A stretch of 64,000 nt of DNA, taken from assembly GCA_037444125.1 (NCBI GenBank), contig JBBINA010000003.1:3167-67166 (forward strand). The letters are read 5' to 3'. The DNA is from a bacterium (GTDB taxonomy: Bacteria; Patescibacteriota; Minisyncoccia; JBBINA01). The position numbers and the translations under genes were made by a program. The notes below the pieces were generated by a model. That model searched no databases, was not told where the DNA came from, and saw nothing but the letters and a program-made list of their open reading frames with translations. Below, piece after piece: positions 1-64,000 of the stretch (position 1 is its first letter; each line of letters starts with the position of its first letter).

Positions 1-403
1 AAAAAAGAAATAAAACAACTAAAAATGGCAACAATGTAGGCACCACCCCAAAGAAAAAGATTTTCAAAAAACTTTCTCCGCTTGATACAATCTCCACTTT
101 CCTTAAATTATCTTCACTAACCCCTAAATTAACAAGTGTCTGCGTTAAAGAAGCGTCTTGTTCTTTATAGGTAATTTTTTTCTTATCGCTATCTTTGTAT
201 TCAATACTTAATCTATTTCCTTGTTCAGTGATCCTCTTAACTTTTTGCAGCTCAATGTCTTCAGCTAACTGCGTCAATGATATTTTATAATCATTTAGCC
301 GTCCCATTTGGGTGGCTAAATTCGTATCTTTACCTGAAAAAAGAAGTGAAATAAAAATTAAGACCATAAATACCGCTATTAGGTTTTTGGTAAACTGCTT
401 CAT
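1..403 (-). CDS. ftsH: ATP-dependent zinc metalloprotease FtsH, N-terminal part only. The gene runs off the left edge of the window.
   Basis: Hand translation from ATG at 403-401 gives MKQFTKNLIAVFMVLIFISLLFSGKD... (TM1), then a periplasmic segment, then a second hydrophobic helix (IFFFGVVPTLLPFLVVLFLF) with no stop before position 1. The periplasmic segment ISLTQLAEDIELQKVKRITEQGNRLSIEYKDSDKKKITYKEQDASLTQTLVNLGV runs parallel to the E. coli FtsH N-terminal domain ([43 protein letters not shown]). It is absent from the ORF track because its stop lies outside the window. Confidence 0.5.
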   Translation of the reverse strand, partial: MKQFTKNLIAVFMVLIFISLLFSGKDTNLATQMGRLNDYKISLTQLAEDIELQKVKRITEQGNRLSIEYKDSDKKKITYKEQDASLTQTLVNLGVSEDNLRKVEIVSSGESFLKIFFFGVVPTLLPFLVVLFLF

Positions 404-409
404 ATTTTC

Positions 410-1462
410 TTATATTGGTTGCACAATTAAACGATGATTCTTAGGTTCAAAAGTGATAATTTTAAAACTACGCTCCTCTCCAACCTTGAATTTATTTAAC
501 ATATCCTGATGATTGGTAAACTTCGAAGAAGGTATTAATCCATGAACTTTAGGCATAATATCTACAATAATACCATAAGATTTTATCCTAACTATTTTGC
601 CTTTAATCATCTGTCCTTCCTGCAAATCAGATGTCAACCAGGGATCAGGTATAAGTTGTTTAATCGACAAGCTGACTTGATCACCGTTAATACCAATGAT
701 TTTAGCTTTAACTCGCTGGCCTATTTTATACAAAGTTCTGGGATCGTCAATTAATTGCCAGTCAAGTTCTGATATATGCACTAACCCTTCAATAACCTCA
801 TCGAACCTGACAAAAATTCCATACTCAACTATACCCCGCACTTCACCTTCAATAATGTCTCCCACTTTGTATTTTGACAGTTTTTGCCTTAAAGCTTCTA
901 ATTCTTCCAATTTTTCAGAAATAATTAATTTTTTTGTAGCCTGTTCAATACCAATTATACGAACCCGAAATTCTCTGCCAATAAATTTCTTAAGTTCCTG
1001 CAAAATTAATTTTTGATTACCCCCCACATCAGGATAATTCTCTTTTTTTAACTGAGAAGTCGGTAAAAAGGCATCTATGTTTCTCACTTTGGTTAAAAGA
1101 CCGCCGCGATTAACTCCCATAATTTTAACTGTTATTTCCTCTTTGGTTTGAATCATCTTATTAATATAATCCCAAAGGGGCATTTCATTAACTTTCTTAA
1201 GTGAAACCTCAATTAAGCCTTCCTCGTTGTCTATAGAAATCACTTTCACCTTCACTTTATCGCCAACCTTAAGAGCCTTCACGTCTTCTTTATTATCATA
1301 AAATTCACTTTTATAACATAAACCTATGCCATAATTACCCAAATCAAAATAAATTCTATTTCTCTTTTTCTCAATAATCTCGCCTTCAACGATCTGACCT
1401 TTTTTTATAAAACCAACAAGCTGCAAATTGTCTTTTACAATTTGTTTCATAATAAAACCCAT
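410..1462 (-). CDS. rpsA: 30S ribosomal protein S1-like protein with four S1 RNA-binding domains
   Basis: 350 aa with repeated S1-fold signatures (G.IV.G.I..I....YFDLG..GIG; VGD.V..KVI.ID...G.I.LS). Confidence 0.65.
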   Translation of the reverse strand: MGFIMKQIVKDNLQLVGFIKKGQIVEGEIIEKKRNRIYFDLGNYGIGLCYKSEFYDNKEDVKALKVGDKVKVKVISIDNEEGLIEVSLKKVNEMPLWDYINKMIQTKEEITVKIMGVNRGGLLTKVRNIDAFLPTSQLKKENYPDVGGNQKLILQELKKFIGREFRVRIIGIEQATKKLIISEKLEELEALRQKLSKYKVGDIIEGEVRGIVEYGIFVRFDEVIEGLVHISELDWQLIDDPRTLYKIGQRVKAKIIGINGDQVSLSIKQLIPDPWLTSDLQEGQMIKGKIVRIKSYGIIVDIMPKVHGLIPSSKFTNHQDMLNKFKVGEERSFKIITFEPKNHRLIVQPI

Positions 1463-1567
1463 TAATAATTGACTAAAATATTATAGTTTAATTTTGAATT
1501 TTTTGCAAGTTAACATACAGACGACTTTAATTTGCAAAACTAAGTTTTTTCTACTAGAATATTTTTT

Positions 1568-2194
1568 ATGAAGTTTATTCTACAAAAAAAATTAAATAAC
1601 TTTTGTCTTCAAAGCGAACTTCTTTCAATTTGGCTCAGCAAAACTGCATCAACAATCTCTGTAAATAACACAAATATCGACAGTTTATCTAAAAAAAATG
1701 TTTTTCTCTTAGATAGTCCCGACCATCAAAATACAACCAACAATAAAGAAACTGACGACAACTTTTTCATCAAATTCCCAGGCATATACGAATTTTCAGG
1801 CGTCATTATTAATGTTTATGCCTTGCATCACGACAAACTAATCAAAAATGTCCCACAAATTAACCTCAGTAAGGATTTTGATATTACTTATATCGCTTAT
1901 CCAGAATTCCTCGACACAACTCGCCACAAAAACCTTTTAGAAAATATTGAAGAAACAAAAATCCTAATACTCAACTGCAAAAATGACACCGAGAAAAATA
2001 CAAAACTTACCAAAAACCTCGTAGATGCCATTGAACCACAATTAGTCATACCATATTCAGATTCAGATACCAAACTAGATCTCAACATATATATTACTAA
2101 ACTCTTTGGCACCAATCCCTTTAAAACAGATCGTTTAATCATCAAACCCAACTTGACTAATGAATTAAAGGATAAATTCATTCTTATTGAGTAA
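1568..2194 (+). CDS. hypothetical protein
   Basis: 208-aa ORF with low-complexity N/K/T-rich composition and no recognised motif. Confidence 0.35.
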   Translation: MKFILQKKLNNFCLQSELLSIWLSKTASTISVNNTNIDSLSKKNVFLLDSPDHQNTTNNKETDDNFFIKFPGIYEFSGVIINVYALHHDKLIKNVPQINLSKDFDITYIAYPEFLDTTRHKNLLENIEETKILILNCKNDTEKNTKLTKNLVDAIEPQLVIPYSDSDTKLDLNIYITKLFGTNPFKTDRLIIKPNLTNELKDKFILIE

Positions 2195-2244
2195 GTAACG
2201 ACGCATTATATCCTTGCGCAATTTTGCTTAACACAAATTCTAAC

Positions 2245-2319
2245 GCCCCTGTAGTTTAATTGGATAGAACGCTGCCCTGCGGAGGCAGAGGTTTGGAGGT
2301 TCGAATCCTCCCAGGGGCA
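2245..2319 (+). tRNA. tRNA-Arg, anticodon read as GCG
   Basis: Cloverleaf: acceptor stem GCCCCTG/CAGGGGC, U8, a D-arm with GG, anticodon stem CTGCC/GGCAG with loop CTGCGGA, T-arm GGAGG-TTCGAAT-CCTCC, discriminator A, and no encoded CCA. The D-loop and T-arm are near-identical to E. coli tRNA-Arg(ACG). Confidence 0.75.
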
Positions 2320-2631
2320 CATAATTTTATTGCGCAAATTTTCTTTTCGTCCCCATCTTCGGGCTGTTTTATAGATTTAGAACGATTTCAATCTTAGTTT
2401 AGAAAACAAAATTTAATCATTTAAAACCAAGAAACTAAAATTTTAATCTTTGGTATCTTCCACATAAGAATAAAAAATATAAGAATAAAAAATCGGCAAA
2501 GCCCAAAAATTGTCTAAAATAAAAGGAGAAACCAACTCCTTCCAATAAGACACAAAAATTATGCCAAGTTTTGAAAAGTAAATATTTTGCAATAAATAAA
2601 AATGTTTTAAATTTTATTAAACTTATCAACC

Positions 2632-2656
2632 AAAAAACCCCGTAACGGGGCTTTTT
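2632..2656. terminator. Bidirectional rho-independent terminator downstream of hup
   Basis: An A-run, then hairpin CCCCG-taa-CGGGG, then TTTTT. It reads as a terminator on either strand. Confidence 0.5.
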
Positions 2657-2685
2657 GGCTTTGCGAGAGTTTCGTAAAGAATATA

Positions 2686-2967
2686 TTATCTAACTGCATC
2701 CTTTAAACCTTTACCTGCTCGGAATTTCGGAACCTTAGCTGCTGGAATTTTGATAACTGCCCCTGTTCTCGGATTCCTCCCAGTCCTCTCTTTTCTCCTT
2801 GCAACTACAAAAGTACCAAATCCAGCAAAAGCAACTGGATTGCCGGATTTAAGGGTTGATTTAATAACATCCATTGAGGCATCAAGAGTTGCTCTAACCT
2901 GGCTCTTGGAAAAGCCTGTTTTTTTGGCTACGGCTTCAACAAATTCTCCTTTGTTCATTTTATTCAC
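2686..2967 (-). CDS. hup: HU-family nucleoid DNA-binding protein
   Basis: 93 aa: MNKGEFVEAVAKKTGFSKSQVRATLDA...GFGTF...RKERTGRNPRTGAVIKIPAAKVPKFRAGKGLKDAV, the classic HU/IHF fold signature. A strong GGAGGTG Shine-Dalgarno lies upstream. Confidence 0.85.
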   Translation of the reverse strand: MNKMNKGEFVEAVAKKTGFSKSQVRATLDASMDVIKSTLKSGNPVAFAGFGTFVVARRKERTGRNPRTGAVIKIPAAKVPKFRAGKGLKDAVR

Positions 2968-3159
2968 CTCCTTCCAAAATTATTTCATAATTTCTTGTTA
3001 ATCGCAGTTCGTTTATTTTATCTAAACAAACAGCGTTTTTTATTGTAATCAATTTGTTATTTATACCCGCATCTTTTAAAGCGGGCAAGCATAATTAGAT
3101 TAAAAGTCAGCTATAGTATTTTAAATCCTTTCTTAAAATATATCCAGCTAACATATTCT

Positions 3160-4743
3160 TTAACGTGCGTATTCAATTACTCTTGTTTCTCTTATGACAT
3201 TAACCCGAATTTCACCCGGATAAGTTATCTCTTCCTCGATTTTTTTGGCAATTTTCTTTGCCAAATTCATAGCTTCAAGATCTGAAATTAATTTAGGATT
3301 AATAAATACTCTCACTTCTCTTCCCCCGGAAATAACATATGAAGATTCAACACCTTCAAAGCCATTAATAGTTTTTTCTAGAGATTCTATTCTTTTAATA
3401 TAAGCCTCGTATGATTCTTTACGCGCGCCTGGCCGCGAAGAAGAAATAGCATCAGCTACCTGAATAATTTTAGCTTCAAGTGGGGCTTCTACACCTACCT
3501 CATGGTGAAAAAGTACTGCTTTGACAATTCTATCATCTAACTCAAATTTTTCAAGTATACGCTTACCAATTTCAACATGCGAACCTTCAACATCGTGCGA
3601 CAAAACTTTACCAATATCATGAAGCAAACCGGCCCGACAACACACATCTTTGTCTACATTAAGCTCCTGAGCTAACAATCTAGACAGATGAGCTACTTCA
3701 ATTGAATGTCTCAAAAGATTCTGGCCGTAAGATGTTCTAAAATGCAACATCCCAACTAAATAAATAAGTTTTGCTGGAAAATCATTAATTCCCAGTTCAA
3801 CACAACTTTCCTCGCCAAGCGTCTGAATTCTTTCAGAAAACTCCTCTTTAACTTTTTGGTAAATTTCTTCGATTCTGGCCGGCTGGATTCGTCCGTCTTT
3901 AATCAACCTGGCTAGAGTTTCTTTGCCTATTTCTCGGCGTAAAGGACTAAAAGAAGAAATGACTACCACATTAGGCGTTTCATCTATTAAGACATCAACG
4001 CCGGTAATACGCTGAAAGGTTTTAATGTTCCTGCCTTCTTTACCTATAATTTTGCCTTTAGTTTCTTCATCTGGTAATTCGACAGTGGCGGTTGTGTATT
4101 CTTCAATCTTCGAGGGAGCGTATCTTTGCATAGCCTCAAGCATAATCTCAACACCTTTTTTCTCTAAAACTTCTTTTTTATTCTTTTCTAGCCGGGTAAC
4201 TAATTCCTTAATCTCTTTTTCATAATCTTGATTAATGGTCTCAAACAACATTTTTCTAGCCTCATCTTTGCTTAAACCAGCTATAACACTAAGTTTTGCT
4301 TCTTCTTCTTTCTTTAGTTCTTCTAGCGATTCTCGTAACGACCTTAGTTCGTCAGCTTTCGTCTGAAGGACTTCTTTGATCTTTTCAATTTTCTCCTCAC
4401 GATCATGAAGTTTTTGCTCCCATGATCTCAAACGAATTTCTTCTTTCCTTACATTATCAAGGCGCTCTTTCTCTTCGCTTTTTGCTTGATCAATAATTTT
4501 TAAAGCTTTATCTTTAGCTACTAAAATTATCTTCTCAGCTTCGTTTCTTTTCTCCTCAATGATTCCTTTAATGGAGCCAGCAATCTCTTTTTCCTTACGG
4601 GATAAGCTTAATTTCTTTAATACATAACCACCAATAATGCCTATGACTAAGAAAATGAAAGAAAAAACAATTGTGATTGGTTGCATAAATTGCATAAATT
4701 TTGAGTAATAAATTAGACATATAACTCCAAAAATACTTATCAA
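3160..4743 (-). CDS. rny: ribonuclease Y (N-terminal TM, coiled coil, KH and HD domains)
   Basis: 527 aa. KH motif [25 protein letters not shown] and HD domain LLHDIGKV...HHE... Architecture is typical RNase Y. Confidence 0.85.
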
Positions 4744-5321
4744 GCGACGATTTTATCAACAATACCATATTTAACAGCTTCATGGGCGTCAAGATAAAAA
4801 TCTCTATCTGTATCCTTCTCAATTATTTTAATATCCTTACCTGTATGATGAGATAAAATTTTATTAAGACGATCTCTCATTTTCATAATATGCCTAGCTG
4901 TTATTTCTACTTCAATCGCTTGACCACCGACACCAGTAATCATCACTTGATGCAACATCACTTCTGAGTTAGGTAAAATATACCTTTTTCCCCGCTTACC
5001 TGCTGCAAGCAAAACCGCAGCCATTGAAGCAGCCATACCAACGCAAATTGTAGAAACATCACATTTTACATGCTGTATGGTATCATATATAGCAAGCCCG
5101 GCAGTTACAACACCACCTGGACTATTAATATAAAGTTTAATGTCTTTATCCCTTGACTGGCTTTCTAAAAAAAGCAATTGAGCAATAACTATATTAGCCA
5201 CAGAGTCAGTTACTGGACCGCCTAAAAAAACTATACGATCTTTTAGTAAACGAGAATATATATCATAAGCTCGCTCGCCATAATTGGTTTTTTCGATTAC
5301 AGTCGGTATAAGATAACTCAT
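4740..5321 (-). CDS. clpP: ATP-dependent Clp protease proteolytic subunit
   Basis: 193 aa: [22 protein letters not shown]...[21 protein letters not shown]...[31 protein letters not shown], the ClpP catalytic-triad context. Confidence 0.9.
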
Positions 5322-5342
5322 AGATTAGATATTATTTTTAAT

Positions 5343-6620
5343 TTAAGATGACACAAGGAATGCCGACGCTTTTTGCTGCATTAATAAACTGGTTACTAAA
5401 CGCCTCATGTTATCTTTTTTCATATATTCATCGGCTTCCTTTTCATTATAGGCATATTTAACATAATGATTCAAGAAGTTTGTAACCTCTTGATGGCTTG
5501 GCAGTAAATTTTCTTTTTTGGCAATTTCTTCTAAAACAAGTCTAGCCTTAACACGATAAACAGCTTCTTTTTCTATGGAAGCCGCTATTTCTTTATTTTC
5601 TAAATTCTTTTGAAACCAAGCTTTTGAATCCCGGCCCTTCGCCTCCAATTCTTTTTTAATCTCGCTAAGAATAACTTTTTTTTCTTCGTCATAAAAAATT
5701 AAAGGAATGGCAAAACTTGAAGAATCGATTATTTTTCTTACTTTTTCATTCAAAACCTTTTTTCGCCACCAATCTTTCTTATTAGCCTCAATTTGTTTTT
5801 TTACTGCCTTAATAAATTCCCCAACATTATGATGCTGGCTTATTTTCTTTACAAATTCATCTGTCAATTCTGGTAATTCTTCAACTTCAACTTTCAATAA
5901 TTTAAACCAAACATTAGCCGTCAAACCGCGTAATTTTTTATCAAAATAGTCTTCGGGAAACACAAAAATAAATGACTTTTCCTCTCCCTTGCGCAATCCT
6001 AAAATATTGTCTTCAAAATCCTTAAACAACCTGCCGTCGCCTATTTTAATCACAAAATTGTTTTTTTCCTCATTTGGCAATAAATTGTTTTTAAAACTTA
6101 TTTTGTAATGCAAAGTTACTAGATCACCTTTTTTTACCGGTTCTGTAGTTTCATTTCTAGAAGCATATGCGCGACGAACCTCATATATAACAGCCTCGAT
6201 TTCTTTATCAGACACTTTTTCCTCTCCGCCTTCTCCAATTTTAATATTTCTATAATCGCCCAATTCTACGGAAGGAACAAGATAAATTTCAATGTTAAAT
6301 ATTGCCTTTCCATCTTTTAAAATATCATTCATAATTTTCACGCTGGGTTCATATGAAATTTGCTTAATCTCTTTTTCAGCTAAAAACTTCTTTAAAAAAT
6401 CAAGAATATAAAACCTAGCAGCGAAGTCTACTATCTTAGCTCGGCCAAATCGCTTCTCAATAATCTCATTAGAAGCCTTACCCTTCCTAAAACCATTAAA
6501 ACTAAAATTATCTCTATAATACTTATAGGCTTCATTTCTAAAATTATCGATTTCCCCTAAATCAACTTCCAATTTAAGTAAAATAGTAGCGTTTTCAATT
6601 TTATTTTCTTTAATGGTCAT
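5343..6620 (-). CDS. tig: trigger factor
   Basis: 425 aa with the N-terminal ribosome-binding signature NGFRKGKAS (GFRxGKxP). The tig-clpP gene order is conserved. Confidence 0.75.
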   Translation of the reverse strand: MTIKENKIENATILLKLEVDLGEIDNFRNEAYKYYRDNFSFNGFRKGKASNEIIEKRFGRAKIVDFAARFYILDFLKKFLAEKEIKQISYEPSVKIMNDILKDGKAIFNIEIYLVPSVELGDYRNIKIGEGGEEKVSDKEIEAVIYEVRRAYASRNETTEPVKKGDLVTLHYKISFKNNLLPNEEKNNFVIKIGDGRLFKDFEDNILGLRKGEEKSFIFVFPEDYFDKKLRGLTANVWFKLLKVEVEELPELTDEFVKKISQHHNVGEFIKAVKKQIEANKKDWWRKKVLNEKVRKIIDSSSFAIPLIFYDEEKKVILSEIKKELEAKGRDSKAWFQKNLENKEIAASIEKEAVYRVKARLVLEEIAKKENLLPSHQEVTNFLNHYVKYAYNEKEADEYMKKDNMRRLVTSLLMQQKASAFLVSS

Positions 6621-7693
6621 TTTATCTCGTCTATTTCCTGAATATCAATTTTATAGTCGGTTAATTTTGCGGCCAAACGAACATTCTGGCCATTTTTACC
6701 TATAGCTAAAGATAATTGATCTTTACTAACCTTAACCGTAGCTTTTTTTTCTTTCTCGTCAACCACTACTTCCATAACCTTAGCCGGTGATAAGGCATTC
6801 TGAATAAATTTGACTGGATTTTCGTCCCACTTAATAATATCTATGTTTTCCCATCCAAGCTCATTAAGAATCAAGGAAATTCTTGTTCCCTTCTGACCAA
6901 CACAAGCTCCAATAGGATCAATTTTTGGATCATTAGAAACAACGGCAATTTTTGAACGTGAGCCAGGCTCGCGGGCTAAATTTTTAATCTCAACAATATT
7001 TTGATTAATTTCAGGTATTTCAGTAGCAAATAACTGTTTTAAAAATTCGTCTCGACGTCTGGTTAAATAAAGTGTAACTCCCTTAGGTTCAGTTTTTACT
7101 TCGTAAAGCAATGCTCTTATGCGCTGGCCTACTTTTAATTCTTCGCCTTCCATCAATTCAGTCGGAAAAATAACTCCAGTAGTTTTTCCGATTTCAAGAT
7201 AAACAATTCCTTTTTCAATACGCTGAACACGCGAATAAAAAATTTCATTCTCTCGGCCTTTATACTCTTTAAACAAGTATTCTTTCTCCATTTCTTTAAT
7301 TCTCTGCACTAAAACCTGCCTTGCTGTCTGGCTAGCTATACGACCAAAATCTAATTCCAAAGGTAAATCAAATTCCAAAACATCTCCCTCTTTAACATCT
7401 GACTTAATTTTCTGGGCCTCGCTAAGACTTATTTCTTTTTTGGGATTCAAGTCTTTGCTATCATCAGCACGAACCAACTTTTCTTCATAAATTCGTTTTA
7501 CAGCATAATCGTCAGAAAACTCTATTTTTATTTTATGTCCCTGCAAATTGCGCTCCTTCTTATAGGCACCAGCTATAGCTTCACCAAGAGCTTCAACGAT
7601 TATATTTTTAGGTAAATCTTTTTCTTCGGCAATCTGGCTAAGAAGCGTATTAATGAGCCGTATATCTAAATTCATCATCAGAACATATAACAA
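6617..7693 (-). CDS. nusA: transcription termination/antitermination factor NusA
   Basis: 358 aa: NusA N-terminal domain, S1 domain and two KH domains (GACVGQKGTRISLILNELGWENIDII; IGKNGQNVRLAAKLTDYKIDI). Confidence 0.85.
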   Translation of the reverse strand: MLYVLMMNLDIRLINTLLSQIAEEKDLPKNIIVEALGEAIAGAYKKERNLQGHKIKIEFSDDYAVKRIYEEKLVRADDSKDLNPKKEISLSEAQKIKSDVKEGDVLEFDLPLELDFGRIASQTARQVLVQRIKEMEKEYLFKEYKGRENEIFYSRVQRIEKGIVYLEIGKTTGVIFPTELMEGEELKVGQRIRALLYEVKTEPKGVTLYLTRRRDEFLKQLFATEIPEINQNIVEIKNLAREPGSRSKIAVVSNDPKIDPIGACVGQKGTRISLILNELGWENIDIIKWDENPVKFIQNALSPAKVMEVVVDEKEKKATVKVSKDQLSLAIGKNGQNVRLAAKLTDYKIDIQEIDEIK

Positions 7694-7776
7694 ATAATTT
7701 TTTTATCCAAATAATAATAAGTCAATCTTAATAGAGAGCACTTCATTTGTCAAGCAAAAACTAATTATACAACCAC

Positions 7777-7804
7777 TTGAATTCTTAAATTCATATCGTA
7801 TAAT
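7777..7804 (+). promoter_or_regulatory. Sigma-70-like promoter TTGAAT-N16-TATAAT upstream of yraN
   Basis: -35 TTGAAT at 7777-7782 and -10 TATAAT at 7799-7804, about 16 nt before the start codon at 7821. Confidence 0.4.
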
Positions 7805-7820
7805 GTGTTGACTTTTTTAG

Positions 7821-8189
7821 ATGAAAAACTTAAAAAGACTTGGTTTTAATGCCGAAGAGAGAGTAGTTCAATACCTCAAAAACAATGGTTTTGCTATCTT
7901 AAAAAGAAATTACCGAACGCGTTATGGAGAAATAGATATTATTGCCCAAAAACTAGACACTGTTTATTTCATTGAAGTTAAACTAATTAAAAACGTTCAA
8001 TATCTTCCTGAAGCTAAAATTAACCAAAAGAAGAAAAGAGCTCTCAAACGTACAGCTTTAATGTTTTTAGAAGAAACGGCACCAAACGAAAATGAAAAAA
8101 ATACAGAATTCTGGTTAATAGCCGTTATAGAATCACCAAAAAATACGCAAAAACCATCTATCTCAATAATTCATAATCTATCTCTATGA
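7821..8189 (+). CDS. yraN: YraN-family (UPF0102) endonuclease-like protein
   Basis: 122 aa: RLGFNAEERVVQYLKNNGFAILKRNYRTRYGEIDIIAQK...YFIEVKL matches the YraN/UPF0102 signature. Its TGA stop overlaps the next ATG as ATGA. Confidence 0.7.
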   Translation: MKNLKRLGFNAEERVVQYLKNNGFAILKRNYRTRYGEIDIIAQKLDTVYFIEVKLIKNVQYLPEAKINQKKKRALKRTALMFLEETAPNENEKNTEFWLIAVIESPKNTQKPSISIIHNLSL

Positions 8190-8563
8190 AAAATGATTTT
8201 AAAAATATCTTAAACCAATTGCGAGAACTTCCAGAAGGCACGCGCGTAAAATTAGCGCTTATAATCTGTTTTTTTTCTGTTTTTGGTCTTTTCTCTTTAT
8301 GGGTCAAAAAAACAAGCGATAAATTCGTCCAACTTGACATCAATAAACCCAGCGCTCCTGACAAAATTGAAGTTACCGCTCTTTTAAATAATGTTAAAAG
8401 CGGCATAGCAAATCTAAGATCGATTTTGCAAGAAAATTTTAATCATCTCTTCTCTTTTAAACAACCTCCGTATCAAAACGAAATTTCCAACTCAAACCCT
8501 CTTTCTAAACAACCAAAGCCTCTAAATCCAAATGACTTTCCGCAATTACCCCTCTCGGACTAA
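8186..8563 (+). CDS. hypothetical membrane-anchored protein
   Basis: 125 aa with one hydrophobic helix (LALIICFFSVFGLFSLWV) and a P/N/Q-rich tail. Confidence 0.35.
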   Translation: MKNDFKNILNQLRELPEGTRVKLALIICFFSVFGLFSLWVKKTSDKFVQLDINKPSAPDKIEVTALLNNVKSGIANLRSILQENFNHLFSFKQPPYQNEISNSNPLSKQPKPLNPNDFPQLPLSD

Positions 8564-8621
8564 TGAGAAATTAATATTTATATGACAGAAAAGAAATATT
8601 GCATATTCATAATTTTTTATT

Positions 8622-11072
8622 TTGTTTGTGAATGAATCTAAATTCAAAATTTCACCAATTGAGAATGAGCTAAAAAGTTCTTATTTGGCTTATGCACTTT
8701 CAGTTATAATTTCAAGGGCTATCCCTGATCTAAGAGACGGTTTAAAACCCGTGCAGAGAAGAATTCTCTATGCCATGTATAAAACTGGGCTCCTCCACAA
8801 TAAAAAATTTAGAAAATCAGCCACTGTAGTTGGTTCAGTTATTGGCTCTTACCACCCGCATGGTGATTTGCCGGTATATGAAGCGCTAGTTCGAATGACG
8901 CAAGATTTTTCTCTAAGGTATCCGTTGGTTGAAGGACAAGGTAACTTCGGTTCTATTGATGGAGATCCGCCAGCCGCCCACCGTTACACAGAATGTAGAC
9001 TCGCTAGTATTGGCGAAATTCTTTTACGTAATATTGAAAAAAATACTGTTGAATTTATGCCTAATTTTGATGGTACCAAAAAAGAACCAAAAACTTTACC
9101 CGCACCAATTCCTTTACTGCTTTTAAACGGCGCTTCAGGCATTGCCGTAGGTTTAGCCACATATATCTTTCCCCACAATATCAATGAGGTAATAGATAGT
9201 TTTATTTATTTTATTGACCATAAAGAGTGCGCCATTACTGACTTATTGAAATTTATTCAAGGCCCAGATTTCCCTACCGGCGGCGAAATCGTTTCTTCCA
9301 AGGCTGATTTAATAAACTTTTATCAAAGGGGCCAAGGTAAAGTTACTGTAAGATCAAACTATGAATTAGAAGAAGACAAAAGAATTGTCATAACCTCAAT
9401 TCCTTATCAAGTAAATAAAGCTGAAACCTTAAAAAAAGTGGCTACACTGGTTAAGGATAAAAAGCTAGAGGATATCAAAGAAATTAGAGACGAATCAAAT
9501 AAAAAAGGTATTCGTATAGTTTTCGAACTTAAAAAGGGTTCGTCGCCACAGATTGTCTTGAAAAAATTGTTTTATTACACTGACTTCCAAAAAACTTATT
9601 ATGGCAATTTTGTAGCCTTAAAAAACGGCCTGGAACCAAAAATTCTCAACTTAAAAGAATATTACGAGGAATTTCTTCTTTACCGCATTAAAACATTCAA
9701 AAATGAAATTATTTTTGATTTGGAAGAAGCTAAAAAAAGAGTTGAAATCTTGGAAGGCCTAAAAAAAGCTCTAGATAAAATTGATGTCGTCATCGATCTA
9801 ATCAAAAAATCCCAAGATAGAGAAGATGCCAAGCAAAAACTCATCAATTTTCTCCAAATTAACGCAACTCAAGCTGACGCCATTTTAGAAATGAAACTTG
9901 AAAGATTAGCTAGGTTAGAACAAGAAAAGATATTAGCAGAGCTTAAAGAAAAACTAGAAAAAATAACTGCGCTTCAAGAATTACTTAATGATCCACGCAA
10001 AATAGAAAAAAATATTAAAGACGACATTTTGTCTTTAAAAAATAAGTTTAAAAGCCGCCGTCAAACAAAAATTAAAACAAGCGAAATTGAGTCTTCTGAT
10101 CTTTCTAGTCTATCAGCTTATGAAGAAAATTTAGTCGAAAAAAAACCTAATATCCTAATCATTACGAATAATAACTATATTAAAAGATTAGACGCCTCAT
10201 CAATCAAATCCCAAAAAAGAGGCGGCAGTGGTTTATTCCAAAAAACTAAAGACGGCGTAGAAGTTCGCAAAATTACATATCTTGCTTCTACTGACGAACT
10301 TTATCTTATCTCCAACAAAGGAAGGCTTTTTAAAATAAAAACTTTTTCAATCCCTGAGTCTCAACGTCTCAAAGTTGCTTCTCCTATAAACTCGCTTATT
10401 AAACTTGAACCTGATGAGGAAATTGTTGATTTGTTAGGCATAAATCAAGAAACCATATCTAACCATCAGTACTTTGTTTTTTTAACTAAAAAAGGTTTAA
10501 TTAAAAAAGTCGAAATTTCCAAATTTAAACTTATCAAACAGAACGGCGTAAAAGTTATAAAACTCGAAAATGATGATAGAATTTTAGGGTTTGGCTGCGC
10601 CAAACTAAAATCAGAAGTGCTTATAGCCACGCGAAAAGGCCTAGGTATTCGTTTTGAACTAGACCGAGTCAGGTCTCAAGGAAAAACAAGTTATGGCGTA
10701 AAATCACTTCGCTTTAAAAAACAAGGGGACGAAATAATGGACTTCTTAATAATTAACGATCCTGCGCCTGAATCATTAATATTTATTGCAACTGAAAAAG
10801 GTTATGGTAAAATTATCAGATTAAAAGATATTAGAAAAATAAATCGCGGCGGAAGCGGCGTTATTATCCTAAAAATAAACGCCTCAAAAGGCGAATTAGC
10901 CAAGATTAGCCAAATTTATAATTTAAACAGCGAAGCTATGCTTATAACTAAGAAGGGTGTTGTTTTAAGATTAGCAGCCAAAGAGGTTCCTTTATTGGGG
11001 CGAAACTCGTCGGGCGTTAGAATTATTAGATTAGAAAGTGAAGACTCGCTAAAAAGTTGCGTTGTCTTTTAA
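8622..11072 (+). CDS. gyrA: DNA gyrase subunit A (type IIA topoisomerase A subunit), TTG start
   Basis: 816 aa. N-terminal [33 protein letters not shown], the catalytic-Tyr region [10 protein letters not shown], a GyrA-box-like QKRGGSG, and a C-terminal beta-pinwheel repeat region. Confidence 0.85.
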
Positions 11073-11116
11073 ACATCATAGAATTGTCAGCAATTTAATA
11101 AAACTGTTTTAGATAA

Positions 11117-11659
11117 ATGGATCTTTTTATAAAGCCAGACAAGTTCATAAAAAATCTTGCTTATATTAAACCATCTTTTAATGTAGCTGATTTTGGCTGC
11201 GGATCAGGCTATTTTACTCTAGAAATTGCCAAAAAAATCGGTCAAATTTCTAAAGTTTATGCCATAGACATACTTAAAGAACCTCTGATTAATTTAAAAA
11301 GGAAAGCTGAAATGCTTGGCATATTTAATATTAAATTTGTTCTGTCTGATTTAGAAAAAATTGGCGGCTCTCTTTTGGACAACGAATCTGTCAATTGCGT
11401 ATTCGTTGCTAATATTCTTTTCCAGGTAAAACATAAAAATAATTTAATTAATGAAGCAATAAGAATTATCCAAAAAAACGGCTATTTAATTTTACTTGAA
11501 TACGAAAATTCTTTCGCGCAATTCGGGCCGCCAAAAACACAACGGATACCCAAAAAACTCTTACTGGAACTTCTAAATGACTCAGGTATGAAACTCATCG
11601 AAGACTTCAAACCAAGCGAAAGTCATTATTGCCTTGTTTATGAGAAAACGATACAATGA
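11117..11659 (+). CDS. class I SAM-dependent methyltransferase
   Basis: 180 aa with motif I VADFGCGSGYFTLEIA and downstream motifs typical of the Rossmann-fold MTase family. Confidence 0.6.
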   Translation: MDLFIKPDKFIKNLAYIKPSFNVADFGCGSGYFTLEIAKKIGQISKVYAIDILKEPLINLKRKAEMLGIFNIKFVLSDLEKIGGSLLDNESVNCVFVANILFQVKHKNNLINEAIRIIQKNGYLILLEYENSFAQFGPPKTQRIPKKLLLELLNDSGMKLIEDFKPSESHYCLVYEKTIQ

Positions 11660-12966
11660 TGTTCTTACAACCTAAATCAATACGACTTATTGTCATAATA
11701 TTTATATGCTTATTATTGGTTACTTTTGTTTTGTTATGGTTTAGCTCCAAAAAAAAAGAACCAGTCCTACCAGTACAACTATACTTTTGGGGTGTTTTTG
11801 ATGATTCAGATATTTACGAAGATTTTATAAGAGAGTTTAGATTAAAACATCCTGATGTAAGTATCGAATACAAGAAATTTGACTATCTTGAATATGAAAG
11901 CGAGCTGCTAGATGCACTCAATAAGAAAATTGGTCCTGACATATTTTTTATCCATAACGCTGGCCTTTGGCGGTATATGAACTTTATATCTCCGGCTCCT
12001 CGTAATCTTATATCATCGGATTATGTACAAAAAAATTACGCGCCGGTAGTAACTAAAGATTTTGTAAGGGATAACGAAGTATATTCTTTGCCTTTATATG
12101 TTTCCACGCCAGCTCTTTTTTATAATAAAAAGCTCTTTACTAAAAATTTTATCGTCAGTCCTCCATACACATGGGAGGAATTTATCAAACAAACCGAAGT
12201 TTTAAAAAGAATAGACGAAAATGGCAACATACTTACCGCTGGCGCAGCCATGGGAACGGCTCAGAATATCAACCGGGCAGTGGACATATTGTATCTTTTA
12301 ATGCTGCAGTCTGGAACAATATTTTATGCTGATAATGGACGAGCTGTTTTTGCCCAAGATATTATTATTGATAACAAAACTTTCAATCCGGCTGAACAAG
12401 CGTTAAAGTTTTACACTGATTTTGCTAATCCTAAAAAAAAGGTATACACTTACAATAATACCCTTGATTACTCTATTGACCTTTTTACTAAAGACCGTTT
12501 AGGCATGATGTTTAACTATAACTGGCATATCAGAACTATTAGGACAAAAAACCCCCTGCTTGACTTTGGAATAGCTCCTATTCCACAACCAAAAGTTTCA
12601 AAAAACCAAAAAGCCTTTGCTAACTATTGGTCCTTGGTAGTGAATAAAAATTCAGCGTTTAAAAATATTGCTTGGGAATTCATCAGTTTTTTAAGTCAAC
12701 CGGAAAATCTTAAACGTTACCTTCAAAAAACATCCAATCCCACTCCTCGTAAAGACCTAATTTCTTGGCAAATTGAAAATATGCCGGAACTAGCTGTTTT
12801 TGCTTCGCAAATTATTATTGCCGACTCTTTTCCCCGCTACGATGATGTTGCATACGAAAAAGTTTTTAATAAAATGATAGATGATGTTGTCTATGAATAC
12901 TATAGTCCAAAAACAGCACTACAAAATGCCCAAAACGAAATAAATAAAATAATAATAAGTAGATAA
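11656..12966 (+). CDS. extracellular solute-binding protein (ABC-transporter family-1 SBP-like), membrane anchored
   Basis: 436 aa. N-terminal TM, then LYFWGVFDDSDIYEDFIREFRLKHPDVSIEYKKFDY...GPDIFFIHNAGLW, which is typical of sugar-type SBPs. No permease or ATPase genes are adjacent. Confidence 0.55.
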   Translation: MMFLQPKSIRLIVIIFICLLLVTFVLLWFSSKKKEPVLPVQLYFWGVFDDSDIYEDFIREFRLKHPDVSIEYKKFDYLEYESELLDALNKKIGPDIFFIHNAGLWRYMNFISPAPRNLISSDYVQKNYAPVVTKDFVRDNEVYSLPLYVSTPALFYNKKLFTKNFIVSPPYTWEEFIKQTEVLKRIDENGNILTAGAAMGTAQNINRAVDILYLLMLQSGTIFYADNGRAVFAQDIIIDNKTFNPAEQALKFYTDFANPKKKVYTYNNTLDYSIDLFTKDRLGMMFNYNWHIRTIRTKNPLLDFGIAPIPQPKVSKNQKAFANYWSLVVNKNSAFKNIAWEFISFLSQPENLKRYLQKTSNPTPRKDLISWQIENMPELAVFASQIIIADSFPRYDDVAYEKVFNKMIDDVVYEYYSPKTALQNAQNEINKIIISR

Positions 12967-12981
12967 ATCCTATAAAATACG

Positions 12982-13986
12982 GTGCAAAACAACTATAAAA
13001 TTATAAAAATATCGCAACTCAAAAAGTTTTTATGGTTTTTTTTCTTCTATATTATTATATTGTCACTACCTAAAATAGGTAAAGCGCAACTTAGCTTAAA
13101 CTGCACAGGTAGTTGCATCAAAGGTAGTGATTGTTCAATTTCTTTATCATTTACTTGTCCTGCAGGTATTCCACCTGGCACTAACTGTTTAGTAACAGGC
13201 AATATGCCACCAATCGGATCAAATGCTCAATGTGGGGCAGGCGGAATAGGAAGCGGCACAGTTATGTTCAGCGGCAGCAGTTATCCTGCCTCGGGACAAT
13301 TCGAAGTAAACCTAACATGCCTTGGCAGACATGATAACTGCGCTATCCCTATCCAAAGTACACCAGGCAACAATAATAATAGCATATGTGAACCCGGCGA
13401 ATCTGGCCTACCTGACTGTGACGGCAACTGTGATCCAACAACTGAATGCGATTCATCTGACTGCGCCGACAACGCTCTTTGCAATTCTGGTGGGTGCAGT
13501 GCTGATGGTAATTGTAATACCGGTTGCGCAGGGGCAGGATTTGCTGATCCTGACTGTACAATGCTGCCATCTGACTTACCACCTGCCGGGCCAAGTGGTA
13601 AGATATGTGCCGGGGTGCCCCCACCACCATCAAATCCAAAACTATGCGAAAACATAGTTCGTTGCGGCGGCTGTTGGGAACCACCCTGCAATCTATGTCA
13701 CATCTTTGAAACCATCAGCAATATTATAAATTGCATCTTGAGATTAGCGTTCCTTATAGGCGCAGTCTTAATTGTCTTTGGAGGTATGTTAATTCTTCTT
13801 TCAGGTTTTTATCCAAATCTTCGCCAACAAGGCAAAACAATTTTTACAGCTGTTATTTACGGCCTAATTATTGCTATGTTATCTTATATCATTGTTTTTA
13901 CTATTGTTTCGCTTTTTGCCCAAAATATGGCCGACTTCAGTTTCTCAGCCAGTGGCTTTAGTTTTACCTGCCAAGCTTATCAATAA
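12982..13986 (+). CDS. cysteine-rich secreted protein with a C-terminal two-helix pilin-like module (putative adhesin/minor pilin)
   Basis: 334 aa. Signal peptide, then roughly 220 aa rich in Cys (about 27), Gly and Pro with CxxxC/CxGxC spacing. The C-terminal segment IINCILRLAFLIGAVLIVFGGMLILLSGFYPNLRQQGKTIFTAVIYGLIIAMLSYIIVF aligns with the conserved module of the five downstream small proteins. Local GC is above 50% against a background near 30%. Confidence 0.6.
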   Translation: MQNNYKIIKISQLKKFLWFFFFYIIILSLPKIGKAQLSLNCTGSCIKGSDCSISLSFTCPAGIPPGTNCLVTGNMPPIGSNAQCGAGGIGSGTVMFSGSSYPASGQFEVNLTCLGRHDNCAIPIQSTPGNNNNSICEPGESGLPDCDGNCDPTTECDSSDCADNALCNSGGCSADGNCNTGCAGAGFADPDCTMLPSDLPPAGPSGKICAGVPPPPSNPKLCENIVRCGGCWEPPCNLCHIFETISNIINCILRLAFLIGAVLIVFGGMLILLSGFYPNLRQQGKTIFTAVIYGLIIAMLSYIIVFTIVSLFAQNMADFSFSASGFSFTCQAYQ

Positions 13987-13995
13987 AATAAATCT

Positions 13996-14370
13996 TTGAA
14001 GCGAAGAAAAAACATAATCCCAAAACTTATATACTACATAATAGCGTTAATAACAGTTTTGCCTACAACAGCAACAGCGCAACCAACAGACTGTCTTGGC
14101 GGATGTCCCTTACCGCAGTATAGCATTTTTGACAGCATTGAAAGTTTTTTAGATAAAGTAGCCTGGTTTGTTGCTTCAGTGGCTTTTCCGATCGCCGGCA
14201 TTGCTCTAATCTGGGCAGGCATCAAGTTTCTTTTGGCCAGAGGCGACGAAATGCAACTAAGGGAAGCTAAAGAAAATCTCAGATGGGCAATAATAGGGAC
14301 ATTCATTGCTCTAGGTGCCTATGTTTTCGTTAACACTATCAAAAAAGTCATTGAAACCTTTGCGCCGTAA
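13996..14370 (+). CDS. VirB2/TrbC-like pilin-family small secreted protein (paralog 1)
   Basis: 124 aa (TTG start). Signal peptide, a Cys pair (DCLGGCP), hydrophobic helix, loop AGIKFLLARGDEMQLREAKENLRWAIIG, then a second hydrophobic helix. Confidence 0.6.
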   Translation: MKRRKNIIPKLIYYIIALITVLPTTATAQPTDCLGGCPLPQYSIFDSIESFLDKVAWFVASVAFPIAGIALIWAGIKFLLARGDEMQLREAKENLRWAIIGTFIALGAYVFVNTIKKVIETFAP

Positions 14371-14397
14371 ATAAAATTAAATTAAATATTAAATTAA

Positions 14398-14775
14398 ATG
14401 AAAAAACTAATACTGAAATTAACAATAGTAACAACAAGCGTCTTTGTCTTCTTTTTTTGTGTTAGTCCAACGGTTCTTACACAAAATCTCATCACTAATG
14501 TGATTGATATTACATCTCCAACAGGTCAAAGAACCATTATTGAAATCCTTAAAGAGGTTTTAAATTGGATAGTTTTATTAGGTCTACCAATTACTGGAGC
14601 CTTTCTGATTCTTGCCGGCATCAAGTTTTTAACTGCTCACGGAGACGAAAGCCAAATTCGCGATGCCAAACGAATGTTAGTCTATACAATCGTCGGTGGA
14701 GCCATAGTTTTAGCCGCCTTTATTATTGTCAACACAATACGGGAAATTCTAATTAGAAAAGGGCTATTCATTTAA
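14398..14775 (+). CDS. VirB2/TrbC-like pilin-family small secreted protein (paralog 2)
   Basis: 125 aa with the same architecture. Loop is LAGIKFLTAHGDESQIRDAKRMLVYTIVG. Confidence 0.6.
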   Translation: MKKLILKLTIVTTSVFVFFFCVSPTVLTQNLITNVIDITSPTGQRTIIEILKEVLNWIVLLGLPITGAFLILAGIKFLTAHGDESQIRDAKRMLVYTIVGGAIVLAAFIIVNTIREILIRKGLFI

Positions 14776-14798
14776 TAATTTTAGGCTAAAATAATATT

Positions 14799-15206
14799 AT
14801 GCTGAAAAAATTTTTTACAATACTAACGGTAATTTTTCTCTTATTGAATATAATACTCTTTGCCCTGCGTTCTTATGCCTTTGACGCTAATATTTTGGTA
14901 AATCCGCCTAACCAGCTTAATAATATGTATCCCTCCAATCAAATGCAGGCAGGAGAAATTCTTGAATTTATCATTGCCATCAGGAATTTTATTTTATTTC
15001 TCGGTGTGGCACTTTTTATAATTTTTGTGGTTATTGCCGGCATTAAATATATGGGCTCCGGTGGAGACGAGGCTAAAATAGAAGAAGCCAGAAAAAATCT
15101 TATATACGCCATTGTGGGTGGCATTATAACTTTCAGCGCTTTTATCATAATGCAGGCAATTATAAGCTTCATTAAACAATCAATTGATTTTAATTCTCTA
15201 TTCTAA
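14799..15206 (+). CDS. VirB2/TrbC-like pilin-family small secreted protein (paralog 3)
   Basis: 135 aa with the same architecture. Loop is IAGIKYMGSGGDEAKIEEARKNLIYAIVG. Confidence 0.6.
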   Translation: MLKKFFTILTVIFLLLNIILFALRSYAFDANILVNPPNQLNNMYPSNQMQAGEILEFIIAIRNFILFLGVALFIIFVVIAGIKYMGSGGDEAKIEEARKNLIYAIVGGIITFSAFIIMQAIISFIKQSIDFNSLF

Positions 15207-15217
15207 CAAAAACTATA

Positions 15218-15245
15218 TTGACATCTGGTTTACAATCCCTAAAAT
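15218..15245 (+). promoter_or_regulatory. Near-consensus sigma-70 promoter TTGACA-N16-TAAAAT inside the pilin array, upstream of paralog 4
   Basis: -35 TTGACA at 15218-15223 and -10 TAAAAT at 15240-15245. A strong SD AAGGGGGTG sits 8 nt before the ATG at 15332. Confidence 0.45.
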
Positions 15246-15331
15246 AAAAGTTAAGCTAATAAAAAACAGTTAGCAAAGATTAAATATATTAAATAAATAA
15301 AAATATTTAAGAGAAAGGGGGTGAAAAAATA

Positions 15332-15769
15332 ATGATAACCAAACTAAGTTTAAATGCTAAAAAACTTGTGGGTTTAATGTTTTTAGGACTTATGGTAGTA
15401 GGAGCGCTGGCTGGATTTTATGGCAACACGGACGCCCAGTGGAACCCAAACTATATAGGTTGGCCCGGCAATACTCTCAATAACTTTTATCCAACTACTT
15501 CGGTGGACGTGGCAGATATACTAATGATGATTATCGGTATAAGAAACTTTATCTTATTCTTAGGCATAGTGCTTGGTATTATATTCTTAGTATTAGGAGG
15601 GATAAACTATATGAGATCCGGAGGTGATGAGGCTAAAATGGCAACAGCCAGGGCGCAAATTATAGGTGGCATCATTGGTCTCGCTGTGGCAGTAGCCGCA
15701 TTCGTTTTATTGTCCGCCATAGTTGATTTTGTGGAAAAATCAGGGCAAGGAATAACAGAATTACAATAA
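15332..15769 (+). CDS. VirB2/TrbC-like pilin-family small secreted protein (paralog 4), a candidate major subunit
   Basis: 145 aa with the same architecture. Loop is LGGINYMRSGGDEAKMATARAQIIGGIIG. It is the only array member with its own consensus promoter, a strong SD and an immediate terminator. Confidence 0.6.
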   Translation: MITKLSLNAKKLVGLMFLGLMVVGALAGFYGNTDAQWNPNYIGWPGNTLNNFYPTTSVDVADILMMIIGIRNFILFLGIVLGIIFLVLGGINYMRSGGDEAKMATARAQIIGGIIGLAVAVAAFVLLSAIVDFVEKSGQGITELQ

Positions 15770-15788
15770 AAATAATATAAAAATAAAA

Positions 15789-15826
15789 AGAGAGGGTAAG
15801 GGTTTCGCACCTCTCTTTTTATTTTT
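15789..15826 (+). terminator. Rho-independent terminator after pilin paralog 4
   Basis: Hairpin AGAGAGG...CCTCTCT (7-bp stem) followed by TTTTTATTTTTT. Confidence 0.55.
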
Positions 15827-15860
15827 TATAAAATTATAAAAAATAATCTCACTAAATAGC

Positions 15861-15888
15861 TTGAAAACAGAAAATTAAAAAATATAAT
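15861..15888 (+). promoter_or_regulatory. Sigma-70-like promoter TTGAAA-N16-TATAAT ending 6 nt before the start codon of paralog 5 (a leaderless mRNA is predicted)
   Basis: -35 at 15861-15866 and -10 at 15883-15888, with the ATG at 15895. There is no room for a Shine-Dalgarno. Confidence 0.4.
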
Positions 15889-15894
15889 TAAATT

Positions 15895-16257
15895 ATGGAA
15901 AACCTACTGGATTTAATAATAACTAAAATCGTTTTTGCGCAAGCTGGAAACGTCCTCTGCCCCAGCGGCGTAGCTAACGGCCTTGTGCCATGCGATCCCT
16001 GGGCACCAGAAGATATCCTTATTTTCTTTATTTCTGTCAGAGATTTTCTGCTGGCCGTAGGTTTAGTTTTAATAATTATTTTTTTGGTTTTAAGCGGGAT
16101 AAAATTTTTAACTTCCCGAGGCAACGAAAGTCAGGTTGAAGAAGCGCGGAAAATGCTTATTTGGTCAATTGTCGGTGCGATTGTCTTAATCGGTGCTTTT
16201 GTTATCCTGCAAATGATAATTGGGATCCTACGGGATAAAGGGTTCAAAATATTCTAA
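15895..16257 (+). CDS. VirB2/TrbC-like pilin-family small secreted protein (paralog 5)
   Basis: 120 aa. Signal peptide, Cys pair (CPSGVANGLVPCDP), then the module LSGIKFLTSRGNESQVEEARKMLIWSIVG between two hydrophobic helices. Confidence 0.6.
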   Translation: MENLLDLIITKIVFAQAGNVLCPSGVANGLVPCDPWAPEDILIFFISVRDFLLAVGLVLIIIFLVLSGIKFLTSRGNESQVEEARKMLIWSIVGAIVLIGAFVILQMIIGILRDKGFKIF

Positions 16258-16262
16258 ATATT

Positions 16263-17888
16263 CTAAAGACGATACACAGTAATTTCTTCAAAATAAGAAT
16301 CTTCGTATACTTTTTTTAATTCCGGACTTTGTCTAATCAAATAATCAAAATTGTAATTTTTTTGAATTTTTTTTAAATTATACCTATCAACGACTAAAAA
16401 CTTAGCGTTAAATTCTTCTTTTAAAAGCTTATACAGGGCGTTATCGCTTTTATCGTAGCAAGCAAGCTTTTCGCCGCATTTTGACGCATATCTATCACAA
16501 ATCGCGCCTAGCCTTATCAAATTATCATAGTAGAAAAACTTTCTCGGATTATAGGGCAATATTGAATTACCATTAAGACCAACGACATAGTAATTATGAG
16601 TATTGTAATAAAAAAAGTAAGGGAAGATATCCCAACGGTCTAAAAAAACAAGATCACCGGGTTCCGAATTGTGCTTTAAAAACATAGCCGCGCCATAAAA
16701 CCGGGACAACGAAAAAGCTTGCCTATCAAAATGTCTTGCTTCACTTAACCATATTAACAAAACAATCGATAAGGTAAACGCCGCTACTATAATTACTGAC
16801 AAATAATACAGGGAGCGTCTTATCAACAACCTTGACTCTCTATTTAACAAACGATTAAAAAGTCTAAAATTTATATTTTCAGGCAAAAAAATATGAAAAC
16901 AAGCCACAAGAAAAAGAAAAATCAAGGGAACGCTATATTCAACAAATCGCTGAGACAAGAAAGTTAAAAACACAAAAAAAACTGAGCTTAGCCATAGAAA
17001 AAACCATTGAGAACACTGGCGATTTTTCTTTTGTTGGATTTCCTGATATAAAAAAAAGAAGCCAAAGCTTAAAATCACCAGATAACCAATCAAAATATAA
17101 AATAGATGCCTATCACTAAAGTAGGGAGAAGTCCACTCAATACTAACAGGAAAAGCAAAATTAATGATTGGGTTGGTATAAATCGCCTGCGAATTTAAAA
17201 TATTATTTGGAAAATATGGATTAAGAATTATACCCCACACTATACCAGAAATAACGCACAAAAACGGCTTTAAATCAAGCGCTTTATCAACAATTAACCG
17301 ACTTAAGAAATATAAAAAAGCAAGTATTACTAAAATTACATAACCATCATAAGCCCAGACAAAGAAAAAGCTGGTCATAAAAAGAAACCAATTTCTTCTA
17401 AGTAAAAGCGCATAAAGCCCGGTTAAAAAAAACAGAACAGCAAAAGCAATAGCTCTAACATTTTGAAACCTACTCATAAAATACGAAGCAAGCGGAAACA
17501 AAAAAAATAGTAAAAAAAATATAAAATGATGATCTCTTCGAATATGTTTAATAATAAGATATAAAATGCCCAAAATAAACCCAACTACAAGGGACTGTAG
17601 AAGTTTAGTGCCGTTTAAATCACCAAAAACTTTAACAAACGGGATAAGCACTACTGACCACAGAAAGTGTATACCCGGAAAATCCTTGCGCCAGCTAGTA
17701 TGATAAAGCCAAGGCATTTCTTTTATAAATCCTTTATCAGCATATATATGAGACATAGCAATGTAAAAATAACTGTCATTATCATTAATTTCATAAATAA
17801 TCTGAAATCCCAAAAACCAAACTAGCGAAACAAGCAGAAAGACAAACAAAAAACCGTGTTTTTTTATTCTTTGGCTTACAAAAGTCAT
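16263..17888 (-). CDS. polytopic membrane protein, putative GT-C-fold glycosyltransferase (ArnT/PMT-like)
   Basis: 541 aa and more than 10 predicted TM helices. Acidic first-loop motif INDNDSYFYIAMSHIY and a shared VWAYDGY motif. It is a paralog of the next gene. Confidence 0.45.
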   Translation of the reverse strand: MTFVSQRIKKHGFLFVFLLVSLVWFLGFQIIYEINDNDSYFYIAMSHIYADKGFIKEMPWLYHTSWRKDFPGIHFLWSVVLIPFVKVFGDLNGTKLLQSLVVGFILGILYLIIKHIRRDHHFIFFLLFFLFPLASYFMSRFQNVRAIAFAVLFFLTGLYALLLRRNWFLFMTSFFFVWAYDGYVILVILAFLYFLSRLIVDKALDLKPFLCVISGIVWGIILNPYFPNNILNSQAIYTNPIINFAFPVSIEWTSPYFSDRHLFYILIGYLVILSFGFFFLYQEIQQKKNRQCSQWFFLWLSSVFFVFLTFLSQRFVEYSVPLIFLFLVACFHIFLPENINFRLFNRLLNRESRLLIRRSLYYLSVIIVAAFTLSIVLLIWLSEARHFDRQAFSLSRFYGAAMFLKHNSEPGDLVFLDRWDIFPYFFYYNTHNYYVVGLNGNSILPYNPRKFFYYDNLIRLGAICDRYASKCGEKLACYDKSDNALYKLLKEEFNAKFLVVDRYNLKKIQKNYNFDYLIRQSPELKKVYEDSYFEEITVYRL

Positions 17889-19444
17889 TAAATTAAAACT
17901 TTAAAAAGATAGACCCCCTTGTTGTAACCAAAACCTTCATATATTTTGCCAAAATAAGGCGAGCGATTCAAAACATTAAATACATTAAATATGGGACGAT
18001 AAATATCTTCACCCCAAAACAAATCAATAAAAACAACCTTAGAACCAAAAATTTCTTTTATTGCTTTGGCGTATTTTTTATCTAGATAATAGTCACAGTA
18101 TTTAATTTCTTTTAAACATCGCTCTTCTTCGCAATAAATCATACCTCTATTGATTATTTCATAAATAAAATCCCTTTGTGGGTCGTATGTTTTCATAAAC
18201 TGCCGACCAAGGCCTGCCACATAATAATTATAATCATTAGCGTAAAATAAAGTCGGAAAAGACGACCAGTTTATATTAAAAATAATTTCTCCTTTAACTG
18301 TATGCTGCTTTAGAAATTGGCTTACGGCTTCGTATCTTGAAATTTTGGGTTGGCTGACAAAATATGAATTTAACTCTTTGAAATTAAATAAAAAACTTAA
18401 AACTAAATATGCGCTCCCAGCAAAAACAAAAACTTTTTTTTGTTTAAGAGGAAAATTCTTTAATTCAACTAATAATTTTTTATAAAAGGAGGCAAAAAAA
18501 ATTAAAGCAAATGGCAAAAGATAATCAATAAAACGCGCAAAAAAGAGATAAAAAACTGAAAAAATCAAGAAAACATATAATTGAAAATTGTTATAAAGCC
18601 TATTATTTTTCTGGCGTAAAAACGCCCAAAATGCCAAAATCAAAGCAAGCAAAAAATAAGCCACAATGCTTTCATGACCCCAGGGCCAAAATTCTATCCT
18701 CGGCGGAAGCCACTCTACACTAAGTGGCATATATAAAGCCTTAATTGGATTAACAATCGTAATATGCATAAACAAAATATTATTCGGAAAAAACGGGTTA
18801 ATAATTAATCCCCATAATATTCCGGATAGGCTATATAGGAAAGGCTTAAAATTCAACTTTCGCCCGCTGATAAAATTATAAATGCTCCAAAGGATCACTA
18901 AAACAAGCGATAAAAAATAACCATCATAAGCCCAGACAAAGAAAAAATTAACCAACCACAGCCAAAGATGTTTTTCTTTTAACAAAAAATAAAAAACCAG
19001 CAATAAGAAAAGCAATGAAAAAGTCAACGGCCTTATATTTAGCATTCGCCACAAGAAAGGTGTAGGCGCAGCATATAATATAAAAACAAAAAAACTTGCC
19101 GTTTTATTATTTAACTTAAAAAGATTTCGAAAAATAAAAAAAAGAGAAAAACTACTTAAAGCAAGAATAAGAGACTGATATATTTTAGCAGCCAAAAGAT
19201 CGTTTTCTATAAACCTGACAAACGGAAACATTAAAAACCAATAAAGAAAATGGTGCCCAGTAAAATTCTCTCGATAAATCGAATAATAGAGCCAAGGCAA
19301 TTTTTGAAAAAACCCGCCTTCACTAAATAATTGGGCAAGTTTAATATAAAAATAATTATCATCAAATGCCGCCAAAACAGGATAAAGACTAAGTAATAAT
19401 ACGCTAAAACTGAAGGAAACGGCAAAAACCCAAAAATAAATCAT
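17888..19444 (-). CDS. polytopic membrane protein, putative GT-C-fold glycosyltransferase (paralog of 16263-17888)
   Basis: 518 aa. First-loop motif AAFDDNYFYIKLAQLF (DD/DE-type as in ArnT/PMT) and the shared VWAYDGY motif. Confidence 0.45.
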   Translation of the reverse strand: MIYFWVFAVSFSFSVLLLSLYPVLAAFDDNYFYIKLAQLFSEGGFFQKLPWLYYSIYRENFTGHHFLYWFLMFPFVRFIENDLLAAKIYQSLILALSSFSLFFIFRNLFKLNNKTASFFVFILYAAPTPFLWRMLNIRPLTFSLLFLLLVFYFLLKEKHLWLWLVNFFFVWAYDGYFLSLVLVILWSIYNFISGRKLNFKPFLYSLSGILWGLIINPFFPNNILFMHITIVNPIKALYMPLSVEWLPPRIEFWPWGHESIVAYFLLALILAFWAFLRQKNNRLYNNFQLYVFLIFSVFYLFFARFIDYLLPFALIFFASFYKKLLVELKNFPLKQKKVFVFAGSAYLVLSFLFNFKELNSYFVSQPKISRYEAVSQFLKQHTVKGEIIFNINWSSFPTLFYANDYNYYVAGLGRQFMKTYDPQRDFIYEIINRGMIYCEEERCLKEIKYCDYYLDKKYAKAIKEIFGSKVVFIDLFWGEDIYRPIFNVFNVLNRSPYFGKIYEGFGYNKGVYLFKVLI

Positions 19445-20127
19445 CTAATTCCCAAAAAGTATAAATATAGTCTAGCTAGATGCATAAGATATCTTAAAAA
19501 TTCCCTTGTGTTTAATTTTGACGAGCCACGCTTACGATTCTTAAATACATACGGCACCTCGTCATATTTTTTATATTTACCCTTGACTAAAATTTCAATT
19601 AATATTTTATAGCCTATTGGGCTCAGTTTGATTCCCTCGATAACCGAGCGTCGTATAACGAAAAATCCAGACATAGGATCAGTACACTTACCAACTAAAG
19701 GTCTTGCCATAATCTCGCCCAGACGAGAAACTAATCTACGATGAAAAGGCCAGTCTTCAACTCTGCCACCAGCCTTTCGCCGTGTACCTACAACTAAATC
19801 GCATCCCTCCTTCTCAATCCTTGCCAAAAATTTGGGCAAAAATTCCGGCGGGTGACTCAAATCGCCATCCATAATGACAATAATCTTTCCTTGTGATTTT
19901 TTGAAACCATAAATAACCGAGTTCGAAAGATCGTATGAAACCTGATAAAATTTAACTGGATATATACGGGTTAACTTTTGGACGATACTTTTTGTGTTAT
20001 CAGCAGAAAACTTATCAATAATCAAAATTTCATAAGACTTTCCTCTTAAGGTCCTATCTAGACGTTTTATTAATTCTTTTAAATTCCTACCTTCATTTAA
20101 GGTTGGTACAACAATTGATAAACTCAT
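19441..20127 (-). CDS. GT2-family glycosyltransferase, polyprenyl-phosphate sugar synthase (Dpm1/GtrB-like)
   Basis: 228 aa: LSIVVPTLNEGRNL...IIDKFSADNT...VIMDGDLSHPPEF, i.e. DxD plus the GT-A fold. No C-terminal TM. Confidence 0.7.
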   Translation of the reverse strand: MSLSIVVPTLNEGRNLKELIKRLDRTLRGKSYEILIIDKFSADNTKSIVQKLTRIYPVKFYQVSYDLSNSVIYGFKKSQGKIIVIMDGDLSHPPEFLPKFLARIEKEGCDLVVGTRRKAGGRVEDWPFHRRLVSRLGEIMARPLVGKCTDPMSGFFVIRRSVIEGIKLSPIGYKILIEILVKGKYKKYDEVPYVFKNRKRGSSKLNTREFLRYLMHLARLYLYFLGIR

Positions 20128-21416
20128 GATGCCGTCCTTAAATTTCCTTTAAAAATATAAGCAATAATTATAATCTGAACTATATAGTAAAAATGGTTAA
20201 GATGGAAATAGCGGGAAAAAAATAAGAAAGTAAAAGTTAGTAAAGCATAAACCATCAAAAAAGCACTTAATGATCTCTCCCTTTGTAAATAAATATAGCC
20301 TACTATAAAAATAGGTAAACCAAACAATAACTGCAATATCCAGAACGGAAAATAAGCAAAAATGTCTTTTACAAAACCAAAATAATATAAATAAGAAGCA
20401 AATCCTATTCCCCTAACTCCACCTAAAGGATATGGCGATAACGAAGTTCCGCTGCCATAATTCCAAATGTCATCAATAAAATCACCTGCCGAAAAAATAA
20501 AGAACGGAAAAATTACCACGCCCGCAACCACTAACGCAGGCATTAGTTCGTATAAACTTCGACGAAATAATAACATTAAGTTTGCTCCACCCTTTTTCCA
20601 ATCTCTAAAACGATACAAAAAATACAATGGCAATAAAAGCCAAGTAGTCTGCTTGCTAGCATACAAAAAACTCATAAAAATAGAGGATAAAATTGTTTTT
20701 CTTCTAATTAAAAAATATAGGAAAAACAGCAATAATGCAATAATTATTACATCATTATATCCATAAATTAAACCGTTTAAAAAAAACGGATTGGCGAATA
20801 AAATCAACCCTACCATCTTTCTCGGGTTATCAATGGTAACATTATTTAAAATTAGCATCGATAATATAAAAGCTATCACATGAATTAATCTAAAATCAAA
20901 CCAACTAAAAAGCCAATAACTCAATAAATAAAATGGAACAGAGATAACTAAAAAAAATGGAAGATATATATAATGATATAGTGCTGGATTTTCTATTATT
21001 TGACCATTAAGCAAAGGTCCTATATAGCCATAGTTCCAACTTGCCAATTCGGTATCTAAATAGTTCTCTCGATATGGATTTTTGTTTTTCAACAAAAAAG
21101 AAACCGCAGCTTCGGTTTGAATTACGCTATCATGGGTATAACGTAATTCTCCCTTTACTCTTAAAAATAAATTTATAACTAGGATTGGTAAAAAAAGAAC
21201 TACTAATATTATCCCCAATAATATTTTTTTAAAAAAATATGAATTTATGTTGAGGCGGTATGAAATAAACACATAACCTAAAAAAAACAACAATGCTAAT
21301 GTTGTTAATCCAAATATTATTAGCTGACCACGCAAACTTCCAAAATATAGGCTCAGATACCTTTCGGTTGTAAAAAAATATGCAAAAAAGTATGCAACTA
21401 GTAGTAATATATCCAT
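20124..21416 (-). CDS. polytopic membrane protein, putative GT-C-like glycosyltransferase (GT87/DUF2029-like)
   Basis: 430 aa, about 11 TM helices, aromatic-rich loops. Family assignment is tentative. Confidence 0.35.
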   Translation of the reverse strand: MDILLLVAYFFAYFFTTERYLSLYFGSLRGQLIIFGLTTLALLFFLGYVFISYRLNINSYFFKKILLGIILVVLFLPILVINLFLRVKGELRYTHDSVIQTEAAVSFLLKNKNPYRENYLDTELASWNYGYIGPLLNGQIIENPALYHYIYLPFFLVISVPFYLLSYWLFSWFDFRLIHVIAFILSMLILNNVTIDNPRKMVGLILFANPFFLNGLIYGYNDVIIIALLLFFLYFLIRRKTILSSIFMSFLYASKQTTWLLLPLYFLYRFRDWKKGGANLMLLFRRSLYELMPALVVAGVVIFPFFIFSAGDFIDDIWNYGSGTSLSPYPLGGVRGIGFASYLYYFGFVKDIFAYFPFWILQLLFGLPIFIVGYIYLQRERSLSAFLMVYALLTFTFLFFSRYFHLNHFYYIVQIIIIAYIFKGNLRTAS

Positions 21417-21426
21417 ATAATATTAC

Positions 21427-22155
21427 TCACTTTAAAAATCTAAACTTTAAAAGCGTATAAACCGCTTTGAAACCCTGATACCACCTTAACTTCTTTCCCT
21501 CCTGAAAACCTCTGGGCAGATAACTAATAGGTACTTCTGTAATTTTTATTCCTTTTCTTAATATTTTTGCTGTAATTTCCTCGCAAAACTCAAAACCGTT
21601 ATGCTCTAAAGTAATATTGGCCAAAACCTTCCTTCTAAATACTTTATAACCGGTACTAATGTCACTTAAATAACTTCGGTATAAGATATTTCCAGCCAAA
21701 GTCACTAAACGTCCTCCATAATAATAAAATGGTGTAAATTTAGGATTCCGAATATTCAATATCCTTGAACCATATACAACTTCACTTTTACCTTCTAAAA
21801 TTGGCTTAAGCAAAAAAGGATAATCTTTAGGATTGTATTCAAGATCGGCATCCTGAATAATCACTATATCACCCGTTGCCATACTCAAACCAGTTCTAAT
21901 CGCTGCCCCCTTACCTTGGTTTTTAAGATGTCTCTTAACCTTAATAATAAAATAAGGATTAATTGGCAAACTGCGAATATATTTATTCAAATAAAAATAG
22001 GTGCCGTCTGTAGAACAATCGTCAATTACGATAATTTCTTTTGCTATATCATAAAGTGAAACCTTTATAACTCTATCTAACACTAATCTAATGGTTTTAC
22101 GCTCGTTAAAACAAGGAATGATGATAGATAACTTAATAAGTTTATTGCTGGACAT
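21427..22155 (-). CDS. GT2-family glycosyltransferase (Dpm1-like)
   Basis: 242 aa: LSIIIPCFNERKTI...VIDDCSTDGT...QDADLEYNPKDYP. Confidence 0.7.
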   Translation of the reverse strand: MSSNKLIKLSIIIPCFNERKTIRLVLDRVIKVSLYDIAKEIIVIDDCSTDGTYFYLNKYIRSLPINPYFIIKVKRHLKNQGKGAAIRTGLSMATGDIVIIQDADLEYNPKDYPFLLKPILEGKSEVVYGSRILNIRNPKFTPFYYYGGRLVTLAGNILYRSYLSDISTGYKVFRRKVLANITLEHNGFEFCEEITAKILRKGIKITEVPISYLPRGFQEGKKLRWYQGFKAVYTLLKFRFLK

Positions 22156-23503
22156 AGTTGTAAAAATATTTTTCCTTTATAGTTTTAAGAAGTTTAAAAA
22201 TTAATATGGCTGGCAAAATTATATAAAAAACAGTAAAACCTACAGAATTAAACATTGGATAGGCAATGAGGGCGGTTATAGTAAGTAGAAACAGCTCATC
22301 GCTCTTTTGCAAAAAAATCAAAAAGGGAACAAGCCATAGAGAATCCCATTGCCTAACATTAATCTGAAATAAAATTATAAACATAACTAACGCAAGCAAT
22401 CCCTTCATCAAGAATGTCTTTTTGCTGTTTATTAGATTTATAAGATAACCAATAAAAAACAATGGTCTAAAAATAAAACGCGACAAGTAAGAAACTATAA
22501 AAAATAAAGTTAGTCTATCCTTAATTGTCTCTACAAATGGTATATAGAATATATTAGCGTAAGGCAATAAAAATATTTGGGATTGGAGAAATAAGCTTTT
22601 AAATGTTGTCCTTCCTGCCCAAATATCTTTATAGGCGAAGTAAACAATTAAAAACCCCAGTAACAAATTAACCAACAAAAATTGTATCTTACGCGCTAAG
22701 GTTTTTATTTTTTTAACAAGCTCGACCAAAGCAATTGGCACTAATAAAAAATATACATACTTAACTAGCCCTGAAACTATCAACAAAGGTATTACCAAAT
22801 ATCTTTTCCGATAAACAAAAAAGTAAATTCCCAAAATACCAAAAAATATCATCAGGTAATCGTTATGGGCATTATTAATAAATTCAATTAATATCCAAGG
22901 ATTAAATGCATATAGATAAGTTGCTTGAATCTCGCAGCCGGGCGCCAACTTTTTAACAACTAAATAAACTAACACTACGCTCAAGGTATTTATTAAGAAA
23001 GCGAACATTTTAAACACTATCATTGTGTATTGCGGAAATGAAGCAGACGATTTAGTCAGAAAATGCCCCACCCAGTACCACACTGGCCCATAATGATTCT
23101 CTTGGTTCCTCCACTCGCTCTGCTTAGTAAACATATCATCTGGATATTGAAATGGTGCAACTTTATAAGAATTTTCGTGGTATATCGAGCTTAACCTGCC
23201 CAAAGCAATAACTCTATAAACATCATTGGAAAAAAAAGGCGGTATAAAAACTAAAATTAAAGAGACCAGACAATAAGTCATTGCCAGCTTTGTTTTGTTT
23301 TTTTTAAGAAACTCGGCTCTGTAATAATAAACAATATAGATTACGACAATAAAAATTACAATTGCTAATAACTGCCAAACCCTAAAGTTATCATCAAAAA
23401 TATATACAGGCACCTTTAAACTTACGCGTGAATAACCAAAGTAGTAAAAACCGAGCATAAAGCAAAAACCAATATAAGATAAAACAAAAACAAACAATAG
23501 CAT
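22142..23503 (-). CDS. polytopic membrane protein, putative GT-C-like glycosyltransferase
   Basis: 453 aa with many TM helices. It sits inside the glycosylation island. Confidence 0.35.
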   Translation of the reverse strand: MLLFVFVLSYIGFCFMLGFYYFGYSRVSLKVPVYIFDDNFRVWQLLAIVIFIVVIYIVYYYRAEFLKKNKTKLAMTYCLVSLILVFIPPFFSNDVYRVIALGRLSSIYHENSYKVAPFQYPDDMFTKQSEWRNQENHYGPVWYWVGHFLTKSSASFPQYTMIVFKMFAFLINTLSVVLVYLVVKKLAPGCEIQATYLYAFNPWILIEFINNAHNDYLMIFFGILGIYFFVYRKRYLVIPLLIVSGLVKYVYFLLVPIALVELVKKIKTLARKIQFLLVNLLLGFLIVYFAYKDIWAGRTTFKSLFLQSQIFLLPYANIFYIPFVETIKDRLTLFFIVSYLSRFIFRPLFFIGYLINLINSKKTFLMKGLLALVMFIILFQINVRQWDSLWLVPFLIFLQKSDELFLLTITALIAYPMFNSVGFTVFYIILPAILIFKLLKTIKEKYFYNYVQQ

Positions 23504-23575
23504 ATTAATTATTCCAAGATCTTAAAACTTAAAATAATAAATAAACAAAAACATTTTTAAAAACAACTTATAAAA

Positions 23576-25319
23576 CTAATCTGTCCGTAATATTTTTCTA
23601 AACTCGTCTTCGTAAACAACCGGGAACTGCTCTTCAAAGAAGAAACGAACCATCTCTGGGAAAACAAGTTCTTTACAAAAAAATCTGTCATGCACATCGA
23701 GCTTGTAGATAATAACAAATTTAATCTTATATTTAATAAGAAATTCTTTTAACTCGTCAATTGACGGCGCATCAGTTCCTGGATTTGTCTGACAAGAAAA
23801 GAAAGGCCTCACATTATCTTCAAATAAATAGTTTATAAATTTTCTACTTTGATATACACGGATATTTATTAATCCTCCGATCAGCTTTCTTCCGTGAAGA
23901 GTCTGGTCATAAAGATGCAGACCTGACATAACTGGTCCCAACGGTAAATTCATAACAGCAAAGTCGCTGGTATCTTTTTGCCATTGATAAAAAATAGGTG
24001 GAACCCTAATGTCAAATCTGCCATAAGGATATATTGCTCTTTCAAAAATCAAACCAGCAAGTAATAAAACAACACTAACCCATCTAAATTTTATTTTTGA
24101 AAATGCTAAAGATAGAATGATCGCAAGAATTAAAACCGGAAAAATTGCGAATCTAGTCGCAAAACGCAACTGATTAAAGGGGGGAATATACATAAGTATA
24201 GCCATAAGGTAAGATAACTTTTTTCTCCATACCGAGTGACGCTCCTAAAACCGCTTCGTCTTCGGTCGGCTCAAACATATATAGAATAGGTCCTAAGGAT
24301 AAAACTAAAAAAACGGCACCAATAATTATGAGTTTCTTATATTTTACCGCCGCCTCATAACCCAACTTAAAGATTCTCGCCCGCCACAAAAACAGAAAAA
24401 TAAATCCCAACTCAATATAACCAAAAAAAACACTTGCGCCTTCTGTAGAGGCATAGTGACCTATAATTGGTATCTGTTTTAAAAACTTGCTCAGCCACTC
24501 CATATTCATCTCCATGTTCATATTCCTAGGGCTAACAAAGGAAAAAACGCGCGCGGCACCTGATGTTTGTTCCCAAAAAGAAAAACGAGGAACAAATAGC
24601 TCATAACCAAAAAAGAAGAACATAAACACCAAAACGCCACCATAGATACCTAAAGCCACTTTTAAAAGCTGCCGACTACCAAATACCAAACTAAACACAA
24701 AAAGTAGCAAGATGCTATAAAAAAAATAAATATAGGATGATAGAACCGCCAATAAAAGTCCACTTAAGATTTTTACCAGACTCCAGATGTTTGGCTTTTC
24801 TTTATACTGAAAACAAAACATTAGTATCAAAGGTAAGCTGAAACCGGCCAAAAGATTCAAATATTTATCACCGCGGGAAATAAAATAAGGGGAAAATGCG
24901 TAAATTGCGCTACCAATAAACGAGGCCAAGGGTTTATGATGGAAATATCTTCGCAATACATAGAAAAGCGTCGTGCCGTTTAAAGCAAAAAATAGCAGAA
25001 TAACAATATTGTTTATAAAAATACCGTTAGTAAAACTTCCAAATAAATAATAAATAATAATATATAGATAACTATCTATCGAGGTTGTCATGTCAACACC
25101 CCTGGGATACCATAAAAGATCAGTAGTCAACCTAAAATTACCGTCAACAACGCCCTTCATAAACCAACCCACCCAAGTCATTCCTAAAGCATCACGTAAT
25201 GAATTTGATGTATTAAAATTAAAGTAAGGTGTCGCTATCGGCGTGCCAAGTGCTAAATAAAATAAAAACGCCCAGATGATTTCTATATTTTTTATTATTT
25301 TATCTTTAATTTCGAACAT
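23576..25319 (-). pseudogene. Frameshifted paralog of the 597-aa membrane protein at 27626-29419 (two ORFs, 24174-25319 and 23576-24205)
   Basis: The upstream ORF ends ...VILPYGYTYVYSPL* and the downstream ORF begins MAILMYIPPF.. in a different frame. The intact paralog reads ..VPLPYFLIMYLPPF.. across the same point. The C-terminal halves also align (YDQTLHGRKLIGG vs YDQTIHNKRIVGG). This implies a 1-nt indel near 24200-24207. A G6 run lies at 24179-24184. Confidence 0.6.
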
Positions 25320-25474
25320 TATAATAAATTTGCTTTTGAAGCGTAATATCTTTTCAACCTTGAGTGGTGCTCTTAAAGGTAGATGTAGATAATCTTAAGG
25401 TTTTTAGCATATAAATTGTCGAAATCGCCAATAATTAAAAATTCTTATCAACAGAGATTCCGGCATAAACAATA

Positions 25475-26104
25475 CTATTTCAGTAAAAACTTAGGAATAT
25501 TATATAACTTACAGGTTGGGACGGCTCTGAATATCAAATCATAATCTGAGGCAAAACTTAAAGATTCATTATAACCATTCAGCTTGAAATAAATATCTCT
25601 CCTGTAACACCTAACAGGATCGGCAATTGGACTAACACGAAAAATGTACTTCCTTATCGCCTCATCTGTAACAGGATAATAACGTTTGCCTAAATCTTTT
25701 CCTCTGTCATTTATGATAACAAGATATGACCCACACACACCATAGGTTGGATTTTTTTCTAAAAAATCAACTTGCTCCTTTAGACGATCCGGTTCAGCAA
25801 TATCATCACTGTCCATAATAGCTACATATTTGCCCCTTGCGAACTTTCGTATAGCATAATTACGATTTCTAAATAAACCCTGTTTTTTTTCATTATCTAT
25901 AACTATAATCCTCGAATCTTTCATCTTATAATGATTTATGATTGTCATTGTATCATCTGTAGAGCAATCATTTATTATAATAAATTCGAAATTCGTAAAA
26001 GTTTGACCTAATATACTTTCTATTGCAACACCAATATATCGCTCCGAATTATAAGCCGACATTACCACAGATACTTTCGGTTTGGCATTATTTTGCATTC
26101 CCAT
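25475..26104 (-). CDS. GT2-family glycosyltransferase
   Basis: 209 aa: VSVVMSAYNSERYI...IINDCSTDDT...AIMDSDDIAEPDRL (DxD, GT-A fold). Confidence 0.65.
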   Translation of the reverse strand: MGMQNNAKPKVSVVMSAYNSERYIGVAIESILGQTFTNFEFIIINDCSTDDTMTIINHYKMKDSRIIVIDNEKKQGLFRNRNYAIRKFARGKYVAIMDSDDIAEPDRLKEQVDFLEKNPTYGVCGSYLVIINDRGKDLGKRYYPVTDEAIRKYIFRVSPIADPVRCYRRDIYFKLNGYNESLSFASDYDLIFRAVPTCKLYNIPKFLLK

Positions 26105-26121
26105 ATTTATGTTTATCTTAT

Positions 26122-27666
26122 TTACTGTAACATATTTTCATCAATACTTTCTCTTTTTAAAATAACTCCAGCTGAATTTTTTGAAAAAACCCTAAACTCG
26201 TTTGAAATGATTATCTTATCCAAACTACGTTCAAGCCATGGCTTATCCTTTTCAAGATACAAAATATACTCAACATCACTAAATACCGGCAACTGAGCAA
26301 GATGTTGCCTTTTAAACAAATGGGGCAACGAATAAACATAGGCAGCAACTGAGACATCCTGTGGAATACGGCTAATTAAGTTTATTGTTTCGTTTCTACG
26401 ATAATCAGTAAATCGTTCGTGCCACCGCTGATATGATGCCACGGGCATATAATATATAAAATTAAAAAAAACGACTGCAATTAAGCTGTATATAAACCCA
26501 AAGGTAACAATATTAACCCTAGTAAATTTACTAATCAAGAAGTTTTTGGCGGCTAAAATACTAATTATCCCCAAAGGCAAATAGGAAAGATTGTAATGAA
26601 ACCATGCAAGATGGCTATAATAAAAAATGTTACTAACCAACAACCTTTCTGCAATCGGTAAGACAAACAGCAAAATCCCGGGGGTAAAAACAGCCGGCAT
26701 AAAAGTGCCGACATTAAAAAAAATATTAGCATATTTCAAGGCATTAAAACCATTTAAGCATATAAATGATGATAACTTGCCTTGAAGAAATCTTTCCCAA
26801 GATTCTTTATAAAATGAAAAGTAAAAATAACTATCCTGTAAAAAATGAGGTATAACTATTTTAATAACTGTTATAAAGACAATGATACTGATAAAAACCG
26901 TAGCTAAGCCATGTTTTAAAAAAGTTCGTCTATCATAAATAATCAAAAATAAACCAAAAGCTGATAGATGAAGAATAAAATTCTCCTTTATCGTCATAAC
27001 TAAAATTGCCACGAGCCAATAAAATAACCACTTGCGGGTTATAGCAAAATAAAAAAGACTTAAGAGTAAAAAGGGATAAAAACTGTCCTGGGTAAAATCA
27101 TAAAGAGCAGCTGATTGTAAACCAGGATATAAAATATAAGTTAAACCAATCAATAGGGTATAAAATGATTGAATCTTAAGATGTCGAGCAATATAGTAAA
27201 GTGGAATAACGCCTAACAAAAGCAGCGTCACCTGGCCATAAATCAATGTTTCTGCCTCGGGCCAAAGCTTGAAAAAAGGTATGAATATCCAAATAATTGG
27301 ATTGAAGTGATTACCAAACTCATTTATAAGAACTTTGTTTCCGCTATCAATGGTTATTATAGGACTTCCCGTAGTTACCAAGTTCCATAATAAGTTCAGG
27401 GTATTAGCCAAATCTTGGGTGCTGAAAAAATTATAGTGACGATGTAGCGCAAGCGATGAATAATAAAAAAATAAGCAAATAACTAATATCGAAAGTATTA
27501 TCTTGGTTAAATGATAGCTTAGGTATTGTCCGGTCATATCAGAAAGTTTCTTGATAAATCCCTTTCTATGGGAATAAACGCTCAGAACACCACTTATTGA
27601 CAAGATTAAAATAATTTTAAACAAATCAGTCATAATGTTTTGGTAAGTTTCCGACTGAATACACAC
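26122..27666 (-). CDS. polytopic membrane protein, putative GT-C-like glycosyltransferase
   Basis: 514 aa with more than 10 TM helices. It overlaps the next gene by 41 nt. Confidence 0.35.
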   Translation of the reverse strand: MCIQSETYQNIMTDLFKIILILSISGVLSVYSHRKGFIKKLSDMTGQYLSYHLTKIILSILVICLFFYYSSLALHRHYNFFSTQDLANTLNLLWNLVTTGSPIITIDSGNKVLINEFGNHFNPIIWIFIPFFKLWPEAETLIYGQVTLLLLGVIPLYYIARHLKIQSFYTLLIGLTYILYPGLQSAALYDFTQDSFYPFLLLSLFYFAITRKWLFYWLVAILVMTIKENFILHLSAFGLFLIIYDRRTFLKHGLATVFISIIVFITVIKIVIPHFLQDSYFYFSFYKESWERFLQGKLSSFICLNGFNALKYANIFFNVGTFMPAVFTPGILLFVLPIAERLLVSNIFYYSHLAWFHYNLSYLPLGIISILAAKNFLISKFTRVNIVTFGFIYSLIAVVFFNFIYYMPVASYQRWHERFTDYRRNETINLISRIPQDVSVAAYVYSLPHLFKRQHLAQLPVFSDVEYILYLEKDKPWLERSLDKIIISNEFRVFSKNSAGVILKRESIDENMLQ

Positions 27667-29419
27667 TTATTAATCTATCCTCGTAAATTAACGGGTATCC
27701 ATCGATAAGCTTGGAAAAATTCTTAGCGACTGCATAGCAAAAATCGTCCTTTTTTTCTCCCAATTCTAATAAAGTTTCTGTATATACTACTATATATTTG
27801 CTCCTTGATTTACTCAGAAATGCTTCAAATTTTTTTTTGTCTTCGACGTCTATAGAAAACACGGCATTATCTCCTTGATTAAAAGTACAACTTAATTTTC
27901 TCAAGAAAGAATTTTCTGGCGCATTATAAAAATTATTGAACTCTGATGACCTAATTATCAAACTATGTAGGGCCCCGCCTACAATTCGTTTATTATGAAT
28001 TGTTTGATCATAATTAGCCAGAGTATTTAATATTGAATCAGTAGGAATAATAAATAAAGAATAATCACTACGATCGTTTTTGATATCATTAAAAAACTTA
28101 GGTCGCTCTATATTTTCTAAATTATAAGGAAGGGTTAAACGCTCAATTAAAAAAGAAGCACAAATTATTGCAAAAAAAAGAGGCCGTGAGGTTAATTTTT
28201 TTTCTTTCATAAAAAAAGACACAATAACCGCTACAGCAAGCAGGGAAAAAATAATAAACCGGTTTGGTGTTCTTAAAAAAATAAAAGGGGGAAGATACAT
28301 TATCAAAAAATATGGCAAAGGGACAATTAGTTTCCCAAAAGGAGAAACAGGAGCTTGAAAAAACTTCAGAATTGGCCCCATTGAAAAAATAAGAAAACTC
28401 AAAAAAATAAGATACCATAATTTTACCTTTTTCAAAAATTCCTTGATGAACAAACCGACTACCAGTATAGCCACCTCCGGTATGCCAAGATACACATCCT
28501 TCTCGGGCAAAGTAACAATGTATTTAGTATAAAACCCAGACAACAATTTTCCCAAGCTCGTAACAGGAGGTAGAATAAACAAAAAAGGGAAATCAGTCGC
28601 ATAACTAAAATTGCTAACCAATGAATAACCCAGATCATAAAACGATAACATGCCACCATTAGAATCAACAAGTAAGGAGGAAATGATAAGCATTAAAGGC
28701 ATCATCAATAATAAGGTGAACAAAAAAACAGCCAAGTACACTTTTATATACGAACTAAACGAACGGTCAACGGTGATATGATATATAATCACTTCTACGA
28801 TTGAAAATGTGATAATAAAGATAAAATATGTTGAACTTGCTAAAAAATTAAGAAAAATAGCTAGGCTAAATAAAATCGCATAATATAGTCGCTTATTCTT
28901 TTGTAGTTTTAATAAAAATAAGATTGCCAAAGGTATAAACTCAGCAGACATAATATTAAGATGTGTAACGCCACGAGATAACATAAATGTGCTAAAACCA
29001 AAAAGAAAACCACCTACTAAAGAAGCAGTAGTATGATTCGTCAAATACTTGATCAATAGAAAACTAAAAAAAGCAGTTAAAACAAATGCTAGCAAAACTT
29101 CTATGTTATAAGCGATATGTTGAGGAAAAAATTGAGCCAATATAAATGAAAGCCCGATATTAAAATAAGAATCGGTAGTTTGAGTTATATTTACAACAAA
29201 TGGGCTCCACAGATAATCATTAAAAAATGGGTTTTTATTTAACTCAAAAATAGAATACTTAAACCACCAATTTTGCCAAATAAATAAAAAGGGATCAGAA
29301 ATAAACGATTCCGCTGGAATTGAGGAAGTAAATCTAATTATTAAAGGAAAAGTAAAAATAATAGCACAAAAAAAATAAATCATTAGAACTATTAGATTTT
29401 CTTTTATCGATTCTCGCAT
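27626..29419 (-). CDS. polytopic membrane protein with a C-terminal extracytoplasmic domain (intact paralog of the frameshifted gene)
   Basis: 597 aa. N-terminal TM bundle plus a roughly 180-aa soluble C-terminal domain (..ANYDQTIHNKRIVGGALHSL..). Confidence 0.4.
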   Translation of the reverse strand: MRESIKENLIVLMIYFFCAIIFTFPLIIRFTSSIPAESFISDPFLFIWQNWWFKYSIFELNKNPFFNDYLWSPFVVNITQTTDSYFNIGLSFILAQFFPQHIAYNIEVLLAFVLTAFFSFLLIKYLTNHTTASLVGGFLFGFSTFMLSRGVTHLNIMSAEFIPLAILFLLKLQKNKRLYYAILFSLAIFLNFLASSTYFIFIITFSIVEVIIYHITVDRSFSSYIKVYLAVFLFTLLLMMPLMLIISSLLVDSNGGMLSFYDLGYSLVSNFSYATDFPFLFILPPVTSLGKLLSGFYTKYIVTLPEKDVYLGIPEVAILVVGLFIKEFLKKVKLWYLIFLSFLIFSMGPILKFFQAPVSPFGKLIVPLPYFLIMYLPPFIFLRTPNRFIIFSLLAVAVIVSFFMKEKKLTSRPLFFAIICASFLIERLTLPYNLENIERPKFFNDIKNDRSDYSLFIIPTDSILNTLANYDQTIHNKRIVGGALHSLIIRSSEFNNFYNAPENSFLRKLSCTFNQGDNAVFSIDVEDKKKFEAFLSKSRSKYIVVYTETLLELGEKKDDFCYAVAKNFSKLIDGYPLIYEDRLISVYSVGNLPKHYD

Positions 29420-29627
29420 GTTAGCTGAATAAACTTTAATTTAAGTTTATTTTTTCACCTGGGTTTGTTTAATATTCTGACAAGATAAAAAAATGATACC
29501 AGTAGCCTATAATATAATCTGAAGAATTTTATATCTCTTGTCTGAAACTTGGTAACACATAATAAAAATTTAAATGGAGTATTATGCACTAAAACAATCA
29601 TCTCTAAACTACTAAAGTTTTAAAGGA

Positions 29628-30593
29628 TTATTTCCTATCGAAATTTATCCTCCGTTTCACTATAAACAATGGCCTATCACTTACCTCACTATGAATATTG
29701 GCAATATAAAGGGATACTATACCAATAGAAAACAACATTATTCCAGTTAAGAAAAGATTGAAAATAGCTAAAATCGCCGTTCCAGAAAAATGAAAACCAA
29801 ACGGGTCGTTAATAATATATTTATTTAAAAATATGAATAAACCTAATAGTCCTGAAAATATCGTAACAACTACGCCAAGATAACCGACTAACCTTAAAGG
29901 AAAAAGGCTATGAGTTGTAAAGCTAACTAAAGCCAGGCTAACTAATTTCCCATAAGAATATTCACCTAATCCATGTTTTCTCTCATTAACCCGAAATATC
30001 ACATAGGCTTTTTTAAAACCCAACCAATCTATTAATCCGCGCGCAATGCGGTTTCTTTCTGTAAACCGATTAAATTCTTTTATAATTTTTCGGTCAATAA
30101 GCCGAAAGTCTGTCTCGCCGGAAACGATCTCGGTCTCGCTAATAATCTGCATAATTTTATAAAAAATCAAGGAACTTATTCTTCTAATAAAATTTGTTTT
30201 GCCAACATTTTTTTTGATGCCAATCACAATATCAAATCCTTCCTTCCATTTCTTCAGAAATTCAGAAATAAGTTCTGGCGGGTGCTGAAGGTCACCATCC
30301 ATTATTACGGCCGCGTCGCCTGAGGAATAAAAAATTCCAGCTGAAATAGCAATCTCCTTACCAAAATTTCTGGACAAACCAACGCATTTTACTCTCTCGT
30401 CTTTTTCAGCTATTTTCTTAATTACCTTATAGCTACCATCATTACTTCCATCATCTATAAAAATAATTTCAAAATTGTACTTTTCTTTTAAAGACAAAAA
30501 AACTTTTTTGAGTTTTTCATATAGTAATTCAATATTGTCTTCCTCGTTATAAACTGGGATGATAATTGAAATTAGTTTTTTGCGCATGTACAA
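29628..30593 (-). CDS. GT2-family polyprenyl-phosphate glycosyltransferase with C-terminal TM helices (GtrB/ArnC-like)
   Basis: 321 aa: ISIIIPVYNEEDNI...IFIDDGSNDGS...VIMDGDLQHPPELI, plus two C-terminal TM helices as in bactoprenol glucosyl/ArnC transferases. Confidence 0.7.
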   Translation of the reverse strand: MYMRKKLISIIIPVYNEEDNIELLYEKLKKVFLSLKEKYNFEIIFIDDGSNDGSYKVIKKIAEKDERVKCVGLSRNFGKEIAISAGIFYSSGDAAVIMDGDLQHPPELISEFLKKWKEGFDIVIGIKKNVGKTNFIRRISSLIFYKIMQIISETEIVSGETDFRLIDRKIIKEFNRFTERNRIARGLIDWLGFKKAYVIFRVNERKHGLGEYSYGKLVSLALVSFTTHSLFPLRLVGYLGVVVTIFSGLLGLFIFLNKYIINDPFGFHFSGTAILAIFNLFLTGIMLFSIGIVSLYIANIHSEVSDRPLFIVKRRINFDRK

Positions 30594-30681
30594 ACCACTA
30601 AGAAAAAGCCTTCTCTCTGAAGATAAATTATATATGAACGCATATTAAGAAATCAAATGTTATAAAAAAGCAGGTGATTTC

Positions 30682-32034
30682 TCACCTGCTCTTAGGAACG
30701 AATTCTGTGCGGGAAACGCCGTTAACGGCGAATTCATCGATCCAGAGTTTATTCGAGTTAACTTTGAGACATCCTGCGAAAGCAAATCGTGGGAAACAAG
30801 CTCCGCCTGGACAAAGCCCACGAATTCTTGTTGGGATTATAAGTTCATTCTCTTTAGAAAGCTGTACAATATAAGGATGGTTAAACTGACTTGTCTCGCC
30901 TCGGCCGATTTTCAACCAGATGCGCGGCGGATCCTCTTGATTAATGGTACAGCCGCCGGCAAAAGTTATTCTGACCTTATCGCCGGGCGAGAATCTAACA
31001 TCAATTTGCTTAATTTTCTCACCAAAATCATATCTTAACCAAGACATCTCGGGAGTAAACTCTCTATCAGGAGGGGGCGCGTCTCCGGGAACTGTAACAA
31101 CACTTTGTGCCCCCTGTAATTCCAGATAGAAATCAGTTATTCCCTGTGCCGCTTTTCCCAACCTGAAAGAACTAATCGCCGGCCAGACAAAATAAACAAA
31201 TCCACCAATGATACCCAAAATCAGCAACAGTCTAAACGCCTTATAGCTACTTTTTTCAAATGGTATTGCAATGCCAAAAATTAACAAGAGAAGTGTCCCA
31301 AGAATCATAAAAAAGAATTGAGGCTTATTTTCGGCGTACTTGACGACTGTCTCCAAAAAATCCTTTACACCGCTAAATCCTTGTTCCTGAACAATAAAGT
31401 AGCCTATAATAACGACACCGGCTGTTATAATCGCCAGCGTAAGAAATTTAAAAACTGATTTTTCCTCGCGTAGCAATACCAAAACCAAAACGCCAAAACC
31501 CAGAACAACTCCAAGTAAGATCCATTCTGAGGAAAGCTTGCTAAAAGGCTCTATCTGACGTAAATAGTAAAATCCTGCGCCAAGTAGCCCCAAAAATAAA
31601 ATCAGTATGGGAATGCCAAAAACTAATTCGGCAAAAGATCCACCTCTTCTAAACAAAAACCAAAACCCAGCTAACACAAGAATAACTATACCCGTAGCAA
31701 GAAGCTCTACTGGTCCGATATCCTGGGTAAATTTAGCGCTTTCGTTAATAATAAAACCAAGAATAGCGCTAAAGTTTAAGATGGCTATTATTAACCCTAC
31801 TAAGCTCAGGATAGTCAGAAATGTCTTTCCAACTGACCAAGTGCCAAAGTCAAGGATTGGACCCTTAAACTCTGGTTTAAACTCGCCCTTTTTAATAGTC
31901 ACTGTCTTGTCTAAAAACTTTTTTGCCGCAACAATGACTAAAGTTAAAACTACTAACCAAAAACCTGCGAAACCTAAAACATAAGGCACAAGAAATAACG
32001 CCACTAGGCCGATAACGATCCATCCAATATTCAT
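30682..32034 (-). CDS. polytopic membrane protein with a C-terminal Cys-containing beta-rich domain, hypothetical
   Basis: 450 aa. Its stop overlaps the downstream SPFH gene by 4 nt, so the two form an operon. Confidence 0.35.
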   Translation of the reverse strand: MNIGWIVIGLVALFLVPYVLGFAGFWLVVLTLVIVAAKKFLDKTVTIKKGEFKPEFKGPILDFGTWSVGKTFLTILSLVGLIIAILNFSAILGFIINESAKFTQDIGPVELLATGIVILVLAGFWFLFRRGGSFAELVFGIPILILFLGLLGAGFYYLRQIEPFSKLSSEWILLGVVLGFGVLVLVLLREEKSVFKFLTLAIITAGVVIIGYFIVQEQGFSGVKDFLETVVKYAENKPQFFFMILGTLLLLIFGIAIPFEKSSYKAFRLLLILGIIGGFVYFVWPAISSFRLGKAAQGITDFYLELQGAQSVVTVPGDAPPPDREFTPEMSWLRYDFGEKIKQIDVRFSPGDKVRITFAGGCTINQEDPPRIWLKIGRGETSQFNHPYIVQLSKENELIIPTRIRGLCPGGACFPRFAFAGCLKVNSNKLWIDEFAVNGVSRTEFVPKSR

Positions 32035-33299
32035 TCTTCTGCACCACCCTCCTCGTCTTTCTTGCCTAATTTACCTATTCCCTCACCTATACTGATAAGC
32101 CCTTCTTTCAGCCCGGGAATATTAAATATGGTCTCAGTGGCCTTACCTCGCTCAATTTTCAAGAGATCAGCAGCTTCCTTAGCTGTAAGCCCACGTCTCT
32201 TGTGCTTACTAATCTCCTCTGCAATAAATTCTTGCTCTGCCCTCTCCGCTTCGATTTGTTTAAGTTCTCTGTATCTTTTCTGTAAATCATCCTCAACTTC
32301 CTTATCAAACGATACATCACCAACAAAAGCTCGCACCACTTCAATGCCATAACGGCTTTCAGAATCAACCAGCTCTCCAGGAACAGGTCTACCTTGCTGA
32401 TCAGTGATTACATTACCATTCTCGTCAATCTGTTGTTCTTCAAAAAGATTTTGAATAGCCCGTTGCAGCTGGTTTCTATTACTCCGCACCCAGTCAGCAT
32501 CATGTTCAGCTACTGTATCTCGTAATGCCTCAAGAAATATATGAGGCAAAGTCTGTTTAAGCACCAACTGATCTATATTCAAAGCATTATAAGGATTGAT
32601 CACCCGATAAACAAATCCTACCTCAACAGCAACGCGGACACCATCATTTGTCAAAATAGGCTTCATCTCGGGAACTATATTATCAACCAGCTTTTCAGCC
32701 TGTTGATGTGCCATCTCCTGCTCTGATGTTTGTTCCGTAACTGTTGCCACAACACCCTGCTCAGTACTTCTACCCACCACACGGAAAATCTGATCAGTAA
32801 CATTGAACTTCTTCAATGACATAATACCCAAAGGCAAAGGTAAAAAAACTAAGCCTTGATGGTAAATAATTCTTTCCCGCCTTTTGAGAAAAAAAACCAC
32901 GGCACTTTCCAAGGGATCACTACTAATAAGTTGTAATACTTTATTTTCGCCGGTAAAATAGAAAAGGATAACTGCTATAACCGAAAGCCCCATTGCCGTT
33001 ATTTCAACATTAAAAGGTATAGCAGGAATCTTGCCAATTAAACTAACAAGAAAAAGCACCGTACAAAGAACAGAGCAAAATCCTAAAAATCCAGACAGCC
33101 AAGTATCTTCACCTCTGTTAAACACAATATAGCCGTTAAATCTATTACCGGGCTCGTTCACTAGATGCTCCTGATAGTTTCTATACGCCCAGCGGGCACA
33201 ATAAAAAGCACCAACCGCTAGCCCAACACTCACCAACCAGTCAAATATTCCTAACAAAACACCCATCGCTTTTCCTCCTTTACATTGATTCAGATTCAA
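32031..33299 (-). CDS. SPFH/band-7 domain membrane protein (HflK/flotillin-like)
   Basis: 422 aa. N-terminal TM helices, then an SPFH-like core (VRVAVEVGFVYRVINPYNALNID) and a charged C-terminal coiled coil (RYRELKQIEAERAEQEFIAEE). Confidence 0.45.
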   Translation of the reverse strand: MNLNQCKGGKAMGVLLGIFDWLVSVGLAVGAFYCARWAYRNYQEHLVNEPGNRFNGYIVFNRGEDTWLSGFLGFCSVLCTVLFLVSLIGKIPAIPFNVEITAMGLSVIAVILFYFTGENKVLQLISSDPLESAVVFFLKRRERIIYHQGLVFLPLPLGIMSLKKFNVTDQIFRVVGRSTEQGVVATVTEQTSEQEMAHQQAEKLVDNIVPEMKPILTNDGVRVAVEVGFVYRVINPYNALNIDQLVLKQTLPHIFLEALRDTVAEHDADWVRSNRNQLQRAIQNLFEEQQIDENGNVITDQQGRPVPGELVDSESRYGIEVVRAFVGDVSFDKEVEDDLQKRYRELKQIEAERAEQEFIAEEISKHKRRGLTAKEAADLLKIERGKATETIFNIPGLKEGLISIGEGIGKLGKKDEEGGAEE

Positions 33300-33459
33300 G
33301 TAACACCAACTATAAAAGAACTTGCTATTATTATACTATAACTACCGAAAAAAATCAAGAAAAATTTGGTATATATGCTACCGCGAAATATAATTTGTGG
33401 CTTCGGTTTTGAGTCAAAATGTGTTATTATAATATTGTGCAAAGAAAAAATTATCATAA

Positions 33460-33531
33460 GGGGGTATCGGTTAATTGGTAAACCACCGGTCTCCAAAACC
33501 GGGACTCCAGGTTCGAATCCTGGTACCCCCG
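33460..33531 (+). tRNA. tRNA-Trp (anticodon CCA)
   Basis: Acceptor stem GGGGGTA/TACCCCC, anticodon stem CCGGT/ACCGG with loop CTCCAAA, T-arm CAGG-TTCGAAT-CCTG. CCA is not encoded. Confidence 0.8.
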
Positions 33532-33765
33532 CATTAAAACTTCTTAAGTGCCGGTAAGATAAGTTTATATGTCCTACCCTATTAGATAAACCAAGACAAC
33601 AAAAAGATTAAATTAATATATTTCTTGTTCAATAACCAAAGCCCACAATTTTACGATATTCTGACATGCAAACCTTCAAAATATAACAAGATTGATTTAT
33701 TTTGAATATCTTCTGTGGAAAAATAATAATTAAGAAAGTTTTTTTATTTTTCTAATCTTTATAAT

Positions 33766-34812
33766 TTATAAGGCAAGATTTGGCTGCGCAAAAATGGCTT
33801 CTAGATTATTAGCATTTTTTTTCTTTTTCAAATACTTTAAATAACCAACATAGGCAATCATAGCAGCGTTGTCTTGGGTTAAAATTTTGTCAGGAAAATA
33901 TATTTTTATTTTTAAATTTTTGGCTTCCAATTCTTCTTTAAATAACTCTTTTAACCTATTATTAGCCGAAACTCCTCCAGCAACAAAAATGGTTTTTATA
34001 TCATATTTCTGGACGGCGGCAAGTGTTTTTTTTACCAGAGGCATCAAGGCCGCCTCCTGAAAATGCCAAGCAATATAAGAATTTTCAATATTTGTTTTTT
34101 GGCTTTTGATTTTATATAACACGGCTGTCTTAAGACCCGAATAAGAGAAATTAAAATTATTGGAATTAATCATTGGCGGCTTAAATAATAGCTTTGGTCT
34201 TTGATTTTTAATATTTGGCTTAAACTCTAAAGCTAGCCTTTCGATTTGCGGCCCGCCAGGGTATCCCAATCCCAAAAGCCGCGCCACTTTATCAAATGCC
34301 TCGCCACAAGCGTCATCTAAAGTACGACCTAAAACTAAATACTCACCAACTCCTTTAACAACCACAAGTTCAGTGTGGCCTCCAGAAACTAATAAACATA
34401 AAAATGGGAGATTAAATATTGGCCTTTCAAAAACATCATTTAAAAATGGCGAAAATAAATGTCCCTCAAGATGATTTACGGCAATTATAGGTTTTTGCCA
34501 TGAATAGCTTAAAAGCTTTGCTGCCACTATTCCCATTAATAAAGAAGGCCCTAACCCTGGCCCAACAGTAACAGCTATAAGACCAAGCGCTTCTTTTAGG
34601 TGCCTGTGCTTTTTTATCGCCTCTTCAATTAAAACGTAAAGGTTTTTCTCGTGGTAACGAGCCGCTAAATAAGGCACTACGCCTCCGTATTTAGCATGAA
34701 TTTTGACTTGCGATGATATAAGATTCAATAAATTAATAGGCACGCCACTATTTATCTCTACTAAAGCAATGCCGGTGTCATCGCAACTAGTCTCAATACC
34801 TAGAATCAACAT
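33766..34812 (-). CDS. tsaD: tRNA N6-adenosine threonylcarbamoyltransferase TsaD
   Basis: 348 aa: MLILGIETSCDDTGIALVE..., with the Kae1/TsaD ASKHA fold and His metal-binding residues. Confidence 0.85.
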   Translation of the reverse strand: MLILGIETSCDDTGIALVEINSGVPINLLNLISSQVKIHAKYGGVVPYLAARYHEKNLYVLIEEAIKKHRHLKEALGLIAVTVGPGLGPSLLMGIVAAKLLSYSWQKPIIAVNHLEGHLFSPFLNDVFERPIFNLPFLCLLVSGGHTELVVVKGVGEYLVLGRTLDDACGEAFDKVARLLGLGYPGGPQIERLALEFKPNIKNQRPKLLFKPPMINSNNFNFSYSGLKTAVLYKIKSQKTNIENSYIAWHFQEAALMPLVKKTLAAVQKYDIKTIFVAGGVSANNRLKELFKEELEAKNLKIKIYFPDKILTQDNAAMIAYVGYLKYLKKKKNANNLEAIFAQPNLAL

Positions 34813-34889
34813 AAATAATAAAAAAACATCTTATTATATTATACAATATATAACTAAGTTTTATAAAATTTTTAAGGACGCTTGGACTA

Positions 34890-34918
34890 TTGACAACTTT
34901 GAATTTGTTTCTTATTAT
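34890..34918 (+). promoter_or_regulatory. Near-consensus sigma-70 promoter TTGACA-N17-TATTAT upstream of the sigma-r4 domain gene
   Basis: -35 at 34890-34895 and -10 at 34913-34918, with the gene start at 34977. Confidence 0.45.
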
Positions 34919-34976
34919 ATTATATTCTTTATAATATTATAATATTATATTCTCAATTTAAAATCTAAAGCCATAA

Positions 34977-36020
34977 ATGTCTCTCAACATAAACACCCTC
35001 AGAAATATTTCCCTAAATATCCTCAATTCGCTCAATGACAAACAGCAAAATGTAATTAAAAAAAGATTTGCTATTGATGCCAAAGAACCTCTCACTCTAC
35101 AAGAAATAGGTAATGAATACGGCATCACACGCGAGCGAGTGCGCCAAATTCAAAATGAAGCTTTAAACAAGCTACGTCGCAACTCCCAAGTAATTGAACA
35201 AATAAAGAACCTGCATGACGAACTGCATGAATTTTTAGAAACACATGGCGGCCTAAAACACGAAGAAAAATTACTTGACTCATTCTTAACCGCGCATCTT
35301 AAAATACAAAAGCCAAAAGGTCTTTCAGGGTTCATCCACCTTGCTTTACATATTGGTCATCCCTACTTTAAAAATATTAAAGAGGATAATGAATTTTTTG
35401 CCCACTGGTATAATTTAGAAACGGCAGTTAAAAACGCGCGACGGCTCACAGAAGAAATGATTAACCGTTTTAATAAAATTAAGACAATTTTGCATTATTA
35501 TGATGTTATTGAGGAAGCTCGTAAAATTATTAAAGGTCTTTCGGAAAAAGCTATTATCTCATACCTTGAAATTTCAAAACAAATAAGCAGCAACACTTTT
35601 GGTTACTGGGGTTTGGCCGACTGGGAAGAAATAAGACAACGCGGCGTCAAGGGTAAAATATATGTAATTCTGGAAAAAGAAAGACGGCCAATGCATTTTC
35701 GCGAAATTTCTCAAATCATCAACAAACACTACCCCAAAAAAGTTAAAATACCGACAGTTCACAACGAACTTATCAAAGATGATCGTTTTGTTCTTGCCGG
35801 CCGCGGCACTTATGCACTTAGAAAATGGGGCTACGAAGATCTACCCGTCAAGGATGTGATTATTAAAATTATCCGAGAAAACAAAGGAAAATTATCCAAA
35901 GAAAAACTTATTCAAGAGGTTTTAAAAAGGAAAATTGTTAAACCAGAAACCGTTAAACTTAATATCAAAATGCTTAAAAACATCAAGGAAAAAGGCGACT
36001 TACTGAGCTTAATAGCCTAA
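34977..36020 (+). CDS. DNA-binding protein with an N-terminal sigma-70 region-4 HTH and a roughly 270-aa C-terminal domain of unknown function
   Basis: Residues about 20-70 (QQNVIKKRFAIDAKEPLTLQEIGNEYGITRERVRQIQNEALNKLR) match RpoD region 4.2. No regions 2 or 3 are present. Confidence 0.55.
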   Translation: MSLNINTLRNISLNILNSLNDKQQNVIKKRFAIDAKEPLTLQEIGNEYGITRERVRQIQNEALNKLRRNSQVIEQIKNLHDELHEFLETHGGLKHEEKLLDSFLTAHLKIQKPKGLSGFIHLALHIGHPYFKNIKEDNEFFAHWYNLETAVKNARRLTEEMINRFNKIKTILHYYDVIEEARKIIKGLSEKAIISYLEISKQISSNTFGYWGLADWEEIRQRGVKGKIYVILEKERRPMHFREISQIINKHYPKKVKIPTVHNELIKDDRFVLAGRGTYALRKWGYEDLPVKDVIIKIIRENKGKLSKEKLIQEVLKRKIVKPETVKLNIKMLKNIKEKGDLLSLIA

Positions 36021-36046
36021 TTTTATTCAGTTTATTCTTAATATAA

Positions 36047-37456
36047 ATGGCTCTTTTTGAAAAAATATTGCTATATGTAGTGGTTTTTTTATTTATCAGA
36101 ATTTTATATATCTACGCCAGAAATAAATTCATTGACATTAAAGAAACACAATTCCTGGCACAACGAAAATTTGCAGTTTTAGAAGTAATGATTCCTGCGG
36201 AGATTGAAAAAACGCCCCTAGCTATGGAAAATGTTTTTTCAATTATCCATGGAACGCTTATTGTGCCCGGACCAATTGATTACAATTTTTATGGCGTTAG
36301 AGAGTATTTATATGTTTTTGAAATAGTCGGACGCAATGGTTATGTTAATTACTACCTAAATGTACCTGTAGAGTATACTGAACTTGTTAAGTCAGCTCTA
36401 TATTCAAACTTCCCTACGCTGGAAGTAAAAGAAACCGAAGACTGGAAAAAAGACCTACCAACTTTTAAACCTGGGCAAAATATATATTTTAAAAATAATA
36501 CCAAATACCGCGTCAAAATAGGCGAATTAAAACTCATTAAACCTGATGCTTATCCTATTAAAACTTATTTGGATTTTGGCTTTAAGGAGAAATTTGTTGA
36601 TTTAGAAGAAGAAAGTAAAATATCTGACCCGCTGGCTAATGTCTTAGAAGCTATTGGTAGTGCCGGCAAAGACGAAATAATAGTATACCAACTATTAATT
36701 CAGCCAACCGCCGACGCTTGGAAAGAAGAAGGTCTAAAACTAAGAGATCAATTGTTGGGACGCAACCAACAAAAGAAAGCTACTGGCCTGAAGTATATCT
36801 TCAATGAGATGCTTAAAGAATTAAGATTATGGCTTACAGCCGCTATTGATAGATTTATGCATTTAGTCACTGGCGGCCATATAGGCTCCATCGAAGAACA
36901 AATAAAACAAATGCAGCAAGAAAAGGAACTATTCCCTCAAGCTCTAGCATTATCAAAGCGGGAAATGGAAGTTATTTATGCCATCGAACGCAATATTTCA
37001 AAACTTGGTTTTACCACTTGGATAAGACTAGGTTATATCGCGCCTAAGCAATCATATAATGTAGCTAAATATGAAAATTTGGTTTATTCTTTCAAACAGT
37101 TCAACAGCCAAGATTTAAATGGTTTTATGAGTAATTCTTATTTTAGCAGTGAAGTTGATATTCGACTGGGAGATTTGTTGGATTTTAAAACTCTTTATTA
37201 TATTTGGTGGAAACATAGAGGAATTATTGCACCTACTAATAAACGCAAACTAGATGCCTTACGACAATATAATCTTTTTACTCTTCTTTACAGAAAGGTG
37301 CCAGGCAAAAGAAAAATCGGTCACCGATCATTTGTTTTCAATACAGAAGAGTTGGCCACAATTTATCATTTTCCAACCAAAGGAATAGTAGCGCCATATA
37401 TTAAAAGAATTGAAGCAAAAAGAAAGAGACCGCCTCTTGGCTTGCCAACCGGTTAA
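36047..37456 (+). CDS. single-pass membrane protein, hypothetical, directly upstream of the HerA/FtsK-like ATPase
   Basis: 469 aa with an N-terminal TM (ILLYVVVFLFIRILYIY) and a large soluble domain with no recognised motif. Confidence 0.35.
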   Translation: MALFEKILLYVVVFLFIRILYIYARNKFIDIKETQFLAQRKFAVLEVMIPAEIEKTPLAMENVFSIIHGTLIVPGPIDYNFYGVREYLYVFEIVGRNGYVNYYLNVPVEYTELVKSALYSNFPTLEVKETEDWKKDLPTFKPGQNIYFKNNTKYRVKIGELKLIKPDAYPIKTYLDFGFKEKFVDLEEESKISDPLANVLEAIGSAGKDEIIVYQLLIQPTADAWKEEGLKLRDQLLGRNQQKKATGLKYIFNEMLKELRLWLTAAIDRFMHLVTGGHIGSIEEQIKQMQQEKELFPQALALSKREMEVIYAIERNISKLGFTTWIRLGYIAPKQSYNVAKYENLVYSFKQFNSQDLNGFMSNSYFSSEVDIRLGDLLDFKTLYYIWWKHRGIIAPTNKRKLDALRQYNLFTLLYRKVPGKRKIGHRSFVFNTEELATIYHFPTKGIVAPYIKRIEAKRKRPPLGLPTG

Positions 37457-37487
37457 GATTTTATAAATTAACTTCGTATTAATAATT

Positions 37488-39077
37488 ATGGCTGAACAAA
37501 TAACAATAATCGGGGCAACTGACTTTCGCGGCCAAAAAATAAAGTTCGGTATAAAAAAAGATGACCGTCGTCGCCATTTATATATTATTGGAAAAACTGG
37601 TATGGGTAAAACAACACTTCTTGAAAACCTGGCTATTCAAGATATACAAAATGGCAACGGTCTATGCGTGGTTGATCCGCACGGCGAATTCGCTGATAAA
37701 CTCCTTGATTATGTGCCAGCTAATCGCATAAAAGATGTCGTCTATTTTAATCCTTCAGACACTAATTACCCTATTGGCTTCAATGTTATGTCGACTGAGA
37801 ATCAAGAAGAGCGTTATCTTATCGCTTCGGGCTTAATGGGGGTTTTTAAAAAGATATGGCCTGATGTTTGGTCGCCACGAATGGAATATATTCTCAATAA
37901 TACTATTTTATCTTTATTGGAAATGCCCGGTATGACGCTATTAGGCATTAATAGAATGCTGGGCGAAACCGATTATCGAAAACAAATAATCCAACGTTTA
38001 AAAGATCCAGTGGTTAAAACCTTCTGGGTTAATGAATTTGCCAAATACTCGCCATCGTTCCAAACAGAAGCCGTAGCCGCTATCCAAAATAAGGCTGGAC
38101 AATTTATCACTAATCCTCTGGTGCGAAATATTGTCGGTCAAATGGAGAATAAAATTAACATGCGTGAAATAATGGACGGCCAAAAAATTTTAATTGTCAA
38201 TCTCTCTAAGGGAAAAATTGGCGAAGACAACTCCAGTCTTCTGGGCGGTATGATTATTACAAAACTACAACTAGCTGCTATGTCGCGAGTCGATACTCCA
38301 GAAAATCTGCGCAAAGACTTTTATTTATATGTCGATGAGTTCCAAAATTTCGCCACCGAGTCTTTTATTAATATTTTATCAGAAGCCCGAAAATACCGAC
38401 TTTGCCTAACATTAGCTCATCAATACATCGCCCAACTAACTGATAAGGGCGTCAATAAGAGTACAGGCGTGAGGGATGCTATTTTCGGCAATGTCGGCAC
38501 AATTATTTCCTTCAGGGTAGGAGGCGAAGATGCAGAGTTTTTAGAAAAAGAGTTCTTTCCCGAATTCACCAAATTAGATTTTGTAAATCTGCCAAAATAT
38601 AAAATTTATCTAAGGCTTATGATAGACGGTGTGGTTTCTAGACCATTTTCAGCTGAAACTTTGCCCCCTCTTCCCAAACCAACCAAAACTTACCGCAAAG
38701 AAATTATTGACTTTAGCCGCAAAACCTATGGAGTCGCCCGAGAAACCGTTGATGTATTTGTGGCTGAATGGATGAGTATAGAAAAACTAGATGATGAAAA
38801 AATAGAAAGAGCTTTTAAACAGCATGTTACCAAATTATATGATGCTGTCTGCGCTAATTGCCAGAAAAAAACCAAACTCATTTTTGAACCTCGTCCAAAT
38901 GAACCAGTTTTTTGCCGCAAGTGTTATAAAAATAAAGCCGAATCTAGTACCCGCAAGCCAACACAGCAAGCTAGAAAAAAACCTATACCAAAAACCACAG
39001 AAGAAGATCAATCTAAAACTCTTAAAAATCTTTTGTTAGAAGCTATTAAAATGAAAGGCGAAAAACCTAAACAATAA
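37488..39077 (+). CDS. FtsK/HerA-superfamily P-loop ATPase with a C-terminal zinc ribbon (VirD4/TraD-coupling-protein-like or HerA-like)
   Basis: 529 aa. Walker A IIGKTGMGKTT, a HerA-type VVDPHGEF motif, Walker B LYVDEFQNF, and a C-terminal CANCQ...CRKC zinc ribbon. No TM segment. Confidence 0.55.
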   Translation: MAEQITIIGATDFRGQKIKFGIKKDDRRRHLYIIGKTGMGKTTLLENLAIQDIQNGNGLCVVDPHGEFADKLLDYVPANRIKDVVYFNPSDTNYPIGFNVMSTENQEERYLIASGLMGVFKKIWPDVWSPRMEYILNNTILSLLEMPGMTLLGINRMLGETDYRKQIIQRLKDPVVKTFWVNEFAKYSPSFQTEAVAAIQNKAGQFITNPLVRNIVGQMENKINMREIMDGQKILIVNLSKGKIGEDNSSLLGGMIITKLQLAAMSRVDTPENLRKDFYLYVDEFQNFATESFINILSEARKYRLCLTLAHQYIAQLTDKGVNKSTGVRDAIFGNVGTIISFRVGGEDAEFLEKEFFPEFTKLDFVNLPKYKIYLRLMIDGVVSRPFSAETLPPLPKPTKTYRKEIIDFSRKTYGVARETVDVFVAEWMSIEKLDDEKIERAFKQHVTKLYDAVCANCQKKTKLIFEPRPNEPVFCRKCYKNKAESSTRKPTQQARKKPIPKTTEEDQSKTLKNLLLEAIKMKGEKPKQ

Positions 39078-39108
39078 GACCATTTTTATTAAGTATTTTT
39101 ATTAATTA

Positions 39109-39138
39109 TTTGAAAAATCAACCCAATATCAAGTATAA
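39109..39138 (+). promoter_or_regulatory. Sigma-70-like promoter TTGAAA-N18-TATAAT upstream of rplU
   Basis: -35 at 39109-39114 and -10 at 39133-39138, with the gene start at 39174. Confidence 0.4.
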
Positions 39139-39173
39139 TGTATTTCATAAAATAAATTACTAAATAAGTTAAT

Positions 39174-39515
39174 ATGTCAGACAATAAAGCAGCCGTAATC
39201 AAACTAGGCGGCCATCAATATTTTGTAGTCGAAAATCAAGAACTTTTAGTCGATAAAATTGGTAATTTGGCCGATAACAAAACCAAGTCGTTCAAAATAA
39301 ACGAAGTTCTGTTGATTAAAAACGACCAAAAAGTTATTGTCGGCAAACCATTAATTAAGGACTGTTATGTCGAAATCCAAAATTTAGGAGAACATAAAGG
39401 CAAAAAGGTCACTATTTTCAAAATGAAACCAAAGAAAAGATATCATGTTAAAAAAAGCCATCGTCAAAAATATTGGAAAATAAAAATTCTCAAAATTTCT
39501 GAGCCTAAAAAATAA
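39174..39515 (+). CDS. rplU: 50S ribosomal protein L21
   Basis: 113 aa: AVIKLGGHQYFV...KKVTIFKMKPKKRYHVKKSHRQKYWKIKI, the L21 signature. Confidence 0.8.
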   Translation: MSDNKAAVIKLGGHQYFVVENQELLVDKIGNLADNKTKSFKINEVLLIKNDQKVIVGKPLIKDCYVEIQNLGEHKGKKVTIFKMKPKKRYHVKKSHRQKYWKIKILKISEPKK

Positions 39516-39558
39516 AATAAATTTTGTTCAAACCTTAAACCAAATATTGCACCAAAAA

Positions 39559-39840
39559 TCACTCGGACTTTTCTTTTTCTAAAGACTGAGAAAAATGCTC
39601 ATTTATCAAGTCCTTAAATTCAGTCCAGCTAGCTACACCAGCTTCTTTAACCATTTGGTCTTTCTCTTCATCTGTAAAATACTGACCCAATTCTTCCCTA
39701 TCGCCTCCAAAAGCCTCCTCGGAAATTTTCGAAACTTTTCTTTTTAAAATTTCCATTGCTTTTTCTCTTAGGGCTTTACGCTTTTCCAATTCTTCCCGAT
39801 TAAATTCAGAATTTAATTTTTCTTCTTTAAATTCTTCCAT
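39559..39840 (-). CDS. hypothetical acidic coiled-coil protein
   Basis: 93 aa, E/K-rich, with no recognised motif. Confidence 0.3.
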   Translation of the reverse strand: MEEFKEEKLNSEFNREELEKRKALREKAMEILKRKVSKISEEAFGGDREELGQYFTDEEKDQMVKEAGVASWTEFKDLINEHFSQSLEKEKSE

Positions 39841-39904
39841 AAATAATACACCTCCCTTATTTATATATTAATAAATTATAAAAAAAAGCAACCAGATTAG
39901 CTCG

Positions 39905-40546
39905 CTATTTTGCAGATCGAAACTTAACCCTTCTTGTCAATGATTCTCTTAATGTTTCCTTATCAAAGTATTCAATTTCTCCACCAGAAGGAATACCGCG
40001 CGCTATCCTAGTAACCTTTAGTCCAAAAGGCGCGATAATTTCATTTAGAAAAAGCGCTCTTAGTTCTCCCTCGCGAGTTGGACTAAATCCAAGTATAATT
40101 TCAAGCTCATCTTTGGAATATTTACGTAGGAGACCCTTTATTCGCCTAAGTAGCTTCTTAATGTGAGGATTATTAGACCTACTAAGCTCTTTAATTGGAG
40201 CCTCTCCAATAATATGGTAAAGACCGTTATAGATTTTTAAACTTTCTATCCGTTCTAATTCTGATATTTTTTCTAGCACCATAACTGAAGTTTGTTTTCG
40301 TTCAGGTCTTTGGCAAATTGTACATAGAGCCTGACTAACAAAGCTGTTTTTTTTTGGAGCGACATTGGAACAAACAGAACAAACTGTTGTTTCCTTTTTT
40401 AATCTAGCTATTAAACGCGCTAATTCCTGCAATTTTTCTTCTTTCTCTTTTAATAAATAAAAAACGATTCTAGCCGCCTGACGCTTTGTTATATCCGGTA
40501 AGGCATCAAAAGATTCTATAAGTTGTTCGATGTGTTTTGGTAACAT
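39905..40546 (-). CDS. recR: recombination protein RecR
   Basis: 213 aa. N-terminal HhH, a C4 zinc finger (CSVCSN...CTICQ), then a Toprim domain. Confidence 0.75.
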   Translation of the reverse strand: MLPKHIEQLIESFDALPDITKRQAARIVFYLLKEKEEKLQELARLIARLKKETTVCSVCSNVAPKKNSFVSQALCTICQRPERKQTSVMVLEKISELERIESLKIYNGLYHIIGEAPIKELSRSNNPHIKKLLRRIKGLLRKYSKDELEIILGFSPTREGELRALFLNEIIAPFGLKVTRIARGIPSGGEIEYFDKETLRESLTRRVKFRSAK

Positions 40547-40550
40547 AAAT

Positions 40551-41924
40551 TTATTCGTATTGCTCGCTGGCTAATGACTCAAACGACGTAGTTGCTGAAT
40601 CAAAATAAAGATTAACTTTACCTGTAGGACCATTTCTATGTTTAGCCACAATTATCTCAACGATATCTTGTTTTGTTTCTTCTTTTTTGGCAAATGGCTT
40701 GTGAATAAAAATCACCACATCGGCATCTTGTTCTATTGAGCCAGACTGACGCAAATCCGAAAGCTTTGGTCTAGCGTCGCTTCTATATTCTGTTCGTCGA
40801 GAAAGTTGAGATAATGCTATAATCGGTATGTCTAGTTCCCTGGCTAAACCCTTTAAACCTCTAGAAATCTCTGAAATTTGCTGAACTTCATTATCACGGG
40901 GCGTAAGCGGACTCATCAATTGCAAATAATCAACGATAAGGAGGTCTAGATCTCTTTCAGCTTTAAGACGCCTGGCCATCCCTCTCATTTGAAAAATATT
41001 CAACGATGGGCTATCGTCAATATAAATAGGGGCATTATAAAGCTCATTTAAGGCGTGATCTAAAGCTTTTCTTTCTTTATCGGCTATCTTGCCAACTCTC
41101 AACTTCCATAGATTTATGCGCCCAGATACAGCCAACAACCTATCAACAAGTTGCTCCTTAGACATTTCCAAACTAAAAATACCGACTACTCTTTTCTTTT
41201 CCGCCGCTAGGTAGCGAGCAATATTTAACGCCAATGCCGTTTTACCCAAAGACGGTCGCGCTCCTAAAATTATCAGATCTGATTTATGTAAACCGCCTAA
41301 TAAATTATCCAGCTCCGGAAAACCGGTTAATAAACCTTTAAGCTCGCCTTTACCTTCAGAAATAGCCAACAACCTTTCAAACTCTGCACTAACAAAGCTC
41401 CTAAGTTCAAGCAGCGATTTAGAACTTGAACGCTGGCTAATTCTGAAAATCACTTTTTCAGCTTCGTCTAAAATCTCTTCAATAGGTCTTGTAGCCTCGA
41501 AAGAGCTACCTAATATCTCATAGGCTGCATTGATTAAATCTCGAAGGACTTTCTTCTCATAAACTATTTTAGCATAATCAACTAAATTTACGCTCGTCGC
41601 CAATGTCTCAACTAAATCAGTTATATAGGTCACCCCACCGCATTTATCAAGAACCTGCCACTGTTCAAGCTTGTTGGTAATAGTAATTATATCTATAGCT
41701 TCCCCAGCTGCATAAATTTCTTTCATTGCTCTAAATATCTCGCGATGTGCTGGTTTATAAAAATCATCTTCTGTAATATTATCAACAATCCTAGACATTC
41801 CCTGCTGATCAATCAAAATAGAACCAAGTAATCCTCGTTCTGCTTCAATACTATGGGGCATTACCTTTAAATCTAAACTTTCAATAAATTTATCTTTGGT
41901 CCTGGTTTCTCTTTTTAAAGCCAC
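40551..41924 (-). CDS. dnaB: replicative DNA helicase DnaB
   Basis: 457 aa. N-terminal domain (PHSIEAERGLLGSILID), a RecA-like core with Walker A GARPSLGKTALAL, and DnaB motifs. Confidence 0.85.
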   Translation of the reverse strand: MALKRETRTKDKFIESLDLKVMPHSIEAERGLLGSILIDQQGMSRIVDNITEDDFYKPAHREIFRAMKEIYAAGEAIDIITITNKLEQWQVLDKCGGVTYITDLVETLATSVNLVDYAKIVYEKKVLRDLINAAYEILGSSFEATRPIEEILDEAEKVIFRISQRSSSKSLLELRSFVSAEFERLLAISEGKGELKGLLTGFPELDNLLGGLHKSDLIILGARPSLGKTALALNIARYLAAEKKRVVGIFSLEMSKEQLVDRLLAVSGRINLWKLRVGKIADKERKALDHALNELYNAPIYIDDSPSLNIFQMRGMARRLKAERDLDLLIVDYLQLMSPLTPRDNEVQQISEISRGLKGLARELDIPIIALSQLSRRTEYRSDARPKLSDLRQSGSIEQDADVVIFIHKPFAKKEETKQDIVEIIVAKHRNGPTGKVNLYFDSATTSFESLASEQYE

Positions 41925-42047
41925 AAAGGTTTTATAAAGTTTATTTAAATCACATTATCATACAGCCATCAAATATCAAAAACAAGGTAATAATATAAAC
42001 CTTGTTTTTAGTTATTAATATAAAAATGGTGGAAAATAATGTGGGTT

Positions 42048-42248
42048 TTATCTTAACATAAAGGGGAGAAGCCCTAAATATCTTGCTCGCTTAATGGCTC
42101 TTTTTAATTTTCGCTGACAAGTAAAACAGCTACCTGTTTTTTGGGCACTTAAAATCTTGCCCGTAGTGCTCATATAATTTTTTAACAAGGGCACATCCTT
42201 GTAAGTTATTTTATCAATATTTTTGGTGCAAAAATAACAACCTCGCAT
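42048..42248 (-). CDS. rpsR: 30S ribosomal protein S18
   Basis: 66 aa: CYFC...ITYKDVPLLKNYMSTTGKILSAQKTG.C..CQRKLKRAIKRARYLGLLPF. Confidence 0.85.
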   Translation of the reverse strand: MRGCYFCTKNIDKITYKDVPLLKNYMSTTGKILSAQKTGSCFTCQRKLKRAIKRARYLGLLPFMLR

Positions 42249-42268
42249 ATTTTTAAAAATTAATTTAT

Positions 42269-42733
42269 TTAGAAAGGGATATCTTCAACATTAATCTCAT
42301 CATTACTATCATCATTTTGGTTCTCCTGTTTTTCTGATGAAATTGTATCTTCTACTTCTTCTTGAGTTTCGGAGCTAACCAGTGGCCGCTCTTCGGACTC
42401 GCCCACCGTACGCGGGCCAAGCTGAAGCTCCTCAGCAACTATCTCTGTTCTTTTATGAGTAACCCCATCTTGTCCTTGCCAACTTCTTGTTTGCAAACGG
42501 CCAACTATTAAACATAAACTGCCTTTTTTCAGGTACTGAGAAGCCACTTCACCTAATCTACCGAACAAAACTATATGATGAAATTCGGCTAACATTTTAC
42601 GATTGCCATCTGGATCCATGCGCAGCGAATTAGTAGCTAAACCGATATTAACCACTGTTTTACCTGAAGGCGTTACCCGTAATTCTGGATCTCGCGTAAG
42701 TCTCCCTAATAAGAAGACTTTATTTAGATTCAT
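42269..42733 (-). CDS. ssb: single-stranded DNA-binding protein
   Basis: 154 aa. An OB fold (MNLNKVFLLGRLTRDPELR) and an acidic C-terminal tail ending DIPF. Confidence 0.85.
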   Translation of the reverse strand: MNLNKVFLLGRLTRDPELRVTPSGKTVVNIGLATNSLRMDPDGNRKMLAEFHHIVLFGRLGEVASQYLKKGSLCLIVGRLQTRSWQGQDGVTHKRTEIVAEELQLGPRTVGESEERPLVSSETQEEVEDTISSEKQENQNDDSNDEINVEDIPF

Positions 42734-42762
42734 TAAACTAATTAGAGGTTATTGCTGTCTTG

Positions 42763-43218
42763 TTATAAAGTTTCTTTGAAGATGTCCTCAAGTTTCTTAT
42801 CAATTTCTTTTATTGGCACTTTAGCTTTCTTTTTGGCCCGTTTAAATTTCTTAGCTGAAGTTGGTCTTATCTCTTTTTCTGGCTGCTTTTCCTCAGTCTC
42901 AGGCTTTACTTTAGCCACAGTTTCATCTTGCCTAAAAATCATATGCCTCAAAATCTCTTTTTGCAGATTAAAATACTTGGTTAAATTAGACATAGTTGAA
43001 GTGCTGGCTTTAAAATATATCGTGTAAAAAAATCCGTCATCCTGCTTTTTGATCGGATAAGCTAGCGTAATTTTACCATTATTTTCAACATTCATCACTT
43101 CGACTTTGTGCATTTTCATATAATCAACAATAGTAGTAGATAAATACTTCTCAGCTTCTTCCTGAGTAAACCTAGGAGTTAATATAACAGGCATTTCATA
43201 GCTTCGTTTGGTTTTCAT
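42763..43218 (-). CDS. rpsF: 30S ribosomal protein S6
   Basis: The start is probably the internal Met (MKTKRSYEMPVILTPRF, compare S6 MRHYEIVFMVHPD). The listed 178-aa ORF has a spurious 5' extension. The rpsF-ssb-rpsR order is conserved. Confidence 0.7.
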   Translation of the reverse strand: MKTKRSYEMPVILTPRFTQEEAEKYLSTTIVDYMKMHKVEVMNVENNGKITLAYPIKKQDDGFFYTIYFKASTSTMSNLTKYFNLQKEILRHMIFRQDETVAKVKPETEEKQPEKEIRPTSAKKFKRAKKKAKVPIKEIDKKLEDIFKETL

Positions 43219-43350
43219 AATATATAATAAATATAATAATTGAATGGCTCTAAAAGAATTAATCGGAAACATTATAACACAAGTCGCTTTTTTTTTCAAA
43301 TTTAGACCAATAGTTCAATTTAAGTACTAAATTAAACAATTAGCAATAGC

Positions 43351-43379
43351 TTGAAAAAAAAATAAAAAGTTAGTATGAT
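43351..43379 (+). promoter_or_regulatory. Sigma-70-like promoter TTGAAA-N17-TATGAT upstream of rpmE
   Basis: -35 at 43351-43356 and -10 at 43374-43379, with the gene start at 43413. Confidence 0.4.
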
Positions 43380-43412
43380 AACACTTCTTAAGAAATTAGC
43401 TAATCTTTTATT

Positions 43413-43640
43413 ATGAAACCAAAAATTCATCCTATTTACTATCCCAATGCCAAAGTTACCTGTGGCTGCGGGAATACTTTTAAGGTTGGTTCGGTCTTAA
43501 AAGAAATGAAAATAGAATTTTGTTCAAAATGTCATCCGGCTTTTACCGGCGTAAAAAAATTTATTGATACGACCCACAGGATTGAGAAGTTTAAAGAAAA
43601 AATGTCCCGAATCCAAAAAATGAAAAAAAGTAACTCCTAG
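43413..43640 (+). CDS. rpmE: 50S ribosomal protein L31
   Basis: 75 aa: MKPKIHPIYY...CGCGNTF...CSKCHPAFTG. Confidence 0.85.
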   Translation: MKPKIHPIYYPNAKVTCGCGNTFKVGSVLKEMKIEFCSKCHPAFTGVKKFIDTTHRIEKFKEKMSRIQKMKKSNS

Positions 43641-43657
43641 AATTAAAAGATTGTGCT

Positions 43658-44422
43658 ATGTTACCGCACCAATCAAATGATTATTCAAAGATTGTTTTAG
43701 AAATAAGGCAAGGCGTAGGAGGGGACGAGGCTAGTCTTTTTGTAGTTGATCTAATTCAAGCTTATCGAAAATATGCCGAAAAACACGGTTTAGTTTTTTC
43801 ACTAGAAGACGCAGTGAAAAATAGTTTAGGCGGCATTAAGGAAGCTGTAATCGAAATTTCAGGTAAAAATGCTTTCCAACTTTTTAAATATGAAGGCGGC
43901 GTTCATCGTGTTCAAAGAATACCCCAAACTGAACGCTATGGCAGGATTCATACATCCACTGTTTCAGTAGTTGTCATCCCATATACTGAAAATAAAACGG
44001 GAAATATCTCAATAGACCAACGAGATTTAAAAATAACAACTTTTCGCGCTTCTGGACCTGGCGGGCAATATGTAAACAAAACAGATTCGGCTGTACGCAT
44101 AACTCATATCCCAACTAATATCACTGTCGTTTCTCAAGATGAACGTTCGCAACATAAAAATAGAGAAAAAGCGATGAAAATTTTAAAATTAAAACTTTAT
44201 CTTCTACAACAACATAAGCACCAACAAGAAATAGATTCATTAAGAAGAAATCAGATTAAAACACAGGAAAGGTCTTTTAAAATACGCACTTACAATTATA
44301 AACAGAATCGCATCACTGATCATCGTATCCACAAAAGCTTTCACAATTTACAACACATTTTAAGCGGCAATCTTGATATTATTGTTAAGGAAAACGCAAA
44401 ATACGCCACTGAAAACAAATAA
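43658..44422 (+). CDS. prfA: peptide chain release factor 1 (class I RF, PxT type), lacking the N-terminal domain 1
   Basis: 254 aa with the GGQ motif (SGPGGQYVNKTDSAVRITHIPT) and a PQT tripeptide where RF1 has PAT (RVQRIPQTERYGRIHTS). It begins at the equivalent of E. coli RF1 residue about 103. Confidence 0.75.
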   Translation: MLPHQSNDYSKIVLEIRQGVGGDEASLFVVDLIQAYRKYAEKHGLVFSLEDAVKNSLGGIKEAVIEISGKNAFQLFKYEGGVHRVQRIPQTERYGRIHTSTVSVVVIPYTENKTGNISIDQRDLKITTFRASGPGGQYVNKTDSAVRITHIPTNITVVSQDERSQHKNREKAMKILKLKLYLLQQHKHQQEIDSLRRNQIKTQERSFKIRTYNYKQNRITDHRIHKSFHNLQHILSGNLDIIVKENAKYATENK

Positions 44423-44495
44423 TAGATCTTTAAAATAAAATCGGTCGACAAAATATTAATTTGTAAAAATAATTAAAAATCGGGGGGTTCTTATT

Positions 44496-45113
44496 ATGGT
44501 GAAAAACGATGAGCCTTTATATGAGAAAATAGTTCGCTCGCTAAAAGAAAACTTCAGTCTTATTGTCCTGCCCGTTATAGCAATCATAGTTTTAGCAACA
44601 GGTATCTATCTTTATTCGAAACAAAAAGCTCAGCTTTCGGTGCAAGATATTGCTAATGTTATTTCCCAACGCGAAATAACTAGCGAAACTGAAGAAAAAC
44701 CCGCCCAAGAAGAAGTCAAAACAGATGAAAAAGTCGCCGTGACAGAAACTCTTAAACCTGAGCCAACTCCCAATAAAACCCAAACAACAACAGAAGAAAC
44801 CAAATATACCTATGTTGCCAAAAAAGGAGAAGGAACAACGCATCTAGCACGCTATGCCATCAAAGATTATCTCCTTAATGATGCTACGGGCAAAACAATT
44901 AAAAATAAACTTACCCCTGAACATAAAGTATACGCCGAAGACTACATTAAAGATGTAGTCAATAAAAGTTCGCTTAAGGTTGGCGAAAAAATAATTTTTT
45001 CTCAAGACCTTATCCAAGAAGCTGTCAATAAATCACTTAACTTAAGCGATAAACAGCTAGCCAACCTAAAACAGTTCTCTAATAAAATTGTTTCATTTAA
45101 CCTCAATTATTAG
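44496..45113 (+). CDS. hypothetical membrane-anchored protein
   Basis: 205 aa with one TM (LIVLPVIAIIVLATGIYLY) and a T/E/K-rich linker. Confidence 0.35.
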   Translation: MVKNDEPLYEKIVRSLKENFSLIVLPVIAIIVLATGIYLYSKQKAQLSVQDIANVISQREITSETEEKPAQEEVKTDEKVAVTETLKPEPTPNKTQTTTEETKYTYVAKKGEGTTHLARYAIKDYLLNDATGKTIKNKLTPEHKVYAEDYIKDVVNKSSLKVGEKIIFSQDLIQEAVNKSLNLSDKQLANLKQFSNKIVSFNLNY

Positions 45114-45137
45114 TATTAGTTCCTTTTTCCTATAAAC

Positions 45138-45173
45138 AAAACTCTCGCCCTAAACAAGCGGGAGTTTTGTTTT
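45138..45173. terminator. Bidirectional rho-independent terminator between convergent genes
   Basis: Hairpin AAAACTCTCGC...GCGGGAGTTTT (11 bp with one G-U) followed by GTTTT. An A/T-rich tract also flanks it on the opposite strand. Confidence 0.5.
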
Positions 45174-45177
45174 ATAA

Positions 45178-46551
45178 CTAATTTTGTCTCTCCAAAATAT
45201 CAATTTCTTTTTGGTAATAATCGGTCAGGTCCATAATAGAATCGCCATAAAAATAGTAACGCGGTTGGTTCCAACGTGATCCAGCAAAATACATCTGAAC
45301 CGCTTTCCATTCGCTTTTCTTATTACCAAAAACGGCTCCAAGATCTTTTAATTTTAACGCCGCACCTATAATAGCATCGCCAAAATTAAACGGTGAAGGC
45401 GGATTACGACCTACAATTTCGGCAATCCTATTTTTATAAGCAAGCCAGGTGCTTGGCAAAAATTGCGCTGGTCCCAAAGCACCGCCACAGCCGTAATCAG
45501 GCGCCTTAGAAACCTGAATAATATTAGCATCAAGTTTTAACTCCTGCATAATAGTAAAAAGGGCTTCTTTCTCTTGTTGGGCTTTGCTAATCTTGCCCAA
45601 AGACATATAACAATCATACAAATCAGTTTTCCAATTACCTTTACCAATATTAGCCCCCCATTCTGACTCTTTTTTCAACAAAGCTAATAAAAAAGCCGCC
45701 CTAACACCAGTTTTTTCTTCAGCATATTTAGCGTTTTTATAGGCATCGGCAAATGACATTTTTACGCCTAAACCTTCTAACACATATAACTGCTGTTTTA
45801 TTCTCTCAATATCGTCTTTGGTTATCTCGATAGTATTTTCATAAGACTTTTGTGCCTCTCGTATCTCGAAAAGAATACGTTCTTTGTTGCTTTTTTTTAA
45901 AGCCAATTCTCTTTTCTGAACAACAACCAATGCTTTTAATTCATTCATCTCTTCTTTGCGTTCCCTTAACTCCGCAATTTTTTGTTCTTTTTGAGCTTTA
46001 AGTTCCTTTAAATGAGCAACACGGGCATTAATTCTCTCCTGTATAGATTCTAAATGTTGCATGTTGCTAAAAACGCCAGAAAGGGTGGCGTTCAAAAAAA
46101 ACAGGCGAAAAACAGAAAAATTACTTTTAATTTCGTTTAAATCCCTTAAAAGCTGACTAATAATTTTCTTCTCCAAAAGCATGTTTTTCGTCAAATTCTC
46201 AATATCAATCTCGCTTTCAAAAATGCTATTTTTAGCCACTTCTATTTCGTAATTAAGCCTCTCTATCTCTAGATTCAATCTGTTAATTGAAAAATCTATG
46301 TTCTTGAGATCGTTAATTGTCGACTTCTCTCTTGATTTTTCTTCTTCAATTCTTTGGCGTAAATTATTTATTTCCTGTTCCAAATACTGAATCTTTTCAC
46401 GATAATACTTTTTCAGTTCTTCCTTATCTAAAGCATCTTGGGCTCTTGCAATATGACCAAAAGTAATAAAAAAAAATAAGCCAATAAGAAAAAAATTATA
46501 AATAGTTTTTTTGAAAAAATAGTTCACCTTACTTTTTTGTTGGTCATTTCT
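45178..46551 (-). CDS. secreted coiled-coil protein with a C-terminal lytic-transglycosylase-like domain (MltB/SLT family-3-like)
   Basis: The probable start is the internal Met (MRNDQQ..), followed by a signal/TM and about 250 aa of coiled coil. The C-terminal domain carries GCGGALGPAQFLPSTW, matching the GxxGxxQF(M/L)PSTW motif of MltB-type transglycosylases. The listed ORF has a 5' extension overlapping rplY. Confidence 0.5.
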   Translation of the reverse strand, partial: RNDQQKSKVNYFFKKTIYNFFLIGLFFFITFGHIARAQDALDKEELKKYYREKIQYLEQEINNLRQRIEEEKSREKSTINDLKNIDFSINRLNLEIERLNYEIEVAKNSIFESEIDIENLTKNMLLEKKIISQLLRDLNEIKSNFSVFRLFFLNATLSGVFSNMQHLESIQERINARVAHLKELKAQKEQKIAELRERKEEMNELKALVVVQKRELALKKSNKERILFEIREAQKSYENTIEITKDDIERIKQQLYVLEGLGVKMSFADAYKNAKYAEEKTGVRAAFLLALLKKESEWGANIGKGNWKTDLYDCYMSLGKISKAQQEKEALFTIMQELKLDANIIQVSKAPDYGCGGALGPAQFLPSTWLAYKNRIAEIVGRNPPSPFNFGDAIIGAALKLKDLGAVFGNKKSEWKAVQMYFAGSRWNQPRYYFYGDSIMDLTDYYQKEIDILERQN

Positions 46552-47224
46552 CATCTGTTTTTCTGTCTTTAGACACAGAATCGCTACCCTGCACAGTCTC
46601 TTTTGAAGCAAATTCTCCTTGACCCGAAACGGATGCCACATTTTCTGCAGAAATTTCTTCAGCGGCCCGACGCATAAAAGCAAAAACTATAACTTCATCT
46701 AAACCTTCTTTAATTTCTAAATCCTTTAAAACAGGCACATCTTTAACTTTAATTTGGTCACCTATTTTCTTCAAAGCTGAAATATCAATAGTTATTTCTT
46801 TGGGCAATTTGTCCGCTAAACCACTAACAGTCAGTTCCTTATGATTTTTAATCAAAATTCCACCTTGAGATTCGGCTTCGCTTTTACCCACAAACACCAA
46901 AGGAACTTTAACAGTTATCTTGTGAGACGGTATTTGATATAAGTCTATATGAAGCACATGGTCTGTAACTGGATGTACCTGAACATCTTTAAATAACACT
47001 CGATATTTTTGAGTTTCCTGATTTTCGCCAGACAGTTCAAAATCAATCACCATAGTCTTGCCCGACTCTCCATAGATTTTTTTAAGGTCTTTAGCTTTAA
47101 CAGAAAAAGGCAATGGAGACAATTTTTCTCCGTATAAAATCCCAGGCACAAAACCCGCTTGTCTCAATTTTGCAATTTTTTTTCCAAAAACTGAACGTCT
47201 TTCACCTTTTAAAGTTATAGTCAT
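46544..47224 (-). CDS. rplY: 50S ribosomal protein L25 / general stress protein Ctc
   Basis: 226 aa with the L25 N-terminal beta-barrel (RQAGFVPGILYG) and a Ctc-type C-terminal domain. Confidence 0.75.
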   Translation of the reverse strand: MTITLKGERRSVFGKKIAKLRQAGFVPGILYGEKLSPLPFSVKAKDLKKIYGESGKTMVIDFELSGENQETQKYRVLFKDVQVHPVTDHVLHIDLYQIPSHKITVKVPLVFVGKSEAESQGGILIKNHKELTVSGLADKLPKEITIDISALKKIGDQIKVKDVPVLKDLEIKEGLDEVIVFAFMRRAAEEISAENVASVSGQGEFASKETVQGSDSVSKDRKTDEK

Positions 47225-47556
47225 ACCGGATGATTATTTTTAAAAAATCGGTGTACTTTTAAAATTTCACTGGAACTTAAATTAGATTTTTCCCTAAAAT
47301 AAATCGTATCTTCCTTTGTCAAATCAGTCATACAAACAACAACTGAATACTTTTCCTTAACTTGACTTTTCTTTAACCTTAATAAAACCGATCCTGCACA
47401 TTCTACGCAGTCAATATGGATTAAAAGGCACTTCCCATTATCATAAACAATTAGAGCATTCCTTTTATTAAAACTAGTCTGACAAACTGGACAATTAATC
47501 AACAATTCTGCATCTTCCAATTTATTATTTTTAAACTCTAATAAAGATCCTTTCAA
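47221..47556 (-). CDS. hypothetical protein with a CxxC...CxxC motif
   Basis: 111 aa: CPVCQ...CVEC. Possibly a zinc ribbon. Confidence 0.3.
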   Translation of the reverse strand: MKGSLLEFKNNKLEDAELLINCPVCQTSFNKRNALIVYDNGKCLLIHIDCVECAGSVLLRLKKSQVKEKYSVVVCMTDLTKEDTIYFREKSNLSSSEILKVHRFFKNNHPV

Positions 47557-47584
47557 AAAAATAAAAAACAGTTATAGCTTAACT

Positions 47585-48847
47585 CTATTCTATTATTATA
47601 TAACCTTTTTCGAAATTTTCAAGCACTAATTTCTCCAAATTTTCCGCTCCCAAATACTCTTTAAAAAGGTTATTCCATAAAGCTTCTTGATGATGATAGA
47701 GATATTTTATCATCTCTTCTTCTTTAACAAGCGCCATTATATTATCAATAAGGTCAAAACTTACCAATATCTCACCCTCACGTTCTGACCTAAAATAATC
47801 ACCAACAAAACTTAGTCCTTCAAATAAATCCAATTCCAAACCAGATACATCTCTTGATAACCTACTTAAGGCCGCCTCGGCTTTTTCCCAATGAAACGCC
47901 TCAGGATTAACATGAGGAAAAACAAGTCTTGGATCCTCCTTGTTTTCCTTAGCTAAATATCGTTGAATTATCAAGCAGGTCGGCTTATTTTGAGCCCTAA
48001 GTTTTTCTAAAGATTCTAAGCTAACAATATCTCCTCGCAAAGCTGATTGAAATTTTTCATTAAAACCTTCTGACTTTGTATAGTGCTGAAAAAGGGCTGA
48101 ATAAAACTTTATCTCAAAAATATAATGAAGCAAAAGCGAAAAAACTCTTAACCAAAAACCGCTACCTTCGGGATTAATAGGCAATATGAACACTACTCCC
48201 AGCTCTTTAAGGTGGCTCAGGTTGTGATACTTTTTCTCAACAAAATCTTTAAAAAGCTCGCGCCATTTTGTCTGCACTAATATAATTTCTATCTCCCTCG
48301 GTTCAAAATCTAACGGACTGATATTATTGTAGTTAAGAATAAATTCTGTGTTCATCCAATTTCTATCCTCAACCACTCTTAACAACGCGTATATTTCGTA
48401 AATATCTTCTCTTTCTAATAGCTCTTTTGTCGAAGAATAACCAAGAAGTCTCAAAAGATTTGGCGGTGGCGTTTCTAAAATCATTTTTCGGGCAACATCT
48501 TTTTTTAAGAAATAACCAGTACGCCCAGCAACAAGGTCTTCCGCTCCATTGATAAATTTTTGCAATGTCGGCGGTTTAGCAAAATCTGGCTTGCCAAAAT
48601 ATTTAAAAAGAATCTGCTCAGACTTCGCAAGCAAATGCTCCACCCGACGGCTAACTAATTCAGCAGAGGCAGTTATATCAAGCCCTAATTTTTTAAGAAA
48701 CGCTATCATCCGTTCTTCATTGATTTTAATAACGCTTTCTATGATATCTTCCTTAATGCTGTATGGCCGAATGCGTTCATCTAATCGAAACAAATCATCA
48801 GGTTGAATTCGTAATATTTTAGCTAAACGTCTATATGGATTTACCAT
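47585..48847 (-). CDS. hypothetical protein
   Basis: 420-aa soluble protein with no recognised motif. Confidence 0.3.
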   Translation of the reverse strand: MVNPYRRLAKILRIQPDDLFRLDERIRPYSIKEDIIESVIKINEERMIAFLKKLGLDITASAELVSRRVEHLLAKSEQILFKYFGKPDFAKPPTLQKFINGAEDLVAGRTGYFLKKDVARKMILETPPPNLLRLLGYSSTKELLEREDIYEIYALLRVVEDRNWMNTEFILNYNNISPLDFEPREIEIILVQTKWRELFKDFVEKKYHNLSHLKELGVVFILPINPEGSGFWLRVFSLLLHYIFEIKFYSALFQHYTKSEGFNEKFQSALRGDIVSLESLEKLRAQNKPTCLIIQRYLAKENKEDPRLVFPHVNPEAFHWEKAEAALSRLSRDVSGLELDLFEGLSFVGDYFRSEREGEILVSFDLIDNIMALVKEEEMIKYLYHHQEALWNNLFKEYLGAENLEKLVLENFEKGYIIIE

Positions 48848-48883
48848 TTAAAAGATTAACTATAAAAATTTGAATTTTTAATT

Positions 48884-49921
48884 TTAAATGAAATCTTTTT
48901 TTATTTTAAGATGGTTTATGTGCCAACGCGAATCTTCCAAATCTCGACCATTTAATAAGTAATTTTTGGCTCCTACATTTTCCACAACTGAGGTGGCGTT
49001 GGCATTAGCTATTCTCAAACATTCCTGCAAAAGTAAATCTTCATTATGCGAATCAAAAAGCTTACTTTCTAAGATACCAGTTTTTATCACACCATAAACA
49101 AATCCAGAACCAAAAGCGTCGCCGGCTCCAGTTCTATCTACAATTTGATGTTCGGGAAAAGTTGTTGAGTAAAGATAATACCTCCCATTGGATACATACG
49201 AGCCGTTTTTGCCGTCAGTTATAACCACATAATATTTATAAAGACCCCTTAATTTTTTCAAGATAGTTTTTATATCTTCTCTATGAGTTCGTGTTAAAAT
49301 AGAAGCCTCGTCCAGATTTAACAAAAGAATATCCGCATCTTTTATAACTGATTTAAGCTTCTCAAAATCTTGTTGTAATTCTTTAGCTCCGGGATTTAAA
49401 ATAGTTTTTGTTCGATTCTTTTTGGCTTGCTCAAAAATAAATTGAAACAAACTTATCTTCCCATTCAACGATCCAATATAAAACCATTTCGATATAAGAT
49501 TTACCAAAATACTCTCATCAAAACTAATCAATGCGGAAGCATTTTTATAAACTAATATAGTCCGCTCACCAGATCCAACATGTAAAATTGAAGAATAATC
49601 AGTAATAGCGTTTGAACGAACTTGCATAAAATCTGTAACCACCCCTTCTTTGTTTAACTCTTCAATTATTGCTCGGCCATTAAAGTCGTTACCAACCGAA
49701 GCCAAACAAGCTGTTTTTAAACCTTTGCGGGCAAAAGAAACTGCCGTGTTGGTAGCCGAACCTCCGCTGGTAAAAATTACTTCATCAACTTCAATTTTTT
49801 CGCCTAAAACAAAACAGCCAACGGGTTTAGTCAACAAATGCCGTTCTTTTAAAATATGGAATGCCTTTGATTTTAGAAAAACATCGCGCGTGGCTGAACC
49901 AATTGTCACGACATCAAACAT
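48884..49921 (-). CDS. PfkB-family carbohydrate/nucleoside kinase (ribokinase-like)
   Basis: 345 aa. N-terminal GG motif (GGSATNTAVSFARKG) and the C-terminal anion-hole DRTGAGDAFGSGFVYG. Confidence 0.7.
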   Translation of the reverse strand: MFDVVTIGSATRDVFLKSKAFHILKERHLLTKPVGCFVLGEKIEVDEVIFTSGGSATNTAVSFARKGLKTACLASVGNDFNGRAIIEELNKEGVVTDFMQVRSNAITDYSSILHVGSGERTILVYKNASALISFDESILVNLISKWFYIGSLNGKISLFQFIFEQAKKNRTKTILNPGAKELQQDFEKLKSVIKDADILLLNLDEASILTRTHREDIKTILKKLRGLYKYYVVITDGKNGSYVSNGRYYLYSTTFPEHQIVDRTGAGDAFGSGFVYGVIKTGILESKLFDSHNEDLLLQECLRIANANATSVVENVGAKNYLLNGRDLEDSRWHINHLKIKKDFI

Positions 49922-50116
49922 TTTTTATATTATCATACCTCATTAGTAAAAATATACAAGTCGCATCTAGATAAAATCCTAAAAGGATTTTTTATCAAAC
50001 AATTATGCATTCAATTGCCATTTCTAATGTCGCATAATTTCATCAGACTTATTTTACTTCACAAAGAATAAAATATTTTTTGATGTCGCTAAATTGATGT
50101 AACAAAATAAAAAAGT

Positions 50117-51106
50117 TTATTTTCTTTTTATCACGCGTTTAACCGCTTCTTTAATAGACGAGGTGCCAATTTCATAAAACTCAATAAGCTCTTCAGGACT
50201 GCCCGATTGTCCAAATTTATCATTTATTCCCACAAACTCAATCGGAACTGGTGAATTTTTAACACATAATTCGGCAATAGCACCACCCAAACCTCCATTA
50301 ATTTGATGCTCTTCAACAGTTACGACTGCCCGCGTGCTTCTTATAGCTTCCAGTAAAACTACCTCATCAAGGGGTTTAACCGTAGGCAAATTAATCACTT
50401 TAACCTTAACATTCTCCTCATCAAGTTGTTTAGCCGCCAGCAAAGCATTATAAACTAAAGAACCAGTAGCAATAATTGCCGCGTCGTTACCAGAATCCCA
50501 ATAAATATATGCCTTACCTATTTCAAAAGGTGATTCTTCAGAAGTTATTACTGGCGTCGCTTCGCGAGCCAAACGTATATAAGTTGGCTTGCCATTAAAA
50601 GCCGCCGCCACCGTGGCTTTTCGCGCCTCAAGCCAATCACACGGAGATAATACTATCATATTAGGTAAAACCCTCATAATAGCAATATCTTCTAAGGCTT
50701 GATGTGTTCCTCCATCTGGCCCTACAGACACTCCTGCATGTGCACCACCAAGTTTAACTGGCACATCATTATAACAAACAGTGGTCCGGATTTGTTCCCA
50801 ATTTCTCCCTGGGCTAAAAACAGCATATGACGAAATAAAAGGAATTTTGCCGTAATTAGCCAATCCAGCTGCTACTGTTACTAAATTCTGCTCGGCCACG
50901 CCAACTTCAATAAACCTATCGGGAAATTTCTCTTTAAACCATAAAGACTTCGTGCTCTCAGTCAAATCAGCGCAAAGGACCACTACATTTTTATTCTGTT
51001 CGCCGGCAATTACCAAACCCTTGCCATAACCATCGCGTATCGGAATTTTTTTAATAGCCGATAAATTAAATAAATCTGGATTCAGTTTTAAATTTTGATT
51101 CAACAT
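50117..51106 (-). CDS. transketolase, C-terminal (pyrimidine-binding) subunit
   Basis: 329 aa matching the Pyr and C-terminal domains of split transketolase. Confidence 0.8.
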   Translation of the reverse strand: MLNQNLKLNPDLFNLSAIKKIPIRDGYGKGLVIAGEQNKNVVVLCADLTESTKSLWFKEKFPDRFIEVGVAEQNLVTVAAGLANYGKIPFISSYAVFSPGRNWEQIRTTVCYNDVPVKLGGAHAGVSVGPDGGTHQALEDIAIMRVLPNMIVLSPCDWLEARKATVAAAFNGKPTYIRLAREATPVITSEESPFEIGKAYIYWDSGNDAAIIATGSLVYNALLAAKQLDEENVKVKVINLPTVKPLDEVVLLEAIRSTRAVVTVEEHQINGGLGGAIAELCVKNSPVPIEFVGINDKFGQSGSPEELIEFYEIGTSSIKEAVKRVIKRK

Positions 51107-51129
51107 CTTTAATGTCTAATATTTAAAGC

Positions 51130-51987
51130 TTATTGATGTTCGCTCTGAATTTTTCCACCTAGGGTTCTTAATTGATCCAGAGCTCTTTTTGCCTCTTCTT
51201 GATTAGGCGGTTTTCCATGCCACTCATACTGAAATTCCATAAAATCGATGTCCTTACCAGGAATTGTATGAGCAATAATGGCAGTTGGCTTTTCAAATAC
51301 AGCTTTAGCATGCTCGCAGGCATCAATTATTTCCCGAAAATTATGACCATCAATATGAAGTGTATGCCAATTAAAAGAACGGTATTTTTTATCAAGCGGT
51401 TCAAGTGGCATTACTTCTTCTGTGTAACCATCTATTTGAATATTGTTTCTATCTATAATAACGGTCAAATTATTCAACCTGTATTTTGAAGCAAACATTA
51501 CTGCTTCCCAAGTATTACCTGAATCATGCTCGCCATCAGACATTAGGCAATAAATGCGAAATTTTTTCTTGTCCATTTTAGCCCCAACAGCAATTCCACA
51601 AGCTTGCGACAAGCCAGAACCCAACGGCCCAGAAGTCGTTTCTAATCCAGGTAAAGAAGTCCGATGAGGATGACCCTGCAAGCGACTGTTCAGTTTTCTT
51701 AGAGTCAAAAGCTCTTCTATAGGAAAATAGCCTGCATGAGCCATAGCGGCATATCTTGCTGGACAAATATGGCCATTGGATAAAATAAGTCTATCTCTTT
51801 CCGGCCATTCTGGATTTTTAGGATCGTGGTTCAAGATATGAAAATATAAGGCGGTAAAAACATCAACCATACCTAAGGAACCAGCAGAATGCCCGGAACC
51901 AGCCCTAAGCAACATTTGAATTATATCTTGCCTAATAGTATTTGCTGTTATTTTAAGTTGTTCTTCGTTGTAATTAAAAGGATTCAT
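51130..51987 (-). CDS. transketolase, N-terminal (thiamine-diphosphate-binding) subunit
   Basis: 285 aa: GHSAGSLGMVDV...GHICPARYA...SDGEHDSGNTWEA, the TPP-binding fold. Confidence 0.8.
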   Translation of the reverse strand: MNPFNYNEEQLKITANTIRQDIIQMLLRAGSGHSAGSLGMVDVFTALYFHILNHDPKNPEWPERDRLILSNGHICPARYAAMAHAGYFPIEELLTLRKLNSRLQGHPHRTSLPGLETTSGPLGSGLSQACGIAVGAKMDKKKFRIYCLMSDGEHDSGNTWEAVMFASKYRLNNLTVIIDRNNIQIDGYTEEVMPLEPLDKKYRSFNWHTLHIDGHNFREIIDACEHAKAVFEKPTAIIAHTIPGKDIDFMEFQYEWHGKPPNQEEAKRALDQLRTLGGKIQSEHQ

Positions 51988-52014
51988 ACATATTTTATTT
52001 TAGCAAAAAATTAA

Positions 52015-52689
52015 TCAACCATTAACTAATTCCTGCAATCTCATAAAATTTTCTCTGGCTTCACCTTGCCAAATAAAACTTCCCACACTAAAAATTGTAG
52101 CACCAGCTTCTTTTAATTTTAAAATGTTTTGTTCATTAATGCCACCGTCAACTTCAATAACCAAATTAGGATGTTTAGCCTTCAAGTAAGTAATCTTATC
52201 ATAAATACCCAATTCAAAAGCCTTACCTTGAAAACCTGGCTCCTTAATTGCCAAAAGCAACACTGAATCAATTTTATCTACAAAAGAGTCAATGAAACGA
52301 ACGCTTGTTTCATATAACAAACCAATGCCTATCTTCAGTTTTTCTTTTTTTAAAAGATTAATAAAATTATTTACAGCTGAAGTCCTGGCAGTTTTTTTAA
52401 GATCCCAGAAGCTTTCCAAGTGAAAAATAATTTTTTTTGTCCCTCCATTGAGCCATCTTTTATAAGCTTGATGTGGATTTTTCACCATTAAGTGAACTTC
52501 AAGATTCAAATTTTGACTAAATTCAATTAATTTTTCGCCATTTAAAAAACTGCTACTTTTGGTCAATGTACGATCAGCTACATCTATTTGAAAATCTTTG
52601 GTTTCGCTGTTTAATAGATTAATTTTTTGCCTGATAGAAAAAAAATCCTTTTCCAAAATAGCCGGAATAATTTTACATTCTTTTATCAC
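52015..52689 (-). CDS. rpe: ribulose-phosphate 3-epimerase
   Basis: 224 aa, a TIM barrel. EPGFQGKAF matches the RPE motif NPGFGGQKF, and the HLMV and DGGIN motifs are present. Confidence 0.7.
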   Translation of the reverse strand: MIKECKIIPAILEKDFFSIRQKINLLNSETKDFQIDVADRTLTKSSSFLNGEKLIEFSQNLNLEVHLMVKNPHQAYKRWLNGGTKKIIFHLESFWDLKKTARTSAVNNFINLLKKEKLKIGIGLLYETSVRFIDSFVDKIDSVLLLAIKEPGFQGKAFELGIYDKITYLKAKHPNLVIEVDGGINEQNILKLKEAGATIFSVGSFIWQGEARENFMRLQELVNG

Positions 52690-52754
52690 TCTTTTCTTTA
52701 TGTTAATTTTTAACAGCTTCTATTTTCTTTTATTCAAATATTATAAAAAAATAA

Positions 52755-53795
52755 TTAGCTCAATTTTAACACATGCTCCAATAAAGTCGCGCAATAGCCC
52801 CATTCATTATCATACCAAGAAAAAACTTTCACCATATCGCCGTCTAAAACTTTAGTAAGAGTGAGGTCAATAATAGCTCCGTATGGTTCGCCAATAATAT
52901 CGGAAGAAACTAAAGGCGTATCGCTTACTTTAATAATTTTGCGCCACCTCTCATCTTCATTTGCTTTTTTAAAAATATTATTAACCTCTTCAACTGTTGT
53001 CTTTCTTTTAGCCAAAAAAGTAAAATCAACCAAAGATCCAGTAATCACTGGCACACGAATAGCTAAAGCCTCAAATCTATTCTCAATATAAGGAAGCGAT
53101 CTTATAACTGCGTCAGCGGCTCCAGTATGGCTGGGTATAATATTAAAAGCAGCGGCTCTCCCCCTTAAAAAATCACCCTTTTTTCCAGGCCCATCAACTA
53201 AACTTTGAGTCGCTGTATAAGCATGTATAGTAGTCATCATACCTTTAATAATACCTAAAGACTCTTCCAAAATAGAAACCAAAGGCACAACCGCATTAGT
53301 TGTACATGAGGCATTAGCGGTAATGCGTTGCTCGCGGACTTTAACTTCAAAAAACTTTTCATTATTTGCCCCCACTAAAACATGAGGAACATCACTAGTA
53401 GATGGAGCAGTAATAACCACTCTTTTGGCGCCGGCTTCAAGATGCTTTTCAGCAGACTCGCGGTCATTAAAGACGCCAGTTGACTCAAGTACAACATCGA
53501 TGGATAGTTCGCCCCAAGGCAATCTATCTGGTTCTCTCTCGGCAAAAAGCAATATTTCCTTACCTTCAATAACCATTTTACCTATTGATTCCGTATTGGC
53601 CAATTTCGTTCTCTCATTCTTAATTTCAATGTCTTGCTTATATCTCCCGTAAACAGTATCGTACTTAAGCAAATAAGCCAAATTGTCAGGCTCGCCTAAA
53701 TCATTAATCGCCACTATAGAAATATCTTTTCTATCAAATGCCTGTTTAAAAAAACAGCGTCCAATTCGGCCAAAACCATTTATGGCTACGCGCAT
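52755..53795 (-). CDS. gap: glyceraldehyde-3-phosphate dehydrogenase
   Basis: 346 aa: MRVAINGFGRIGR..., the catalytic ASCTTNA, and a typical GAPDH C-terminal domain. Confidence 0.9.
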   Translation of the reverse strand: MRVAINGFGRIGRCFFKQAFDRKDISIVAINDLGEPDNLAYLLKYDTVYGRYKQDIEIKNERTKLANTESIGKMVIEGKEILLFAEREPDRLPWGELSIDVVLESTGVFNDRESAEKHLEAGAKRVVITAPSTSDVPHVLVGANNEKFFEVKVREQRITANASCTTNAVVPLVSILEESLGIIKGMMTTIHAYTATQSLVDGPGKKGDFLRGRAAAFNIIPSHTGAADAVIRSLPYIENRFEALAIRVPVITGSLVDFTFLAKRKTTVEEVNNIFKKANEDERWRKIIKVSDTPLVSSDIIGEPYGAIIDLTLTKVLDGDMVKVFSWYDNEWGYCATLLEHVLKLS

Positions 53796-53900
53796 AAAAA
53801 TAATTAAAATTAAATAAAATTAAAAACTGATTATTTAATTATTAATTATATTTAAGACCAACAAAATGTAAACCCACATATTTTCTCTTTTTAGATACAA

Positions 53901-53937
53901 AAGAATATAAAAAATGGCTCGGAAAATTCCGAGCCAT
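53901..53937 (-). terminator. Rho-independent terminator downstream of pps
   Basis: Perfect 9-bp hairpin ATGGCTCGG-aaaatt-CCGAGCCAT. On the minus strand it is followed by TTTTTATATTCTT. Confidence 0.55.
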
Positions 53938-53946
53938 ACAAACTTT

Positions 53947-56334
53947 TTAGCTATTATGTTGTGCTTCTTTCTTAGCAATAATTTGCCTTGTCTTTAAAAC
54001 TGTATCCGGGTTAAGAGAGATACTATCAATACCGCATTCAACTAGAAACTCGGCAAAATCTGGAAAATCTGACGGTGCCTGACCGCAGATTCCAATTTTC
54101 TTACCTTTTTTATGAACCTTTTCTACCACCTCGCGTAACAAAGCCTTAACGGCTGCATTGCGCTCATCGTAAATATGGGCAACCAATTCTGAATCGCGAT
54201 CCAATCCTAATGTTAACTGCGTTAAGTCATTGCTTCCGATAGAAAAGCCATCAAAAATCTCGGCAAACTCTTCGGCTAAAATAACATTACTTGGAATCTC
54301 GCACATCACATAAACTTCAAGGTCATTCTCGCCCTGACGCAGTCCAAACTCAACCATTGTCTTGATGACTTTACGACCTTCCTCAGGCGTCCTACAGAAA
54401 GGAATCATCACTTTAATGTTTGTCAAACCAAATTCATCGCGTGCCTTTTTAATTGCAAAACACTCTAAAGCAAAGGCGGGTTTAAATTTAGGATCATAAT
54501 AACGCGAGGCTCCTCGCCAGCCAATCATAGGATTTGATTCATTAGGTTCGTACAAAAATCCACCGATTAAACTACCGTACTCGTTAGTCTTAAAATCTGA
54601 TAACCTAACAATAACATCGTTAGGCCAAAAGGCGGCAGCAATTCTGCTGATGCCTCGTGCCAGTGTGTTGATAAAAAAATGTGTCTTGTCAGTATATCCT
54701 TTCGCACGTTGTTCAATCTTAATCACCGTATCGGCAATTCTAGGATCATCACTTGAAATAGCCTTCTCCTTTAACTCCTGGAAATTAACTAAAGCTAACG
54801 GGTGGATACCAATAGCGCTCGAAATAATAAACTCTATCCGCGCTAAACCCACACCGTCATTAGGTATTCGGCAATGCTGAAAAGCCTTTTCTGGCGTACC
54901 TACATTCATCATAATTTTGGTATGAGTTTGATCTTTCTTTACTGGAATCTTCTGACAATTATATTTTAACAAACCTTTAAAAACTCTACCTGTTCCGCTT
55001 GAACAATCAACCGTAATCTCATCGCCCGTATTAATAACTTGAGTAGCGTTTCCTGTACCAATAATACAGGGTATTCCCAGCTCGCGGCAGATAATAGCCG
55101 CATGGCAGGTACGACCCCCCCGTTCGGTCACCACTGCCGAAGCAATCTTCATTTGAGGCTCCATATCAGGATCAGTCATGGTAGTTACCAAAACTTCCCC
55201 TTTTTGGAAATGAATAATATCTTTTTTATCAAGCACTACTCGCGCTTTGCCGCTGCCAATCTTTGCACCGACTGGCTCGCCGGTTAAAATAATCTCGCCT
55301 TCCTGCTTTAACTCATAAATTTCATTTTCGCTGGCTTCTTTTTTTGCATGAATTGTTTCAGGTCTTGCCTGGACTATATAAATACCATTTTCGTCTTTAA
55401 CCCACTCAACATCCACATACCGACCATAGGTCTCCTCAATTATTATACACTGGCGAGCTAATTCCAAAGCCTCTTCATCTGAAATTGAAAACTGCTCGCG
55501 ATCAAAAACTGGAACTTGCTCGCGCACTAAACCACCATCATAAATCAGCTTTTCCTGTTTTAAACCACATTTTTTATCAATAACTGGCCTCTTGCCCTGT
55601 AGCAAGGTTGGCTTAAATACATAGAACTGGTCTGGGTTAACTTTTCCGCCAACCAAAAGCTCACCGAAACCATAAATTGAATTAATGTAAACAACCTTAT
55701 CAAAACCAGTTTCCGTATCAAGCGAAAACATTACACCAGAAGCTCCTCCTTTATCCGCTCTAACCATTCGCTGTACAATAATGCCTAATAGCACAGATTC
55801 TTCTGGTATTTTTCGGCCAACCCGATAAGAAATAGCCCGAGCATTAAAAAGCCCAGCTAGACACCCCCTGATACGTCCTATTAGCTCATCTTCTTCACGT
55901 ACACACAAAAAAGTATCAAATTGGCCAGCGAAAGACGCCACTTCCAGATCCTCTGTCGTAGCTGAGGAACGAACTGCCGCCATAAAATCATCTCTAAATC
56001 TTGCTTTCAGTTCGCGAAAAGATTTAATAACTAAACACCTAAGTTCATCAGGAAATTTAGCTTGAAAAAACAATGCCCTAATCTCTTCTGCTTTCTGCTC
56101 CATATCAAAAATTTTAGTAATATCAATGGTCTTAAAAATATCGTAAACTTGCTTCTTTATGCCTGTTAAATCAAGAAAGGCCCTATAAAATTCTGTAGTC
56201 AAAACAAATCCCTCAGGCACTTTAATATTATAGCTTGACAGAGATTGTAGCTTACCAAGCGAAAACGCCTTGCCGCCGACAAGATCATAATACTTGTCGG
56301 ATATTTGCTCAAAGAACAAAATAAGAGGATTCAT
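53947..56334 (-). CDS. ppsA: phosphoenolpyruvate synthase (pyruvate, water dikinase)
   Basis: 795 aa. N-terminal ATP-grasp domain (VGGKAFSLG), the phospho-His domain GGRTCHAAIICRELGIPCIIG, and a C-terminal PEP-utilising TIM barrel. Confidence 0.85.
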   Translation of the reverse strand: MNPLILFFEQISDKYYDLVGGKAFSLGKLQSLSSYNIKVPEGFVLTTEFYRAFLDLTGIKKQVYDIFKTIDITKIFDMEQKAEEIRALFFQAKFPDELRCLVIKSFRELKARFRDDFMAAVRSSATTEDLEVASFAGQFDTFLCVREEDELIGRIRGCLAGLFNARAISYRVGRKIPEESVLLGIIVQRMVRADKGGASGVMFSLDTETGFDKVVYINSIYGFGELLVGGKVNPDQFYVFKPTLLQGKRPVIDKKCGLKQEKLIYDGGLVREQVPVFDREQFSISDEEALELARQCIIIEETYGRYVDVEWVKDENGIYIVQARPETIHAKKEASENEIYELKQEGEIILTGEPVGAKIGSGKARVVLDKKDIIHFQKGEVLVTTMTDPDMEPQMKIASAVVTERGGRTCHAAIICRELGIPCIIGTGNATQVINTGDEITVDCSSGTGRVFKGLLKYNCQKIPVKKDQTHTKIMMNVGTPEKAFQHCRIPNDGVGLARIEFIISSAIGIHPLALVNFQELKEKAISSDDPRIADTVIKIEQRAKGYTDKTHFFINTLARGISRIAAAFWPNDVIVRLSDFKTNEYGSLIGGFLYEPNESNPMIGWRGASRYYDPKFKPAFALECFAIKKARDEFGLTNIKVMIPFCRTPEEGRKVIKTMVEFGLRQGENDLEVYVMCEIPSNVILAEEFAEIFDGFSIGSNDLTQLTLGLDRDSELVAHIYDERNAAVKALLREVVEKVHKKGKKIGICGQAPSDFPDFAEFLVECGIDSISLNPDTVLKTRQIIAKKEAQHNS

Positions 56335-56563
56335 TTTTCATACTCCTCCTTTTGAGATGTTTAGGGTACTGCTTTATGATTATAATAATCCTAAATTTGC
56401 AGTCAAGTAATTAATTAAGTCATTAAAAATAAGCTAGTCAATTTATTGCTTATATTAAAACATATTTATATCTGTCAGATTTAAGCTGACATTACATCAT
56501 TCTCCTTTATTATTCTCTTGATATTAAAGTGGTTCGCAATCTTAGAAACAAATGATATTAATT

Positions 56564-59314
56564 CTACTTACCGTGGCATTTTTTATATTTTTTACCGCTC
56601 CCGCAAGGACAAGGTTCATTACGACCGACTTTCCGACCAAACTCAGACTTACGCTCGTGATATCGGTAATAAACATTGCCTTTTGTCTGCAATTTTTCCT
56701 CGCTCATATTAATATTTTCCCGAACATTCTCTATTGGCAACACATTAACCTCTTCTTTGGAAAAAACAATGTTACGCGGGTGCTCCTCTTGTTTTTTTTC
56801 GGTCATTTCAACTTTAAAAAATATCTGAACAACTTGACTTTCAATATGATTCAATAAAACAGAAAAGTGCCGTCGCGCTTCTGTTTTGTATTCGACCAAG
56901 GGATCACGTTGTCCATAAGCCCTTAACCTAACCGCGTCGCGCAATTCCTGAAGCACAGTTAAATGTTCCTGCCAATAAAAATCAATATTATGTAAAATAA
57001 AATATCTTAAAACTTCATTAATTAAATCTTGACCAAATTTTTTTTCGCGCTTTTCAAATTCTTGACAAAATATAGTATACAAATAGTCAATAATTTCTTT
57101 TTGTTTAAGATGAGGACTTAAGCTTGTTTTAGTTAAACCATCAAGTTCTTTATGAAGGTCAAAAGTCGGTTTAATAATATTCTTTATCTCTTCGCTTAAT
57201 TCCTCCACATCCCAGGCCCCAACATTCATAACCGGCAAAAGAACCTCGACAATATTCTTAATATATCGTTTCACTTGCTCCAAAAAATTATCTTTAAGAA
57301 CAAAAGTTTTATTCTCTTTATATGTCTCGTAATCTTGCAAAACTTGCCTACGTAGGCGATAAATAGTTTGCCTCTGAACATTCAAAACATCATCATACTC
57401 AAGCACATGCTTTCGCAAATCAAAATTAAGTGCTTCAATTTTGCTCTGCGCCTTTTCAATCAAAGAACTAATAAAAGGGTGTTGAATTGGTTCATTATCG
57501 GGCATCCTAAAACGTTCCATTACCTGCTTAAGACGGTCTCCGCCCAAAACTCTTAAAATTTCATCTTCCAAAGAAACAATAAATTGAGACTCGCCTGGAT
57601 CTCCTTGACGACCGGAGCGTCCCCGCAGCTGATTATCAATACGCCTAGCTTCATGCCGCTCCGTGCCCAAAACAAAAAGCCCGCCCGCTTTAATTACACG
57701 TTCCCTTTCTTCAGGAATAACAGGATTACCTCCTAAAATGATATCAACACCACGACCAGCCATATTTGTTGCTACTGTAACTGCTCGAAAACGCCCAGCC
57801 TGGGCAATAATTTCTCCTTCCTTCTCATGATTTTTTGCATTTAAAACATTATGGGGAATATTAGCTTTGCGCAAATATTTAGATATTTCTTCGTTTTTAT
57901 CAATGGAACGCGTGCCGATTAGAACGGGTTGACCCGTTTTATGTCTTTCTATTACCTCCCTCACAATAGCTTCATATTTTTCCTTCTCGGTTTTAAAAAT
58001 TTTGTCGGGATAATCGCGACGGATCATTGGTTTATTAGTCGGCACTACCACAGCTTCCAAATTATAAACTTTATAAAACTCTTCGCTTGAAGTCTCGGCT
58101 GTACCAGTCATACCAGCCAATTTTTCATATAGACGAAAATAGTTCTGAAAAGTAATAGTTGCCAAAGTCCTTGATTCAGCTTTAACTTCAACGTTTTCCT
58201 GCGCTTCAATAGCCTGATGTAATCCTTCAGAAAAACGCCTACCATAAAGAAGCCTGCCAGTAAACTCGTCAACAATTATAACTTCGCCATCTCGTACCAC
58301 ATAGTCTCTATCACGTTTATATAAAGCCTTAGCCCTTAAAGCTTGAGTTATATGATGCAAGGTCCGCACATCACCTCCTTTATATGGATCGCGGCCGAGA
58401 ATTTTAGTTATTTTGTCAATTCCTTTTTCAGTCAAGGATACGGCTTTCATTTTATAATCAAGATTGTAGTCCTCATTTTCAATAAAACCGCTGATATGAC
58501 GTGCAAATTCATTATAACGGTTAGTAGCTTCAAAGTCCGGCTGTGAAATAATAAGAGGTGTACGCGACTCATCAATCAATATTGAATCCACTTCATCAAC
58601 AATGGCATAATAATGACCTCTCTGCGAAACATCCTTAAGGCTATGCACAAGATTGTCTCGCAAATAGTCAAAACCAAATTCATTATTAGTACCATAAGTA
58701 ATATCGCACAAATAAGCCTCTCGGCGAGAAATTGGACGCAAATGTTGATGAAATACCTTAAAGGCGCCGGTTTTCTTTTCTTCTTGTTCAAGGCTCTGCG
58801 ATTCTTCTATGTGAGTTGGGTCATAGATATAAGAGGCTTCGTGAACTATGCAGGCCGTTTTTAAACCTAATAAGTCATAAATCTGTCCCATCCAAGCTGT
58901 ATCGCGTTGCGCTAAATAATCATTAACAGTAACCAAATGGCAACCTTTTCCCGTTAGAGCATTCAAATAAAGCGGCAAGGTCGCCACCAAGGTTTTACCT
59001 TCGCCTGTCTTCATCTCAGCAATTTTTCCTTGATGCAAAACAATACCACCAATAAGTTGAACATCGTAATGACGCTGGCCGATGGTGCGCTTGGCGGCTT
59101 CTCTTACTAAAGCAAAAGCTTCGGGCAAAATATCGTCAAGGGTTTGTCCTTGTTTTAATCTTTCTTTAAATTCCTCTGTTTTAAGCTTCAAATCTGGGGT
59201 CTTAATCTTCTCAAAATCTGGCTCAAGTTTATTAATTTTTTCAATAATCGGCGCCATTCTCTTAAGCAATCTCTGTTGGGGGTTGCCGAATAAATTTGAA
59301 ATAAATTTAAACAT
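56564..59314 (-). CDS. secA: preprotein translocase ATPase SecA
   Basis: About 916 aa. The probable start is MFKFISNLFGNPQQRLLKRM (compare E. coli [21 protein letters not shown]). DEAD-like motor domains and a C-terminal zinc finger CPCGSGKKYKKCHG. Confidence 0.9.
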   Translation of the reverse strand: MFKFISNLFGNPQQRLLKRMAPIIEKINKLEPDFEKIKTPDLKLKTEEFKERLKQGQTLDDILPEAFALVREAAKRTIGQRHYDVQLIGGIVLHQGKIAEMKTGEGKTLVATLPLYLNALTGKGCHLVTVNDYLAQRDTAWMGQIYDLLGLKTACIVHEASYIYDPTHIEESQSLEQEEKKTGAFKVFHQHLRPISRREAYLCDITYGTNNEFGFDYLRDNLVHSLKDVSQRGHYYAIVDEVDSILIDESRTPLIISQPDFEATNRYNEFARHISGFIENEDYNLDYKMKAVSLTEKGIDKITKILGRDPYKGGDVRTLHHITQALRAKALYKRDRDYVVRDGEVIIVDEFTGRLLYGRRFSEGLHQAIEAQENVEVKAESRTLATITFQNYFRLYEKLAGMTGTAETSSEEFYKVYNLEAVVVPTNKPMIRRDYPDKIFKTEKEKYEAIVREVIERHKTGQPVLIGTRSIDKNEEISKYLRKANIPHNVLNAKNHEKEGEIIAQAGRFRAVTVATNMAGRGVDIILGGNPVIPEERERVIKAGGLFVLGTERHEARRIDNQLRGRSGRQGDPGESQFIVSLEDEILRVLGGDRLKQVMERFRMPDNEPIQHPFISSLIEKAQSKIEALNFDLRKHVLEYDDVLNVQRQTIYRLRRQVLQDYETYKENKTFVLKDNFLEQVKRYIKNIVEVLLPVMNVGAWDVEELSEEIKNIIKPTFDLHKELDGLTKTSLSPHLKQKEIIDYLYTIFCQEFEKREKKFGQDLINEVLRYFILHNIDFYWQEHLTVLQELRDAVRLRAYGQRDPLVEYKTEARRHFSVLLNHIESQVVQIFFKVEMTEKKQEEHPRNIVFSKEEVNVLPIENVRENINMSEEKLQTKGNVYYRYHERKSEFGRKVGRNEPCPCGSGKKYKKCHGK

Positions 59315-59333
59315 AAATATATTTAACTTAATA

Positions 59334-59696
59334 TTATTCAAACTGCAGTCGCATATTTTCTTTAATACGCCTACTTTTACGCCTCTTAAGATCTAATATC
59401 TTTTCTTTATATTTTTTAAGTTCAATCAATATTTCTTTTACGGCCTCATCAAGGGCTGTCTGAAAATTTTCACCTATACCAACTGACCGCAAGGCTTTCC
59501 TCTTAAGAGGAATATCAATAATTATATTAAGAAATGGTCCTTTTTTGCGGCGAGCTAAACGACTAACTTCAAACCAAAGGTCTTTTTTACCGGGCATCGC
59601 TCCTAAAATTTCTTTAAGTTTATTAATCTTTTTATTAAAATAATTTAGGTCTAAATCGCTCGGCTGAAAGTCACGCCAAATAATTTTATGATCCAT
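59334..59696 (-). CDS. hpf: ribosome hibernation promoting factor / RaiA-family protein
   Basis: 120 aa with the HPF-like pattern (..DLWFEVSRL...FLNIIIDIP...ALDEAVKEILIELKKYKEK). The hpf-secA gene order is common. Confidence 0.5.
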   Translation of the reverse strand: MDHKIIWRDFQPSDLDLNYFNKKINKLKEILGAMPGKKDLWFEVSRLARRKKGPFLNIIIDIPLKRKALRSVGIGENFQTALDEAVKEILIELKKYKEKILDLKRRKSRRIKENMRLQFE

Positions 59697-59861
59697 TATA
59701 GTATATTAACTTGTAAAAAGATTTTAAAAACTTTGATAATAAAAGTCAAATAAAACCATTTATCGCTCTTAACTGTCGTAATAGTTAAATTCAAGCTCAT
59801 TAACTGTATAAATCTAATCAAATTTAAAACCGCGTTTATAAAAAACAGCTTCATTCTAAAT

Positions 59862-61205
59862 CCATTTTTTCTGCTTACCCATGACTTCAAAAAATTTATA
59901 ATCGCCTAATCTTTGAATAAGACTTGAAGTAGCATGCATATCAATTATATCCTCGGTCAATTCATAAACTAATGCCTCTTTCAAATGAACGTATAGTGGC
60001 AACACCTCTTGGGCAACCGGTCTTTTATATTTTCCTTTAATTATATAAATTAAATTGCTGTTTTTGATTTTATAAGAGTGCCGTCTCCAAAATCTGTAAC
60101 GGGGTATTTTAGCTCTAAAGATATTCTTTTCCCTTGAATTGTTTTGCTTTCATCAAAATTATCTTGTCCAAACAAAGACAAACCAATAACTAAATTGGCA
60201 GCTCCACTTGAATCAATAATAATGCTTTCTCTTTCGCTCACTCGACGGTATTCTGTTTCAAAAAATCCGTTAACTAATTTTTTTCGAATAACCATACTCA
60301 AAAATGTTTCCTTATTAAAGGGCCCATCTCCCTTTAAACTAAATTTAGCTACATTCTGGGGATTAAATATTTCCACAAAATAAATTTGCGTATCTTTCAG
60401 GACATAATCTAATTTAAAAGTCGTCTTGGAACTATTTAAAGTAATATAATTATTTACCCAAATACGCCACTAATATAAAGCTCATTTATAAATTCTATAA
60501 AAATCCTGCTTAAATCAAGACTTGAACCTGAAAATAATAAAGTTTTATTAAACAATTCTTCGCCTGTTGCCTGAATAATAAAAAGTTTTTTAAGAAAATC
60601 AACGCCATATCTTCGTGCTAAGAAATCTTTAAATAAATTCACACTACCATAATCCACGCGCTCGTTTCGCCACTCGCGCAATGAATCATTTTTTACATAA
60701 ATAGTATTTATAGTAATCAATATAACAAAAATAACTAGCTAACCACTCTGCTCTAAGCTCATTGAGCCAAACATCATCAACTTTTTGAATTTTTTTTCTT
60801 TTAAATGAAATGAAATAAAGTGCCCTAATTCATGGACAAAAATTTATACAAGTCCCTAGGCTAAAATAAAAATTCAGTATTGAGATTAATATTATCGGGC
60901 GTACTATAATTAAAATAGCCGCCGGCCCGTTGTTTTATTGAACTTAAGGCAATATTAGCTTTTGGAATGTCTGTCTCTAAAAAACTTCTAAGTCGCGGCA
61001 AAATATTATTTTCATAGGTAGAGGCCAAGCCATTTATAACAATAATGGTACCCTGACGCGTCTGCGGTACAAGGACGTTATAATATGCTTCATCTATATA
61101 AAAATTAATCAATTCCCCCTGAAAAACTAAAGAAGCATTTATCTTCTCTCAAAAGCATCATAGGTGGGGTCAACTACAAAAATTTGCTTACTTTCCTGAG
61201 CCATA
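59862..61205 (-). pseudogene. Remnants of a degraded gene of unknown identity (at least four collinear ORF fragments in different frames)
   Basis: On the minus strand, consecutive short ORFs run 61205-61140 (MAQESKQIFVVDPTYDAFERR*), 61112-60861, 60720-60454, 60376-60050 and 60050-59862 (..LPLYVHLKEALVYELTEDIIDMHATSSLIQRLGDYKFFEVMGKQKKWI*). They abut each other with frame changes. No intact ORF longer than 110 aa exists in a 1.35-kb region flanked by intact genes. Confidence 0.3.
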
Positions 61206-61278
61206 ACAATACCATCAGATACAAAAAAATGAATCCCAAAACTGCAAAAATTTTAATTACTAAATGTCGCATATCAAC

Positions 61279-63042
61279 CTAGCGAAAATACTTTAAAAAC
61301 TTAATCAAAATCGTTCGACGGTAAATAAAAAAGTAGCTTATGATGCTCGAACTAATTAAAACAAGAATGATTACCGCAACGCCGCCGTAGTTAAAACCAG
61401 GATTTGACTTTAAAAGATTGGCTATATCTTGATTGTATGTTGATGCCAATAAGCTTCCATCCTCTAGTCGAGAAGCTAAAGCTTTTTTTATAAAGCTAAT
61501 ATCGTCAAGATCTAACGCTCCAGGCGCTTGAGCAATATATTGGGTTTTATTTTTAGTTAAACATTGCGTCTGACTAGGTTCCTTTAAGGTATTAAAACTA
61601 AAGTTCGCTACGAGGTTAAGATTTTTTATTTCCGAGGTAGTAGCTATATTGCTAACCTTACTTATGACAGGCTGCTTTTGTAAAGAAAATTTGTCATTTT
61701 TAAAATAGATGATGTTAGTTGCTGCAGGCGTTGGAATTTGGGAGAAAAAATACTTGTCGTTTTTGCGGGCAACCGCAAAACCTTCTTTTAAGCCCTGATA
61801 GTTGACTTCTTGCAGTAAAAATCTTTCTGGCGTCAGTAGTCTAACAACACCATTGTCGTTTTTTAGATTCAAACGCGTATTAGCGTTTTGCAAGACTAAA
61901 AATGAATCTTCAAATAATAATGTACCTTCCGGAATAACAAATTTATCACTAGCTGTTTCCAAAATATAACCTGAAATATCAACCGGAAAATCATTACTAT
62001 TATAAAGCTCTATCCACTCGTTGTTTTGGTCCCTACCGATAGGATTAGGCATAAGCTCATTAATAAAAATGTTTTTGGGATAAACATTAACTATTGATGA
62101 AACTCTCAATTCATTAACTGAATCTTTAACTGACAAGGTTAAAGTATAACGGCCTGGATAAAGGTAAAAATGTACAGCTTTAGCGTCTTTAGAGATGACA
62201 CCATCGCCAAAATTCCAATTAAAAGTAAGGGTTTCGTTTTCTGGATCTTGAATTAAAGAATTGTCTAGATTAAGTTTTTCGCCAACTAGCAAATAAATGC
62301 TGTCTGGCAAATTAATTATTGGCGGCTTGTTTAAGTTTGCACTTAAAGCGCTATTTTGACTTTTCTCCGAAGCAACATTATTAGGCAAACTGCCTGTAGC
62401 GCTCGTTGTGGAAGTTAGGGTTTCCGGTGTTAAATTCGGCTGCTTTATAAAAGGAGCGCGTTTGGGCGTGCCGAGTATTAACCCATCTTTGGAATCAAGG
62501 CCGTTGCTATTTATACCGCTATGTGTTATCCAATTATTAAAGTCGCTTCCTTGACCCAAAAGATTAATGCGTTCCATAGATTTGTAATCTGGACCGGTCG
62601 TACCGGCAGGCCAACCTGAACTAAAATTAACTTCGTCAACAATCTGACCAGAGGAATTCTTTATCACTAAATATTCACCGTTATTACTTAGACCATTGCC
62701 GCCAAAAGAACCAACTAAATCTGCATTAATATCTGAAATCACTTTATCGTCTGTCCTTTCTATAAGATAAAAACTTTGGGGCAAAATCTCTCCTTTAAGC
62801 GCCAAAACTAAAGTTTCGCCACCTTTTTCGTATAAACCCCAACCATCAAGATTAATAACCGCATCAGTTGTATTAAAAAGCTCTAGCCATTCATCGTTTG
62901 TTGAAGCTTTGGTACCAGACCAGGCAATCTCAGAAATAACCACCGATAGGTTTTGATCAGCTAAAACACTCCTCTGTCCAAAAGAAAAGAATAAAGCCAA
63001 TGTAAAAAAATTTACCATTAAAAATCTGAATAATGAGAACAT
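61279..63042 (-). CDS. surface-anchored protein with lamin-tail domain, PKD domain and a second lamin-tail domain (LTD-PKD-LTD), C-terminal TM anchor
   Basis: 587 aa. Signal peptide. LTD1 is VVISEIAWSG...NDEWLELFNTTDAVINLDGWGL...FYLI. The PKD-like part is NWNFGDGVISKDAKAVHFYLYPGRYTLTLSVKD. LTD2 is IFINELMPNP...NEWIELYNSNDFPVDISGYIL. The C-terminal TM is GGVAVIILVLISSSIISYFFIY. Confidence 0.6.
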   Translation of the reverse strand: MFSLFRFLMVNFFTLALFFSFGQRSVLADQNLSVVISEIAWSGTKASTNDEWLELFNTTDAVINLDGWGLYEKGGETLVLALKGEILPQSFYLIERTDDKVISDINADLVGSFGGNGLSNNGEYLVIKNSSGQIVDEVNFSSGWPAGTTGPDYKSMERINLLGQGSDFNNWITHSGINSNGLDSKDGLILGTPKRAPFIKQPNLTPETLTSTTSATGSLPNNVASEKSQNSALSANLNKPPIINLPDSIYLLVGEKLNLDNSLIQDPENETLTFNWNFGDGVISKDAKAVHFYLYPGRYTLTLSVKDSVNELRVSSIVNVYPKNIFINELMPNPIGRDQNNEWIELYNSNDFPVDISGYILETASDKFVIPEGTLLFEDSFLVLQNANTRLNLKNDNGVVRLLTPERFLLQEVNYQGLKEGFAVARKNDKYFFSQIPTPAATNIIYFKNDKFSLQKQPVISKVSNIATTSEIKNLNLVANFSFNTLKEPSQTQCLTKNKTQYIAQAPGALDLDDISFIKKALASRLEDGSLLASTYNQDIANLLKSNPGFNYGGVAVIILVLISSSIISYFFIYRRTILIKFLKYFR

Positions 63043-63184
63043 ACTTAATTAAACGATTTATATTATTTTAATAAGTTTATCTCAAACAATTTATAATAAA
63101 GAAATTATTTTGTCTATCTTGATAAAAATTTTAAACAACTTATAATAAAAGGTGTTCTTTGCAAATATATTCATCAAGAGGTGA

Positions 63185-63469
63185 TTGAGGTTTATGTACC
63201 CCGCAACAACGAAACGACCCTACACTATTAAAGCGATACTTGAAAGAAAACCCGAAATCAAAGCTTTATTTTGGCTAGATAATACAATTCATGTCGAGGA
63301 GCATCTTGACGCATTCTCTCTCGAGGATGCCGAACTTAAATTCCGCAAACTTGTTCTAAAAAAGTTCCCGCAATATTATATTAAAGAAATATCTGAAATA
63401 TTTGCTCATCATATATTTAAATCAAGTACCTTTATAAAAATGGTTTGGCGAATGCCTCGACTCTTTTAA
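63185..63469 (+). CDS. hypothetical protein
   Basis: 94-aa ORF followed by a terminator. No motif was recognised. Confidence 0.3.
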   Translation: MRFMYPATTKRPYTIKAILERKPEIKALFWLDNTIHVEEHLDAFSLEDAELKFRKLVLKKFPQYYIKEISEIFAHHIFKSSTFIKMVWRMPRLF

Positions 63470-63481
63470 GAAGAGACAGAC

Positions 63482-63513
63482 AAAAACGCGCCCGTAATCT
63501 TACGGGCGTTTTT
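63482..63513. terminator. Bidirectional rho-independent terminator between convergent genes
   Basis: An A-run, then the hairpin GCGCCCGTA...TACGGGCGT, then TTTTT. Confidence 0.5.
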
Positions 63514-63519
63514 ATAATA

Positions 63520-64000
63520 TCACTTCGAAAGAAGCTCAATTTCAGATTGATAATGATCCCTGTTTTTACTGTCTTGCTCAGCTAGCTTTTTATATGCCTC
63601 AATGGCTAAATCCTTTTTACCAACATTCTTATAATATTCAGCTAAATGTTTATAAAAAGTAGTGACCACTTTATCGCCTTTAAACTTTTCAATTACTCCT
63701 CTAATATAATTAACCGCGCTTGCCTCATCTCCAAGTTTAAGGGCATAAATATCAAAAATTGCTAAATAACCTTCAATTTCCTCTGGAAAATTAGTCACCA
63801 AATTATCATAAGCCCAAAGGGCTTTGTTATATTTCTTTTGGTCGCGATAAATTGAACCAAGATTGTTCCAAGGCACACGAGCCAAATTTGATATTTTAAT
63901 AGCCTCAAGATAGGCACTCTCGGCGCCTCTAAAATCGCCAAACGCCTGCAAGACTACACCTTTATCTACCCAAGCATTATAATTCTTCCTATCTTTAGCT
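63520..64000 (-). CDS. tetratricopeptide-repeat protein. The N-terminus lies beyond the window end.
   Basis: TPR-like helical repeats (AYLEAIKI..., ALWAYDNL..., AIEAYKKLAEQD). Reading upstream of the listed TTG shows no stop before position 64000. Confidence 0.5.
   Translation of the reverse strand, partial: AKDRKNYNAWVDKGVVLQAFGDFRGAESAYLEAIKISNLARVPWNNLGSIYRDQKKYNKALWAYDNLVTNFPEEIEGYLAIFDIYALKLGDEASAVNYIRGVIEKFKGDKVVTTFYKHLAEYYKNVGKKDLAIEAYKKLAEQDSKNRDHYQSEIELLSK

Follow-up and report, generated by a model that had tools for sequence, protein, structure and literature searches.

Three neighbouring genes in the 64-kb stretch of DNA analysed in this work (hereafter the window) form an operon that belongs to the chromosomal core of Patescibacteria (CPR), a group of ultra-small bacteria, and this operon very probably encodes a split module of the type IV coupling protein (T4CP) type. 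No prior description of this module was found in the literature searched.

Organization and conservation of the locus

The preliminary description of this DNA had proposed three co-directional genes separated by 27-32 bp. The corresponding open reading frames are present on the + strand, and their close spacing was borne out, with the intergenic gaps being corrected to 26 and 31 nt. The genes and the promoter-like sites that surround them are the following:

34977..36020, + strand: gene 1, 347 aa; sigma-70 region-4 domain, middle helical/winged-helix part, HARE-HTH and C-terminal winged helix
36047..37456, + strand: gene 2, 469 aa; N-terminal membrane helix followed by a DUF8128 domain
37488..39077, + strand: gene 3, 529 aa; soluble ATPase of the VirD4/VirB4 clade
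34890..34918, + strand: promoter-like site upstream of gene 1, TTGACA-17 nt-TATTAT, 11/12 consensus matches
39110..39139, + strand: promoter-like site between gene 3 and rplU (L21), TTGAAA-18 nt-TATAAT, a consensus match only

Gene 1 starts 59 nt downstream of the promoter-like site at 34890..34918, and -35-like hexamers are present on both sides of the latter (TTGGAC at 34882 and TTGAAT at 34899). Promoter-like matches are no commoner in this AT-rich stretch than in shuffled sequences (21 versus 18.8); among gene 1 orthologues, TTGAC is 4.8-fold enriched upstream of the gene as compared to other genes of the same loci. The putative promoter preceding rplU likely represents the downstream limit of the transcription unit.

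DUF8128 is present in at least 592 species-level genomes. The gene encoding it has gene 1 as a neighbour in 65 of the 72 loci that could be tested, and gene 3 in 53 of 65 loci (gene 2 and gene 3 being apart in the remaining 12); the same synteny is obtained when the search departs from gene 1. The order gene 1-gene 2-gene 3 is kept across the Patescibacteria and, since the same three genes occur in this order in most of 80 independent genomes, the arrangement lies far beyond chance. The co-occurrence in relatives on which the preliminary description had made its proposal depend was therefore observed. The surroundings of the module are of a housekeeping nature, consisting of SecA-SecD-SecF (SecDF) and aminoacyl-tRNA synthetase genes, and no virB4, pilin, plasmid or phage genes were among its neighbours.

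Genes 2 and 3 as a probable split coupling protein

Features of gene 2 and gene 3 are listed below:

36047..36124, + strand: gene 2 membrane helix, residues 1-26 (hydropathy)
37590..37613, + strand: gene 3 Walker A, G35-KTGMGKT-T42 (sequence motif)
Gene 3 residues 61-67, + strand: V-D-P-H-G-E box (sequence motif)
38331..38345, + strand: gene 3 Walker B, V282-DEFQ-286 (sequence motif)
38832..38936, + strand: gene 3 treble-clef zinc finger CxxC-x17-CxxC, residues 449-483, with cysteines C455/C458/C476/C479

Gene 3 contains a nucleotide-binding domain of the FtsK-HerA superfamily with Walker A and B motifs and carries a Lys/Glu-rich tail. Both Walker motifs, the V-D-P-H-G-E box and the zinc-finger cysteines, all of which had been recognized beforehand, are invariant in 42 homologues, and the ATPase is about 60% identical across lineages. 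The Pfam comparison that had been advised retrieved TrwB_AAD_bind (E 2.6e-12, covering residues 22-344), zf_Tbcl_2 (8e-11), DUF87 and TraG-D_C; the TraD model is matched as well, as is, weakly, the NCBIfam model of CedD, an archaeal DNA-import ATPase. TrwB and DotL are the best solved relatives by sequence. In the structure model of gene 3, an eight-helix insertion (approximately residues 105-230) is located between strands 84-87 and 234-238. As had been claimed for the ATPase, no membrane segment was detected by hydropathy in gene 3 or in any of the 42 homologues; the N-terminal membrane anchor that is a trait of T4CPs is instead located on gene 2.

Two other identities were considered for these proteins and rejected. 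FtsK/SpoIIIE was discarded for gene 3 as the FtsK_SpoIIIE motor domain, the 4TM N-domain and the gamma winged helix were not found, and the ATPase is thus not FtsK proper; had it been, the proposal of the preliminary description would, by its own terms, have been refuted. Neither gene 2 nor gene 3 matches the VirB4 sequence models CagE_TrbE_VirB and AAA_10, and VirB4_CagE (TIGR00929) reaches 16 bits, its cut-off being 643, the similarity to VirB4 being one of folds alone.

Gene 2 possesses a single hydrophobic segment at residues 1-26, in agreement with the one N-terminal transmembrane segment reported earlier, with five Lys/Arg within the 17 residues directly following it; we infer a membrane topology that would place the large domain in the cytoplasm. 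That this domain had been called unknown is accurate with respect to the local Pfam copy, which has no PF26449 model and returned no match, but not with respect to the precomputed annotation, which assigns PF26449 (DUF8128) to P0001, a protein identical to that of gene 2, as well as to each of the 120 homologues listed. The conserved C-terminal motif of gene 2 is NTEELATIYHFP. When the DUF8128 model (pLDDT 77.5, pTM 0.75) was used in a Foldseek search, the first ranks were taken by 14 TrwK chains (best E 2.8e-5, probability 1.00), the predicted fold resembling the N-terminal, membrane-proximal domain of VirB4.

In Bacillaceae conjugative plasmids, a DUF8128-like N-domain and the ATPase are carried by one polypeptide of 833-883 aa. 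WP_003349917.1 of B. methanolicus pBM69 aligns to DUF8128 over residues 46-311 (hhalign probability 99.0, E 2.9e-18) and to gene 3 over residues 326-725 (BLASTP, E 5e-43 at 27% identity); these matches are collinear and separated by a 14-residue gap. It adjoins a Replic_Relax protein (replication-relaxation relaxase), with an AAA_10 VirB4 downstream, and two further Bacillaceae plasmids display the same layout. Given that one plasmid protein carries both parts, genes 2 and 3 would represent a split coupling protein, which is the reading that had been put forward for the ATPase and the membrane protein encoded upstream of it. In the database, WP_003349917.1 is annotated as ‘DUF87 domain-containing protein’.

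Gene 1 combines sigma region 4 with winged helices

Two domains were delineated in gene 1:

34989..35189, + strand: sigma-70 region-4 domain, residues 5-71 (homology)
35655..35828, + strand: HARE-HTH winged helix, residues 227-284 (Pfam, E 3e-9)

Residues 16-67 match Pfam Sigma70_r4 (E 1.8e-18), consistent with the sigma-70 region 4.2 HTH previously placed at the N-terminus; the remainder had been regarded as unknown, a label which no longer applies to the part occupied by the HARE-HTH. Residues 538-603 of sigma-70 align without gaps, so that R52, E53, R56 and Q57 of gene 1 correspond to sigma-70 R584, E585, R588 and Q589. These -35-contact residues are invariant in 38 homologues, and the closest relatives of this region 4 are primary sigma factors. 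Sigma regions 2 and 3 were not found in gene 1, where only region 4 matches, and sigma-factor models align only to residues 5-85, with scores far under their cut-offs. A sigma-70 family sigma factor was consequently rejected, as region 2 (core binding and -10 recognition) is missing; because all -35-reading residues are kept, gene 1 is expected to bind DNA at TTGACA-like sites. It was also rejected as RNA polymerase delta subunit (RpoE), since TIGR04567 scores 34.4 bits, below the 42-bit cut-off, the HARE-HTH is internal and the C-terminus is not acidic. JGI names some members of the family ‘RNA polymerase delta subunit’.

In S. epibionticum, the counterpart SEML1_0294 is a 349-aa Sigma70_r4 and HARE-HTH protein encoded directly upstream of, and co-directional with, SEML1_0293, a TrwB_AAD_bind ATPase of 921 aa (Wang et al. 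2023, PMC10633639). Since the ATPase occupies residues 402-719 (PMC10633639), the lengths and domain coordinates in the published table indicate that SEML1_0293 is probably a DUF8128-ATPase fusion. Both genes are flagged ‘core’ and ‘Patescibacteria-enriched’ (PMC10633639 Table S1), and SEML1_0294 is parsed as a tri-helical domain with three winged helices (PMC10633639 Table S2). According to Tn-seq, SEML1_0294 is essential and the SEML1_0293 ATPase dispensable (PMC10633639), which speaks against gene 1 being a mere adaptor of the ATPase.

The same result has to be weighed in considering whether gene 1 is an essential general RNA polymerase- or promoter-binding factor, in which a mimic of sigma region 4 would be linked to a HARE-HTH akin to the delta subunit, and which would only share a transcript with the ATPase pair rather than take part in its work. 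Such a factor would account for an essential gene located ahead of a dispensable one, and it is in line with the relationship of region 4 to primary sigma factors, the invariant -35-contact residues and the resemblance of the HARE-HTH to the delta subunit at the sub-threshold TIGR04567 score. We nevertheless consider it quite unlikely: the adjacency to DUF8128 in 65 of the 72 loci extends over many candidate phyla and is kept in Saccharimonadia as well, and conservation of this degree usually denotes a functional link; gene 1 has neither an acidic delta tail nor sigma region 2. Its essentiality could, by analogy, be explained equally well by a kil/kor-type pair, in which loss of the repressor would derepress a toxic membrane ATPase.

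Relation to type IV secretion and proposed mechanism

The VirB2-like pilins to which the module had been linked are real (12982-16257), but are located 19 kb from it, behind a glycosyltransferase cluster, and the window contains no VirB4, VirB3, VirB6 or relaxase. In 80 related loci, single-sequence queries, which are of limited sensitivity, detected no virB4 or pilin within 10 kb of the module, and no virB3/prgI, virB6 or relaxase was found next to it in the window or in these loci. The suggested link to the pilins is therefore not supported, and the genetic association of T4CPs with a relaxase, a VirB4-based type IV secretion system (T4SS) or both was not seen in the window or, at this limited sensitivity, in the 80 loci.

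VirD4-type T4CP homologues have been reported in 2,918 of 3,035 Patescibacteria genomes, with just 148 of 5,713 such homologues near virB4 and 39 relaxases near t4cp (PMC12102498). The T4SS of Patescibacteria branches within the monoderm class MPF-FATA (PMC12102498), its bona fide VirB4 being encoded separately, elsewhere (PMC12102498; PMC10633639). The phylum has hardly any relaxases (109 across 3,035 genomes; PMC12102498), implying that the classical DNA substrate is missing. T4CP homologues are reported in 96% of genomes and VirB4 in 80% (PMC12102498), which may point to a function independent of a T4SS, although incomplete MAGs and the sensitivity of the HMMs confound this comparison. The T4SS genes of S. 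epibionticum are essential and its T4CP homologue is not (PMC12102498; PMC10633639), so the essential job of this T4SS needs no such ATPase.

Considering what was observed, namely the structure of the genes, the homologies of their domains and the likeness of folds, the fused homologue, the conserved gene order and the housekeeping surroundings, the best explanation is a split T4CP-type motor with a sigma-region-4/winged-helix DNA-binding partner, which works as outlined in the following; to this explanation as a whole we accord an even chance. Gene 2 would most likely anchor an oligomer of gene 3, probably a hexamer, on the inner side of the membrane. Gene 3 would act as a RecA-like ATPase with intact catalytic motifs, whose modelled helical insertion may correspond to the all-alpha domain found in coupling proteins; by hydrolysing ATP, it would recruit a substrate and push it, DNA being the most likely one. 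Genes 2 and 3 would descend from coupling proteins of the fused kind that occur in monoderm (Firmicutes-type) conjugation systems and, now chromosomally fixed apart from virB4, would in our preferred reading still constitute the substrate-receptor arm of the Patescibacteria T4SS encoded elsewhere. Acting at its own promoter, which has a consensus -35 hexamer, gene 1 may repress the operon or tune its expression; alternatively, it may target the motor to DNA. The specific function, a T4SS-linked hand-off of DNA or another substrate with gene 1 as regulator or adaptor, is proposed tentatively, at somewhat less than an even chance; we infer the gene 2-gene 3 complex, its oligomeric state, substrate and transport direction, and the role of gene 1.

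The separation from virB4 nearly everywhere, and the larger number of genomes reported to have T4CP homologues than VirB4, would also suit a membrane-anchored DNA translocase working without a T4SS, through its own or another channel (e.g. ComEC uptake, DNA export or processing), with gene 1 as its DNA-recognition partner in the manner of FtsK gamma or the C-terminal winged helix of Streptomyces TraB. The zinc finger on the ATPase, the DNA-binding partner and the weak CedD match fit this idea, as does the dispensability of both the ATPase and comEC in S. epibionticum, in whose tables no ComFA is named. However, transposon reads of SEML1_0293 fall over passages (5817 to 2940 to 1372) and those of comEC stay flat (12586 to 12301; PMC10633639), so the phenotypes differ; comEC, comEA or dprA synteny with the module was not seen in the 80 loci, and the closest non-CPR relatives are coupling proteins working with a T4SS. 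Such a translocase is accordingly judged unlikely.

Quite improbable, too, is a self-contained system restricted to Patescibacteria, in which a -35-reading sigma-region-4 mimic is wired to a membrane-tethered VirB4/VirD4-type motor. By analogy with kil/kor pairs, the essential sigma-mimic could restrain a potentially lethal translocase; alternatively, promoter-bound DNA (or RNA polymerase) could be handed to a T4SS-independent translocase. If either were true, the ‘orphan T4CP’ that is near-universal in the phylum would serve a purpose other than type IV secretion, with gene 1 representing a new class of essential sigma-4-based factor.

The preliminary description had offered a HerA-type anti-phage function as an alternative. 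In a HerA/DptH-like anti-phage or DNA-surveillance module, the HARE-HTH would sense foreign or modified DNA, and PADLOC does return mad8 (1.5e-15) and HerA (1e-6), along with matches of gene 1 to MzaA (region 4 only) and, weakly, PglW. All of these matches are partial and weak, those to HerA being confined to gene 3 residues 14-83, and the module is near-universal in the phylum, highly conserved and fixed in its SecA-SecD-SecF and tRNA synthetase setting, with no adjacent nuclease, Sir2 or other effector and an essential gene 1 counterpart, which makes a defence role extremely improbable. As to a HerA-type defence/repair ATPase, only the DUF87 central domain was matched, and neither the HerA N-terminal barrel nor an effector partner (NurA, Sir2, DUF4297) was found.

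Comparison with known systems

Relative to primary sigma factors, gene 1 retains a region 4.2 with every -35-contact residue but lacks regions 1.2-3, and thus cannot open promoters or bind core polymerase in the sigma manner. Its HARE-HTH is of the delta (RpoE) type, whereas the acidic tail is missing, and three additional winged helices are present, as parsed in SEML1_0294 (PMC10633639). For SEML1_0293, unlike gene 3, the published table gives no Pfam zinc-finger entry, the table being older than that model.

The Bacillaceae fused proteins share with gene 2 the motifs W-x-S-x-E-I-V, Y-A-x-x-P-x-x-E-I, P-I-K-T-Y and T-E-E-x-A-x-I. They are single polypeptides rather than two, have no zinc finger and, by hydropathy, no membrane segment, and are plasmid-borne beside relaxase and VirB4, with no sigma-region-4 partner. 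R388 TrwB (PDB 1E9R) has its own two-helix membrane anchor, whereas in the module the anchor is provided by a second protein carrying a VirB4-like N-domain; gene 3 is only about 14% identical to TrwB and, as compared to TrwB/VirD4/TraD, has an extra zinc finger and no relaxase or T4SS linkage. To VirB4/TrwK (R388; PDB 7O42, 8RTD) and the VirB4 C-domain (4AG5) there is likeness of fold, with no sequence-level family match. In staphylococcal pSK41/pGO1, a small VirB4-N-like protein, TrsD, is encoded just before the VirB4 TrsE, which is the same idea as here, and TrsD homologues are widespread beside virB4 in Patescibacteria; however, no similarity was detected between the DUF8128 profile and TrsD of pSK41 (hhalign probability 0.1%), and gene 3 matches TrsE and TrsK around single motifs only.

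On Streptomyces plasmids, the FtsK-like translocase TraB (‘kil’) is paired with the TraR/KorA repressor (‘kor’). As in the Tn-seq pattern, the upstream HTH protein of such a pair would not be losable while the membrane ATPase would be, an analogy that extends over different protein families: the motors belong to the FtsK and VirD4/VirB4 branches, respectively, the regulators are of the GntR and the sigma-4/winged-helix type, and the TraB system is plasmid-borne.

Organization of the locus and its transcription unit

The three co-directional open reading frames reported in the preliminary description are present in the window, being separated by gaps of 26 and 31 nt and accompanied by two promoter-like sites.

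Features of the three-gene module
34890-34918, + strand: promoter-like site upstream of gene 1 (TTGACA-17 nt-TATTAT)
34977-36020, + strand: gene 1, 347 aa, Sigma70_r4/HARE-HTH protein
36047-37456, + strand: gene 2, 469 aa, DUF8128 membrane protein
37488-39077, + strand: gene 3, 529 aa, VirD4/VirB4-clade ATPase
Between gene 3 and rplU, + strand: second promoter-like site (consensus match)

The promoter-like sites 5' of gene 1 and 3' of gene 3 fit a separate three-gene transcription unit, such matches by themselves being weak evidence where DNA is AT-rich. Sequences preceding gene 1 orthologues are enriched 4.8-fold in TTGAC as compared to other upstream regions (1.03 versus 0.215 per 150 nt); the motif is mostly part of a near-consensus -35/-10 pair, and the TTGACA box is retained even where the end of SecF lies just 31-52 nt away. 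Within the corresponding interval of the window (34860-34976) three -35-like hexamers are found at 34882, 34890 and 34899, thus with a spacing of 8-9 nt.

The window is an AT-rich chromosomal segment (GC content ~34%) rich in housekeeping genes, which encode S1, RNase Y, ClpP, trigger factor, NusA, GyrA, TsaD, L21, RecR, DnaB, S18, SSB, S6, L31, RF1, L25, GAPDH, PPDK and SecA, while its only Rfam matches are two tRNAs. The nearest relatives of the three products are encoded by Patescibacteria/CPR metagenome bins. A mobile-element origin of this copy was considered and rejected: tblastn of gene 2/DUF8128 gave no match in 72,556 plasmids, 2.9 million viral contigs hold one partial DUF8128 match only, and the absence of module paralogues within the window also counts against such an origin. 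The single viral-contig match (L094, IMGVR_UViG_3300009537_000513) is a partial DUF8128 C-terminus located at a contig end, and this contig is possibly a misclassified CPR fragment.

Other parts of the window encode envelope functions. A long cluster on the - strand (16263-30593) contains four GT2 glycosyltransferase genes and genes for a GT87-like protein and a DUF2079 membrane protein, together with five open reading frames of 209-597 aa without a Pfam match. It is followed, directly upstream of tRNA-Trp, by a gene pair (30682-33299, - strand) whose first product, a multi-pass membrane protein of 450 aa, has no Pfam match and whose second is a 422-aa SPFH/Band-7 protein. The product of 61279-63042 (- strand), 587 aa long and containing PKD and lamin-tail domains, is likely a surface protein or adhesin.

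Conservation of the arrangement

By scanning one genome per species, at least 592 DUF8128 loci were identified, of which 80 were retained; nearly all titles name Patescibacteria, CPR candidate phyla or unclassified bins. Of 72 testable loci among the 80, 65 have gene 1 directly 5' of gene 2, and another four have it no more than 8 kb away; gene 3 is located directly 3' of gene 2 in 53 of 65 testable loci, with MltG taking the downstream place where gene 3 is missing. A search starting from distant gene 1 homologues retrieved the same trio. SecD-SecF (at times SecA-SecD-SecF) directly precedes the trio in approximately half of the related loci (L004-L083 and L088-L090), and tRNA synthetases follow it in approximately half. 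In the window, SecA is positioned 17.5 kb from the trio and SecDF is not nearby.

The sigma region 4/HARE-HTH protein

Pfam assigns residues 16-67 of the gene 1 product to Sigma70_r4 (E 1.8e-18) and residues 227-284 to HARE-HTH (E 3e-9), and both domains occur in each member of a family of more than 4,800 clusters, all of 330-375 aa. Its region 4, most similar to that of primary and RpoS-type sigma factors, aligns without gaps to residues 538-603 of E. coli sigma-70, so that R52, E53, R56 and Q57 correspond to R584, E585, R588 and Q589, the residues by which the -35 hexamer is read, as established from structures of region 4 on -35 DNA. Every position from I50 to Q57 is invariant among 38 homologues. 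The absence of sigma regions 2 and 3 means that this protein does not qualify as a sigma factor; judged from its sequence it is a predicted DNA binder with sigma-like -35 specificity, and the TTGACA -35 boxes in front of its own gene suggest possible autoregulation. A diverged replication-relaxation relaxase, as encoded next to the fused plasmid coupling proteins described below, was rejected as an identity for this protein (hhalign probability 0.3%).

DUF8128 and the ATPase

The gene 2 product is without a match in the local Pfam and NCBIfam libraries, and was identified as PF26449 (DUF8128) by precomputed annotation, the profile of this family retrieving 3,871 clusters among 1.84 billion representatives. 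Its single hydrophobic helix (residues 1-26) precedes a stretch rich in Lys/Arg, by which, according to the positive-inside rule, its large domain would be cytoplasmic. No PDB relative is detectable by sequence. When its AlphaFold model (44 homologues; pLDDT 77.5, pTM 0.75) was submitted to Foldseek, 14 TrwK chains ranked top; hundreds of P-loop proteins are instead retrieved by the gene 3 ATPase model, unlike the DUF8128 model, and the likeness of DUF8128 is therefore to the non-ATPase, N-terminal and membrane-proximal part of VirB4. TrsD is a small VirB4-N-like protein adjoining virB4 (PMC12102498), and membership of DUF8128 in the TrsD family was ruled out by sequence (hhalign probability 0.1% versus TrsD of pSK41).

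Gene 3 specifies a soluble ATPase in which Walker A (G35-T42), Walker B (V282-Q286) and four cysteines are invariant among 42 homologues, with Pfam matches to TrwB_AAD_bind, TraG-D_C, DUF87 and the treble-clef finger zf_Tbcl_2, and weak NCBIfam matches to TraD, CedD and VirD4-like proteins. The possibility, raised in the preliminary description, that this ATPase is FtsK proper did not hold. A role as FtsK replacement was likewise rejected, given that Southlakia epibionticum already has a complete, canonical and essential FtsK (PMC10633639) and that the ATPase resembles VirB4 and TrwB more closely in structure than it does FtsK. An anti-phage or defence function, also put forward there, is not supported.

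In two related loci (L022:5563-6999 and L054:8259-9704) a shorter second ATPase paralogue without the zinc finger is arranged in tandem 3' of the main ATPase, which may be the cause of the published number of approximately two type IV coupling protein (T4CP) homologues per genome. In another (L088:10090-11775), a 561-aa protein with a C-terminal zf_Tbcl_2 (E 5e-4) and no other Pfam match is encoded directly 3' of the ATPase.

Counterparts in S. epibionticum and proposed function

The S. epibionticum counterparts of gene 1 and the ATPase, SEML1_0294 and SEML1_0293, are adjacent and co-directional (Wang et al., PMC10633639 Tables S1, S2), and both families are flagged as core and Patescibacteria-enriched. 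SEML1_0294 (349 aa; Sigma70_r4 27-72, HARE-HTH 225-283, parsed as tri-helical plus three winged helices) was called essential at 3/3 time points, while SEML1_0293 (921 aa; TrwB_AAD_bind 402-719, P-loop domain 361-795) was called non-essential, its normalised reads dropping from 5817 to 2940 to 1372 (PMC10633639). As the first 360, unassigned residues of SEML1_0293 match DUF8128 in size, the published lengths and domain coordinates indicate that DUF8128 and the ATPase are probably fused in this class (Saccharimonadia); among the best 150 of the 3,871 DUF8128 representatives, all of 340-535 aa, no fused form was found.

Two explanations may account for the essentiality of the gene 1 counterpart. 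The protein may act more broadly in transcription, or, by analogy with the kil/kor-like pattern known for Streptomyces TraR/TraB, loss of the repressor may derepress a harmful membrane ATPase.

Genes 2 and 3 very probably encode the two halves of a T4CP-type motor, with a domain plan like that of VirB4 (N-domain plus ATPase), in which gene 2 would act as the membrane tether of the gene 3 oligomer. The preferred function is that of a substrate-receptor or translocase arm of a type IV secretion system (T4SS) encoded elsewhere. Agrobacterium VirD4 is dispensable for pilus biogenesis, so that no contradiction arises where the T4CP is non-essential but the T4SS and pilin array are essential. In S. 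epibionticum the T4SS locus (VirB4, PrgI and six pilins) is located at another site and is essential (PMC10633639). VirB4-like or VirB2-like genes were not found within 10 kb of the module in any of the 80 loci, and across the phylum only 148 of 5,713 T4CP homologues are near virB4 (PMC12102498). A serious rival is a DNA translocase that operates independently of the T4SS, partnered for example with ComEC; in S. epibionticum ComEC is dispensable and no ComFA is present by name (PMC10633639).

The window itself contains six tandem VirB2/T4SS_pilin paralogues (12982-16257, + strand; 334, 124, 125, 135, 145 and 120 aa), similar to the essential six-pilin array of S. epibionticum, and lacks VirB4, VirB3 and VirB6 throughout its 64 kb.

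Relation to published work and to plasmid coupling proteins

Entries for the three protein families exist already, and a phylum-wide count of the T4CP homologue has been published: of 3,035 Patescibacteria genomes, 2,918 carry a VirD4-type homologue and 2,417 carry VirB4, against a total of just 109 relaxases (Quinonero-Coronel et al., PMC12102498). In the literature searched on DUF8128, the zinc-finger spacing CxxC-x17-CxxC and CPR coupling proteins, neither a description of the three-gene module, nor the VirB4-N-domain fold of DUF8128, nor the split-versus-fused relation to Bacillaceae plasmid coupling proteins, nor the constant association with a sigma-4/HARE-HTH protein that is essential is reported. 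A large part of bacterial diversity belongs to Patescibacteria, whose life style of attachment to other cells cannot do without their type IV secretion genes. The 'orphan' coupling-protein homologue found throughout the phylum now emerges as part of a core operon of three genes, in which the membrane portion that it lacks is supplied by the uncharacterised family DUF8128 with a VirB4-N-domain fold, and its constant partner is a sigma-4/HARE-HTH protein. This partner is essential in the sole genetically tractable species, S. epibionticum, where the annotation gap becomes experimentally approachable.

A tblastn search of the 72,556 plasmids with gene 3 returned 618 records, chiefly from Bacillus and Streptomyces. 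The match on pBM69 of B. methanolicus (WP_003349917.1, 833 aa, 'DUF87 domain-containing protein') resembles gene 3 across residues 326-725 (27% identity, E 5e-43) and the DUF8128 profile across residues 46-311 (hhalign 99.0%, E 2.9e-18), with family signature motifs common to both; the gene 2 and gene 3 products are therefore collinear with one plasmid protein. For the N-domain of an Embleya (actinomycete) T4CP the similarity to DUF8128 is weak and in the same register (E 3.4e-4, probability 38%), and a Sulfolobus pARN3 protein gave no DUF8128-like N-domain match.

On pBM69, the fused gene has a primase-like gene on one side and a relaxase gene of the Replic_Relax type on the other, and an AAA_10 VirB4 is encoded downstream together with TcpE-like and further proteins of conjugal transfer, a layout also found on Shouchella and Niallia plasmids. 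The fused protein therefore serves a monoderm conjugation system as its coupling protein. The origin of the module is thereby tied to coupling proteins of one particular class, encoded on Firmicutes plasmids, and the module family is descended from monoderm conjugation systems, in agreement with the MPF-FATA ancestry proposed for the T4SS of Patescibacteria.

Follow-up and report, generated by a model that had tools for sequence, protein, structure and literature searches.

A lamin-tail and PKD domain surface protein of a patescibacterium as a candidate receptor for extracellular DNA

Introduction

Patescibacteria are ultrasmall bacteria that are unable to synthesize nucleotides and presumably depend on DNA taken up from outside. 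Most of their genomes, roughly two thirds across CPR/Patescibacteria, contain ComEC and have no recognisable ComEA (PMC6744442), which raises the question of what serves as their surface DNA receptor. Here, we ask whether a gene near one end of a 64,000-nucleotide stretch of patescibacterial DNA (hereafter, the window) may encode such a receptor.

A sequence-only reading of this gene had described a signal peptide, two lamin-tail domains (LTDs) flanking a PKD-like domain, and a C-terminal transmembrane (TM) anchor, and had proposed a receptor for "extracellular DNA or host surfaces". These are two different claims, and our data favour DNA only moderately. Its assignment of the organism was reasonable, as the named homologues come from Patescibacteria/CPR (Azambacteria, Portnoybacteria, Nealsonbacteria, and Lloydbacteria). 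To our knowledge, prokaryotic LTDs, first recognised in 2004, have been noted only for often accompanying extracellular phosphoesterases, and we know of no demonstrated case of one binding DNA; among the papers searched, none deals with this family or with bacterial LTD-DNA binding. If the protein does capture DNA, this would be the first defined function for prokaryotic LTDs generally. We regard a surface receptor for extracellular DNA as the best explanation of the window protein, quite possible though short of probable.

Gene and membrane topology

The LTD gene is a single, exactly matching open reading frame of 587 aa with an ATG start (61279..63042, minus strand; the parts of the protein given below lie on the same strand). 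The sequence-only reading had given this interval without naming a strand. Because this frame is intact under translation table 11, an alternative genetic code or a frameshift is unneeded, and both were rejected. Upstream lies a weak sigma-70-like promoter match (63088..63116, minus strand) composed of TAGACA, a 17 nt spacer, and TAAATT, with 9/12 positions matching; since such matches are no more numerous in the region than in shuffled sequence, it is a candidate only.

Only two hydropathy peaks occur in the protein, at residues 1–19 and 555–573. The first belongs to a signal peptide (residues 1–28, 62959..63042) with the n-region MFSLFR, a hydrophobic core, and a c-region in which cleavage is likely between VLA28 and D29; AF2 models a helix at residues 2–27. 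All homologues open with a comparable hydrophobic N-terminus followed directly by the LTD motif. The second peak (value 2.64) belongs to a C-terminal TM helix (residues ~554–576, within an AF2 helix at 554–586), which together with a basic cytoplasmic tail, YRRTILIKFLKYFR, occupies 61282..61383. Five residues of this tail are K or R, so the positive-inside rule places the three beta domains outside the cell, and most homologues likewise end in a TM segment followed by K/R residues. By this predicted topology, the protein is outward-facing and membrane-anchored. We also considered a PGF-CTERM or GlyGly-CTERM sorting signal; the "PGF" and "GG" that precede the TM helix are absent in P0002 and P0003 and were dismissed as chance resemblance. 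Sorting-signal models in NCBIfam gave no match at E ≤ 1, and the window protein contains no LPXTG motif.

Domain architecture

Pfam, hydropathy, and AF2 all support the domain order originally described, including the outward placement of the domains, and every LTD and PKD motif quoted from the sequence was found there. The three Pfam models at issue (PF00932, PF00801, and PF18911) scored above their cutoffs, and on their sequence scores the LTD and PKD matches are far beyond chance. At least 45 aligned homologues share the LTD-PKD-LTD layout.

PF00932 (LTD) matched with 85.8 bits (cutoff 34.3, E=3.2e-24) over two stretches. One is the N-terminal domain (LTD1, residues ~30–196, 62455..62955), the membrane-distal "head", which carries the motif SEIAWSGT...NDEWLELFN...LDGWGL. 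Residues 33–200 also align in part with positions 25–189 of the NCBIfam ExeM model, its N-terminal LTD region (E=5.8e-6). Modelled alone by AF2 (pLDDT 94, pTM 0.90), LTD1 forms an Ig-like beta-sandwich similar to the Ig domain of the lamin tail, and the Ig-fold tail of nuclear lamins (PF00932; PDB 7dtg) is its counterpart. The better Pfam stretch (residues 323–415) lies in the membrane-proximal LTD2 (residues ~322–436, 61735..62079; pLDDT >90), which contains NELMPNP...NEWIELYN...ISGYIL.

Between the LTDs lie an S/T/N-rich, disordered linker 1 (residues ~197–238, 62329..62454; pLDDT <50 at 200–233) and a PKD domain (residues ~239–321, 62080..62328). The latter matched PF18911 (PKD_4) over residues 238–309 with 51.5 bits (cutoff 27, E=1.1e-13) and PF00801 (PKD) with 30.8 bits (cutoff 23.5, E=3e-7), and its sequence matched the solved PKD domains of collagenases ColG/ColH in the PDB at E=6.5e-7. 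Its signature WNFGDG...H.Y.YPG.Y is present, with N277, F278, G279, and D280 invariant and W276 nearly so across 46 sequences, and in Foldseek its fold gave target-normalised TM-scores of 0.71–0.80 to 4jgu, 4tn9, and 4aqo. Fold and WxFGDG...H.Y...G.Y signature are thus shared with the clostridial collagenases, whereas in the window protein one PKD domain is enclosed by two LTDs and there is no catalytic domain. LTD2 is followed by a mostly disordered stalk (residues ~437–553, 61384..61734; pLDDT <50 at 450–513) with two short helices at 515–545 and no Pfam match.

These parts could also make up a structural envelope component: an acidic, possibly Ca2+-binding, membrane-anchored spacer that organises or tethers the wall or a surface layer and has no specific soluble ligand. 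Collagenase PKD domains bind Ca2+ (4aqo), all members of the family have acidic folded domains, and Foldseek matches of the whole model include the S-layer proteins Sap, SbsB, and SbsC. We consider this role improbable. Besides the PKD domain, the whole-model search against the PDB returned only generic tandem-Ig matches with TM-scores of 0.1–0.2, and two further patterns, in the position of the most conserved domain and in the exchange of that domain among relatives, run against a pure spacer (see below).

A conserved cluster with exchangeable heads in relatives

In more than 20 loci of relatives, we found a fixed cluster consisting of genes for a PilB-like T2SSE ATPase, RuvB, a protein X, YebC, and RuvC, all on one strand, where the stop codon of one gene often overlaps the start codon of the next. 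X has the same PKD-LTD-stalk-TM scaffold throughout and bears one of two kinds of head: an LTD (L088/89, L090, L091, L029, L034, L038, L043, L059, L066, L072, L095, L097, L098, L100, L101, L102, L104, L105, and L108/109) or a ComEA-type helix-hairpin-helix (HhH) domain (L086/87, L008, L015/L093/L094/L103, and L068). In the homologue P0066, the signal peptide precedes a ComEA-type HHH_3 domain (E=3e-17), PKD, LTD, and a TM anchor, and from the PKD domain to the C-terminus its identity with the LTD-headed P0015 is 66%. The HhH-headed P0121 and the LTD-headed P0126 differ in the head only: they share 81% identity over 350 aa, and in the signal peptide 15 of the initial 18 residues are the same. 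The HHH_3+PKD+LTD architecture is found in at least 27 clusters at 90% identity, one of which carries the JGI name "competence ComEA-like helix-hairpin-helix protein".

The window protein is related to both forms. Its LTD1 and the head of P0009, a protein encoded in the PilB-like/RuvB/YebC/RuvC cluster, are 61% identical over 163 aa; beyond its own clade, the homologue that matches best at full length, P0011 (32% over 98%), is also in the cluster; and its PKD and LTD2 are 37% identical over 264 aa to those of the ComEA-like, HhH-headed protein of L086. Because LTD and ComEA-type heads are exchanged at the same chromosomal position, the window-type protein becomes a candidate surface DNA receptor, and the head swap and synteny, both read from sequence, support a role in extracellular DNA capture without proving it. 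This exchange of cassettes at one position beside PilB-like ATPase and Ruv genes is a concrete and testable lead. A pure envelope spacer would not be expected to swap its distal domain for a DNA-binding HhH.

In our best explanation, the gene encodes a type I membrane protein that is exported by Sec and anchored in the cytoplasmic membrane through a single C-terminal helix, with LTD1, PKD, and LTD2 projecting outward as three acidic beta-sandwich domains joined by flexible linkers. The conserved LTD1 stands at the membrane-distal tip, and PKD, LTD2, and the stalk may form a spacer on which the head crosses the cell wall. Most likely, the LTD1 head would bind and capture extracellular DNA at the cell surface; captured DNA would go on to the uptake machinery (type IV pilus and ComEC) needed by nucleotide-auxotrophic bacteria, and a lamin-tail domain would do ComEA's work in place of the HhH domain. 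A wider proposal is that this LTD-headed, C-terminally anchored family is the "alternative DNA-binding mechanism" of those CPR/Patescibacteria that have ComEC and no recognisable ComEA, with an Ig-fold receptor cassette-exchangeable with the ComEA HhH; this we regard as a tentative suggestion, and a rather doubtful one.

The window gene itself is an intact family member at a different locus, so its own role is one step further from the evidence. Since it lies outside the PilB-like/RuvB/YebC/RuvC cluster, it may be a paralogue with a different ligand; under the DNA-receptor explanation, the window copy would do the same job as the cluster copies. For the original guess of an extracellular DNA receptor, the LTD/ComEA-type head swap in a conserved slot of relatives counts in favour, and the other neighbourhood of the window gene counts against.

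Conservation, charge, and a possible non-DNA ligand

A recent exchange of heads is just as compatible with each head having a different ligand. The main rival to a DNA receptor is a surface adhesin or receptor that recognises something other than DNA, whether on the host cell or on the bacterium's own envelope; a glycan, a teichoic-acid-like polymer, a phospholipid head group, or a protein would be examples. PKD, LTD2, stalk, and TM segment would then be a generic display scaffold on which swappable heads (LTD subtypes or HhH) differ in specificity, and several LTD subtypes do occur in one slot, as diversifying heads would show. The surroundings of homologues fit such a role in places: the Azambacteria homologue is found among SpaA/SdrD-like, FN3-like, and LysM-DPBB proteins, and the L092 gene comes after a Laminin_G_3 lectin-like protein. 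Mans et al. 2004, as cited in PMC6085458, proposed that LTDs target proteins to membranes. We judge an adhesin a real but rather unlikely possibility. The sole scaffold head with known biochemistry is the ComEA-type DNA-binding domain, and the operon partners in relatives are DNA-uptake and recombination genes.

Conservation bears on this choice as well. Mean pairwise identity by module is 43.6% for LTD1, 32% for PKD, 25.5% for LTD2, 15.6% for linker 1, and 12.9% for the stalk, which makes LTD1 the most conserved module of the family. E38, W41, G43, E51, W52, E54, W68, R96, W144, and W171 are its invariant residues. At 40–60% identity across Patescibacteria and Chloroflexota, the conservation of LTD1 is unusually high, as would be expected of a domain that binds a universal ligand, DNA for instance, more than of one that binds host-specific surface structures. 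The most conserved part being the distal domain is likewise unexpected for a pure envelope spacer. The TM segment is strongly conserved in cluster-type proteins, suggesting intramembrane contacts, and this is a point on the spacer's side.

The head of the window protein is strongly acidic (LTD1 net charge −11, pI 4.3), and LTD1 has a pI of 4.1–4.7 in all 46 sequences. Acidity was considered as a case against DNA binding; this case is weakened by the family's genuine HhH heads, which are acidic too (charge −3 to −8), so that acidity does not discriminate.

Comparison with known DNA-handling proteins

Like ComEA, the membrane-anchored receptor for double-stranded DNA in natural competence (PF12836, HHH_3), the window protein is extracytoplasmic, membrane-tethered (through a signal peptide and a C-terminal TM helix followed by a basic tail), and non-enzymatic. 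In its relatives, a true ComEA-type HhH head is found on this scaffold, encoded at the chromosomal position that LTD-headed versions occupy in others. It differs in having LTD and PKD domains, which are missing from canonical ComEA, and in its anchor, which is at the end opposite to the N-terminal anchor of Gram-positive ComEA. No HhH family matched at E ≤ 1 in Pfam, and the window protein is therefore not a member of the ComEA family.

ExeM/Xds-type nucleases (NF033680) share with it a signal peptide that leads directly into an LTD, of one subtype in both, and ExeM also has a C-terminal hydrophobic anchor region (PMC6085458). The window protein differs from them in being without an OB-fold (YhcR-like), EEP nuclease, or any other catalytic domain; a Pfam scan of it detected no nuclease domain, and against the full-length NF033680 model it scored 24.6 bits (cutoff 1300), with only the N-terminal LTD region aligning. 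Loss of the LTD slows ExeM in vitro, with DNA degradation nearly wild type in vivo (PMC6085458).

LTDs have been found combined with extracellular nucleases or ComEC-like metallo-beta-lactamase proteins (PMC6085458, PMC5118699, PMC8289736), and in secreted DNases an LTD or a duplicate HhH is an alternative add-on (PMC4486849). The haloarchaeal lipoproteins Hvo_1477 (LTD and thermonuclease) and ComA-like Hlac_1867 (LTD and metallo-beta-lactamase) are surface-tethered and linked to extracellular DNA handling (PMC5118699); compared by description, they differ from the window protein in their nuclease or metallo-beta-lactamase domain, lipobox anchor, and archaeal origin. In our own analysis, LTD heads of the window type were fused to PLD-like phosphodiesterase domains and OB folds, and LTDs were also fused to modules not related to nucleic acids (PAP2, beta-helix, and dockerin). 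The latter fusions, and those to PLD domains, which like PAP2 often act on lipids, lend some weight to the adhesin.

LTDs being typically fused to hydrolases (PMC6085458, and the fusions found here) raises a further explanation, namely that the window protein is a docking partner that keeps a secreted hydrolase on the cell surface, either a neighbouring HELGH protein (see below) or a nuclease or phosphoesterase encoded elsewhere, and is the split-gene equivalent of ExeM-type LTD-nuclease fusions. For the reasons given in the next section, we consider this very unlikely.

Gene neighbourhood in the window

Around the window gene, the order is TM-TPR, a small ORF, the LTD gene, a decayed HELGH gene, HPF, and SecA. 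Cluster-type homologues are linked to DNA-uptake and recombination genes; for the window gene, none of ComEA, RuvB, RuvC, YebC, or a PilB-like gene was found within 64 kb, and no ComEA-type motif occurs in any of the six frames of the window. The sequence-only reading had looked to a nuclease or ComEC/ComEA gene nearby, and none was recognised within the 64 kb (N-termini read; Pfam on 29 ORFs).

What does surround the gene and its close relatives has the character of surface proteins. In relatives, a large, putatively surface-located protein is encoded upstream (a secreted protein of 1186 aa in L002), which is compatible with an envelope component and, together with the TM-TPR protein and the secreted HELGH protein of L005, with an adhesin.

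The downstream HELGH gene of the window is a pseudogene (59778..61249, minus strand), recovered as six tblastn pieces in three frames with in-frame stops. In the closest relative it is intact (L005:3988-5514) and encodes a secreted protein of 508 aa whose start lies 6 nt past the LTD stop codon, which suggests co-transcription and would suit a docking partnership. Against such a partnership, the LTD gene has stayed intact in the window while the HELGH gene has decayed, the HELGH gene is absent in L002/L003, and the pairing was not found beside other LTD genes, the only other matches being two distant ones in L070 and L081. The HELGH protein belongs to no recognisable family and has no Pfam match. 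We rejected it as a conserved partner, since apart from the decayed copy in the window, L005 is the sole locus in which it adjoins the LTD gene.

Blind clustering of the neighbourhoods of 85 loci revealed no universal partner, and its largest clusters (15 and 11 loci) were spurious antisense or high-GC ORFs. A set of species-representative genomes contained no close relative, its best match to the window protein being 33% identical, and the window is placed as Patescibacteria/Parcubacteria-like. The useful signal of the clustering was a pair of lineage-specific contexts.

Architecture of the lamin-tail surface protein

The minus strand at 61279–63042 carries one intact open reading frame with an ATG start, encoding 587 amino acids. 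A sequence-only reading had described a signal peptide, two lamin-tail domains (LTDs) flanking a PKD domain, and a C-terminal transmembrane (TM) anchor; domain matches, hydropathy and an AlphaFold2 model show this structural description to be correct throughout. The Pfam LTD model (PF00932) scored 85.8 bits over two stretches (gathering score 34.3, E = 3.2e-24), and PKD_4 (residues 238–309, E = 1.1e-13) and PKD (E = 3e-7) were likewise above threshold, placing the protein in both domain families. Residues 33–200, the N-terminal LTD, matched the corresponding LTD region of the nuclease ExeM (E = 5.8e-6), while the whole ExeM model reached 24.6 bits, far below its cutoff of 1300. The PKD stretch resembles solved collagenase PKD domains in sequence (E = 6.5e-7).

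Hydropathy revealed only two hydrophobic segments, residues 1–19 and 555–573, the second followed by a basic tail (YRRTILIKFLKYFR). A putative signal-peptide cleavage site, read by eye, lies after VLA28 and before D29. The AlphaFold2 model, built on an alignment of 46 homologues, comprises an N-terminal helix (residues 2–27), three beta domains with pLDDT above 90 (LTD1, about 30–196; PKD, about 239–321; LTD2, about 322–436), a linker (200–233) and a stalk (450–513) with pLDDT below 50, two short helices (515–545) and a terminal helix (554–586). The positive-inside rule, applied to the basic tail after the TM helix, predicts that LTD1, PKD and LTD2 face outward, in agreement with the earlier proposal. 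PGF-CTERM- or GlyGly-CTERM-like motifs ahead of the TM helix were considered and rejected, since they are not conserved and the protein matched neither set of models.

Family distribution and conservation

We found 125 matches to the protein in a collection of 5.8 billion proteins. The few that are named ('lamin tail domain-containing protein' or 'PKD repeat protein') come from the Patescibacteria lineages Azambacteria, Nealsonbacteria and Uhrbacteria, and homologues from Portnoybacteria and Lloydbacteria turned up in other searches; the window gene itself has the ordinary 'LTD-containing protein' type of annotation. Its nearest relatives are the homologues P0002 (63% identity) and P0003 (54%); full-length identity to every other match is about 35% or less. 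Most matches of 440–600 amino acids share a common plan: a hydrophobic N-terminus leading directly into the LTD motif (VVINEIAWMGT...NEWIELYN), then PKD, a second LTD, an unconserved stalk, and a C-terminal TM helix followed by K/R.

Mean pairwise identity across the 46-sequence alignment was 43.6% for LTD1, 32.3% for PKD, 25.5% for LTD2 and 13–16% for the linkers; by this sequence measure, the strongest constraint falls on the membrane-distal LTD1 head. Several homologues (P0055, P0060, P0069, P0075, P0079, P0084, P0087 and others) carry a conserved acidic motif in the cytoplasmic tail behind the TM helix (EYAIIEDIIEG or [DE]Y.II[DE]), which the window protein lacks; the lineages that carry it may have a cytoplasmic interaction partner.

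Head exchange at a shared chromosomal slot

In relatives, the LTD1 head can be replaced by a ComEA-type helix-hairpin-helix (HhH) head. Homologue P0066 consists of a signal peptide, an HHH_3 domain (residues 28–86, E = 3e-17), PKD, LTD, stalk and TM helix, and shares 66% identity with LTD-headed P0015 over everything from PKD to the C-terminal end. P0066 is no isolated case. A second database search recovered the HHH_3+PKD+LTD combination in no fewer than 27 clusters (90% identity); the contigs that carry it reach 317 kb, and one of the clusters bears the JGI name 'competence ComEA-like helix-hairpin-helix protein'. In another pair, HhH-headed P0121 shares 81% identity over 350 amino acids with LTD-headed P0126; their signal peptides agree at 15 of the first 18 residues, and the two differ solely in the head cassette between signal peptide and linker.

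The two forms share one slot, as their gene neighbourhoods show. Loci L086 (HhH) and L088 (LTD) have the same order: TsaE ... PilB-like T2SSE ATPase, RuvB, the surface-protein gene (X), YebC, RuvC, 7TM_transglut, two ATP-grasp genes ... PBP, DnaN and DnaA. The core from T2SSE to RuvC lies on a single strand, where neighbouring genes often overlap at their stop and start codons. An HhH-headed X occurs in species-representative genomes (L008, L015, L068) and JGI metagenomes (L093, L094, L103); an LTD-headed X occurs in species-representative genomes (L029, L034, L038, L043, L059, L066, L072), further assemblies (L090, L091) and, as several subtypes, JGI metagenomes (L095, L097, L098, L100, L101, L102, L104, L105, L108/109). 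In L092, a double T2SSE ATPase is likewise closely followed by an LTD-PKD-LTD protein. The smallest form in the slot (213–263 amino acids) is reduced to signal peptide, LTD and TM helix.

Several side observations concern this cluster. The TM helix of the L086–L109 proteins is near-invariant (K[SA][NK]LIL..SIIISGSLL.SW), a degree of conservation that exceeds the need of a passive anchor and may reflect an intramembrane contact or sorting signal. In one lineage (L088:9524-9937 and L089:1357-1770, both minus strand), ruvB and the LTD-headed gene are separated by a gene for a small membrane-anchored protein resembling Kazal-type protease inhibitors. The surface-protein gene splits ruvB from yebC-ruvC in L086, L088, L090 and L091, and no ruvA was called within 8–10 kb of the cluster in these four loci. 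The extracellular HhH head and RuvA domain II belong to a common fold superfamily, prompting the question of the cassette's origin.

The window protein belongs to the same family as the cluster X proteins, as indicated by three similarities: its LTD1, C-terminal extension included, is 61% identical over 163 amino acids to the head of P0009 (the X gene of L090); P0011, also a cluster gene, is the best full-length homologue outside the window protein's own small clade; and the PKD-LTD2 region of the window protein is 37% identical to that of the HhH-headed L086 protein. The window gene is either relocated or a paralogue.

Neighbourhood of the window gene

Along the minus strand, a TPR gene truncated at the window edge and a 94-amino-acid ORF on the opposite strand precede the LTD gene, which is followed by about 1.5 kb of broken frames and genes for an S30AE ribosome hibernation factor, SecA, PPDK and GAPDH. 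This order is repeated in the two closest relatives, which have a 1186-amino-acid secreted protein with no Pfam match further upstream. The small ORF (63185–63469, +) matches no Pfam family; its conservation (56% identity in L005, also called in L002/L003) identifies it as a real small gene. Between it and the convergent TPR gene, a GC-rich hairpin of nine pairs with T-runs on both strands (63488–63509) is likely a bidirectional terminator.

The broken frames (59778–61249, −) are a decayed gene for a secreted protein with an HExxH-like HELGH motif, a pseudogene with several frame changes and stops; tblastn recovers it as six fragments spread over three frames and interrupted by in-frame stops. 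In L005, the closest relative, the intact gene (L005:3988-5514; 508 amino acids, no Pfam family) starts 6 nt past the LTD stop codon, and the two are probably co-transcribed. The HELGH gene is absent from L002/L003 and is therefore no obligatory partner. A secreted protein of about 1190–1220 amino acids always lies ahead of the TM-TPR and LTD genes (L002:112-3672, L003:5086-8646, L027, L055, L067), in the window's lineage and other Parcubacteria. The L002 copy has no Pfam match, and the protein may be a major surface or S-layer-like protein. With phmmer, the L002/L003 copies show a weak similarity to the HELGH protein (E = 7e-7), and by eye both proteins contain a short VY..V..G.KR-type module.

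A candidate receptor for extracellular DNA

Our hypothesis for function is that the window protein is a ComEA-type, membrane-tethered surface receptor with a lamin-tail head. It would be Sec-exported, C-terminally anchored and non-enzymatic, with the conserved LTD1 head held off the membrane by PKD, LTD2 and the flexible stalk; the most likely ligand of the head would be extracellular DNA, and the protein would do ComEA's job in a pilus/ComEC uptake route. It is not itself a ComEA, since it lacks the HhH domain that defines that family, nor an ExeM-type nuclease, because the OB and EEP domains are missing. Our literature search found no account of this LTD-PKD-LTD family, of the head swap, or of DNA binding by a bacterial LTD. 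At family level, the head-swap pattern touches an open question in CPR biology.

We hold the DNA-receptor reading tentatively, at somewhat under even chances, because of the head swap and positional orthology in relatives. Fusions of LTD heads of this kind to PLD-like phosphodiesterases (L010, L017, L051, L084, P0083) and OB folds (L011, P0026, P0031) also count in its favour, as do three points from the literature. Published work links LTDs to extracellular nucleases and to ComEC-like proteins (PMC6085458, PMC5118699, PMC8289736); LTD and duplicate HhH have been described as alternative additions to secreted DNases (PMC4486849); and CPR genomes encode ComEC in 86% of cases but ComEA in only 31% (PMC6744442). 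A hydrolase-docking role for the protein seems very unlikely.

Other evidence weighs against DNA. The window gene's locus differs from the cluster: ComEA, RuvB, RuvC, YebC and PilB-like genes were not found in the 64-kb window, and neither a ComEC nor a nuclease gene was recognised there (N-termini read and Pfam on 29 ORFs). The search for nearby nuclease and ComEC/ComEA genes proposed along with the earlier suggestion of a DNA receptor is thus negative for the window, and that suggestion is partly supported overall. LTD1 is acidic (net charge −11; pI 4.1–4.7 in 46 of 46 sequences), though this argument is tempered by the likewise acidic HhH heads of the family. ExeM lacking its LTD is near-normal in vivo (PMC6085458). 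LTDs are also fused to PAP2, beta-helix and dockerin modules, and swapped heads could mean different ligands; a non-DNA adhesin or receptor is the main alternative, which we hold to be only a little less likely. Links to DNA genes are not universal in the family, as an Azambacteria homologue, in a third context, lies amid SpaA/SdrD-like, FN3-like, LysM-DPBB and cupredoxin proteins. A purely structural envelope role appears improbable.

Other features of the window

On the minus strand at 16263–32034, polytopic membrane proteins with 7–11 predicted TM segments alternate with glycosyltransferase-like genes, probably forming an envelope glycosylation cluster; the two polytopic proteins scanned (27626–29419 and 30682–32034) had no Pfam match. 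Six tandem small membrane proteins are encoded at 12982–16257 (+). Both members scanned match T4SS_pilin, and a 124-amino-acid protein of the set also matches TrbC/VirB2 (E about 1e-12). Genes at 37488–39077 (+) and 45178–46683 (−) account for a zinc-finger-bearing coupling ATPase of VirD4/TrwB-like type and an SLT lytic transglycosylase. Judged from sequence, the pilin-like set, coupling ATPase and SLT protein look like parts of the type IV secretion or conjugation-like system of Patescibacteria.
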